The notes under the pieces: generated by a model | Database searches by the model: none | Seen by the model: only the letters and a program-made list of their open reading frames with translations | What the model was told of the DNA's origin: nothing | Shown: positions 1-64,000 of the stretch, one piece after another | Layout of the letters: each line of letters opens with the position of its first letter | How positions within the stretch are numbered: the stretch's first letter is position 1 | From: Euglena gracilis | Lineage: Eukaryota | Direction of reading: 5' to 3' | Assembly (NCBI GenBank): GCA_039621445.1 | Contig: CP154954.1 | Coordinates: 17,204,589-17,268,588, forward strand | DNA length: 64,000 bases | Translations under genes and position numbers: made by a program

Positions 1-2370
1 CGGCTCAAAAACAGTTTTTCCGGGTCCGGGAGGCCAAAAAACATCGTTTTGGGCAAACAAAAAATTTCGATTTTTTTCGACTTTTTTGACCGAAAACGGC
101 CAAGTCGGACAGAGGGAAAAGTGTACAAAATGGCCTAAATTGGCTGAAAAACGGCCGTATCTCGAGCCAGGCGGTGAGCTGCGGGGAAACCAAAATCTCA
201 GTAGATAGAGCGTTCCAAGGGCTTCAATTTAGGTCTCTGGACATTTCCTTTGATTTTGCATCATTTTCGAGAATCAACGGTGACATGTAATCTTTGCCGC
301 TAACTGCAGGGCCTCGAGTCAGCCGCTGAAAATATGCGGGACACACACTGGATGACAGGAACGCACGCCCTTCGCCGCCTGCGTTGGAAATCCCAATCCA
401 GATGGACTCACACCCAGCACCGAACCGCGCACACCTGCGCCTGCGGACATACACACTTCGTGTAGGTTGAGGGCTGGTTGAGGGAACCTGTGGCCTCGGA
501 TGAAAACCCAGGCAGAGACGTGATGCTTCACGCAAGTGTCGTGCGCATGTGCGCGCGTTGCTCACCCCTCAGCTCTTCGTCTGCGTGGCCCCTATTTGAG
601 GCCCCTGCCAGCAAGCACGACGCAGGGAGGCAGCCACTGTCCCCAGGCCCAGCACCGGGCGGCTGAGCCACAGAAGAGGTGTTTTGGTGGCCGGGGTTAC
701 GCGACTGTCCGCCCAATTGGGGGTCTCTGAGAAAAGAGTCACATGTCTGAAAACGCACTGAACGGGCGGTTAAACCTCATTGAGCTGCACGGTAGAAACG
801 TCCAACACGTTCTGAAACGCACCCCAAAGCGCTCTGATTTATTGCGACGGCTGACAGCTGACATTGGTACGGCAGTCGCAAGGCCTGATTTTGAGATACT
901 CCCCAAACAGACCAGGTTTCCAGATGGCGCACAACATGAACACTTGCCAAAATAGAAAGCATCCAGGACCCAAAGTCAAAAAAACAAGGCCTTGCCCACG
1001 TTAACACCCACTTTGCCCACCAACTGGGTTCCTGCAACCCCCGACCAGGTGGTCGTACGGCCAGGTGCCAAAAACAGCCAAATTTTCAAAGCCACCTACA
1101 ACCCCGACCAGGGGGCGGGTCGTACACACCCCTTACCAGCAACCCCCGACTGGGGGGTGGCCGTTGTTTAGGAGTGGTCGGTGGGCAAAGGGGGGGGTAA
1201 GGATGCCAAAAAAAAGGTCATCATTTCCTGGAGTTTTTTTGCCCGGCAGTAGCAGCACCGCACCCCCAAAAACTGTGCGCCTTTGGAAAAAATCTGGTCG
1301 AAGATATGATGTTTTTTCTGTGGGAATTATTTCCAGCAAAAATTGGGCAGAGATCTAAAAGGCCAGAAATTGCCAATTTTTGACAAAATTTTTAAAAATT
1401 GGCAAATTTGCAACAAAATAACGAAAAGAACACCAGGGTTCCTTGTACGTTACCGAAACTCATTTTGCCATTTTAGATTTATACGGAAAAACTGCAGAAA
1501 GGGAAAAAAATGCGAAAAAAAATTCGGAAAAAATCGGAAATTGCGGAAAAATTGCAGATATCAATTTACCCCTGCAGAAATGCAAAAAAAAAAAAATGGC
1601 GCAAAGCACTGGATGGAAAATTTTGATCTTTTAAGGGGGTCCCCGGTGCCCCCCTCCCCGCATTCAGTCTGAACCTCCCTTGGAAGATGGGGGGATCTGG
1701 ACCCCCACTCAAATCCAAGGGGGGGGGCACCCCCCACCTGAACCCATACACCCTCCTTATATTGCTTATATTGAACCCTACCTTGGGGTGCTCCCAGGGG
1801 GGAGGGGGTCTGGCAAAACCAAATGTGTGTGTGTGTGTGCATGCATGTGTGCGTGCGTACGTGCGTGCGTACGTGCGTGCGTGCGTGTGTGCGTGCGTGC
1901 GTGCGTGCATACGTGCGTGCGTGCGGGTGCAGAAGGAATTGTGGGTGGCTAGCGCTAGTGCTGCCACCATTCCATAGACTGCTCCCAGTCAAGTCTGGCT
2001 TCAGGGCAGGAGAGCCCAATGGCGTGCTGGGTTGCCCACCCGCCGTTCTCTGCTCTGCAGGAGAGGATATCGTATAACAAGGCCCACAACAGGACTGCCT
2101 CTGAAATGAGCCGCGCGTCGGGGGGAGGGGGTGGACATATGGCACAGCAGTACCCCACTGAGGTGTAAGGGGAGTATCAGTGCGGCTCTACAACTCCGTA
2201 GGGAGGGGAAGAGGGAACTTTGGGAGGGGGGGTCAAAAGAGGGTGTGACCTTCCTGAAAAGCCTGAATTTTTCGTTGATACCCCCCAGGCATTTGTTCAT
2301 TTGCATTAACACTAATCTCTTAACTGTTCGTTAACAAACACCTCTACCTGTTTCTGCCTGCCTCTCTGCC

Positions 2371-3707
<1,337 letters not shown>

Positions 3708-6700
3708 CAGTCATGTCGGTCACTCCCAGTCATTTCATAGGTATTTGGTGGCAGGCACTCCTTGAGGAGGTACGATGGACAAGTTTAGGCAAAAATGCAA
3801 GCCCCCCCCAAAAAGACAAGAGGAGACCAAGAATCGCCTTGCCAAAAGGGGTTGAGGGCTTCCCCAAGTCAACAGAACAAAAAAGCAGTCGGGGGGTGGG
3901 GACACACCAGCAACCTTGCATGTCCCCACATCCAATGGCACGGCGCAGGGATGGGCGGGCGAGTGGCGCCGACAGGCCCGCCGCCCAGTCAGCTCCCGGC
4001 GGGCCGAAATCCGCTGTGCACTGGGCCGCAGCCCTGTCCTCCGAAGTCGCATGCCTGCAGCGCAACGCGATACCTAACCCCCCCCCCCTCCCCGGAAGCA
4101 CAGCCCAACAACGTTCCAGGGATATGCCGTTGATACGGGGGGGGGGTCTACAACCCAGTCGGGGAGCTGTTGGAATCGACGGGGCAGGTTTGCACCCCAG
4201 CAGCCTGGGCTCCCTGACGCCAAAAGCAGGCAATGCTCAAGTCAACTTTGGCCGAGAATGCCAGGGAGGGTGGCTTCTCCGATATTGGGGGGTTCGTTTG
4301 CTGGAAGCATTTGGTAGCAGAACTGCAGAAGCAGAACTGCGGGGAGAAGGCTTCCCATATTCGATGCCTTCCAGGGGAAAACTAGTGATGAATTCTGAAC
4401 CCCCCACCCCTCGTCCAACAACCATCATTATTCCCCAACTGTCTTTGGCTAAATTCAGCCACTTTGGCCACTTTCTTGGCATTCTTTGGCCGCTTTTGCC
4501 ATTTTTTAGTCACCGTTGGCCATTTTGCCCAGCTTTTGGGAGACTTTTGGCCGTTATCACAATCTTCATGCACAACATGTACAAACATCCAGAAGGAATA
4601 GCAGCTTTTAGAAAAATAAGTCCATTTACGTCAATTTTTACCCATTTTGGGTAAACCGTTTTCGTTGGGGCATCGGCCTTTTTTCGACGTTTTTGGCATT
4701 TTCAGCCAGTTCATGATTGCTTTTGCCGTTTTTTGGGAGTGGGGCAGAAAAAAAAATACCGAAACTTATGAAATCAACAACTGGCCTGAGGGGGTGTTCG
4801 TTGGACAAGCCCAGTTGCTGTTGCTGGGGGGGAGAGGTAAATGTTTTTGTCAATGTCATCCACCAGGCAAAATTCCGAACTATTCTTACAAAATTGATTC
4901 TTCGTCAGGTGTTCAATTGTCCACGTCTGTCAATGACCCAACTTTTTTAAAAAGGGGGGGCAGAGCATATGGAGAGCCGGCCACGCGGGTTGATGTCGGG
5001 GCAACCAATGGTCCCCCACGGCAACGGAGGGGAGGACTGGGAGCCATAGGGGGACTTCGGGGAACGATGAGGGAGAGGACCCCCGGGTTTAGATGGGTCG
5101 GGACTTGGGGGCAGTGCTGGACATCACGCTGGCCATGAGGCAGGCACAGCATCCAACTCCCTGCCCACCATGAGCCGTCTGTGGTCAAAGCAGGCAAACA
5201 TTATTTTTAGGACACCTAAAAAACGTATAAAAAAAAAAACTTTAAAAAACGGCCAAATGTTTAGTACCTTAAACCCCTGAAAACCCCCCGTAAAAAATCA
5301 TTCTGGCAAAATCTCTTTCTGACTGATCAAAAATCCAATCGCAGAATCTCGACAAAAAAAATTTAAATCCAGAAAAGAAATTTCTGGCATCACGGGAACC
5401 GTGTCTATCCCCTCAAACTCGGAAAAATGAGGGTTTCGAGGCATTTTTCAAATGCCCAGACAGTCCTTAATAAACAAAATCCTTAAAAAATCTTAAAACG
5501 CCTTAAAGACCGTAAAAAATAAATTCAAAATAACTTAAAAATATTTTGTTTGACAAAGTTTTCCCCCAAGCAGTGCCTGAAACGCCATTTTTTTTGATAT
5601 TCTAATATTTAATGCTTCAGACCAGCGCTGCATATCAAGAGTGAAAACTGGTTGTATGGTCACTCTGTCCACCCTCTTACAGACCCAGGGGTTTTCCGGA
5701 AGCCCACCCTGCTGTATGTACAGCCCTGCTTTCAGCCATTATTTTATTCAGCATTTTTTTTTCTTAAGCCAAATATTTTCCTGGTTCCTGGTCCTTGGAT
5801 AAACCCATGCCTCTGGTCACGCATCCCCTCAAGACATCGCTGCTTACGGTAGCTCACCGATGGCTTCCAATGGACGAGGGGGGGGGGGGTCGCATCAGGT
5901 GGCTGGGAAGGGTGTTGGCTGGACCCATTGAAGCAAAGGCAAACCTGCCCTCCGTCTGAGGCGGGGTGGCTTCTGCTCCACTGCCACCCCGCAGCCGGAA
6001 ATGGAGGCTGTGGGCAGCCGGCCCCCGCCCATTGCCGAAATAGCTCATCGGGTTCGGTCGCTTTCCCAAATCGACAAAAAGTGGCTCGCATCGTGCGGGA
6101 AACATTTGTGGCGGCGCGGGACTTGACGTCGCCAATACACGCGAGCACGTGGCAACCACTGCTAGTTTTGGCATTCACTGATGCAACCGATTCAAAAGAA
6201 TTCCCGCTGGTGCTCGTGGGCACGTCCACCCTTGTCACCCTTGTCAGCCAGCACTGCCCCCTGCCACTAGGTGAGTATGATGAGCCTGCAAGACGGAGAG
6301 CGGGGGCAGGCCACAGCATCCATCAGCGAAATGTTACTGACCAAACCCCTCTGCCGTAGAGTCTCCCGGCTGGAACTGGCTTGATGTGGGGTCGAGCCGG
6401 GCACCACAAAAAGACCGAAACATAAAAAAAAGCCTAAACACCAGCAAATCATACAAAAAAAATCGATTTTGACCAAATTTTGAGCTAGGCAGTCTTTATC
6501 CGACCGATTTTTACCAATTTCCCCGTTTTACCCGTTTCGACCCAGTGTTCACCTTTGAAGGGAAAGAATACACCACACTCCAGCCGCCCTTCAGGAATTG
6601 CACAAGAAGAAGAAGGAAACTGCACAAGAAATAAAACCCGGCTCTGGAGGGGAGGGGGTCCGAGGCTGGGAAAAGACGCTGGATAGCTGGCTGGACACAC

Positions 6701-6935
6701 CGGGGGCGGCGGGCAAAAGTTCCTGGGCTCTGCAACCATCATCACAAAACCGGAATTCTTCCCCCCATGTGCTTGGTCAAGATGGGATATGAGGCCAGGG
6801 GATGAGGGCAACTTCACGCGCATGCGCGCACGCACACACACGCGCGCGCGCGCGCACGCACACGCACGCACGCGCGCACGCATGCGCACACACACACACG
6901 CACACACACACACACACACGCACACACACACACAC

Positions 6936-6967
<32 letters not shown>

Positions 6968-7709
6968 GCACGCACACACACAAGCGGTGGCAGTTGAGGT
7001 GACAGGCAACGATCTTCAGGGTCTACCGTGCGATGTGGTCTAGGCGCAGTCCGAGCCGCTTCAGAGCCGCGCAGCTGCAGCCACAGGTCGGACTTGCCGG
7101 GGAGCTGCTGCAAGAGGCTGAATGGTGCGGCCATGTTTGGGAGGGGGGCCGGGGCAAAGACTAGCCGGAGAACCCTGTCAGGGGGAGAGCAGGTGTGTAT
7201 CTGTGATTTCTGCAGAAGCCGATGCGCAGGGCACAGCGCCCAAGTCTCACCCCATGCACCGCTTTGCCAAGTTATGAAGAATTCGGAACACTGTGGGGAT
7301 GTCCACCCCTGCAGTGCTAGTACTGCTTGGCACTGCATGGCACTGCGTGTACAGTCCGTGTGCACTGCGTGGCACTGCGTGGTACTGTGTGGGCACTGCG
7401 TGGCTGCATGGCACCACGTGGCACTGCGTGACACTCCATGGAACTGCGTGCACTGCGTGGCACTGCGGGCCGTCAAACCACTTGTTTTTTGCATCATTGG
7501 CTTTTTCGGGGCCATCAAGGGCACTTTTCTTCAAATGAGCAAAAGTGCAAAATCCCCGCAAAAACAAACCAACTCCGGGAAGAAATATGATTTCTGGCAT
7601 CGCTGGAACATTGTCCATCTACACATTTTTCGACCTGTTTCGACTTTTTTTGATTTTGGGCCACATGCAGAATCAAAAACGTTGGTTTGATGCCGCCTTG
7701 GACCGCCCT

Positions 7710-7943
7710 GGAAATGGGGTTTGGGGGGGGGCCTTCTTCTCTATGGGTTCCAAAATGGGTCAAAAAAAAAACACCCGGCGCTGAAGGTGCCGGGGAAACA
7801 TTTTGGGGTCCAAAATCTTGTGCCACCAGAACAACGGGAAGAGGTGGGGGGTCAACCCCCCTACCCACCATGCAGGGGGTGGGGGGTGGTCGACCCCCCC
7901 CCCCCACCGCCCTGGCTGTTTGGCCGATTCCCGTTCTACCCTG
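7710..7943. mobile_element. MITE family B, truncated (right end only)
   Basis: Matches ~9200-9407 and ends TTCCCGTTCTACCCTG. Confidence 0.75.
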
Positions 7944-8543
7944 GGTTTGGGTTAAAGGAAAGGTTAGGGTTCGGGTAAGACTGTTCGGCTGAAATCAGGT
8001 ACAAATTAGGTGGAAATTACGACCTGGGGGAGCGCTTGGTGATGAGATTAGACCGGGATGGGCAAGCTGGCAGGTCATGTCACAAATTTCGGCAGGCCAG
8101 ATGCTAAATAGATCGAAAAGCCCAAAATGGTGATCAGAGTCAATCTTGGAGACACTTTTTGCACATTGGGGAGGGGGTGAATACCTGGGGGGGAAATATT
8201 TACTCCTGGGGGAGGCATCTGAGGGCACAAATAGCACTGACTACATGCAGCCGCTGTAAATTAAACCCAAACACGGCAGGCATAACTGAATCCTTCCCTG
8301 GAAAACCGTTTGGGTGCCTGGCTGTGTCATCCTCGCTTTCCTTTGAAGTCAATGAAAGGTGGCTGGCTGGGATTCTGCCACCGGAGGGGCACGCCGGTCA
8401 ATGCCCAATGTGCGCCACCGCCGTGTGTGCGGCATCGCCGAAGCGCACCGGAACTGCACTCCAGTTCCAGCCCAGGAACGCTCGTCCAACACGTGTGTTC
8501 CGGTGCCGGAACACACGTCCACGGCCGGTGGCCGACTCGCCAC

Positions 8544-9511
8544 CAGGCTGTTTTTTTACCCCCCCCCCCGTGGGAGAGGGGGGGTCCGGAGTGCCTTGGG
8601 GTGCCTGCCCAGGCACCCGGGGGGTGTGGGGGGGGGGGGGGGGGGGGGGCGGATTTCGGCCTGTGCCCAGGCACACTCCTTTGAAAATAGGCCATTTTTG
8701 GATCCCCGGCGCCTTTGGCACCAGGGTCTGCTAGGGCACTTTTGGCCATGTGCCCTACCCCCCCCGGCAGGGCAGAACGGGAAGGCCTGGTGGGGAGGGG
8801 GGTCGACCCCCCACCCGGGAGGTGGGGGGGGGGGGGGGGCGACACCCCCCCCCCCCCCCCACAACATTTTCACCCATTTTGGGAAAACAGGCATTTGAGC
8901 CAGAAAAAATTTGAATCTTTTTTTTTGGAAAAAATGAACCCAAAAAACACATGATTTTTTGATGGAAACCCACATTTTTCACAAAAAAAATCTCAAAAAT
9001 TTCAGGGTTAAAAATTGGTAGTTTTCAGGAGGGGGTGAAAAAAAAAAAACGAACGTCAAAGAAGTGGACCAAATTTTGGCATAATCAAATTTTACTGACA
9101 TTTTTCTCTTATTTTTTTGGACTTTCAATGGCACTTTTTGCTTCAAAAACCTCTCAAAATCAAAATTTTGAGAAAATGTTGAATTTTTGGAAGGTGTGAA
9201 AAAATGGGGTTTTGGGGGGGGGTCTTTGGGGGGGGGCCCCTATACGGGTTCCAAAATGGGTCAAAATAACACCTGGCGCCGAAAGCACCGGAAAAAAATT
9301 TTCGGGTCCAAGAATTGGTGCTCCCGGAAGTACGGGAAGAGGTGGTGGGGGGGGTCGACCCCCCCACCCACCACCCTGGCTGTTTGGCCGCTTCCCGTTC
9401 TGCCCTGCCCCCGGGGGGGGGGGGGGTCGGATCAGGAGTGCCTTGGAGTGCCCGCCCAGGCAGGCACCCCCCCCCCCGGGTGGGGTTGGCACCCGACTAA
9501 AATACGGCCTG
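8544..9511. mobile_element. hAT-type MITE (family C) containing a nested MITE
   Basis: Imperfect TIRs CAGGCTGTTTTTTTA / TAAAATACGGCCTG. Exact 8-bp TSD CTCGCCAC at 8536-8543 and 9512-9519. Confidence 0.88.
8768..9407. mobile_element. hAT-type MITE (family B), nested in family C
   Basis: Perfect 17-bp TIR CAGGGCAGAACGGGAAG / CTTCCCGTTCTGCCCTG. Flanks CCCCCCGG / CCCCCGG (TSD differing by one C in the run). Confidence 0.88.
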
Positions 9512-10711
9512 CTCGCCACGGGGGGGGGGGGGGGGCACAGGGGGGGCGGGGTGCTGGCAGAGAATACCCTGGGTCTGGGTGGCCGGCATTGGGTGGCAGT
9601 GGGTTTGCCAGCCACGTCCTCTTCCACACCAGGCACCCTCCGGCCATACAGGAAGGGGTCGAAACGCCACCAAAAATCCACTTAGTGACACCCAAAGGGC
9701 ACTTCTTCCCCAAACCCACCGACCCACCCGTACAGTACACCGGGGGGGGGGGGGGGGCCGCCCCCCCAACCCACCAAAAATCCACCAAAAATCCTGGAAA
9801 GAACTCTTGTCTGCTGAGCTGGACTGACACACCCACCCAGGGTTTGAAGGGCAGGTGGGGGGGATCGGACCACCCATCCATGGTCCAGCAGGGCAGCGGG
9901 TGGGGGGACACTTCGTCCATGGTCCAGTTTGCTGATTTTCAGCCCGGTGCAAAGCGGCGGTCAGAAAATTGCCCCAAAGCCGGCCAAAAGTGCCATTTTG
10001 GGCACTGTTAGGTAAAAATGCCTAAAATTTACGGAAAGAAAAATGAAAAAAATGACCTTTTTAGGGGCCCCGGGTACCCCCCTGAGTCGAGGGGAGCCCC
10101 CCTCCAGTCCAGGGAGGGTGGGGGGTACACCCCCACCTTACGCCGCCAACTCTCATTATATCGAACCCCTGACCCCAACCCAAATCCACACTCCCAGTCT
10201 CAAGAACCAAACGTCAAGGCGGTCCTGAACGTTAAAAAAAATACACCCCACAACATTCAAAGAAAAGCTACAGAAAGAATGGCAGGAGAAAGCTGGCATG
10301 GGTCGCTATTGGGGGGGGGGGGGGCTTCCTGGCAACCTTAGACCCCCGTCCATCCAACAAAACATCAAAAAAATGTGTTTATCACCTTTTAAATTTCGCC
10401 CTTACCGGCCGTTGGCCAGCCCTTGGGCCTCTGTCCTGAGCAAAATAAAAAAGCACGTCCTGTCCTACCCACTTCAGGGGGACACACCAGGGTTTAATGA
10501 CTCCATGCACCGACCTGGGAGGCCGGGGGGGGGGGGGGGGGGGGGTCGGACCTGCACCATACAAGGGAAAATTATCAGGCGTCGAAAGATTTTTTCACGA
10601 AAAGGCCGGTCCCCTGAATAAACCCAACATCCGCCACGCATGGCATTCCTGGGGGCTGGCAAATTGCCTTGGGTGGGGGTCTTTCGGTGAGATTAACGGT
10701 GGCACCCATCC

Positions 10712-11128
10712 CAGGGTTCGATATAAGGACAGGTGGGGGGGTGGTCCGGACCCCCCCTGCGGGCCAGGGGGGGGGGGACCCCCCCCACTTAAACAGTTGC
10801 GCGGTCTGGGTGACCGAATTTCGGCCCGGCGCTTCGCGCCGGGCCGGAAATTTTTGACCCCCCAAAACAACCAAAAGTGCCATTTTGGGCACTCTTTGGG
10901 CAAAAATGTGCCAAAAATGCAAAAAAAATATTCGGCGCAAAGCGCCGGAGGAAAAAATTGACCCTTTTTGGGGGGGGTCCCGGGTGCCCCCCGAGGGTCG
11001 GTCCGGACCCCCCTGGCAGGTGGGGGGGGGGGGGCCGGACCCCCCCTGCGGGCCAGGAGGGGGGGGGGGGGGGGGGGGGGGCACCCCCCCCACCTAAACC
11101 ATGTACGCCCTCCTTATATCAAACCCTG
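10712..11128. mobile_element. hAT-type MITE (family A), complete
   Basis: TIR CAGGGTTCGATATAAGGA / TCCTTATATCAAACCCTG. Exact 8-bp TSD ACCCATCC at 10704-10711 and 11129-11136. Confidence 0.92.
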
Positions 11129-12849
11129 ACCCATCCACTCAAACGGGGCACGATCCAAAAAAGTCAACACTGGCTTCCTGCTTGGGCCAAGAAAAAGCGA
11201 TCGGCAACATTTCTTCCCGCCACCAAAAGAAAGGCAATGGTAACATTTTTCATATAGGAGCTCACCACAGAGGATCAAATATTTCAGGAGGACAATAGCG
11301 AATCCCATACACGACCAGTTTGGAACGCTTAACTGGCAATCCAACGGAGGGAACCCCAAATCCCTAAATTTACCATTTGTTTGTGCTTATTATTTTGGCA
11401 AAAAAGCCTCAAGAATGACAAAAAATCGAGTGAGACTTGGACCAGAAAAAACATTGGTTCGAAAGTGCAGCAGTTCATTTCATGCAGCTTTTCACACAAA
11501 AAGCTGCAAAAAGGAGAAAAAAAGCTGACAAGCACAAAACTACATAAGGAATAAACCCCCCTAATGAGTGCGCAGTGGAAAAATGAAAAAGAGTGGTGGT
11601 AAATTATACAATTTGTGTTTTGCCCAAAGAAGTGCGGGGTCCGAAACTATGCATTTAAATGAAAGCACCCGTGCACATTTTGGGGGAGAGGTTACCATTT
11701 GACACAATAGAAACCCGACAATTTCATCGTTTGGTGCGGTGAGATTAGATTGAATCCAAGGGCAAAGGGTGTAGTAAGGAGTTCTCCTGGCTGTAGATCA
11801 AATTTATTCCCGATGGCACCCAAGTGGACAGACCCAGATCAAACATATAAAGTTGTTGATATATGGATGAGTGAACGGAGGGATGAAGAAACCGCTTTGG
11901 ATTCGGAGCAGGAAGCTAAAGCAAAAGAGAAAACAAGGTGGGGATATCTGCAGGTATGAAAAATCAAACTCTCCAAACACATCATTCCAGATATTCCAAT
12001 GCAACGAAGGCATTACACACAAAGGCCGCGGTGGTTCGTCTGTTGTCTGATGCAAATCCATCATAAATCGCGAAACATGAAACGAGAGGTTTGACATGGC
12101 AAGCGATACGTGATACCAACCTCTCCCCGCACCCCAGGAAACTGCTCCCAGACAAATCAGCGAGTACAGAGGTCCTCGTGAAGGCAGGTCAACGATTATG
12201 GAACCAGAGAACAATATCTGGGGTCGAGGTCAGAGGAGGAAATTTGAAATTTTTTTCGACCCCCCGGCCGACACAAAATCCGAAAAAGCGATTGCTTTTG
12301 TGATACATCCCCCCCAAAAATATCCAATGGACTCCAAAATGTCAATGTAGACGGTGCGGACAGGGGCTCTCATGGGCATGGGTTGTGTGTTCGCACTGCT
12401 TAAAACAAGCCAGATGGTCCGGACACCCCCCCCCTGTTCATTGGGCAAGGCGGTTCATTGTACATGGTGGGGAGGTACAAAATACGGTGAAAGATGCTCG
12501 CGGTTCTTTTTCAACTTGGGAAAGGACCCATTTTCAACCAAAAATAAACATGCAAAAACTCAGAAAATTGCTAGAGATACACAAAGAACGAGACAGATGA
12601 GGACTGGTCAGCGGGCAGAGGGCAGTTTCCCAGGGGGGGGGGGGGCACTCCTGGGGGGGGGTCCAACTAAGAGGCTGAAAAATTTGGGCGAGCAGCAAAA
12701 AGGCTGTTGGTTAGACCCAGCCCTCTAGAAATCCTCGCAACACCTCATCCTCCACACTGAATTGACATTGTAGAACTGCTTCTGGACCGCCATTCTGGTA
12801 AATGGTTTCTTAACAGTTTTCACTGGCAGACAGTGGCCGTTAATTCTTA

Positions 12850-13449
12850 ATATATATATGTGTATATTATATATTTATATATTTATTTCTATATATATCT
12901 ATGTATATATATATATAGATATATATATATGTATATATATATATATACATATATATACATATATATACATATACATATATATATGTATATATATATGTAT
13001 GTATGTATATATATATATTTATATCTATGTATGTATGTATGTATATATATATGTATGTATGTCTGTATGTATGTATGTATGTATGTATGTATGTATGTAT
13101 GTATGTATGTATGTATGTATGTATGTATGTATGTATGTATGTATGTATGTATGTCTGTATGTATGTATGTATGTATGTATGTATGTATGTATGTATGTAT
13201 GTATGTATGTATGTATGTATGTATGTCTGTATGTTGTATGTATGTATGTATGTATTTATGTATGTATGTATGTATGTATGTATGTATGTATGTATGTATG
13301 TATGTATGTATGTATGTATGTATGTATGTATGTATGTATGTATGTATGTATGTATGTGTATGTATGTATGTATGTATGTATGTATGTATGTATGTATGCA
13401 TGCATGCATGTATGTATGTCTGTTGTATGTATGTATGTATGTATGTATG

Positions 13450-13483
<34 letters not shown>

Positions 13484-13763
13484 TGTATGTATGTATGTAT
13501 GTATGTATGTATGTATGTATGTATGTATGTATGTATGTATGTATGTATGTATGTATGTATGTATGTATGTATGTATGTATGTATGTATGTATGTATGTAT
13601 GTATGTATGTATGTATGTATGTATGTATGTATGTATGTATGTATGTATGTATGTCTGTATGTATACATATATACATATATGTATATATGTATATATATAC
13701 ATATATATGTATATTCAGTATATATATTTCAGTATATATATACATACATGCATACATATATAT
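12850..13763. repeat. (TA)n/(TATG)n microsatellite
   Basis: Directly visible, ~0.9 kb. Confidence 0.98.
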
Positions 13764-13828
13764 GGCAGCTAGACTTTACTTGGCCCCCCCGGGGGGTCCA
13801 AGTAAAGACTCCAGGGGGGGGGGTCCGG

Positions 13829-14165
13829 CAGGGTTCGATATAAGGAGAGGAGGGGAGGGGGGGGGGTGGGGCGGACCCCCCCCGCTGTGGGCGAGAAGGG
13901 GGGGCGGGGGGGGACACCCCCCCCCACCTAAACAGTGGCGCGGTCAGGGTGACCGATTTTCGGCCCGGCGCAAAGCGCCGGGCCGGAAAATTTTGACCCC
14001 CCCAAAACGACCAAAAGTGCCATTTTGGGTACTTTTTGGGCAAAAATTGGCCAAAAATGCAAAAAAAAATTCGGCGCAAAGCGCCGGAGGAAAAAATTGA
14101 CCCTTTTTGGGGGGGGGTCCCGGGTACCCCCCGAGGGTCGGTCCGGACCCCCCTTGCAGGTGGGG
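13829..14165. mobile_element. MITE family A, right-truncated copy
   Basis: Starts CAGGGTTCGATATAAGGA; body aligns with 10712-11025. Further partial copies at ~9935-10171 and ~1595-1780. Confidence 0.8.
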
Positions 14166-14311
14166 TTTGGGTTTGGGTTTGCTTTGCCCTGCTGAAGCGC
14201 AGTGCCCACGGTCAGCAGACCCAGCATGAGTGCCAGGCCAGCTTCCGTGGGGCACACCCTATTCCAAAAAAATATCCGAATTCCCCCACCGGCCGGACCC
14301 GGGGTATGTAC

Positions 14312-14577
<266 letters not shown>

Positions 14578-14807
14578 CCGCCACATTCAATGAGAAATTC
14601 ATATGGAAAAAAATGCGTGAAAAAAGTTTTTAAAAAAAGACTACAAACGGGCCAAAGATGGTCAGAAGCGGACAAAGACGGACAAAAAAAATGGCCGAAG
14701 GTGGCCAAAAGTGGCCATGCGTGGTAAAAATTTTCAGTTAGACCCAGTTATGCCCAGTCGTGTCCAGTCACGCCCAGCCATTTTGAGGTATTTGATCGGG
14801 GGGGGGG

Positions 14808-15504
14808 GGGGCAGAACGGGAAGCCCTGGTGGGGGGGGGGGGGGGACCCCCACCCCAACCCTAACCCTAACCCTAACCCTAACCCTAACCCTAAACCCCC
14901 CCTCCTGAAAACTGCCAAATTTTAACCTGAAATTTTTGAGATTTTTGAGAAAAAATGTGTTTCCATCAAAAAAATCATGTATTTTTCATTTTTTCCAAAA
15001 AAAAAAAAAAAATAATTTTCCGGCCAAAATCCTCGTTTTCCCGAAATTGGTGAAAATGCTGTGGTGGGGGGGGTCAACCCACCTGGGTGAAGAAAATGAA
15101 TGTCAAAAAAAAATTGGACCAAATTTTGGCGCATTCAAATTTTACTGACATTTTTTCTCTTTGAAATTCTTTGGACTTTCAGTGGCATGTTTTTCTTCAA
15201 AAACCTCTCAAAATAAAAATTTTGAGAAAATGTTGAATTTTTGGAAGGTGTGAAAAAAATGGGGTTTTGGGGGTCTTGGGGGGGGGCCCTATACGGGTCC
15301 CAAAATGGGTCCAAAAAAAAAAACGCCCGCGCCGAAGGCGCCAGAAAAAAATTTCGGGTCCAAAAATTGGTGCTCCCGGAAATACGGGAAGAGGTGGTGG
15401 GTGGGGGGGTCGACCCCCCCCCACCCACCATGCAGGGGGTGGGGGGGGGATCGACTCCCCACCACCACCACCCTGGCTGTTTGGCCGATTCCCGTTCTGC
15501 CCTG
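14808..15504. mobile_element. MITE family B copy with an internal (CCCTAA)n tract
   Basis: GGGCAGAACGGGAA...TTCCCGTTCTGCCCTG; body aligns with 8768-9407; flanked by G-runs. Confidence 0.85.
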
Positions 15505-16899
15505 GGGGGGGATGATTTCCGGCATCCGTGGACCGTCGACCATTCACAAAGACGGCCAAAAATGCAATTTGTTTCAGTTTTATAATTTTGAACCGCATTC
15601 GAACCCCAGACCGGCCGGCCCTGGGCACGGTGGTCCTTAAAAGAATCCCGTCCCTCATTGGACTGCCAAGGATGAGGATGCCCTTCCACACAGGCTTCCA
15701 GCCGGTTTGCCAGACTGTATTATATATTTTGTATTCCGAGCACAATGAAAGGGTTTTCAAAAACAACAAAGCCCATGTGTGCAGCAGACGGGTGGACTGC
15801 CTGTCCCGAGCCACTGTACAGTGGGAGGGAGGGCATTTGGCACCAGGCATTGAGCGTACGACGAGGCATCGCCAGCTTCCAAGTGACGCGGAAGAGGAAA
15901 ATCCCGCCGATCTGGCTGGTCGCGAGATACGTCACGGCCAAAATTCAGACGGGCACAGGGGGCAGATGGCAAAGGTTCAACAACCTCGTCCGGGATGCAA
16001 ACAAAACGCACATGGAACGCGGTGTGAAATCTCATTGGGACAACAGCCGGAAGTTTCCATACCAGTTCTCGCTGTTCATTCTGGAAAGTCTCTAAAGCAA
16101 AACGTCAGTGCTGGACAACAGAAAGAAGGAGAAAAGAGAACCGGCGGCTGTTGTACGTTCCTTTATGACACCCGCCCCGGCCTGTAAGGGAAGGAATGGT
16201 GAGGGGGGGAGGGGGTCGCCCCCCCCCCACCACCCATCGGGTTGCAGGGATTCCTGTGCAGCCCTGCAGCCGCCAACCAGGGGGGGGGAGTGGGCCAGGG
16301 GGTTTCCTAACCTATGCATGAACGTCCAGTCCAGAATTCAATGTGTTTTCTGGCCAACCCGGTGTGTATGCCATGGGGGATGGTGGCAGTTCAATAGCAG
16401 TTCAGTTGCAGTTCGGTGGCAGTTCAGGAACGTTTGGGGTTTGGAAAAGGGGAAAGATGAACCAATTTGAATAGGTCCCAGAATTTCCCTGCTGTCCGAC
16501 CTTCCACGCTACCATAACCCAAATTTTGAGTTTGCTGAAATTGACAAAAGCACCGAAGGTTAAAAAAAAAAGACGACGAAGCCCATTTGTACGATTTAAT
16601 TAACAACATTGGACATACCTTCACCTCCCAGAGGGTTAACCCCGAAAAACAAATAGGAAGGTGCAACCGCAACAGCAGGCTCCAAAGAGAAAGCACCCCA
16701 CCTGAGCGTCCATTATCAGAGCGCCACTCCCTGGTAAACCAAGCAGCAATGTGGGTGACCATTAAAAGAGGTGCGACACTTCCAGTTGTGATTTACCAAA
16801 ATAAAAGCAAGGATTCCTCGTTCCAAAAAGGCCCATTCCACAATTCCAAAAAGGCTTTGTTTCATCACAAATGAAAGAAATGTCCTTCAATATCTGCTA

Positions 16900-17865
16900 C
16901 AAGTCCACTATAAGAGCACACAAACAGGGTACACACGTACGGGGGTGGGGTCAGAAATACTGAGGAAAAATGAACTAACACTTCCCGGGAGCTTCCTCAG
17001 AGATGGCAGAAAATCAGCGGGTCGAGGCTCGCTGATGGATACTGGGATATAGACCTTGAATTTGGACCCCAGGTCCCTTTTTGTTGATGGCTGCCATAGC
17101 CATGGATAATTTGAATCCTTTGGATTTGTTGAAAGGCTGCCATAGCCTTTGTCTGTCCACTGGAAGGGGGGATGGACATAGAAAAAGGGGGGGGAGTCTG
17201 TTGGGACCTGTGATGTTATCCCCTCTCTGTCTTCTCTTCCTGACCACAGTTGTCCATGGTCCATGGCCATTCTCATGTTGAGAGGGGGATTTGAAAATCT
17301 CAGAAGCCTTGGGGGGTGGGGGGTTTGCGATGGCCACGGACTGGCTAGTTGCTGCCGCCCCTCCAGCTTCTGCAGCTGCTGCTGTGACTCCACCTTCCCC
17401 AGCTTCAGCTGACTTCTTGAAAGTTCTTTGCAGTTCTTCTTGACATTCAGAGTTTCTTTGAAATTCATTCTTCATGGAAATCCAGTTGTCGATATCTGTT
17501 GTGTTTCTTGTTCTTTTTTCTTGAATTTCTTCCAGTTCCAGTTGAATTCTTCCGTCAGGAAGTTGAAGTTCCACAGAAAGTTCGGTCCACCAGTTGGTAA
17601 GAGTATTGGTTCTCGGGAAGGCAGAACTCCTCGAAAAACAATTCCACTTGAACTCGTAGTAGTAAAACTCTTTCTCCTTGAGTTCGAAGGGCAGAAATAG
17701 GAATCAGCCAACTCCGGCAACAAAAAGCAGTAAGAAGCACCCCCCGCGCGCGCACAAACACACCAGAACAGAACAGCCGGCAAGGAAAGCAGGACCTCAC
17801 CTCACCATCTTCTTGTGCTTCGCCCTCTTGGTCCCTTCCTCCCCCTTCCTCTGTCGTGGGAGTCC
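16900..17865 (-). mobile_element. 5' fragment of a related DIRS-type element (leader and ORF1 N-terminus), back-to-back with copy 1
   Basis: 17684-17735 TCGAAGGGCAGAAATAGGAATCAGCCAACTCCGGC matches 39195-39240. Minus-strand ORF 17014-17574 shares RIQL and GHGPWTTV with ORF1 of copy 2. Confidence 0.7.
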
Positions 17866-17869
17866 GACA

Positions 17870-19630
17870 CCACGGCCATTGGAGCCAGGGCCATTGGGGC
17901 CAACATTCTGCCAGTTACACCAATACCTTGTACAAGCTGGGCCATGGCGGCCACAACAGCAAGCTGGGCCATGGCGGCCAAAACAGCAATGGCCATGGCG
18001 GCCGATGGAACAAAGGCCAGGGTAGCCAACAATACCAAGGCCAGGGTGGCCAATTCCACAAACAGATGCCAGTGGCAGGGCCAGGACAGGTCAACAACAT
18101 CCCCCCAATCATTTCTTCATCTCAAACCCCATCAGGGGTACGGGATGGGTCCCCAGTGGCCCCCCAACATCGGCGCCCAACATCCAAAAGAAGTCAATGG
18201 GGACTATCAAAATTTCAAGAGTGGAGCCAACATCAAGAGGGCCAGTGGGGCCAGATTTATCATCAACTACATCAACAGTTTCAAGGCCACTGGGGCCATC
18301 AATTGTCAGAAGGGGAAAACCCCCAGAAGCTAACAGGCTGTCCCCCATCAGGGGGTTTCAATGTACGGTATCAGCCCCAGGAGGATGCCCGCAAAAAGGG
18401 GCAGTGGAGGACAAGGGGGTAACCCCCCCCTCAACATTCTTTGGCAATGCCCATGGCAGGGGCAAACCAAAACAAGGGGGAGACCCAAAAAGGGGCCCTA
18501 TGGTATGTCAATCGACAACACCAATGAACAAAGTGGAGGATCAGAGAGCCTGTGAGCAGAGCATGCACACCCCCCAGCCATCTTCAGAGAATGCTCAATC
18601 CCCAGAGGCACCAGTGGTGCAATGTCCAACACACCCAACCCAGCACCCAGAAAATCATCTAGTTGGGAAAATACATTCCATGGAGGAAAAATGGGGAGAC
18701 ACCCCCCTGTACCAGACACTTCAGAAAAGTCTAAAATGGTGGACAAAAAATGCCCCCCAAGAAACATGTCAATTGATGAAAAATGGAATTCAACCCCCCT
18801 GGGTTAATCCCCCAAAATTGTCCCCCCACACAAAACCCCAGGGCCAACCTGGACCTGAACCAAGCAGAAAAAATTCTGCTGGATTACAAAAAAACTGGGT
18901 ACAGTGAAACGAGTTTGGGATGCAGAAATCCATCATTTGATCCCATGGTTTTTCAATTTCACAACCAGAAGAGGGAACAACCAAATGGAGAATGACCAGC
19001 GACTGCAGAGAAAAAAATCAGCAGTTTTAAGTAAAACCGTTCAAGTTGGATCATATCCAAAACATTTTCCAGTTTTGGAAAAAGGCCACTGGGCAGCAAA
19101 AATAGACCTGAAGGATGCATATTTTCATATTCCATTAAGTCCAGGCCTGAGGCCATTTTTAAGGCATCAGGTGGGGGGGCAGACCTGGGAGTTTCAAACA
19201 GGCTGCTTTGGGCTAAATGTAACGCCCCAAATTTTCATGTCAGTGATGAAAACATTCAAAAAACTGTGGAGAAAAAGGGGCATCCAGGTGTTTATTTACC
19301 TGGACGACATTTTGCTGGTGGCTCCCACCCCAAACATTTTACAAAATCACCTGAAAACAGTTGTCAAAGATTTGCTGGATTCTGGGTTCAAAATCAATGT
19401 GAAAAAGTCCACCCTCCAGCCCACCCAAGTGGTAACCCATCTGGGTTTTCAACTGACACTTTCAGGAAGGAAAGCTACAGGTGCCCCCTCAGAAAGTCAA
19501 AACCATAAAAAAGGAGCTGGGAAAAATTGTGAAAAAAGATTGCGTGTCAAAAAAGCAGTTGGCTGCCATTTTGGGCCAAATAAGATGCAACCTAATGGCC
19601 CTGCCCTTTTTAAGGGCTTTTACAGACACC
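17870..19630 (+). mobile_element. DIRS-type (tyrosine recombinase) retroelement copy 1, left half: G/Q/H-rich ORF1 remnant and RT
   Basis: AAKIDLKDAYFHIP...FGLNVTPQIF...VFIYLDDILLVAP...GFKINVKKS.LQPTQ..THLGF, DIRS-type RT. Ends at the gypsy insertion. Removing the gypsy element and one CACC restores FTDTLA, matching FTDALA in copy 2. Confidence 0.9.
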
Positions 19631-20119
19631 TGTGAGTTAGGGGTGCTGAGTGCCCAAAACAACATAACTTAACACTACCCAACCTGATGACTCTGCAGTT
19701 AGGATTAGGAAAATCTTATTAGGAATTATAAATTACTGACTCCATCTGTCCCTGTGCAGGGCTCCGTCTCTCTGTCACACTGTCATTTTGTGGTTCAAGA
19801 ATTATCTGGTGAATTATCTGGAACCTATCGTTCTCTTACCCTTGGTTTGGACTTTGGTACTCTCACTTTGTGGTTTGCTTGTATTGTGCTGGTGGATTTG
19901 CTGATTGCTTGTGGATTTTTTATCAAAGGAAAGGTGTGAGCCAACCAACCCACCTGTTTTCACCCCCAAAAAAACCCGCAAAAACAAAAGAAAATGCATT
20001 TTTTAAAACAAAGCCGCGAGGGGAATTGAAAACACCCTGGGCAGGGTAAAAGATCCTACGCAAAGGGGTGCCGGCCCCGAGGGAATGGAAACTCAGGGAC
20101 AGGCACCACGGTTACAACA
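19631..20119 (+). repeat. 5' LTR (489 bp)
   Basis: TGTGAGTTAGGGGTGCTGAGTGCCC...CACCACGGTTACAACA. By hand, about 12 substitutions and 2 single-base indels versus the 3' LTR (~97% identity). Confidence 0.97.
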
Positions 20120-20131
20120 TGGTTGCAGAGG
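20120..20131 (+). promoter_or_regulatory. Primer-binding site (tRNA-Met(i)-like)
   Basis: TGGTTGCAGAGG directly abuts the 5' LTR. TGG complements tRNA CCA. One mismatch to the familiar initiator-Met PBS TGGTAGCAGAGG. tRNA identity is inferred. Confidence 0.8.
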
Positions 20132-20219
20132 TAGACTGCCCATTTTTGATTCCCCTCCAACATGCGGCTACGAACAACAAGCTGAAAAACGACAAGAAAC
20201 CGCAAAAACTGACGCTGAC

Positions 20220-23200
20220 ATGCCTGCTGCCTCAACTGCCATCGCTAGGATGGTGGAGCCGGCGGATGGCTGCCCAGCCCCGAACCAAACACTGGATGTG
20301 CCAACTGCCTTAACCGCCATCGTTAGGGTGGTGGAGCAGGCGGATGGCTTCCCAGCCCTGAACCAAACACTGGAAATGCCAGCTGCCTTAACCGCCATCG
20401 CGAGGGTGGTGGAGCCGGCAGATGGCTTTACCATGTACCAGTCACTGGACATCAACAGGTGGACTGAACCGGAACACAGACATTACAATGCCACGGACCT
20501 GTAATGACAGCCCACGTGTCATTGCCATGGTGCACATGGACCAGGACGACACCAAACAGACCGGTCCAGCACCAGATTACACAGAACTGGACGAAAACAA
20601 CGAACCGTACTCCGACGAACAGGTGTTTGCACCACAAAACTGGTACCAATTTCCAGAAACGGACACTCAGAACAACCAAAGCTGGCAAAGGGCAACAGCA
20701 CAGCAACCAGGAACCCAGAGTTTTGCACTGGTGGCGGTACGACAGAGCCCGGAACAACCAGACCGCCTCCAGGGTGAAACTGAAACTTCGTACCAGGAAC
20801 CCTCGTACAGTTCGTACGAGATTCCACAGCCGGAACCACAGAACCAGAACACTGACTGGGACTGGTGGTCGAACTTTGCGTACGAAACGGGACAGCTGAC
20901 CCAGTAATTGCAACAATTCAGATGCAAAACTGAACAGACGAACCAACAAACGGCAGAAACTCTGCAGCAGCTGCAACAAACAACGACGGAGTGGGTCAGC
21001 GAACTGCACGCCACAGTGAACAGACAGGGTGAAGCACTCATGACAGAAATAAACGGCAGACACGAAGAACTGACGACAGTCCTGGCCACAACGCAAGCAA
21101 ACATGGAACTGGTGACAGTGAACCAGAACAGGCTGTACCAGGAACATTTTAACGGAATGTCACAGCAGATCACAGAAATCAGGGAAATGTCTGGCTCACT
21201 GGGTGAAAAACTCAGGGAATTTCACAGTTTTCTGCAGATGGCAGGTGGAAACGCACAGAACCAGGGTGAACATCTGGATGGTTAACTACACCGACAGCGA
21301 GAAAACGAAAAAACAACTGCAGAACTGCAACAGAGATTGGCTGTGGTAGAAGAACGGGTCGCAGGAATCACAGGCGGAGTCCAAACGGTGAACAGCAAAG
21401 TGGACGAAGCTGTGGCAACAGTGTCCAGAAAAGTTGAAAACCTCGGAGGCGAAATCAGCAGTGTGGTGGAAAAAATTCTGAAGGACATGGGCAGTGAAAT
21501 CGAAAATCTGGCAGGACGGGTTCAGCAGCAGGAAACAAAAACGACAACAACAATTCAAAACTGTGATTACCTGCACAAAAAACTGGTCGAACTGCAGAAA
21601 ATCCCAGATCAGCAGCAGCAGATTACACAGCTGAACGAGGAAATCGGCAGACTGAAACGACAGGTGGAAACTCTGACCTCCAACGAAGAAAAACACAAAC
21701 AACGCACTGAACGTCTGAACCTGGAGGTCGGCAACCTGGGTCAGAGGGTGGACGAAACAGCCCAAACGGCTCAAAAACTGCTGGGTGAACAGCAAAAAGG
21801 GACCATTAAAACGGGAACACATGTCATATCTGAACATGCTAAATGGCTGGAAATGACATCTGCCATTGGCTCAATGACAACCAGGGTCGGTCAACTGGAA
21901 GCAAGACTGGCTGGTCTGACAACAAAAATGCAGAACGGGAAACACATGACAACGGCATTTGGCAGCATTTACATTCTCTGACCACGGAACTGCAAACACA
22001 GCAGAAACAGCGGACAGAACAGCTGGTGACCCTGGACAGAAAAATCAGTACTGTGACAAAAACGACTGAAAACCTGACTGAAAAACTGGAAAGGCAAAAC
22101 ACCCACTGCACAGGGGCCTTCGGGCCAGAGACAGGGGCCAACCCCCTGGCCAGTGGGCCTCCCTCGAGGACCCAGGCTGGACAGCCAGGGGCAGCCACTA
22201 CGGCCCAACGAACAGTACAACCCCCCCAGGGGGCAGACAGGGCCGCGGGCCAACGGGGATCGGGGACCCCACAACCCCGGAACCAAGCCCCCTGCAGCCC
22301 CGAGGGGCCATCCCACAGGACAACACGGGATTGGGACCCTAGAACCCCAGGCCTGGCCAACGGGGATGGGGACCCCACAACCCCTGGCCCAGCCACGGCC
22401 AGCCCTGAGAACGCCCGCAGAACCCCAGGCCTGTCAAACGGGGACGGGGACCCCACAACCCCTGACAGGTATGTTCAGCCAGAGCAGCCAGCACTGGGGG
22501 GACGAAACACCACACCCAAAAATGGAAGGAGGAGCTGCAGCATTGGGGACCGTTAACCCGGCTTCCCTGGTGAGGCAGCTCATCCGGCAAGAACTAAAAA
22601 CTGCCTTGACACCGTTAATTGCCCAACTGACTCGACAAACAGAACAACGGCCGACTGCAGTCCCGACCAGCCCAGCACTTACGACAAACCCGACAAGCCC
22701 AGCACCACAGCCAACCAAGCCGACTCAACAGATTTCACAGCCAGTGACGACACAACAAAACCCACAGTCCCGGACACGGGGCTTGTTCATGTGGGCGGAC
22801 GAAACTGAAACCCAGAACACAGCCACAACAACGTGGGTGGGACCCCAGATGGGGTCTACCCAAACTGCCATCCACCACATAGGAGAGGAAACAGTGGTGG
22901 CACCCGTGGCAACGGCCCCGACAGCATCCTTCGGGCTGCTGCTGGGTCCAGTGGGCGCGGCAATGACAAAAGACCTGGTAAGACCAACACTGCAGGGAAA
23001 TTTCGCAGATTTTGCCGTGAAATTTCTAATGTACCTGCAACGTGTGTCAGCCGGTCAGGGGTCCCTGACCGATGACCTGAAACTGTCACTGCTGGAGGGC
23101 AGCCTGGACAGTGCCAGCAAACTGGAACTACAACGCAGACAGGAACGCGGTGAGAAAATAAAATACCAGGAATTTTGGAACTGGATGTGCCAGAAATACG

Positions 23201-24462
23201 GTGGAGACACGCAATCAGCCATCAAAGACGAAATGCAAAGACTCAGCCAAAAAAACGGAAGGAAAACTGACACTGGAAGCGTGGAGGGAGTTTGAGGCCC
23301 ATTTCAAGCTCCTATACAGCAGGCGGGAGAATCCAGCAGAGGAAGACCTTACAACCTGGCGGCTGAAAAAATGCCTGAAACGCAACGCAGAAGCTGCATC
23401 ATGGAACAGGACCGCAGAAGTTAGGACAGACCGACACTGAAACTGAAAGGGGTTCCGAACATTACAAACGTCCCAGATGCAACAACGGAAGACGTTCGTG
23501 ACCTGGTGGCAGCAACTGTGGGCACAGGTGAAAAATTTCCGGTGGAACGGGACGGACAAAACTTCAGGATCAAACTGCACAGCAGCAGAGCTGCTGAACT
23601 GCTACTGATGAAAAACGGTTCAACGTTGCTGACTGGACACAAGCCACATTTCACACAGGTACAGGCCAAACTGACACTGGAAGAATTGTTCCAACGTGTG
23701 GAAACTGAACTCCGGTGCCAACAACAGTCAGACTCCCTTGGTAGGGGGTACAACGGCTGGCAGAACCAACCACGAGAAAACAGATCACGGTGGATGGACC
23801 GCAGGGAAGTCAAGGAGGAGGAGAAAACAAAATCCAGAAGTCGGACACCCCCTTCCAGATCCCGACCCAACTCCCCTGGACCTCGAACCCCAACACCCGA
23901 AAACCCCAGACCCCCTTCTCCACGCCAGCAGGTGCCCATGGCAGTTTCAGAACAGCCTTGCCAGGGACGGTACACCAACTGGTCAGACTGGGGACAAAAC
24001 GACTGGGGCAAAGGCAAAGGAAAGGGGAAATGTCAAAACTGGGGTTCAACCCAAAACTGGAATCAGAATTACGGCAAAGGCTACGATTCAGGAAAGGGAT
24101 ACAACTCTGGGAAAGGATACGATTCTGGGAAGGGGAGCGGGAAAGGAAAAGGCAAAGGGCAGCCACAGCCACAGCCTGCATCAACGAAAACTGAACCACA
24201 GCCACAACTCACAGGAGCCAGCCAACCAGCCACAGGGACAGCCAAAGACAGAAGCATCTTCCAGCAATCGCTGGCAGCCAGTTCAAAACATGGAACGGAA
24301 GTGAAGGGGCTGCGGCCTGAGGGTAGGGGGCGAGAGGGGCGACTCTCTGCAGACACAACCGAAACAACAAAACAAAACAAGGGAACCAGGTCCAGAGCCG
24401 CAGCGGTCATCAGGGTAGACGGGTCGTTTTTAAACAAGTTGTTTTTCAACAGCGTTTTTTAG
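20220..24462 (+). pseudogene. gag: gag-like ORF, fragmented: 78-bp repeats, long coiled coil, capsid-like helical domain, RRM-like domain, RS- and GKG-rich tail
   Basis: Successive + ORFs 20085-20504, 20422-20907, 20908-21285, 21337-21981 (heptad E/Q/L coiled coil), 22153-23295 (FADFAVKFLMYL...KLSLLEGSLD...YQEFWNWMCQKYG, retrotransposon capsid-like) and 23506-24462. Lies between PBS and pol. Broken by stops (e.g. TAA 20905, TAG 23422) and frameshifts. Start codon not resolved. Confidence 0.7.
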
Positions 24463-25871
24463 CAATCCGACAAAATGAAAACCGCCGAGCCGACATTCCC
24501 GACAACGAACCGACAGCGACTGCTGAAAACCAGCAATGCAGTTGCGCTGTAGCACCTTCTTTTTTGCCAGCCCGGATGAGAAAAGGAAACGATCTTCTTA
24601 TGCGAAAGTAATTTCCTTCCCCCAAAACAACTGCCAAGCAACCCCCTGTCGACTGCTCGCTGCGACGCGGAGCTCAGACCCCATACTGTTGCGACAGTTG
24701 AACGGGACAGTTTAACGGGGGAAAAAAAAGGTTGACATTTTTCCAGAAAGTCTTTCCAAGAATGTGCCAGGCAAAAGACAAATACTTGCTGCAACCTGTC
24801 GCCCAAAATTGGGAACCACCCGTGGCCAAAAATTGGAACCACCTGTGGCCAAAAAATGGCCAGCACGTCTGCCCAAAACTGCCCAAAACTGGACATTTCT
24901 GTGGCACAAAATTGGCCACCATCTGTGGCACAAAACAGGCCACCATCTGTGACACAAAACTAGCCACCATCTGACACAAAACTGGTGGCCCATCTTCTGA
25001 AGGCTTTTGCATCAGTTTTGAAATTTGTTGAGCTCTGGGGCAAAATCTGGGTGCATCATGGCCAAGGCCTGGGGCCCTGGGGCCACATCCTGAGAAAGAA
25101 TTTCTGGTTCCAAAATTTGCTGCCCAAAAAGCTGTCCTAGGTGCTGATCCAGGGCCCAGTTGTCTGAGACTTTTGTGCAGACTGCGTCTGCAGAATGTTT
25201 TTCTGGGATTTGTGCTGGAACTCGAAAAATTTTCATGTGTCAGTGTCAGCCCTGGGGCATTTTGAACCATTTTGACTTTAGTTTTGCTGAGCCCTGGGGT
25301 ACATTTTGCAGATTCAATGACAAAAGTCTTAAGCCCTGGGGCCATGGCAATTGTAACGTCTACAGTGTTCGCTATGTTACAACGCAGAAAACGTCGAAAT
25401 AAAGCTATCAGCCAGCTGTAGTTGTGGAGGGTGTTCTGGAACAACGAATAAGGGGTCACCAAACCCCAAAAGCGGCCGTTGACCATGAAGGAAGTAGAAG
25501 TAGAACTGCTGTTGATGATGAGGGTAACGTTGGTGTTCTTGCCATTCAAATCTTTGAGGGGCACCCGCCCCCTTTCCAGGCATGTGGTGTGCGAGAAAAA
25601 ATATACACACAGAAAGAGAGATATAAATTAAGAATTTAGTACTTCTTAATTCGCGATGTCATTCGACCGTAATCTACACGTTTTTTTGCTCTTCGACAAT
25701 TAAACACCTCGGAAACCGGTTTCCGACAAATAAACGTCATCCCCGCACACACTGGGTGATGAAGGTAAGAAAAAACCCCAAAAGAAAAACATCCTGACAA
25801 AAAAACGACTCCACAGCCCAGAACCGAAAAGGGAACAGGTCAGCCGCCGGTTCGGCAGAGCAGCTTCACAG

Positions 25872-26300
25872 TGGGTGTCTGAAAACTACCACGTGAAGGA
25901 AGAAAAAATGACAGGAATTCTCTCACACTTCGGGGTCCAGCCCCAGTTGGATGCCTTTGCAACGGAAAAGAACAAAAGATTCCCGCAATGGTGGGGATCG
26001 GGCAGCCCAGATGGAACTGACGCCTTTGAAAAAGACTGGCACGCAAAACTGCTGTGGATGAACCCACCATTCAGCAAAATTTCACAGGTGGTGAGGAAAA
26101 TACAAACAGACGAGGCCTATGCACTCCTCATGGTACCGAGATGGGTTCACAGACGATGGTACAGGGAAATCAAAAAGCGGGCAGTGATGTCAATGTTCAT
26201 CCCAGCGGGAACAAAACTGTTCGGACAGGGTGACAAGAACTGCAGGAATACACCGTGGCCTGTGGAAGTGTTTTTGGTATGCGGAGACAAAACACGCTGC
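25872..26300 (+). CDS. Amino (N6-adenine/N4-cytosine) DNA methyltransferase domain, DIRS/phage Dam-like, at the front of pol
   Basis: ORF 25875-26357: LDAFA (SAM-binding, D at 25950)...KN...DAFEKDW...LWMNPPF (catalytic NPPF, 26061-26072)...IxxVVxKI...ALLMVPRW...WY. Same motif chain as DIRS1 MT domains. Confidence 0.88.
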
Positions 26301-26521
26301 AAGTACCTTCCAGGTTTCCACAAACATTTCACCCCCTACACCCGACATCCAAGGTGAGGTTCGGCACAGCCCACGAGTACCCGCCAGCGGAGAACGAGGT
26401 GGACAGTGGTGAACAAAAAACCGACTTGGGGACAGAAAAACCATAGAAACGCATCAGAAAACTGCAGGAGGCAGCCACAGCGACACCAGAACGGGCCACA
26501 GCAGAAAAACCAAAACCAAAA

Positions 26522-27110
26522 ATGCTGGACCTGTTCTGTGGAACAAAATCGGTCAGCAAGGTGTATGAAAAAAGGGTTTCCAGGTGGTGACGGTTGATTC
26601 AGACCCCAGGTGGGAAGCGGATTACCAGGTGGACGTATTGGACTCGGACTTCAGAAAACATTTCAAACCTGGTGAATTCCACACGGTGGTGTGTGGAGTT
26701 CCCTGCACAGAATTCAGCATTGCCCTGACTACAAGACCCAGAAACCTGGAAAAGGGAAACAGTCTTGCAAAGAAAGCCCTGGAAATTGTGGATTTTCTGC
26801 AGCCGCAGAAATGGTGGTTGGAAAACCCAAGGTATGGATACCTGGGAAAACAAGATTACATGAAACCGTACCCGTACATTGACGTGGATTACTGTCAATA
26901 CACAGACTGGGGTTACAAAAAACCCACACGAATCTGGGGCAGCCCTGACATCCTGCAGGTACCAGCAAAACGGTGTGACGGGAAAACGTGCAAGAACCTG
27001 GACCCAAACAGTGGTGGTCACCTGGTAAAACTCAGCAACAAACACAACATTCCAGCCTTCAAAAAATTCAGGATCCCAGAACAACTGATTCAGGACCTGG
27101 CGGGGTTCCA
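26522..27110 (+). CDS. C5-cytosine DNA methyltransferase domain, with a 1-nt frameshift in an A-run near 26570
   Basis: Motif I MLDLFCGTKS (26522, other frame), then VTVD, DV(L), motif IV GVPCTEFS (catalytic PC 26701-26706), motif VI WWLENP (26821), DYCQY..GYKKPTRIWG (motif VIII-like) and C-terminal FRIPEQLIQDL. Same reading frame (26584-27732) as the downstream protease. Confidence 0.9.
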
Positions 27111-27359
27111 CGAACGGCTACGGCAAACCAGCCAAGCCCAGGCCGCACAGCAACAACCGCTGCAGCAGCCCAGCCCTGCCCAGACGGCACGACAAAACAT
27201 GCTCTCACAGCCCAGCCCAAAACTGGCAGGTCAACAGCCAAACCCAGATTCAACTGACAAAACAGATCCAGACCAAAACATTCGGCTTCCAAAACGACTG
27301 TGTGAACCGGTGTCCAAACTCCTGCTGGGGCAGGTCATCAGCAGAAAGAAAGCAAAAAA

Positions 27360-27680
27360 ACTCCTCATTGAAGTCCGTGCTGTGTTGCCGGACAGAAAAA
27401 AATTCTTCCTACAGGCCCTGATTGACACGGGAGCACAAGCAAACCTGGTGAAAAAGAACCTGATTCCACAACAAAATCTCAGACGTTCACAAAAACCCTT
27501 GGCCCTGATCACAGCGGACGGAACAAGGATGGAAGAAGGACTACACGAAGTCGCACTGGAACTGCAGTTTTCATCACGGGTGCACAACACGGACAGAACA
27601 AGGAATGGTCCACCATTGGAACATTCCATGACGCCGCCATCCAAGTGGATGCCATCCTCGGGTATCCGTGGATGTGGATG
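27360..27680 (+). CDS. Retroviral-like aspartic protease domain (frameshifted near its end)
   Basis: LQALIDTGAQANLV (DTG at 27424), ALITADGT, and DAILGYPW in the next frame. Confidence 0.92.
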
Positions 27681-28099
27681 GAACAACACCAACTGGGGGT
27701 TTTCCCACACCTACAATCATTGGCCCTCATAGGTGAATCACTGCGGCTGTTGTCCAGTTGGCACCAGCTGAAGGAACAAAAACACAGGGAACGGAAAGTA
27801 CACCAACTTCAGAAAAACATTTCAGAGGTTCGAGCAATGAATTTGCAGGTTCCTGCTGAAGCGGACCAGGAGGAGGAAAAACTGTTCGAAGACGAAAAAA
27901 CGCCCGAAACACTGGCAAAACAATTTCAGAAATCGGAAAAGAAATCTGACAGGGTCCACCGTGTTGTGGTGGTGCCAGAAGGACAGGAAACACAAGGCGA
28001 AAAGGTGGCTGAACTGGTGAAAAAACTGCAGCAGGATTATGAAGGAGTGGTTTTGCGAGACAAAATCTTCCCAGACCCCCCAGAACGCGGACCACTGGG

Positions 28100-28900
28100 T
28101 TATGGGAAAATCGAACTGAAACCTGGAACAGTTGCGAAAAAGCAAAGACCCATCCACATGACAGGACAACGCCGACAAGCACTCATCGACATGGTGGACG
28201 AATGGGTTAGGGACCTGAAAGTGGAAGACGGAAGTAGTGACTGGTCCAGCCCCACATTTGTGGTGGCCAAAAAAGGTGAAAAATGGAGAGGGGTGGTGGA
28301 TTTCAGAGCACTGAACGAGGCAACAATCACAGACGCCCATCCACTCCCTAGGAAAGAAGACATCCTAGTTCAACAAGGACAACGGGCCATGTACAGTGTA
28401 CTGGACCTAAAAGACGCCTTCCACCAGGTGCCACTGAGAACGGAGTCCAGACCATACACCTGCACACCTAAGGGAACAAAACAGTGGAGAGTGGTGGTCA
28501 TGGGAATGAAAAACGGTGTACCGATCTTCCAGAGGGTGATCGAGTACAGCCTGGAGGAGGTACATGATATTGCAAACCCCTACGTGGACGACATCATCGT
28601 AGGAACCATGTGGCAGGGAACTGAAGACAAAACCCTCAAACAACACGACAAGGACATCAGAAGGGTGATGGAGGCACTGAAAAAAACAGCAGCACGTGGC
28701 AGACATCAAGAAATGCAAATTTTTCGTGAAAGATGTGGAATTCTGTGGACACGTGCTCGGTGGTGGACAACGAAAACCTGCACCTGGGAAACTGATGGCC
28801 TTGGAAAAATGGGAGGAACCCAAAACGGTCACAGCCCTGCGGGCATTCCTGGGATTCACAAACTACTACGCCTCATACGTCCCAGGGAATGCGGAATTGG
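28100..28900 (+). CDS. pol: Ty3/gypsy reverse transcriptase domain
   Basis: IELKPG...WSSPTFVVAKK...WRGVVDFRALN...PLP...LDLKDAFHQV...MGMKNG...FQR...YVDDIIV (28581)...KKCKF..VEFCGH...LRAFLGFTNYY. Frameshift in A-run near 28680. Confidence 0.96.
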
Positions 28901-29044
28901 CTGCAGACCTAATGGAAAAACTGAAAGTGAAAAAGGGACAAGGAAAGAAGGGAGCCTGACACATGTGTTTTTCGGTGAAAAAAAAAAAGAACAGCCTTCC
29001 AGACCATCAAAGAAAAACTGCTCGGAAGCCTGAAACTGCAAACG

Positions 29045-29500
29045 GTGAACCCAGACAAACCGTTCATACTCAGGGTGGATTCAAGTGGCAGAGCCGTAGG
29101 TGCGGCTCTGGAACAATTTGCGGAGGACACTGCAGAAAAACCAGACCCAACAACAGCCATGACCAAAAAAACAGTACCCGTAGCTTTCTGTTCACAAAAC
29201 CTGACACCTGGGCAGGTCCGCTCGTGGTCTCCTAGGGAGAAGGAGACCTACGCAGTGATCCTGGCCCTGCAAAAATGGGCTTCCTGGATAGGAATGCAAC
29301 CGGTACTGGTGTTGACAGACCACAAGTCCATTGAGGCATGGGCAACGGAGGCGCTGGACACCCCCAGTGGACCAGCTGGACGTAGGGCTAGGTTGCACGA
29401 ACTGCTTTCGCGGTTCGACATAACCGTAGCATACGTACCTGGCAAAGACAACACGGTCGCTGATGCCTTGAGTAGGTGGGCCTACCCCGCCTCACAGGCA
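29045..29500 (+). CDS. pol: Ty3/gypsy RNase H domain
   Basis: PFILRVDSSGRAVGAALEQ...PVAFCS...WSPREKETYAVI...LTDHKSI...YVPGKDNTVADALSR. Confidence 0.95.
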
Positions 29501-30109
29501 TTCGCCGACGTCAGTATCCACGGGAGTGAGGAGGACGACCGACTCATGAAAGAAATCATCAAACAGGAGGAAAAGGAACAGAAAACTTGTATGGTGATCA
29601 ACGTGCAGACCTGGCACAGGCACTAAAACAGCTTCAGGAACCCGTCACTGTTGCCGTCACAACAAGGGGGGGAGCCAAAACGGGTGAAGATACGCCCACA
29701 GTGCCTGGTTCGACGAAAAATGGTGACACCCCTCAAAAGAATCAAAAACACCTCAAAAACCTGCAAAAACGACAAAGAAATGGGTTGTGAAGGAAACGAC
29801 TGTGGTGGAACCAAGCAAAAAACTGGCTGAGGCAACCCCAAGGGAGACCACGGATGAGGCGGGAAACCTGATCCGACCAGACCAACCAAAAAACAAAACC
29901 CCAGAAAATCCAAACACGGCCGAGGGACCATCCACTGAGGAAGACCCACCAAGGCGAAGACCCCTGGAAGAGAACCCCTGTGGAACCCCTGACAACAAAA
30001 AACTCAACAAAACACCAGGACGCGCAAGGTGCGTCATCCTCAACGGGGACACCCGTTGTACCTCCATCAAGGGGAGTGCACGCCCCGGAGCTTCAACAGG
30101 GGGAATCGA

Positions 30110-31320
30110 AAGGGGTGATGTACAGGGAATGGAAGAACGAGTACGAAAGTTGCCCAAGGTGGGGACCTGTGCTCAAGAACCTGAAGGAAACGGGGTTCAA
30201 AAACTGGCCTGACGGGTACCGATTCGACAACGGCATGCAGTACAAAAACGGTCTCCTGTGTGTACAAACTGGGTTGACTGGAAACGTAATTCGGGAACAT
30301 CACAAAACAGCCGGGCACCCAGGGTCAGCCCGACTGTGGGACCAGATGGGAAGGTGGTTTGCGTTTGCGGACCACCAGGATGCAAAAAAACTGACAGGCG
30401 AAATGATGACCATGTGTGAAACCTACCAAGCAACAGAACCCAGCCACCTACCATACAAGCGCCCCATTGAACCGACACCGATTCCTGCACACCTGATGGA
30501 CAGTGCTGCCATCGACTTGTTCTCACTTCCTGAAACGACCTTTGAAGGGAAAAAATACGACACGTTGGCGTTGTTTGTGGACAGGCTGAGTGGGTGGATG
30601 GTTGCAACCCCCCACCTGGCCAAGGTACTCACAGCGGAAAAGGTTGGAAAAGAAAAATGTTCAAACAGTGGGGAATTTTCGGGATACCCTTGGTGGTGAG
30701 CTCCGACCGGGGCTCCCACTTCACAGCCGGTTGGTGGAAAACACTGTGTGCTGCCCACGGGGTCCGTGTGGCATACGGGCAGGCATACCACCACCAAGCC
30801 AACGGACGGGCTGAGGTAGCGGGTCAACAACTCCTCCGAAAACTGGCAAAACTGGCTGCTGAAAAAGGGGTACCCTGGGTTGAACTCCTACCGAACGCCT
30901 TGAGGCCCTACACGACGTCCCAGGTGAAACGGGATTGACACCGTACGAAATTGTGTTTGGCAGGCACAGACCGTTGGCGGGATTGCCATACCAACCACAA
31001 AGGGAAGCGGAAGGGGCCACAGCGTTCTTGTAAAGGATGAAGGAACAAGACCAGTGGGCGAGTCTGGTCCTGAACGAAAAACAGCGTGAACGGGCTGAAA
31101 CGGTGAACCAAAAACGCAGAGAACCACCTGCCTTGGAAATCGGTTTCAAAGTGTGGTATCAACCCGAAAGACAACCTGGTACCGACAAACTCGAACCGAA
31201 GTGGAAAGGACCTGCTGTGGTGTTGGAACGGGTAGGACAGCACTCCTACGTGCTGGAACTTCGACCCGGAAACCGAAAACCTGCCCACCGTTCACAACTC
31301 AAACCCCACGTGGAGGACCT
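30110..31320 (+). CDS. pol: Integrase (HHCC zinc finger, DDE core, GPY/F module), frameshifted
   Basis: IREHHKTAGHPG...MCETYQ (second Cys altered), AAIDLF...VDRLSGW, VSSDRGSHF...YHHQANGRAE, KLEPKWKGPAVV. Confidence 0.93.
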
Positions 31321-31389
31321 CTACAACACAACTCCTGTCCCCCTCTACTTTTGGTCGGGCAAGGCACAACAGTTGGAGGTCGGACCTGA

Positions 31390-31597
31390 CGAGTGGGAGG
31401 TTGAAAAGGTGCTTAACCACCGTAGAAAAGACGGAAAACTTAAATTGTTTATTCTGTGGAAAAACTGGGACCCATATGATACTCAGTGGGAACCCCTGAA
31501 CCACTTCTTCCTCCGGACAAACAAAGATGTGGTCCAATACTGCAAAGAACGAGGCTTGGCCGTGGATGTGAGAGAGTTGCTTGATGGGATGGAGTGA
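31390..31597 (+). CDS. Chromodomain at the integrase C-terminus
   Basis: EWEVEKVLNHRRKDGKLKLFILWKNWDPYDTQWEPLNHF, then stop TGA at 31595. Canonical chromodomain pattern with aromatic residues at the cage positions. Confidence 0.92.
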
Positions 31598-32718
31598 CAC
31601 ATGTCACATACCCCTGGGCCCCCTCACAGACACCGTCACGTCGACACCCCGAACGACCCTAAAGCCAACCCCAACCCTACCACCCATACCGACCTCGACT
31701 GACTTGAACTTGCACACCTCTGGCAAAACCTGCCTGACTCAAAACGACAAAACGGGCCTGGGCAGCCCACCCGGCCAGCCCACCTGAACCTGAACCGCTG
31801 GCCAGCTCAACTCGAACCAGCCCAACAGACCTGAACAAGACCCGACCCGACCCGAATTCACTGACCTCAAGTGCCACTCTTCTGCCAATCAATCCATTCT
31901 TCAAATCTTCATCGTTGTTGTTGTGGGTTGGGTGGAGAACGAACCTACCCCTGAACTTGGCCAGCCTACCTAAAAAAAAACAACAACAAAACACAGCCCC
32001 CAACCCCAACCGTAACAGCCAGCAAAAACTGGGCAAACCGTGGAAGGGGAATCTGATTTTGACACAAAAACGCAGACCTGACCGACCCCGGGCCACCGGC
32101 CTGGGGGGGGGGAGGACCCTCCACAGCACCTACACACACCAGTCTACCCCCCAGAAAAAAATACAAAAATACAAAAAAAAACATTGTCCTTGACCCAGCC
32201 TGATTTTTAACCGAAAACCAGCCTTCACCTGATTTTTATAAAAATTCGTCCCCGGCCGGAGCCTGGCCACTTGGCCTGGGGGGGCTGGAAGACCCCAGCT
32301 GGACCCACCCCCCACCGAACGGACAGCAACCCCAGACACCGTATTGGCAAACCGAACCGAAAACGGCTGTCTAGGAGCCTGACCGTGACAAAACAACTCA
32401 CCTGGCCTGGGAATAAAAATTTCCTCAAAATTTTGACCGTGGCTGGCGCTTGGTTCACAACGGCGCCTGCCCCCCCCCCCAACGCCAAACAGCGCTAGGC
32501 GGGCTGGGGGGGGGACAACACACCAGACCCCGCACAGACCCAACTGCCAAAGGAGAACATTTGACTCAGCCCCCTGGTCAGAAAACGAACCTGAACGGCA
32601 CAGCCCCCTGAGGGGGGGGGACCCTGAACAACGGTCCCCTTGCTCGCCCCCTCCTCACAACGAGTGCACTCCGCACCCCTTCCTGTTGGAGTCGTGAAGA
32701 GTTGTAAACAACTCCTTC

Positions 32719-32729
32719 GGGAAGGGGAG
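32719..32729 (+). promoter_or_regulatory. Polypurine tract
   Basis: GGGAAGGGGAG immediately before the 3' LTR. Confidence 0.9.
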
Positions 32730-33216
32730 TGTGAGTCAGGGGTGCTGAGTGCCCAAAACATCATACCTTAACACTACCCAACCTGATGACTCTGCAGTTA
32801 GGATTAGGAAAATCTTATTAGGAATTATAAGTTACTGACTCCATCTGTCCCTGTGCAGGGCTCTGTCTCTCTGTCACACTGTCAGTTTGTGGTTCAAGAA
32901 TTATCTGGTGAATTATCTGGAACCTATCGTTCTCTTACCCTTGGTTTGGACTTTGGTACTCTCACTTTGTGGTTTGCTTGTATTGTGCTGGTGGATTTGC
33001 TGATTGCTTGTGGATTTTTTATCAAAGGACAGGTGTGAGCCAAACAACCAACCTTTTTTCACCCCAAAAAAACCCGCAAAAACAAAAGAAAATGCATTTT
33101 TTAAAACAAGCCGCGAGGGGAATTGAAAACACCCTGGGCAGGGAAAAAGATCCTACGCAAAGTGGTGCCGGCCCCGAGGGAATGGAAACTCAGGGACAGG
33201 CACCACGGTTACAACA
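32730..33216 (+). repeat. 3' LTR (487 bp)
   Basis: TGTGAGTCAGGGGTGCTGAGTGCCC...CACCACGGTTACAACA, followed by the TSD CACC. Confidence 0.97.
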
Positions 33217-34880
33217 CACCCTGGCAATTTTTTTGGTGGCGGAGTCCACATCCCCCTGGGACTCAAAACACCCCATTTCCCAGGAAATCAAGGCCCAATT
33301 AAAGGAAATAAAAATTCTGCTGGACACCTGGGGGGGAAGACCCTTCCCCCAAAATGCATCCAGAGTGTTGCTCTCAGACAGCAGCACGCATGCCTGGGGG
33401 GGGGGCTGGACATCAACACAGGAGAGATTGTGCAGGAATTTTGGAGAAAAAACTCCTTTTTGCACATCAATGTAAAGGAGCTCAGTGCAGCAATCAACAC
33501 TGTGAAAAGTTTGAGCAAACCTGGAGAAACCGTTTCCTTGTCAGTGGACAACCAGGTAATTTACTTTTACCTAACAAAAGGTTGGGGCAGAAAGGACCCC
33601 TTCAACAAAATGCTGAGACCATTTTTCAAGTGTTGCATGGAGCACCAAGTAAACCTCCAAGGCAACTGGGTACCTTAAAAAGACTGCCTAGCAGACCCCC
33701 ATCAGCAGATAGAAAATGGACAGGGGGTATTATTCTTTAGACCCCAAACTTTTTCAATGGCTCAGCAAGCAATTCACAAATTTCATAAGTCTGGAAACAG
33801 ATTTATTTGCCTCCCAGGCAACAAAAACTGCCCAATTTTGTGGCCAGGTGGCCCCATTGGGAAGCCACAGCAGCAGTAAATAAATGCATTACAATGTCCA
33901 CTGGACAACATGGGGGATCTTTATGCAAACCCCCTCCGGTCAATAATTCAACAATTTCTACCCAGGTTGAAAATGTTTAACCAGACCAAAGTTTTCATGG
34001 TCACCCCCAACTGGGATTCAGCCACACGGTGGCCCAAATTAATAAAAATGAAAGTTCCAGGGACCCCCTGCCTGAAACTCACCCCCACAGGGGCATGTTC
34101 ACCAACTGCAGGGGGGAGCAAATGCCACCCCCCAGGTGGCCCCTGGCTTGCATGATTTGCTCAGGCAAATTTTGGAGGGGAAACAAATTCAGGTTGAGAC
34201 CATTAACGATTCCCTGGGGAGAAACCCAAGCTTAAAACGTTGTCAGAGTGCTTTTGCACTTCTGTGGGTAATTTTAGAACACAGCCCCCCCCCCCTGAAG
34301 CCACCACAGACCAAGTGGCTGACGCTTTAATTCAATTCTTCCAATTTTCAAAGGCCTGTGGACCTGGTGGCCCCCTCCTAATTTCATTAAAACCCCCCTT
34401 CAGGGCCATCAGTGCAGGCACCATTTCTTCCATCACAAAAGATTTTTTGGCCAAACATGGTGTACCCCCCAGGTGGGGGGGGCCCACTCCACCGGAGGGG
34501 CAGGAGTTGGTTTACTCAAAAAATTGGGACTTTCTGCCCAAGAAGTTTGTGAAATTGGCCCGTGGAAGGGGGTGGAGGCTTTTGCAGCCCACTATCAACG
34601 ACTTGGTGCCCAAGGTGCCCTGGAAAATGCCCTGGCCCCCCTAATTTCAGTGCACAATCTGTCTCGTACTCCCTCGAGGAAAACCGAGAAGGGAGGAAGG
34701 GACACCGAGGCCGAAGCACAAAGACCTTGTGAGCCCGACCCCCTCTACCCGTAAAAGAAAATTTGTGTTCAAGAGCCCTCGGTCAGAGAGTGGGGGCCAG
34801 GGGGGGGGGAGAGGGGTTTGCGAAAAGTGCTTTTCTTTTTTTAACAAAGCAGTGATTTTTCATCTCTGCATCCTTCGTAG
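33217..34880 (+). mobile_element. DIRS-type retroelement copy 1, right half: RNase H, amino-MTase, internally deleted tyrosine recombinase, terminal sequence
   Basis: RH: LSDSSTHAWG, HINVKELSAA, SVDNQVI. MT: DLFAS (33800), DLYANP (33922), MVTPNW..W. YR C-terminus: ISAGTISSITKDFLAKHGV..AHST(R>G)GAGV...GPWKGVEAFAAHY (HY 34590). Many frameshifts; right end approximate. Confidence 0.85.
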
Positions 34881-35304
34881 TCTGCAAAAGGTGCTGGCAT
34901 TCACAACTGTGTCACCTTGCCAACCACATGTTTTTATGAAGGGTCTGGAAAACTGGGAGACGTCACTTTTGATGACCCAAAAATGACTTTCAAACTTTTT
35001 CCTCAAAAAAATGGCCATTTCGAAGGAAAAAGCTCCAATTTTGTTTTCAAACAAATATATTCTTGTTTTTTTTGAAAAAAAACGTCAACCCTGACCCTAA
35101 CCCTAACCCTAACAATAAACCCAAACCCTAACCCAAACCCAATTCACTTTAGGGTTTGGGCCAGGGTTGGGATCAGGGTAAGGGTTAGGTGGGGGTCGTA
35201 GGCGGGGAGAGCAAACAAATATCGTTTTTTGATGGGACCAAGGGACAATAATCCACGTAGCCCAGTCGGATCAGCATAGTCATCCAAATCTGGAAAGGCA
35301 GCAA

Positions 35305-35520
35305 TAAGCGGGACCTCCTAACCCAGCGAACAAGAGCAATCCAACCAGCACCGCCGGCGAGCAAGGCATGGCCTCACAAGGTTTTTGTGCTTCGCCCTCG
35401 GTGACCCTTCCTCCCTTTTCGGTTTTCCTTTAGGGAGTACGAAGCTGTTCGAAGCGAACAATCGCACAGCGAACCGCAGCGCATGGCCTCGCAAGGGCAA
35501 AGTGCGGAGCCCGAGGTGTC
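35305..35520 (-). repeat. DIRS leader/terminal repeat segment
   Basis: Direct repeat of 39240-39350 (TAAGCGGGACCTCCTAACCCAGCG...GGCAAAGTGCGGAGCCCGAGGTGTCC). Its centre (35373-35441) is the reverse complement of 34665-34733. Confidence 0.8.
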
Positions 35521-35999
35521 CGGACCCCCTGCGTGCCAGGAGGGAGGGTGTGTGGGGGGGGAAAACCCCCCAGGTGGCGCGGTCCGGGTGAAAGCTCAAG
35601 CAGCACATTGTGTTTTCATCAGGTCAATGGCAGAAAAATCACGAAAAACTCAGGCGCGAAGCGCCGGAGAGAAAATAATTCACTTCCCTTTTTATTTGAC
35701 TGCAAACCCTACAGAAACCAGTTTTTTTGTGCTGGTCTTTATAGGAGGGCATTGGGGGGGTGTGCCAAACGAAAAAAATGCCGAGTCAACACTGGGTCAC
35801 TCAACAATGTTCCAAAATGCAGAAAAAGGTGCAAGGTGGCAAACAGTGGTCAGATGGATTGTCTTGAGAGAGAATGACAAAGGGACAAAGCGAACGCCCT
35901 TGTTCTCAATTCTTTTGTTGTTCTGTTGGCAAAAACATTACAACCCTCCAAAGTCCTTTCATGGTCCTTTTCTCTTGCATTTTCTGGTATCTTGAAATC

Positions 36000-38900
36000 G
36001 GGTGTCTTTTTTGAACTGCAAGTGGGGGGGTGCCCCCTTGGCTCCTCAAAATTACCCATAAAGCGTGGCAAAGCGCCCACGCAAGGGGCCCCCAGGGAAA
36101 AAAGGGCTGAATTTGATACTTGGCGGCCCAGCGAAAGTCATGGCAAATTGGGCCAATAGGGGGCGGGGGGGCTCCCCCTGCCAACTGGGGAACATGAAGG
36201 CCAAAGGGGGTGACCATCAAACCTGGCAACATGTGGAAACATTTTATGGGAGAAACTTCAAACAAAGGGGGGTTGCAAAAAAGATAAGTTTGTCCAGTCA
36301 GTTGTGTGGACATTGTAACTCCTGGCTCCCAGTGGGGCTCACCTGGCCGCAAATGGGTGGCAGTTTTTTGTTGCCTGGTGAGGCAAAAAGCGGTTTTTAG
36401 GCTGATGTAATTTTGAACTGCTGCCCTAAAAAAAGTGAGTAACAATCAACCCCTGTGGGTCCATTTCTGCCACAGTCATTGGCCATATGGGTTTATGGTT
36501 TGTGCAGGTTCCCACTGGGTTTGCCATGTGAAAATAGGGGATGTTAAGGAAAAGGGTCCTTTCTGCCACTTGATTGATGCAGTCTGGCTCTTGTTGTGCT
36601 GTGCTGCTGCAAAATTCTTTGACATGGTGCAAAATGGCCCCTCCAAAATTCTTGCACAATTTTGCCTGTTCGAATGTCCAGCCCCCCCCCAGCATGGGTA
36701 CTGCTGTCTGAGTGCAACTCCCTGGTTGCATTTTTGGGTCTGCCCCCCCAGGTGTCCAGCAGAATTTTTATTTCCTTTAATTGGTCCTTTATTTTTGGGA
36801 AATGGGATGTTTTGAGTCCCAGGGGGCTGTGGAATTTTCCACCAAAAAATTTGCCAGGGCATCTGTAAAGGCCCTTAGAAAGGGCAGGGCCATTAGATTG
36901 CATCTGATTTGGCCCAAAATGGCAGCCAGTTGCCTTTTTGACATGTAATCTTTTTCCACCGTTTTTCCCAGCTCCTTTTTTACTGTTTTTATTTTCTGGG
37001 GGGGCACCTGTAATTTTCCCTATTGGAAGTTTAGCTGAAAGCCAAGATGGTTGACGATTTGGGTGGGCTGCAGGGTGGACTTTTTCACATTGATTTTGAA
37101 TCCTGATTTGATTAAATCCCTGACCACTGTGTTCAGGTGATTTTGTAAGATGAGTTGTGTTGGGGCCACCAGTAAAATGTCGTCCAGGTAAATAAATACC
37201 TGGATGCCCCTTTTCCTCCACAGTTTTTCGAATGTCTTCATTACTGACATGAAAATTTGGGGCATTACATTCAGGCCAAAACAGCCTGCCTGGAATTCCC
37301 AGGTCTGCCCCCCCACCTGATGCCTTAAAAATGGCCTTAGGCCTGGACTTACTGGAATATGAAAATAGGCATCCTTCAGGTCTATTTTTGCTGCCCAGTG
37401 GCCTTTTTCCAACACTGGAAAAATGTGCTGGATGTGATCCAGCTTGAAAGGTTTCACTTGGAACCTTTGATTTATTTCCCTGCAATCGCTTATTAATCTC
37501 CATTTTGTCTGCCCCCCCTCTGGTTTTGAAATCAGAAACCAGGGGATCAGGTGCTGGGTGGTTGAATCCCTCACCCTCTTTATGGATCCAGATTTTTCGT
37601 AATCCAGCAGTATTTTTTCTGCTTGGGGTAAGTTCAAATTTGCCCTGATTTTTGGGTGGGTGGATAATTTTGGTGGGCTGACCCAGGGGGGTTGAATGCC
37701 ATCCCTGATGAGTTGACATGTTGTTGGGGGGGCATTTTTTGCCCACCATTTCAAGCTTTTTTGCAGCCTTTGATGGAGGGGGGTGTCTCCCCATTTTTCT
37801 TCCATGGAATTTATTTCCTGGACAAGATGATTTTGGGGGGGCTGGGCTGGAGATGTTGGACATTTTAGGCTTTTTTGCAACCTTTGATGGAGGGGGGTGT
37901 CTCCCCATATTTCCTCCATTGAATTTATGTTCTGGGTAAGATGATTCTGGGGGGGCTGGGCTGGGGGTGTTGGACATTGCACCCCTAGGTCCCCTAGGGC
38001 TTGGGCCCTTGTAAAAGGAAATTTTTTCTGGGGGGATGTGCATGCACTCTCTCCCTGTCTGCTCACCTCTCTGGATGATCTAGTTGTTGGAAGACATACC
38101 ATAGGGCTTAATGCCCCTGTTTGGCCTATCTGGTCTTCTCCATGTTGATGTGGTTGGTTGACATACCATAGGGGGGCCTCTGTGGGTCCCCCCCTTGATT
38201 GATTGATCGGGAATTGAGAAATAAATGTTGGAGGGGTTTCTGCCTCTCCCTCCAAAAGGGCCACTGTGGGTCCCTTTTCCTCCTGGGGCTGGGCCATTGA
38301 AAGGGCCACTGTGGGTCCCTTTATCCCCTATTGTTGGCAGAGGGCCACTGTGGGTCCCTCGGGGGATTTCTCCAGCAGCATCCTTAGCTTCTTGGTGGCC
38401 ACTGTGGGTCCACCCTGCTGGTTCCTTAGCTTCTTGGTGGCCACTGTGGGTCCACCCTGCTGGTCTCCAAGGTTTCCATGTATAAATTTTTTTCCATAAT
38501 CCATCTTGTGGTCTTCCAGGCCTTGATTTCTTCTTGGCCTCCAACCCCATTGGAAATCTGGGGGGGCTGCTGTGGCCCCCCCTTGTCCCCTTGAGAGGGG
38601 CTGTTGTGATAGATGAATTGGGGGGGTTGGACAGACCTTTTCTGCCCCTTCCTGAGGGGATTTGCTTGTGAAACTGGCCCCCATGGCCCCTGTGGTGTTG
38701 ACCTCCTTGGCCTTGATTCCATCTCCCCATCTTCTGGCCAATTGGTGCCCAGGTTGCTGGGCGCCTTTGGGGGAGATGCCCCTGATGTGTGGGCTTTGAT
38801 TGTCCAATTGTGTAGCATTTTGGGCCCCCATGGCCCAGTCTTTGCCCACGAAGGGCTGGGGCTGGCTTCTGTCTTCTGGGCCTTCTGGCCACAGTGGTCC

Positions 38901-39350
38901 AAGGACCGTGGCCGTCACTGGGGGGGGTTTTGGGCTGTGAAATTTCTGGGGTGGGGGGCTGGGTGGGAAGAACGGCCACGGTTTGCCACGTGTTGACCGC
39001 ATCTCCAAGGTCTCCTTCTGCTGCGGCCACTCCTCCAGGACGTCCGTGGCCATATAATTCCAATTTCTTCTCCACTGCATTGCTCATCGAAGTCGAATTT
39101 GACAATTGAATTCTCAATTGATTTTCGTCTGGTTCGTGTTCTTCTCTTCCCAGTTCTTCCTCGTTCGTGAACTCTGTTCCTGTCTTCTGGGTGTCGAAGG
39201 GCAAGTTAAGAATCAGCCAACTCCGGCGAAAAAAGGCACTAAGCGGGACCTCCTAACCCAGCGCACCAAAACAATCACAACAAACCGCCGGCGAGCGAGG
39301 CATGGCCTCACAATGGCAAAGTGCGGAGCCCGAGGTGTCCACTCCCACCC
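36000..39350 (-). mobile_element. DIRS-type retroelement copy 2, inverted, degraded toward its 3' end
   Basis: ORF1 38080-39204. RT ORF 37020-38309 closely matches copy 1 (AAKIDLKDAYFHIP, FIYLDDILL). Continues IRCNLMALPFLRAFTDALA and RH LHSDSSTHA. DNA similarity to copy-1 MT region extends to ~36000. Confidence 0.9.
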
Positions 39351-39499
39351 CCACCGCCCCACCCGCGGACTAGTCTCCTGTACCACGCTCCTGGAGCATC
39401 ATCCGGGCCCCGGGTAGGCCCCTTGGAGGCAGGGCCATCGTGGCCCTGTCGGCCTTGGGCATTGCATGACGTGGGGCACTTCTAATCCTAATCCCAATC

Positions 39500-40300
39500 C
39501 CACACACCCCCCCACACACCCCCCCACACACCCCACACACCCCCCCACACACCCCCCCACACACCCCCCACACTCATGTTGACTGTGCGCAATTGTTCGG
39601 GTGTCATTTTTTTGACTTACTCGGCCTTCGGCCTCGTCGCGCCGCGGCCTTCGGCCGTGGCCCGGGGGGGGGGGGGCCGCCCCCCCAGACCCCCCCAGAA
39701 CCAAAATAACATCATCCCCTTGTGTGTGCAAGGCAAGGGAAAGAAAATCCACTTTCCTCAGATTTGGCACCCCCTCACGCCCCCCCACACACCCCCCACA
39801 CCCCCACACCCCCACACACCCCCCCCCCACATCCCCCCACCCCCCACACCCCCCCCCCCACCCCCCCACACACCCCACACCCCCCCCCCCACACCCCCCC
39901 ACACCCCCCCCACACTCACGTTGACTGTGCGCAATTGTTCGGGTGTCATTTTTTTGACTTACTCGGCCTTCGGCCTCGTCGCGCCGCGGCCTTCGGCCGC
40001 GGCCCGGGGGGGGGGGGGGGCCCCCCGGACCCCCCCAGAACCAAAATACCATCATCCCCTTGTGCGTGCAAGGCAAGGGAAGAAAATCCACTTTCCTCAG
40101 ATTTGGCACCCCCTCACACCCCCCCCGCCCACCCCCCAACCAACCCCCCCCCCCCCCCACACCCTCCCCCCCCACCCCCCCCCCCACACACCCCCACCCC
40201 CCCCCCCCCCACACCCCCCCCACACACCCCCCCACACTACCCCCCCACACATACCCCCCCCACACACCCCCCCCACACATACCCCCCACAGTACCCCACA
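39500..40300. repeat. Tandem duplication (~342-bp unit) with C/CA-rich spacers
   Basis: CACTCA(T/C)GTTGACTGTGCGCAATTG...CCTCAGATTTGGCACCCCCTCAC starts at 39571 and again at 39913. Confidence 0.9.
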
Positions 40301-43083
40301 TTTAAGTGTGGGGGCTCCACTTTATGCCATATGTGCAACGATGTTTGACGAAACCAAACGTACACAGGTGGTGGCAAAAATTGCCGTCCGAACACGTGGT
40401 GTTTATCGGACAAGCGTGTTCGTTGGACACAGAGGAGGGGGGAATATTTTAACCGGAACGAGCAAATCAATTCAATGATAATTCAATGTTCATTGGTTCT
40501 GTTGATGAAATGATGGTGCTGATTTTCCCAATTGATGGGGGAAGCCGAAGATGTGAGAGCAACCACAGATCAGCCCCCTTGAAGCTTCGATTGCGACCTG
40601 AAAATGTCGACCCGTGGCCCAAGGTGCGAACCATTTGTGGAGAAGTGGGGGGTTCACGAGGAGCACGACACTGGGTCAGCTCGGTAAGTGCGGTAGAGGG
40701 GAGGGCACACCTTGCACGGGAAATTGCCAGAAAAAAACTGCACCCAGATTGTCCAGATATCACACCTCGAAACAGAACCACCTCTAAACTCTGGAAAGGA
40801 GATGTCCTGTTCGTGCCTTCTTCATGAGCTCTTTTCTCTGTCATCTTTTGGGAGAAACAAAATAGACAAAAACAGAATCATCTACTCTCTTCCAGCATTT
40901 CTTAATTACTGTGAGTGTGACTGCTGGGGACAAGTACGTTGCTGTCCCGACGAAGCGCCCCGAAACAAGACAGTTGGTTGAAATCCTTGGGAGGTTACTT
41001 TGGTAAAGATGTTCGGGGGAAGGTTGGGGGGTGTTTTGTATGCCGGACAATACAATCACTTAGTCACTGGCCAACCCCCCCCAGGGGTTGGGTGACAGAT
41101 TTTTTTCAGAGTGACTGACTGGTTTTTGGCCTCCACCCCCTCCGCCCCCTGGGGGTCAGCAAAAAAAACAACACTGAAGTGGCCAGGCGCAAAAGGCGCC
41201 GGAAAAATCCTCTGGCCTCATTCTCACGTTTGTGGTCAGTCAAATTTCCCTTGGATTCCAGAGTCGCTGACCACCCGGGGGGGGGGGGGGGGTATTGACT
41301 GACTGGTTTTCTGAGGAGAGAAAAAAAATATGAGTAAGTGGTTTTTGGAGGAATGGAAATGACCACTCGGGGGTCGTTGGAAAAATTGGATGTGGAACCC
41401 GCTCTGGAACCCGCTCTTCCTGGGACTTGGGTTAAATTTCTGTCGCGTGAATCATGGAACGTTGACCTGTTTTTCCTGTCCATACCATTGCTTACCCACC
41501 CCACCCACGGGGGGGGGGGTCACTTTCCACTTCCAAAGCCAGTCACCCACTTCACACCCCGGGGGGTTGGACATGCCTGAAGCAATGGCATGGCCCCGTC
41601 CCCAGACTGTACTCTGTTTCTTCAAATCAAGTCTGACGTTTGAAATGATTGGAAAGTAGCATTTCCAAAGCCCCTGACATGGAAAAGACCACTTCGAAAA
41701 TGCACCACAAATGCAAAAAAAAAACCCAACAAGCACGATAGAGGTCTATTCCCGGCCAAATCCTTGAGGCCAGAGAGGCACCAGTTGTGGACGCGACCAT
41801 GAATGTGTCTGTGCCGAACCAGCAAATGACAAAAAACATGCGAGGGGAATGGAATTTGGAATTGATTTGAGCCCCATTTCCCCCCGGAGGCTATCTTTGA
41901 TCTTCCTATTCAAAACATTTCAAAAATTTCCGCACACCCTTTTGGGTAAACCCTCCTCCCAAATAGTACCCTTCTGGGTATTATTTTTTCGCCCGAAGTC
42001 CCGGCCCGAGGGGGGGGTATCATTTGGGTGGAGTGTAATAGCATCCCAAAATTTTCGAAATTTTTCGAAGTCCCGTAGGACCCAAAATAGCACCCAAAAC
42101 CCCCCTTTGGGGTCATTTTTTGTACTTTCTCATGAAATTTTACAATTTTGGAGGCCAGATGATCCACAAAATTGATTTTTTCCCCTAATTTGTTGTCAGA
42201 GATTGAGATTTTTGCCTTCAGGTTAAAATCCGGGTCGTTGGCCCCAGATTGGGGGGGTATTAATTCGGTCTGGGGGTGTTATTTGGGGGATTATTTGGGG
42301 GGGGGATTATTTGGGGGGTTTATCTTATGCCAGAAATGACAACTTTCCCTGTCCCAAACCAACCAACAACACAGAGGGAATGAATGTGATACCAAAAATC
42401 ACACATGCATGTGGAGTCCTCTGTTTGATAAGAATTGTGAGGTTGCTAGTATGAAATGCACCCCACTGGGCACCAGTTGGTTGGCAGGGAAGGAGGCAAT
42501 ATGGTGCAGGTGCTAGACCATGAAACCAAAGTGAACACAATGCTCGGAGACAGCAATTAGAACACCCACAGTGGCCGAGGGAGGACACCGAGGCAAACTT
42601 AGGCGGCGTGAATTGCCGAACCGATTTTTGTGTTTTTTGACGTTTTTTGGCTGGTTTGAAATCCCCCTAAAAGGGCACAAAAGTTTAGGTTCAGGGCTGC
42701 GTCGTAGCTTTGGGCCAAAAATTTCCATGTGTGGTTTTGTCCGGTTATCCACCTAAACATTTTCCGATTGTGTGTGATTTGTGTGTTTTGGGGGCAGTTT
42801 AGAACAGCTTGAAAAGGTTAAAATAAACGAATTTTGAAGGAATGTGACATGGGGTTGTGTCTCCATGGTTTATGTTGTTGACTATTTGAGAAACGAATGA
42901 ATGTTGCAAGCGTACGCTGATAACCTCCAAAAATGAAACAAGAGGTGTCAGAGTTTAGGCAGATATCTATGTTGAATAAACGATTACCGTCTAAAGGTGT
43001 AAACAAAGAATGGTTTGCAGATTACCGCCACCATAAAACAAGCAATTGATGATTTGTAGGAGGGAATCCGCCTGCTGTGTGTG

Positions 43084-43174
<91 letters not shown>

Positions 43175-43492
43175 GGTAAGTGATTGGCGACTTGGTGTGG
43201 GTGGAGGTCCGTATGGGGTGAATAAGAAACATGGTGGTGTCCTGGTGGTATTGCCCTACCCGAGACCGGCATTGGCCAGATGCCGGTACCTGCTGGGGTC
43301 TCTGCAATGGGGCGCAATAACACCATAGCCAATGGTGGCTGAAGAACTCCCTGACGACGTGGGCAGGTGCCACCTGATGATATCCTGCTTTTGCCAACGC
43401 TCTTGGATAGAAATGGCCTGTCTAAAACGGGCCAAAAACAAAAAAGCAAAATTAACTGATTTATGAAGCTCTGCACTCATAGCATCCCGTTA

Positions 43493-43811
43493 CAGGCTTC
43501 TTTTTAAGTCAGCAGACCCCCCCCCCCCCCCCCGGGGGGGGGGGTGGGGTGGGGGGGGGGGCGCGGGCCCCCCACCCCCCCGGGGGGGGGGTCCCGCGCC
43601 GGAGGCGCTGGGTATACCTTTTCGGCGCGAAGCGCCGAAAATTTTTGAAAAATTGCCTTTAACGGGCCCGATTTTGGGGGGGGTCCCCGCCCCCCCCCCC
43701 CCCCCCGGGGGGGGGGGCCGAGCCCCCCGGGGGGGGGGGGGGCGCGCCCCCCTGGGTGGGTGGGGGGGAACCCCCTTCTCCCCCCCCCCGGGGGTCTTAA
43801 AAAGAAGCCTC
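43493..43811. mobile_element. MITE-like element (family D)
   Basis: TIR CAGGCTTCTTTTTAAG / CTTAAAAAGAAGCCT, internal C/G runs and TCGGCGCGAAGCGCCGA hairpin. No clear TSD. Confidence 0.7.
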
Positions 43812-46800
43812 CTGTATGAGCAAACCCACAAAGCCTTTCCACCACCAGCAATTTGGTTTTAGGCAGTTAACCGCCTAACCGGACCCACATTAATTTAAAA
43901 AAAAACGTTGAGGAGTTTGCATGGGGTTGGGTGGGGACCAAGAGACGACGTGGGCGGTTATCCGCTTGAAAAAAAAATACAGAGTACCACCCAGAGGCCA
44001 ACAGCTGACTTGTCACGTTTGAGCACTGAGGCTTGGCCTCCTTTTATGTGTTTGGATGGAGACGGGGTTTGCAGAGACACCTTTAAGGGAGAGAGGGGCA
44101 TACCAGCTGTGAGGTCAGAGAGGTCAGGCGGGAAACCGCCTGGACGCGTTTGGGTGGGCTGAAAAAGCAAACGGGATTGTGGACGATTGGGGGAGGGGAG
44201 TGGATGATGGGAACCTCCCTTGAATGCCATCTGCTGGCTTGTTTGCAAAGTTCTGAAACTCTTCCTTCACTACTTGTGACAGCAGTCGCAGTCGAATCTT
44301 TGCGGAGGACATGGATGACAGATGTTGTTGCCAGGCTGCCAGGCAGTTTGCACGGACTGGTGTCTGGCGTGTTTTGGCGGGTTCGAGGACCAATTGCATT
44401 GGGTCAAACGTCGACCCAGCGTTGGTTGAGAACGAGGGTCCGGCAGCATCGCAAACAACCGGAGCTACGGAGGCCAGGTGTTCTCCCATTGTTTTGCGTT
44501 GTGTAAACTTCAAGGCGTTCCAGGGGGTGTTTCCCAACCCCCCCCAAAACAGCCACATATTTTCAAAATCGGCACTTTGCCAAGTGCCCAAATAGACCTA
44601 AAACGACCCAAATTTTTCCACCCGCATCACCTCCTAAAAGTTTCAACTCTAAACAGGTGGGGTCGGCTAAGCGAAAGCCCTCGCACCTCAAACACACAGA
44701 AATTGGAAAAAAAATTGGGCAACTCACGTCGCCTGAGGCAAACGGCGTCCACAGCCTCACCGAACAAGAACAGGAACGGTTGGGAGGAAGGTTAAAACAA
44801 CAAATACAGGCTTGCTCTTCACGGCCCTGTTTCATTGGGTTGCCGGGCAAATCCCTCGATGGGCCAAGGCGACAAGGAACGCGGTCCTCAATGCGGCTGA
44901 CATGGGAAACCTGCCGTGGTGGATGAGGCACCCCGGTAGGAAGTCTGGGCGACATTGGCTGGGAGTCCTGCCACAGCAGGCCTTCTGCCCCTCCCCTCCA
45001 GCATGGCATTACCTACCCCCCCCCCACCCCCACCCCTGGGAAACTGTCACCCGATGGGTCAGTCGGTACCAAGGACCCTGACAGTTTTCCCAGGCGGGAC
45101 CCTGGCAGTTTCCCAGAAAGGGCATTTCAAGTGGAAAATCGATTGAAAATGGCCCGTGACAGGTTGGTCAGTACCGGGGATGCTGACAACTTCTTATTTG
45201 ACAAGTGGGCTGGTGACGGTGACCCTGACCAGGCTTTTGCTTAAGGACTGGGGAGGGGGGGTCCATTGGTTAGCCATTTTGCTAGTCACTTGAAAGGCCA
45301 CTAGCTAGACCCCCCTTCCCCAGGAGGGGTCTGGGGGAGCCCCCTGGTGGGAAAAAATTTCCTCTGGCGCTGAGCGCCGAGAAAATAAGTTTCCAAAAAT
45401 TTTTCAAGAATAGCTGAAAATGGGCATTTTGGGCAAGTTTTGGGTTCCAGAAAAAAATTTAGCGCTTCGCGCTGGTCACTGGATTTCCACTGGCTCGCCC
45501 TGCTGGCAGACCCCCCCAGGGGGCCCACTAGGATTTCAACTACCTCCTCCCCCCCTGTCTAAGCACCGGAAAAGATGGGTAAGAACCTGGGGGGTGGTGC
45601 TTATTTTTCCAAAATATGGGTAAGAACCAGGGGGGTGGTGCTTAGACAGGGGGGAACAATTTGACTGCAAAAAATATCCGGCGCTTCGCGCCGAAAAGGA
45701 AAAATTCCCCCTATCTTGGAGGTCCACTGTTGAACTTACACACATTTGGACGCAGAAATCAACAATACCTCACCAAATCAGGCCTCAGAAGTTGCAGAAA
45801 TTTCGAATTTTTTGAGAAATTTCCCTGAAAAATGCACACAAAATAAACTCCCCATGACGATGACCTTTAAAAAGATGGGTAAGAAAGAACCGGGGGGGGT
45901 GCTTAGACAAGGGTGGTGCTTAGACAAGGGGGGGGGAGGTAGCCAAATTTGGACTGGCTGCAGTCGAACCCTCCCCCCCCCCCAAAGCGCACTTCGAGCC
46001 CTTAATTAAAAGCCTGACCATGACAGGTTCTCGGGTATCAAAATTTCCGGGGGGGGGTAGGCAATTCAAACAGACCAAACAAGGAAGCAAAGTTACTTTG
46101 GGCCCTTTGTTTACAGCTGGAGCGGCAGCCTGGAGGCGAAGACAGCAAAGAGGAGGGCCAATTTTCGGCCAAAGCGACCGAAGAGGAAAGCAGCCTTCCC
46201 CATGCGTGTCAACCCCAGAAGGTGTTTGCGGGCCAACAGAAGTTGTCCATCAGAGACACCCAGAGAGGGGCAGATGAAGAAATGAAGGTGATGCACTAAG
46301 TAGCCCCAAAAAGAGAAATTGAAACATAAATTTTATTCCTGCGCATGAAGCCAGGTCCTGGATATTAACATTTAGGGTTAGGGTTTGGGCTGGAGATTAA
46401 TATTTAAGGGGTTAGTATTGGGGGAGGGGCAACGCCATTTCTCTACTCCCTTGTCTAAGCCCCAAAATTAAGCAAAACCACGGAACCACTTGAAACACTT
46501 AGCTTTGGAAAGTCTGGCCCCAACACCAACAACATCTGGGCTAACCCCACGTCTGGGCTAACCCCACGAGAAAAAGTGGCAACTTTTAAATGAGCGAAAT
46601 CAGGAGACAAAAAATATGACACGGCCTGGCGGAAAAAGATACCTCTCCACCGAAATAGAGCAAGGTTTCAAAGAGTCAACAACCTGGAAAGGACAATTTC
46701 TTCGATGAGGTAATGCGGAAAGGAGCTTTGCACATTTGCAGGTGCAACAGCTGAACGTACAAAAAAATCTGCACCAAAGTCAGCAGGGAGATTAAAGGGA

Positions 46801-47472
46801 GAACAAAGAGGGAGTGAAATGGAAAAAAACGCAGAGCTCCAGGTGCCCAATATATGAGTGGCTGGAATTCTTAGATCCATGATAAGAAACCACATGCACA
46901 AAATGAAATCGCTGACTCCCTTCACGTATTCCGCCGAACCGCCGATACAGAAAAACACACCAAACCCCCACAACACATCACACCCATCCACAGCACCATA
47001 CAGCACCGGATACGGTGACATTGCCTCCCCCCAATAATTTCGCCCTCTACAAATTTTGTAGACCGATGTTTTTGGGCCATTTATTTTTTATTTGGGCAAT
47101 ACTCAAAACCATTGTTAGACCAATTGATTTTTCCTAAAGGCTGCTTTTTTATTATTAAAAAAATCATTTTCCTGAATGGCTATTTTCATTGATAATGCTG
47201 ATGTGATTTAATGCATACAACAGAACATTATAGCACTTTGGATGATTTTTGCGCTTACAACCTCCTGATTGTCCAAAAAGATGCATCAGTCTGTCAAGCT
47301 TTTTGTTGTGAAGGGCAAAGAGCAAAATTATTTGGGCAGACCTTTTTCCGTCCTCCCCGTGCCAAAGTTATCTGGGCACGCAGAGCTTCAGCACAGTGCA
47401 AAGTTATTGGGGGAAGGGGGTTAACTGCACCCACGCTGAGCGACGGCGGGGCCGCTGCGCCTTTCGGTCCAC

Positions 47473-63908
<16,436 letters not shown>

Positions 63909-64000
63909 GCCTCACGAGGTCGCCTGCAGCAGCCGATGAGGCCACATTGTAACCAAGGGTCGAAAAATACGCACTACACATTCTACTGTGGGGCACAACC

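What the first reader, a model, noticed from the sequence alone, without database searches (positions are those of the whole stretch)
25872..31597. Ty3/gypsy chromodomain retrotransposon whose pol carries two DNA methyltransferases (amino-MTase and C5-MTase)
Seen: between the LTRs, directly upstream of the protease, are an NPPF amino-MTase (25872-26300) and a complete C5-MTase motif set (LDLFCG, PC, ENP; 26522-27110). The C5-MTase is in the same frame as the protease DTG. The amino-MTase is joined to it by a ~70-codon charged linker broken only by one frameshift and one TAG (26444). Known: amino-MTase domains are a hallmark of DIRS1-type elements, not gypsy. C5-MTase capture by retrotransposons has been reported in dinoflagellates and charophyte algae. 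I do not know of an LTR element with both classes plus a chromodomain. Inference: one polyprotein MT(N)-DNMT-PR-RT-RH-IN-CHD would put two DNA-mark writers and a histone-mark reader in the particle. It could methylate its own cDNA or insertion site to mimic host marks or regulate itself.
Basis: partly seen in the sequence, partly recalled or inferred. Interest (0 to 1): 0.95.

Follow-up and report, generated by a model that had tools for sequence, protein, structure and literature searches.

The report
LTR retrotransposon carrying two DNA methyltransferases
This is a real but decayed copy of a gypsy-type jumping gene whose enzyme gene also encodes an adenine and a cytosine DNA methyltransferase plus a chromatin-reading domain, a design already described in a 2026 preprint, probably for this same organism.

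Summary
A 13,586-bp LTR retrotransposon (19631-33216) has 489-bp LTRs that are 97% identical, TG..CA ends and a 4-bp target duplication. It sits inside a DIRS-like element. Its pol reads Dam-like MTase, linker, compact C5-MTase, protease, RT, RNase H, integrase, chromodomain.

Both MTases belong to the family and are not a one-off insertion. A 91-95% identical database protein (P0157) reads MTase-linker-DNMT-protease as one open frame. A 42-58% identical protein (P0004) has the same order.

The window copy is broken by at least 8 frame changes and one TAG.

The architecture is not new. A May 2026 preprint names such elements "EpiLTRs" in Euglena gracilis and Cymbomonas. The flanking DIRS reverse transcriptase is 92% identical to a Euglena transcript product, so this is probably the reported Euglena lineage.

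New here:
- The DNMT module's closest relatives outside retrotransposons are in virophage, giant-virus and other virus-like contigs.
- Retrotransposon-borne and virus-borne copies separate on a single tree branch.
- The module occupies at least three positions in pol across environmental relatives.

Enzyme activity is untested.

The parts
19627..19630 (+). Left copy of the 4-bp target-site duplication (CACC)
   Evidence: The same four bases follow the 3' LTR. The inverted paralogue of the host DIRS element (reverse complement of 36825-36895) runs straight through the site with a single 4-bp target.
19631..20119 (+). 5' LTR, 489 bp, starts TGTGAG and ends ACAACA
   Evidence: 97.1% identical to 32730-33216.
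20120..20137 (+). Primer-binding-site-like stretch that starts with TGG directly after the 5' LTR
   Evidence: sequence only. It was not matched to any tRNA.
20221..20454 (+). Three copies of a 78-bp tandem repeat in the leader
   Evidence: family D3.
21286..24459 (+). Gag-side open frames of unknown family (21286-21978 coiled-coil-like, 22078-23292, 23425-24459 with a KG-rich tail)
   Evidence: There is no Pfam family for 22078-23295 or 23425-24462. 21286-21978 gives only sub-threshold coiled-coil matches. There is no similarity to any session protein. Calling these gag rests on position only.
24460..25859 (+). Unassigned 1.4 kb with no sense-strand open frame
   Evidence: The 317-aa antisense frame at 24677-25627 has only one sub-threshold Pfam match (Papilin_u7, E=0.0041, 18.1 bits against a cut-off of 27), which I take as noise. 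It fits the A-rich sense strand.
25875..26335 (+). Dam-like (DIRS-type) N6-adenine methyltransferase domain, with catalytic NPPF at 26061-26072
   Evidence: Pfam Dam E=1.2e-8, 35.3 bits against a cut-off of 28.1. The alignment to P0157 is.
26336..26521 (+). Charged linker, reached by a frameshift at a run of five C (26332-26336) and holding an in-frame TAG at 26444-26446
   Evidence: P0157 reads through with Q at the TAG position.
26522..27110 (+). Compact C5 cytosine methyltransferase domain. Motif I is at 26525-26542. A frameshift lies near 26567-26575 at an A run. Motif IV (PC) is at 26695-26718, ENP at 26818-26838, PTRIWG at 26923-26940, the Cys/His cluster at 26974-26997 and FRIPEQL at 27067-27087.
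   Evidence: The fold of relative P0001 matches solved DNMT3, DIM2, DNMT1 and M.HhaI structures.
27301..27600 (+). Aspartic protease, with D-T-G inside IDTGAQ at 27421-27438
   Evidence: Pfam gag-asp_proteas E=6.5e-4, below its cut-off. It is collinear with P0004, P0005 and P0080.
27606..28960 (+). Reverse transcriptase (YVDD at 28581-28592), read in two frames that change near 28690
   Evidence: RVT_1 E=1.9e-19. tblastn of P0080 and P0075. Motif position.
28979..29626 (+). RNase H
   Evidence: RT_RNaseH E=1.1e-18 and RT_RNaseH_2 E=1.7e-17.
30070..30938 (+). Integrase (zinc-binding part at 30268-30366, catalytic core at 30666-30791), with a frame change near 30650
   Evidence: Integrase_H2C2 E=0.0024 and rve E=2.8e-5, both below their cut-offs. 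It is collinear with P0080 at 43-62% identity.
31034..31597 (+). Integrase C-terminal SH3-like part and chromodomain (31394-31498)
   Evidence: Chromo E=4.4e-7, 30.2 bits against a cut-off of 25.1. SH3_Tf2-1 E=1.4e-5.
32719..32729 (+). Polypurine tract (GGGAAGGGGAG) directly before the 3' LTR
32730..33216 (+). 3' LTR
33217..33220 (+). Right copy of the target-site duplication (CACC)

Best explanation
Shown: the locus is one decayed copy of a Ty3/gypsy-type, chromodomain-bearing LTR retrotransposon spanning 19631-33216. In this family pol begins with a Dam-like adenine methyltransferase and a compact C5 cytosine methyltransferase, upstream of protease, RT, RNase H, integrase and chromodomain. 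This is the 'EpiLTR' design of the 2026 preprint. The copy inserted into a DIRS-like element with a 4-bp duplication. It now carries at least 8 frame changes and one stop.

Inferred mechanism for intact family members:
1. The two methyltransferases are translated as the N-terminal part of Pol.
2. They are packaged with it into the particle and released by the protease.
3. They act on the newly made cDNA, or on the RNA:DNA hybrid, before or at integration. The new copy therefore arrives already carrying 5mC at CpG, and possibly 6mA.
4. In a host whose genome is CpG-methylated by default, this would make the copy look like resident DNA.
5. The integrase chromodomain steers insertion into repeat-rich, heterochromatic DNA.

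I put about 0.9 on the identity and architecture. I put about 0.35-0.4 on cDNA self-methylation as the actual function.
For: Structure of the element:
- LTRs are 489 bp and 97.1% identical.
- TG..CA ends, a TGG-starting stretch after the 5' LTR and a polypurine tract before the 3' LTR.
- A CACC duplication, with an empty-site paralogue that runs through the insertion point.

Domains:
- Pfam hits on the window's own frames.

The MTases are integral to the family:
- P0157 (544 aa) is 91% identical over the MT and 95% identical over DNMT-PR. It reads MT-linker-DNMT-PR in one frame and passes both Pfam cut-offs.
- P0004 (891 aa) is collinear MT-DNMT-PR at 42-58% identity.
- P0080 reads DNMT-PR-RT-RH-IN-chromo in one 2513-aa frame.
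- Of the 202 proteins held, 58 join the DNMT to other retroelement modules, and 15 carry both MT and DNMT.

The DNMT looks catalytically competent:
- The PC cysteine and the ENP glutamate are invariant in 27 of 27 aligned sequences and in 49 of 49.
- The model of P0001 has mean pLDDT 85.7. Its top structural matches are all C5 DNA methyltransferases, at Foldseek probability 1.0 and E about 1e-8.
- NPPF is kept in the MT.

Host context:
- CpG observed/expected is 0.52 over the window.
- The flanking DIRS RT is 92% identical to the product of EG_transcript_6737, an identifier style used in Euglena gracilis papers (listing only).
- The preprint reports near-default CpG methylation in E. gracilis and Euglena LTR elements with DAM, DNMT and chromodomain.
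- This copy sits inside another transposon, which fits chromodomain targeting (n=1).
Against: - No single database protein or contig shows all seven modules with the MT. P0157 and P0004 stop in or just after the protease, and P0080 has no detectable MT. Only the broken window copy shows the full set.
- P0157's own frame departs from the window's reading after the protease's first 20 or so residues and ends 13 residues later. No fully intact copy was seen.
- Gag was not recognised by any family model, and 1.4 kb (24460-25859) is unassigned.
- No enzyme activity was tested here.
- The preprint's expression of other eukaryotic DAM domains in E. coli gave no 6mA.
- The 2018 paper's yeast assays were inconclusive for SymbioLINE and KnitGypsy DNMTs (passages only).
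- CpG depletion in the element (0.59) is no stronger than in the window as a whole (0.52). This gives no sign of extra self-methylation.
- Reads and genome copies could not be examined.
Confidence: 0.85

Rival explanations
1. The MTase block is a one-off. On this view a fragment of another element (for example a DIRS element or a viral insertion) nested into this single gypsy copy, or the block is an assembly chimera. The 'polyprotein' would then be an accident.
For: - The element lies inside a DIRS-like element that has its own MT-like domain.
- 1.4 kb just upstream of the MT is unassigned.
- The preprint warns of nested insertions and chimeras in Euglena.
Against: - P0157, from a separate contig, reads MT-linker-DNMT-PR in one frame at 91-95% identity.
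- P0004 and seven other proteins show MT then DNMT in one protein.
- The flanking DIRS MT has no significant similarity to this MT. The best other window hit has E=0.49.
- No internal repeats or duplications bracket the block.
Confidence: 0.03
2. The domains are integral and conserved, but they do not methylate the element's own cDNA. They could act on host chromatin around the insertion or on transcribed copies (6mA as an 'active' mark). They could methylate RNA. Or they could serve mainly as nucleic-acid or SAM-binding modules.
For: - The preprint links DAM-LTRs to raised 6mA on insertions and, in ichthyosporeans, to higher expression. It found no activity for DAM domains in E. coli.
- The 2018 paper raises RNA methylation as a possibility for SymbioLINE DNMT.
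- The DNMT here lacks a normal target-recognition domain. A short Cys/His-bearing loop takes its place.
- CpG depletion in the element is not above background.
Against: - The catalytic residues of both domains are conserved.
- Their position upstream of the protease in Pol places them in the particle with RT.
- SymbioDIRS-DNMT3 copies did methylate CG de novo in yeast.
- None of this separates cDNA from other targets.
Confidence: 0.3
3. The copy is less broken than it looks. Some or all of the frameshifts would be homopolymer errors of the assembly, and the locus would be a recently active, nearly intact element.
For: - The two frameshifts that could be placed against P0157 lie at a run of five C and at a run of A followed by G.
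- Both indels between the two LTRs are also in homopolymer runs.
- Only one in-frame stop was seen between MT and PR.
Against: - The LTRs differ at 14 of 489 positions, mostly by substitutions, so the copy is not very young.
- The TAG at 26444 is a substitution.
- Eight frame changes in 5.7 kb match the indel rate seen between the LTRs.
Confidence: 0.15

Closest known systems
Euglena gracilis 'EpiLTR' / Euglena DAM-LTR group (bioRxiv 10.64898/2026.05.21.726589, May 2026; sections 6-10 read)
   Same: - It is an LTR element encoding a chromodomain together with both a DAM and a DNMT domain.
- The host has near-default CpG methylation.
- The window is probably from the same species.
   Different: The text does not give the domain order for the Euglena elements, and I could not see the supplementary figures or sequences. 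Identity with the published family is therefore inferred, not shown. The preprint places the EpiLTR DNMT as sister to DNMT4. Here its nearest relatives outside retrotransposons are viral.
Cymbomonas tetramitiformis EpiLTR (same preprint)
   Same: It is a chromovirus-like LTR element with DAM, DNMT and chromodomain.
   Different: There the DNMT is appended to the 3' end of pol. Here MT and DNMT sit at the 5' end of pol, before the protease.
KnitGypsy-Dnmt3 of Klebsormidium nitens, and SymbioDIRS-Dnmt3 / SymbioLINE-Dnmt of Symbiodinium (de Mendoza et al. 2018, PMC5890265; passages read)
   Same: The cytosine methyltransferase lies inside retrotransposon coding regions, with conserved catalytic residues. 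Self-methylation of cDNA was proposed there as well.
   Different: - Those elements carry DNMT3-type or orphan DNMTs and are not described with an adenine MTase. A search of that paper for 'chromodomain' found 0 occurrences.
- The module here is a roughly 220-aa compact DNMT with a Cys/His cluster in place of a full target-recognition domain.
DIRS-type retrotransposons with a Dam-like MT domain
   Same: They share the Pfam family (PF05869) and the NPP(F/Y) catalytic motif.
   Different: This element has direct LTRs, a 4-bp duplication and a DDE integrase. It does not have a tyrosine recombinase or the split or inverted repeats of DIRS. Its MT is not similar to that of the DIRS element it landed in.
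Small C5-MTases of virophage, polinton-like and giant-virus contigs (environmental; L009-L128)
   Same: They share the compact domain, the same motifs (PCTEYS, ENPR, GYxKPTRIW, C..C..H), and 27-38% identity.
   Different: They are stand-alone genes in low-GC, gene-dense viral contigs. They sit on the other side of a single well-supported tree branch.

Membership tests
Ty3/gypsy (Metaviridae) LTR retrotransposon, chromovirus type | Direct LTRs with TG..CA ends and a 4-6 bp target duplication | tested here: met
   489-bp LTRs, TG..CA ends, a CACC duplication and an empty-site paralogue.
Ty3/gypsy (Metaviridae) LTR retrotransposon, chromovirus type | Pol order PR-RT-RH-IN | tested here: met
   Pfam and collinear tblastn with P0080.
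Ty3/gypsy (Metaviridae) LTR retrotransposon, chromovirus type | Chromodomain at the integrase C-terminus | tested here: met
   Chromo 30.2 bits against a cut-off of 25.1, at 31394-31498.
Ty3/gypsy (Metaviridae) LTR retrotransposon, chromovirus type | Recognisable Gag (capsid or zinc knuckle) | tested here: inconclusive
   No family model matched the upstream ORFs, and there was no similarity to the N-termini of relatives.
Ty3/gypsy (Metaviridae) LTR retrotransposon, chromovirus type | RT branches inside the chromovirus clade | not tested
EpiLTR (preprint 10.64898/2026.05.21.726589) | DAM, DNMT and chromodomain in one LTR retrotransposon | tested here: met
   for the domains. for the LTRs.
EpiLTR (preprint 10.64898/2026.05.21.726589) | DNMT groups with the published Euglena and Cymbomonas EpiLTR DNMTs (sister to DNMT4) | not testable with these tools
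   The published sequences and Supplementary Fig. 2D were not available. The window piece's best match to a solved sequence is DIM2 at E=0.25, which says little.
C5 cytosine DNA methyltransferase (PF00145) | Motifs I (FxGxG-like), IV (PC), VI (ENV/ENP) and VIII (R-containing) | tested here: met
   LDLFCGTKS, GVPCTEFS, LENPRYG and KKPTRIWG. PC and E are invariant in 27 of 27 sequences and 49 of 49.
C5 cytosine DNA methyltransferase (PF00145) | Score above Pfam's gathering cut-off | tested here: inconclusive
   - Window piece without motif I: 17.5 bits, below 22.
- Intact copy P0157: 22.6 bits.
- Relatives P0072, P0075 and P0080: 29.1, 27.2 and 25.3 bits.
C5 cytosine DNA methyltransferase (PF00145) | Class I MTase fold of DNMTs | tested here: met
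   The model is of relative P0001, which is 64% identical to the window domain. Mean pLDDT is 85.7. The top hits are DNMT3B, DNMT3A, DIM2, DNMT1, M.HaeIII and M.HhaI, at E about 1e-8 and TM about 0.48.
C5 cytosine DNA methyltransferase (PF00145) | 5mC-forming activity | not testable with these tools
   This needs an enzyme assay.
Dam-like N6-adenine MTase (PF05869), DIRS-type MT domain | Score above the cut-off and the catalytic (D/N)PP(Y/F) motif | tested here: met
   35.3 bits against 28.1. NPPF at 26061-26072.
Dam-like N6-adenine MTase (PF05869), DIRS-type MT domain | 6mA-forming activity | not testable with these tools
   The preprint's E. coli assays of other eukaryotic DAM domains were negative.
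DIRS retrotransposon | Tyrosine recombinase and split or inverted terminal repeats | tested here: not met
   The element has a DDE integrase (rve, H2C2) and plain direct LTRs. It is therefore not a DIRS element.

The most novel reading that the evidence does not exclude
The C5-MTase module of these retrotransposons is not a derivative of a host DNMT family. It belongs to a compact, Cys/His-bearing DNMT family otherwise found only in viruses of protists (virophage, polinton-like and giant-virus contigs). A single exchange between such viruses and a Ty3/gypsy lineage would have founded a large retrotransposon clade that is widespread in the environment. Within that clade the module later moved to at least three positions in pol (before PR, after PR, and between RH and IN) and was paired with a Dam-like MTase in several orders.
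Probability: 0.5. Interest if true: 0.6.

Novelty: already known. Interest (0 to 1): 0.4.

Why it matters
A mobile element that carries writers of two DNA marks and a reader of a histone mark can, in principle, set its own epigenetic state instead of waiting for the host to do so. This bears on how transposons persist in heavily methylated genomes.

The design itself has been in print as a preprint since May 2026, so this locus is an independent confirmation and not a discovery.

- The DNMT module shares a family with DNMTs of protist viruses and separates from them on one tree branch.
- No relative turned up in 185,579 prokaryote species genomes by the family's signature pattern.
- Environmental relatives show several module orders, including 15 proteins that carry both MTases.

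If these points hold, they sharpen the question of where retrotransposons obtain epigenetic enzymes. They also widen the known range of such elements beyond two species.

Tried and rejected
- Whole genome of the window: none is held. Copy number, a consensus and Ka/Ks among copies could not be done.
Expression, base modification and the homopolymer frameshifts therefore stay unchecked.
- Earlier findings of this scan: three look-ups returned nothing.
- ESM Atlas for P0157: no usable hit.
- Rfam on the whole window: 0 matches.
- Gag: no family for the upstream ORFs and no similarity to relatives' N-termini.
- Idea that the MT was copied from the DIRS element the copy sits in: rejected, because there is no significant similarity.
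- Idea that the 317-aa antisense ORF at 24677-25627 is a gene: rejected as a by-product of the A-rich sense strand. Its only Pfam match (Papilin_u7, E=0.0041, 18.1 bits against a cut-off of 27) is sub-threshold and I read it as noise.
- Bacterial or phage origin of the DNMT:
  - The signature-pattern scan of prokaryote genomes gave 5 pattern matches and 0 relatives. This scan is limited to that pattern.
  - Bacteriophage records gave 26 weak matches, the best at 29.7% identity and E=2e-10.
- Pfam on 20 ORFs of virus-like contigs:
  - Only 2 of 10 had hits at E<=1e-5. These were a Sputnik-type capsid in L079 and a D5-like primase in L067.
  - 3 of 10 had hits at E<=1e-3, none of them a virus hallmark. 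For most contigs the 'virus-like' label therefore rests on low GC, gene density and presence in IMG/VR.
- A first attempt to compare the two MT domains failed on a stop codon in my coordinates. It was replaced.

Full report
**1. What is in the sequence**

Self-comparison of the window finds two direct repeats, 19631-20119 and 32730-33216, that are 489 bp long and 97.1% identical.
- They begin with TG and end with CA.
- The left one is followed by a stretch starting with TGG. The right one is preceded by the purine run GGGAAGGGGAG.
- The four bases CACC flank the pair on both sides.

The sequence outside the repeats is a DIRS-like element: RVT_1 at 18859-19632, with RNase H-like and MT-like frames after 33217. 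An inverted paralogue of that element lies at about 36323-38327. It runs straight through the insertion point with a single 4-bp target. The unit is therefore a 13,586-bp LTR retrotransposon that inserted cleanly into another transposon.

**2. Domains**

Pfam on the window's own open frames gives the following.

| Domain | E-value | Bits (cut-off) | Position |
|---|---|---|---|
| Dam | 1.2e-8 | 35.3 (28.1) | 25911-26222 |
| DNA_methylase | 0.0029 | 17.5 (22), below cut-off | 26659-26826 |
| RVT_1 | 1.9e-19 | | |
| RT_RNaseH | 1.1e-18 | | |
| Chromo | 4.4e-7 | 30.2 (25.1) | 31394-31498 |

An aspartic protease, Integrase_H2C2, rve and SH3_Tf2-1 also match, all below their cut-offs.

Motif positions:
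- NPPF at 26061-26072
- LDLFCG at 26525-26542
- GVPCTEFS at 26695-26718
- LENPRYG at 26818-26838
- PTRIWG at 26923-26940
- IDTGAQ at 27421-27438
- YVDD at 28581-28592

The upstream 5.7 kb holds a 78-bp tandem repeat, several open frames with no family match, and 1.4 kb with no sense-strand frame. Gag is not recognisable.

**3. State of this copy**

Three-frame translation and alignment to close and distant relatives show that pol changes frame at least eight times between the MT and the chromodomain. There is also one in-frame TAG, at 26444-26446.

It missed a second shift near 26570, between DNMT motif I and motif IV. Only motifs IV to X share the protease's frame.

The two shifts that can be placed against the 91-95% identical protein P0157 lie at homopolymer runs. 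The two indels between the LTRs do as well. Some of these shifts could be assembly errors. Reads could not be consulted.

**4. Are the methyltransferases part of the family?**

Yes. The evidence is as follows.
- A word-index search with the MT frame returned one longer protein, P0157 (544 aa, from a 3.5-kb contig). It is 91% identical over the MT and 95% identical over DNMT-protease.
- P0157 reads MT, linker, DNMT (with motif I in frame) and the start of the protease as one open frame. It has Q where the window has TAG.
- P0157 passes both Pfam cut-offs, with Dam at 31.9 bits and DNA_methylase at 22.6 bits.
- P0157's frame ends 13 residues after it departs from the window's protease reading, so that copy is not complete either.
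- P0004 (891 aa) is collinear MT-DNMT-PR at 42-58% identity.
- P0080 (2513 aa) reads DNMT-PR-RT-RH-IN-chromodomain in one frame.

No single relative shows the MT together with RT, IN and chromodomain.

The MT is not a piece of the DIRS element that hosts the insertion. The best other match in the window has E=0.49.

**5. The DNMT module**

The 194-aa piece finds 1748 representatives at E<=1e-3, 750 at E<=1e-10 and 104 at E<=1e-30.

Alignments of 27 and 49 members keep the PC cysteine, the ENP glutamate, the K-P-T of GYxKPTRIW, and a C...C...C...H set.

A profile of the family reaches solved DNMT1 structures only weakly. The best E is 3e-4, and 16 of the 17 listed sequences are DNMT1.

An AlphaFold model of P0001, which is 64% identical to the window domain, has mean pLDDT 85.7. 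Its best structural matches are all C5 DNA methyltransferases: DNMT3B, DNMT3A, DIM2, DNMT1, M.HaeIII and M.HhaI, at E about 1e-8, probability 1.0 and TM about 0.48.

This is a genuine but compact C5-MTase, about 220 residues long. A short Cys/His loop sits where larger enzymes have a target-recognition domain. Zinc binding is my inference.

**6. Relatives and module orders**

Among the 202 proteins held:
- 140 show the DNMT alone.
- 58 join it to other retroelement modules.
- 4 are cluster mates without a DNMT match.

Fifteen proteins carry both MT and DNMT, in these orders:

| Order | Number |
|---|---|
| MT-DNMT(-PR) | 8 |
| PR-DNMT-MT or DNMT-MT | 4 |
| DNMT-PR-MT | 1 |
| MT-PR-DNMT | 2 |

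Five proteins place the DNMT after RNase H, and one of these continues into integrase and chromodomain. Almost all are from metagenomes. One (P0072) is filed under the plant Genlisea aurea, on a 2.5-kb contig.

**7. Viral kin of the DNMT**

A metagenome scan gave 101 relatives, of which 80 were kept.
- 5 of the 80 have protease or RT beside the DNMT.
- 10 of the 80 have GC of 0.46 or more.
- 70 of the 80 have GC of 0.23-0.42 and are gene-dense.

Among the low-GC loci, L079 encodes a Sputnik-type virophage capsid (E=4e-86), L068 encodes a relative of that capsid, and L067 encodes a D5-like primase. Most other ORFs have no family match.

IMG/VR holds 48 relatives at 27-38% identity. Four are on contigs named as giant-virus bins, and several are on contigs of 170-200 kb.

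A Symbiodinium protein annotated as a DNMT (P0193) joins this domain to a Pox_A32-type ATPase.

The family's signature pattern found no relative in the prokaryote genome collection: 5 pattern matches and 0 confirmed. Bacteriophage records match only weakly.

**8. Trees**

Selection of rows:
- Domain stretches covering HMM positions 30 or lower to 178 or higher were kept. This left 187 of 326 sequences.
- These were thinned at 75% identity to 147.

Results:
- A FastTree tree splits the 147 rows into two sides, with support 99. One side has 50 rows: 20 IMG/VR, 13 low-GC metagenome, 17 unlabelled and 0 retrotransposon-linked. The other side has 97 rows: 44 retrotransposon-linked, 52 unlabelled and one long-branch IMG/VR row.
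- An IQ-TREE quick search under a site-mixture model used 77 labelled rows. The 69 unlabelled rows and the long-branch row L119 were left out. It puts the 44 retrotransposon rows and the 33 viral rows on opposite sides of one branch, with SH-aLRT 99.

The tree is unrooted, so the direction of transfer is open. The window's family sits in a group with P0158, P0004, P0160 and P0159.

**9. Host**

The paralogous DIRS RT frame at 37023-38327 (minus strand) is 92% identical, over 36% of its length, to a EukProt protein named EG_transcript_6737. Identifiers of that form occur in 10 papers that also name Euglena gracilis (listing only).

CpG observed/expected is 0.52 for the window, 0.59 for the element and 0.24-0.42 for the DIRS flanks. 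This fits a CpG-methylated genome.

I take the source to be Euglena gracilis or a close relative. No host gene in the window confirms this. A cyclase-like exon at 56608-57192 scores only E=0.0073.

**10. What is in print**

The preprint 10.64898/2026.05.21.726589 (abstract and sections 6-10 read) reports the following.
- Dam-like domains occur in Ty3/gypsy-type LTR elements, with at least four transfers from DIRS.
- Elements that combine DAM, DNMT and chromodomain are named 'EpiLTRs'. They are reported in Cymbomonas tetramitiformis (DNMT at the 3' end of pol) and in Euglena gracilis (described as a 'structurally distinct configuration').
- The EpiLTR DNMTs form one group that is sister to DNMT4.
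- CpG methylation is near-default in E. gracilis.
- Other eukaryotic DAM domains showed no 6mA activity in E. coli.

A full-text search for 'EpiLTR' finds only this preprint. Its supplementary figures and sequences were not seen, so I cannot show that this element is one of theirs.

De Mendoza et al. 2018 (PMC5890265; passages read) described DNMTs in Symbiodinium DIRS and LINE elements and in a Klebsormidium gypsy element. They proposed cDNA self-methylation and noted that a virus might have been the DNMT source.

A search for virophage, cytosine methyltransferase and retrotransposon together found 4 papers. None appears, from title or abstract, to make the link drawn here (listing only).

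**11. Mechanism**

Shown: the order of modules, their conservation, and their position upstream of the protease in one Pol frame in relatives.

Inferred:
- The two enzymes enter the particle as part of Pol and are freed by the protease.
- They mark the cDNA or RNA:DNA hybrid with 5mC, and perhaps 6mA.
- The chromodomain directs integration to heterochromatin.

The single insertion seen here lies in another transposon, which fits that targeting but is one case only. The alternatives in which the enzymes act on chromatin after integration, or on RNA, cannot be excluded.

**12. Verdict**

This copy is a decayed member. The architecture has been in print since May 2026, probably for this very organism, so I rate it already known.

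The viral kinship of the DNMT module, and the variety and environmental spread of module orders, are additions worth checking against the preprint's data.

Noticed in passing
window 18026-19630 and 33217 to about 34800; inverted paralogue at 36323-39252: Two copies of a DIRS-like element carry RVT_1 (E about 1e-22). One of them is split by the LTR element. Its MT-like stretch reads YANPL at 33919-34056 where NPP(F/Y) would be expected, so it looks degenerate. CpG observed/expected is only 0.24-0.42 in these flanks.
   Followed up: partly
L079 (12494-14257, minus strand), L068, L067 (2473-4920): Environmental contigs that carry the same compact DNMT as a stand-alone gene also encode a Sputnik-type virophage major capsid protein (L079, E=4e-86, with a relative in L068) or a D5-like primase-helicase (L067).
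   Followed up: partly
P0193 (NCBI, Symbiodinium microadriaticum, 385 aa): A protein annotated as a putative cytosine-5 methyltransferase joins this compact DNMT to a Pox_A32-type packaging ATPase. This suggests a viral or polinton-like insertion in that genome and not a host DNMT.
   Followed up: no
P0072 (NCBI EPS62093.1, Genlisea aurea, 2.5-kb contig): An MT-PR-DNMT protein is filed under a carnivorous plant. The preprint reports no DAM-LTRs in streptophytes, so the contig may come from a trapped or associated protist.
   Followed up: no
P0154 (1848 aa), P0008, P0161, P0106, P0176: In some environmental relatives the DNMT sits between RNase H and integrase. In others it follows the protease, with the Dam-like MT after it. 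The module has therefore moved within pol.
   Followed up: partly
window 2367-3707; 39499-40267; 52399-53573: There are three large simple or tandem arrays: a 12-bp unit in about 112 copies, a 342-bp unit in 2.2 copies, and a roughly 1.2-kb C-rich tract with strong GC skew.
   Followed up: no
window 15393-15472 (+): ARAGORN calls a tRNA-Gly with anticodon ACC. This is the only tRNA call in the window, and Rfam finds nothing there. It may be a pseudogene or a SINE-like sequence.
   Followed up: no
window 56608-57192 (-): An open frame gives a weak adenylate/guanylate cyclase catalytic-domain match (E=0.0073, below the cut-off). It is the only hint of a host gene in the window.
   Followed up: no
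window 24677-25627 (-): A 317-aa stop-free antisense frame lies inside the element. Its only Pfam match is sub-threshold (Papilin_u7, E=0.0041, 18.1 bits against a cut-off of 27). It is most likely a by-product of the A-rich sense strand and short internal repeats.
   Followed up: partly

Follow-up and report, generated by a model that had tools for sequence, protein, structure and literature searches.

The 64,000-nt stretch of DNA analysed here (hereafter the window; Euglena gracilis contig CP154954.1, positions 17,204,589 to 17,268,588, forward strand) holds a 13.6-kb LTR retrotransposon of the Ty3/gypsy chromovirus type, which spans positions 19631-33216 on the plus strand and is framed by a 4-bp target duplication. 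Its 5' LTR (19631-20119, +) and 3' LTR (32730-33216, +) form a direct repeat that is 98% identical over the first 300 nt; both have TG...CA ends, and CACC stands just before the former and again, as the target duplication, right after the latter. A candidate primer-binding site (20120-20137, +), which begins with TGG immediately after the 5' LTR, is suggested by its position only, and a polypurine tract read from the sequence, GGGAAGGGGAG (32719-32729, +), abuts the 3' LTR. The frames between 21286 and 24462 (+) in the list of open reading frames (ORFs) are coiled-coil (21286-21981, 22078-23295) and Gly/Lys-rich (23425-24462); they match no Pfam family above threshold, and we call them the gag region by position only.

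Pol follows on the same strand in the order Dam-like methylase, C5 methylase, protease, reverse transcriptase (RT), RNase H, integrase and chromodomain. The first domain, a Dam-like N6-adenine methylase (25734-26357, +), carries an NPPF motif and matches PF05869 above the cut-off (E = 1.2e-8, 35.3 bits). The second methylase domain of Pol, a compact C5 cytosine methylase (26522-27110, +) with the motifs FCGTKS, PCTEFS, ENP, DYCQY..YKKPTRIW, CDGKTC and FRIP, occurs as one copy only in the 64-kb window, as judged by tblastn. The aspartic protease (27330-27480, +) is marked by LIDTGAQ, a motif common to the relatives of this element, and matches PF13975 and PF02160 weakly (residues 267-324, counted in the frame from 26569). 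A frame change near 27601 joins the protease frame to that of the RT (27426-29033, +; PF00078, E = 1.9e-19), which is followed by RNase H (28979-29626, +; PF17917, 1.1e-18; PF17919, 1.7e-17). The zinc-binding domain and core of the integrase lie over two frames (29872-30938, +), with matches to PF17921 (0.0024) and PF00665 (2.8e-5) that are both below the cut-off; the same domains are clear by Pfam in the relatives P0126 and L053. The C-terminal SH3-like part of the integrase (PF24626, 1.4e-5) and a chromodomain that is above the cut-off (PF00385, 4.4e-7, 30.2 bits) occupy 31034-31597 (+).

An earlier note on this DNA, made from the letters alone, had read 26522-27110 as a compact C5 methylase of about 195 aa, and all of the motifs it listed are present there on the plus strand: MLDLFCGTKSVSKVYEK, PCTEFS, LENP, DYCQYTDWGYKKPTRIWG, KRCDGKTC and FRIPEQLIQDL. 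The stretch is not, however, a single open frame. From the ATG at 26522, frame 2 encodes MLDLFCGTKSVSKVYEK, including motif I, and then meets a TGA at about 26588, and the remainder of the domain is read in frame 1 from 26569 (KKGFQVVTVDSDP...VPCTEFS...WWLENP...DVDYCQYTDWGYKKPTRIWG...KRCDGKTC...FRIPEQLIQDL); one base missing from the A-run at 26568-26573 splits the two, and other copies have one A more at this place. Nor is there a protein of about 195 aa, as no stop is found at 27110 and the frame passes through a Gln/Pro-rich linker into the aspartic protease. An intact relative is P0107, a 544-aa metagenome protein that is 96% identical to the window C5 domain (match E = 6.3e-120) and has the Dam-like domain, the C5 methylase and the protease in a single open frame, so that the domain is continuous upstream with a Dam-like domain. 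The earlier note overlooked both the frameshift and this fusion.

Further breaks surround the domain. The frame of the Dam-like domain is lost near 26331, in a C-run where other copies have an additional C; an in-frame TAG stands at 26444-26446, where P0107 has Gln; the frame change near 27601 falls in a G-run where other copies have an additional G; and the frame falls back by one a further four times downstream in pol. Between 25734 and 31597 we counted about seven frame changes, all in the same direction with one base missing each, and the three that were examined lie in base runs. A programmed frameshift at GAAAAAAG was set aside, because the breaks next to it fall in runs of C and of G and because intact copies exist. 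Given the gaps at 26331, 26568-26573 and 27601, the TAG at 26444 and the further breaks in pol, the window copy is predicted, as read, to be unable to make the enzyme, and the locus is probably one defective copy of a highly repeated element.

We aligned the contigs of four public sequencing runs to 25600-27800. The longer base runs at 26331, 26567 and 27601 account for 15-40% of the summed depth in two runs that appear to be DNA, which may be the assembly's own data and whose contigs average under 50 letters, and in the two RNA-labelled libraries all four contigs over these sites carry the extra base. Whether the frame breaks are real, with the window copy, like most genomic copies, being a dead relic that is propagated by intact elements or by segmental duplication, is in our view evenly balanced: the minority share of the extra base in the two presumed DNA runs and the TAG at 26444 in place of the Gln of P0107 speak for it, whereas the uniform loss of one base, in base runs wherever examined, is typical of long-read error, the presumed DNA runs, with their very short contigs, may not be independent of the assembly, and every RNA-derived contig over the sites has the longer run. 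The single-base breaks may instead be homopolymer errors of the assembly. The same 2.2-kb stretch is matched at >=90% identity by about 2600-3000 contigs per run (runs X1 and X10), and such thousands of matches imply that the family is very highly repeated in the organism of these runs. One leaf-litter RNA library also has pieces that are 94-97% alike to the stretch.

Against the Pfam profile PF00145 the window domain reaches E = 0.003 and 17.5 bits, compared with a gathering threshold of 22, and its relatives score 22.6 (P0107, which just passes), 21.0 (P0126), 29.1 (L026) and 26.0 bits (L024); P0003, another relative, has no Pfam match at E <= 1e-3, and NCBIfam returned nothing for either the window domain or P0003. 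The Pro-Cys and ENP signatures of the C5 superfamily are present in the window as motif IV (VPCTEFS) and motif VI (LENP), and motif I is recognisable with its second Gly changed to Lys in both the window and P0107 (FCGTKS, compared with FxGxG). Classical C5 enzymes, as described in the literature on M.HhaI, have QxRxR as motif VIII and GNxVP as motif X. Neither of these could be recognised by sequence in the window domain, where the equivalent places are held by Y-x-K-P-T-R-I-W and F-R-I-P, and the target-recognition region is about 45 residues long.

We compared 51 retroelement-linked domains with a viral set of 28 rows (27 viral ORFs and P0107 as reference). The earlier note had named loss of the PC and ENP motifs among copies as an observation that would tell against it; the catalytic Cys of the former and the catalytic Glu of the latter are present in 51/51 retroelement and 28/28 viral rows, and the same holds for the Lys and Thr of KPT and for three further Cys (in YC, and in C-x4-C). 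The first Gly of motif I is kept in 50/51 and 28/28 rows, respectively, and a His that follows the Cys pair in 47/51 and 23/28. W47, P100, G136 and P140 are kept in the retroelement rows but not in the viral rows. From this pattern, the three non-catalytic Cys and the nearly invariant His may form a zinc site that holds the short recognition region.

The fold was examined by modelling P0003, which shares 65% identity with the window domain, in AF2 (mean pLDDT 82). The best hit to this model in a viral structure library is a 218-aa protein of Tetraselmis virus 1 named as a putative cytosine DNA methyltransferase, with 33% identity and an rmsd of 2.2 over 215 columns (E = 1.5e-21; TM 0.83 on the target). 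In a Foldseek search of the PDB, DNMT3B/3A come first (E = 3.6e-9, TM about 0.46 on the query), and in fold similarity DNMT3 is either first or level with the first; the alignment of the model to DNA-bound M.HhaI spans the whole chain (residues 10-327). On the strength of these structure matches, the domain is predicted to have the fold of a whole C5 methylase. The ranking of DNMT3 probably reflects the short recognition region that the two have in common and not kinship.

The matches to the motif-bearing sequence go far beyond chance: the 182-aa part in frame 1 matches 65 of 80 candidate proteins of similar length at E <= 1e-3 (best 3.4e-76), along with 44 of 174 longer candidates. With a profile built from 22 members, the number of matching representative proteins is 10381 at E <= 1e-3, of which 1133 reach E <= 1e-30; many are 195-230 aa long, and a scan of IMG/VR yielded 139 relatives out of 176 pattern matches. 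Full-length relatives on viral contigs are 31-40% identical over query residues 22-216. At 27 IMG/VR loci the relative is a free-standing ORF of 202-254 aa that covers positions 4-205 of the family HMM (E = 1e-53 to 1e-75), and the free-standing viral relatives are annotated as DNA methylases, these being names, not tests. Of five such viral records selected, three were searchable, and an NCLDV major capsid gene is present in all three, one of which is a 182-kb record with terminal repeats, and the methylase has ribonucleotide reductase, an SNF2 helicase and a D5-like primase among its viral neighbours. The methylases of the Tetraselmis virus 1 type share with the window domain the length class, the fold and the invariant residues, including the three non-catalytic Cys, but the giant-virus methylases are free-standing genes, whereas the window domain is part of a fusion, flanked by a Dam-like domain and a protease.

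More distant relatives are found outside the giant viruses. The phage family phrog_757 matches the window domain at 1.5e-10 (compared with 0.003 for the generic PF00145) and is itself matched by a Halorubrum ORF at 4.4e-22; full-length relatives are present in a Halorubrum genome, and a shorter match in Methanoperedens. By tblastn, methylases of Inoviridae, of Haloferax tailed virus 1 and of mycobacteriophages were detected at 25-30% identity. The phrog_757, haloarchaeal and Haloferax tailed virus 1 enzymes are thus related, but only at this level of identity, and for most phage members the alignment to the compact family stops after the N-terminal two thirds. End-to-end alignment and common invariants (the three extra Cys and K-x-T) place the window domain in the compact viral and archaeal family of ~200-220 aa. 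Judged by sequence, it is a member of a very large family of methylases of this size, with free-standing members in the giant viruses of algae and protists and more deeply related ones in archaea and phages.

Some relatives carry labels that call for care. A contig of a Verrucomicrobiaceae metagenome-assembled genome (MAG) (L002) has an open frame of 1325 aa in which the methylase comes after pol-like sequence, and one of a Pacearchaeota MAG (L001) has a 219-aa methylase that groups with giant-virus rows; both are small contigs that look mis-binned from eukaryotic or viral DNA. In three Symbiodinium relatives (P0148, P0150 and P0088; ~44% identity), the methylase adjoins, by fusion or as a neighbour, a domain of P-loop ATPase or viral helicase type (PF01443, PF13604) and not RT; these three may be integrated viral genes.

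When the family profile was searched against PDB sequences, 60 matches were returned at E <= 1. Those to solved enzymes are weak and confined to the N-terminal half, about motifs I-VI: DNMT1 at 5e-4, DNMT2 at 1e-3 (chains from 1e-3 to 3e-3), a bacterial Dcm-type enzyme at 1.4e-3, DIM2 (9baq) at 0.012, HaeIII at 0.027 and HhaI at 0.036, with no DNMT3 chain among the 60. The DIM2 chain ranks first when a single sequence is used as the query, at an E of 0.22 that is not significant, and neither this score nor that of the profile shows a special affinity of the C5 domain to DIM2. The DNMT1 match extends over motifs II-VI only, and the RFTS, CXXC and BAH domains that accompany DNMT1 are replaced here by Dam-like, protease, RT, RNase H, integrase and chromodomain companions. 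Compared with the catalytic domain of DNMT3A/B, the window domain is 17-19% identical and about 70 residues shorter, and it comes without PWWP or ADD. Since the domain falls in the compact family of giant viruses, archaea and phages, it does not appear to be a cut-down DNMT1 or DNMT3, and in this respect the earlier note, which had called it a compact viral or prokaryotic type of enzyme, was right.

The compact methylase adjoins pol or Dam-like sequence in 73 proteins or ORFs. Its position there varies: it precedes the protease, with the Dam-like domain on one side of it or the other, follows RNase H, or closes pol (L053, L002, P0215 and P0262). In a FastTree phylogeny of 164 rows, 45 of the 49 retroelement rows fall together with the window in one 73-row clade (support 96). 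An 88-row IQ-TREE phylogeny under a mixture model places the window in a 31-row retroelement clade (SH-aLRT 99) and the four end-of-pol rows in a separate, 97-supported clade with a giant-virus row. In a 66-row tree, for which 16 compact ORFs from viral contigs taken to be phage served as the outgroup, the window belongs to a 12-row retroelement clade (SH-aLRT 99); with this phage-type outgroup the archaeal members are basal, and the giant-virus, Symbiodinium and retroelement rows form one 99-supported clade. In both the 88-row and the 66-row trees, the main retroelement clade and the giant-virus lineages arise from a common polytomy, and the clade is not nested within those lineages. Forcing all 16 retroelement rows into a single clade costs 53 log-likelihood units (p-AU 0.02), in a post hoc test of 49 rows under LG+G4, weaker than the mixture model, with groups that were named after the tree had been seen. 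These trees thus mark the compact family as one of prokaryotic-virus and giant-virus type. The reading of the earlier note, a capture from a virus or prokaryote, is largely right as to the type of enzyme; for the main clade, a transfer from giant virus to retroelement is a conjecture.

LTR elements with a chromodomain, a DAM and a DNMT have been described in Euglena gracilis and Cymbomonas tetramitiformis and named EpiLTRs (bioRxiv 10.64898/2026.05.21.726589, May 2026). Compared by description with the relevant passages of this preprint, the window element corresponds to an EpiLTR, as LTRs with a target duplication, PF05869, the C5 domain and PF00385 occur in one element. The likeness extends to a single Pol that unites both methylases, the Dam-like adenine and the C5 enzyme, with a chromodomain, to the nesting of the window element with an RT-bearing element of DIRS-like appearance, as those passages note for Euglena, and to a second arrangement in which the methylase closes pol at its 3' end, which is seen here in L053, L002, P0215 and P0262. 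According to the same passages, the DNMTs of EpiLTRs fall into a single group that is sister to DNMT4 and separate from those of the Symbiodinium and charophyte elements (10.64898/2026.05.21.726589). Our results differ on two points: the nearest free-standing relatives found here are giant-virus methylases, whereas the preprint puts the DNMT beside DNMT4, and the preprint treats the two EpiLTR DNMTs as one group, whereas a single clade of all retroelement rows was rejected here (p-AU 0.02, with the limits given above). The passages of the preprint on EpiLTR DNMTs do not mention compact giant-virus methylases as relatives.

Methylases in other retrotransposons are less similar. The relevant parts of de Mendoza et al. 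2018 (PMC5890265) report DNMTs in Symbiodinium LINE and DIRS elements (SymbioLINE-Dnmt and SymbioDIRS-Dnmt3) and Dnmt3 in charophyte retrotransposons. These share with the window a C5 methylase within the coding region of a retrotransposon, and self-methylation of the new copy was proposed there; however, they are LINE or DIRS elements, or carry Dnmt3, whereas the window element is an LTR and integrase element with a compact methylase and a Dam-like partner. SymbioLINE-Dnmt has its methylase in ORF1 and an endonuclease and RT in ORF2, an arrangement that the window element, with its LTRs, protease, integrase and chromodomain, does not have, and Symbiodinium relatives of the window domain are about 44% identical to it. 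A search of Sarre et al. 2024 (PMC11244446) for viral DNMTs gave nothing useful. The class of element is thus already described in the 2026 preprint, and what is new is the link to the viral family and the evidence for two captures.

Taking these results together, we consider it likely, with good confidence, that 26522-27110 encodes the C5 methylase part of Pol in a Ty3/gypsy LTR retrotransposon with a chromodomain (19631-33216), an element of the EpiLTR kind, that this part has a Dam-like adenine methylase directly upstream and a miniature C5 fold belonging to the family of giant viruses, archaea and phages, and that this copy, as it reads, is broken. In an intact element, the domain would be made as part of Gag-Pol and might methylate cytosines in the newly made DNA copy of the element or in the DNA where it integrates, and the chromodomain would steer integration. 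In the literature we found no activity test of a member of the compact C5 family. A reading in which the domain no longer methylates DNA, and either acts on RNA like DNMT2 or serves Pol as a non-catalytic module that binds DNA or SAM, could draw on the profile matches to DNMT2 chains, on the unrecognisable motifs VIII and X and on the Lys that replaces the second Gly of motif I in the window and P0107. We regard it as quite improbable, as the catalytic Cys and Glu are invariant in all 51 retroelement rows, the DNMT2 match is no better than those to DNA methylases, the P0003 model aligns to the full DNA-bound M.HhaI chain, and the free-standing viral relatives are named, if only by annotation, as DNA methylases.

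As to where the domain came from, we give somewhat less than an even chance to a reading in which the C5 module of dual-methylase LTR elements was drawn from a pool of miniature giant-virus methylases and not from a host DNMT; this pool would derive from archaeal and phage enzymes and would have been tapped at least twice, once for the front of Pol beside the Dam-like domain and once for its end, and a zinc site of the Cys3-His type would hold the tiny recognition region of the module. Under an alternative reading, the domain came from a eukaryotic host DNMT (DNMT4/DIM-2 or DNMT3) and was shortened after capture, giant viruses having taken it from eukaryotes or retroelements. Such an origin would agree with the placement of EpiLTR DNMTs as sister to DNMT4, with a bootstrap of 100 for their monophyly, in the corresponding passages of the preprint (10.64898/2026.05.21.726589), with the first rank of DIM2 in the single-sequence PDB search, although not at a significant E, with the first rank of DNMT3B/3A in Foldseek, and with a main retroelement clade that is not nested within the viral rows. 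It nevertheless appears unlikely to us: with the profile, DIM2 scores more weakly than DNMT1 and no DNMT3 chain is matched at E <= 1; compact members of Methanoperedens, haloarchaea and contigs taken as phage branch below the eukaryote-linked clade; phrog_757 is a better match than PF00145; and the second retroelement group lies inside the 97-supported clade with a giant-virus row.

Retrotransposons with DNA methylases of their own can place epigenetic marks on their own DNA or at the sites where they land, and the source of such methylases shows how tools are traded among viruses, mobile elements and host genomes. A link to the abundant ~200-aa family of giant-virus methylases would alter the DNMT4-related origin that the preprint's passages give for the EpiLTR DNMT, and the compact family points to a minimal C5 methylase. 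If the origin from the viral pool is true, the domain would represent the smallest natural DNA C5 methylase scaffold among those examined here, as well as a case of gene flow from virus to retrotransposon; for the window locus alone the result is modest. CpG depletion was considered as a trace of self-methylation and dropped, as the observed/expected ratio of 0.59 in the element, compared with 0.56 and 0.48 in its flanks, indicates no element-specific depletion and hence no element-specific trace.

The LTR element itself sits inside a second RT-bearing element, whose frame resumes across the insertion. This outer retroelement (18859-19630 and 33217-34155) has an RT match just left of the insertion (PF00078, E = 8e-22), and its part at 33880-34152 is weakly like the Dam-like domain (E = 0.025). 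By general features of such elements and by this weak match, the outer element is probably DIRS-like, which would fit a DIRS origin of the Dam-like domain. Elsewhere in the window, ten other long frames gave no match in Pfam. Two stretches (2001-4000 and 52001-54000) have an extreme composition, with an AT skew of -0.68 and with a G+C of 0.69 and a GC skew of -0.81, respectively, and long frames are found in several phases and on both strands at 2312-3292 and 52129-53707; these composition-skewed stretches are probably simple or satellite repeats. The sole RNA gene found in the window by Rfam and tRNA scans is a tRNA-Gly with the anticodon ACC at 15393-15472 (ARAGORN).
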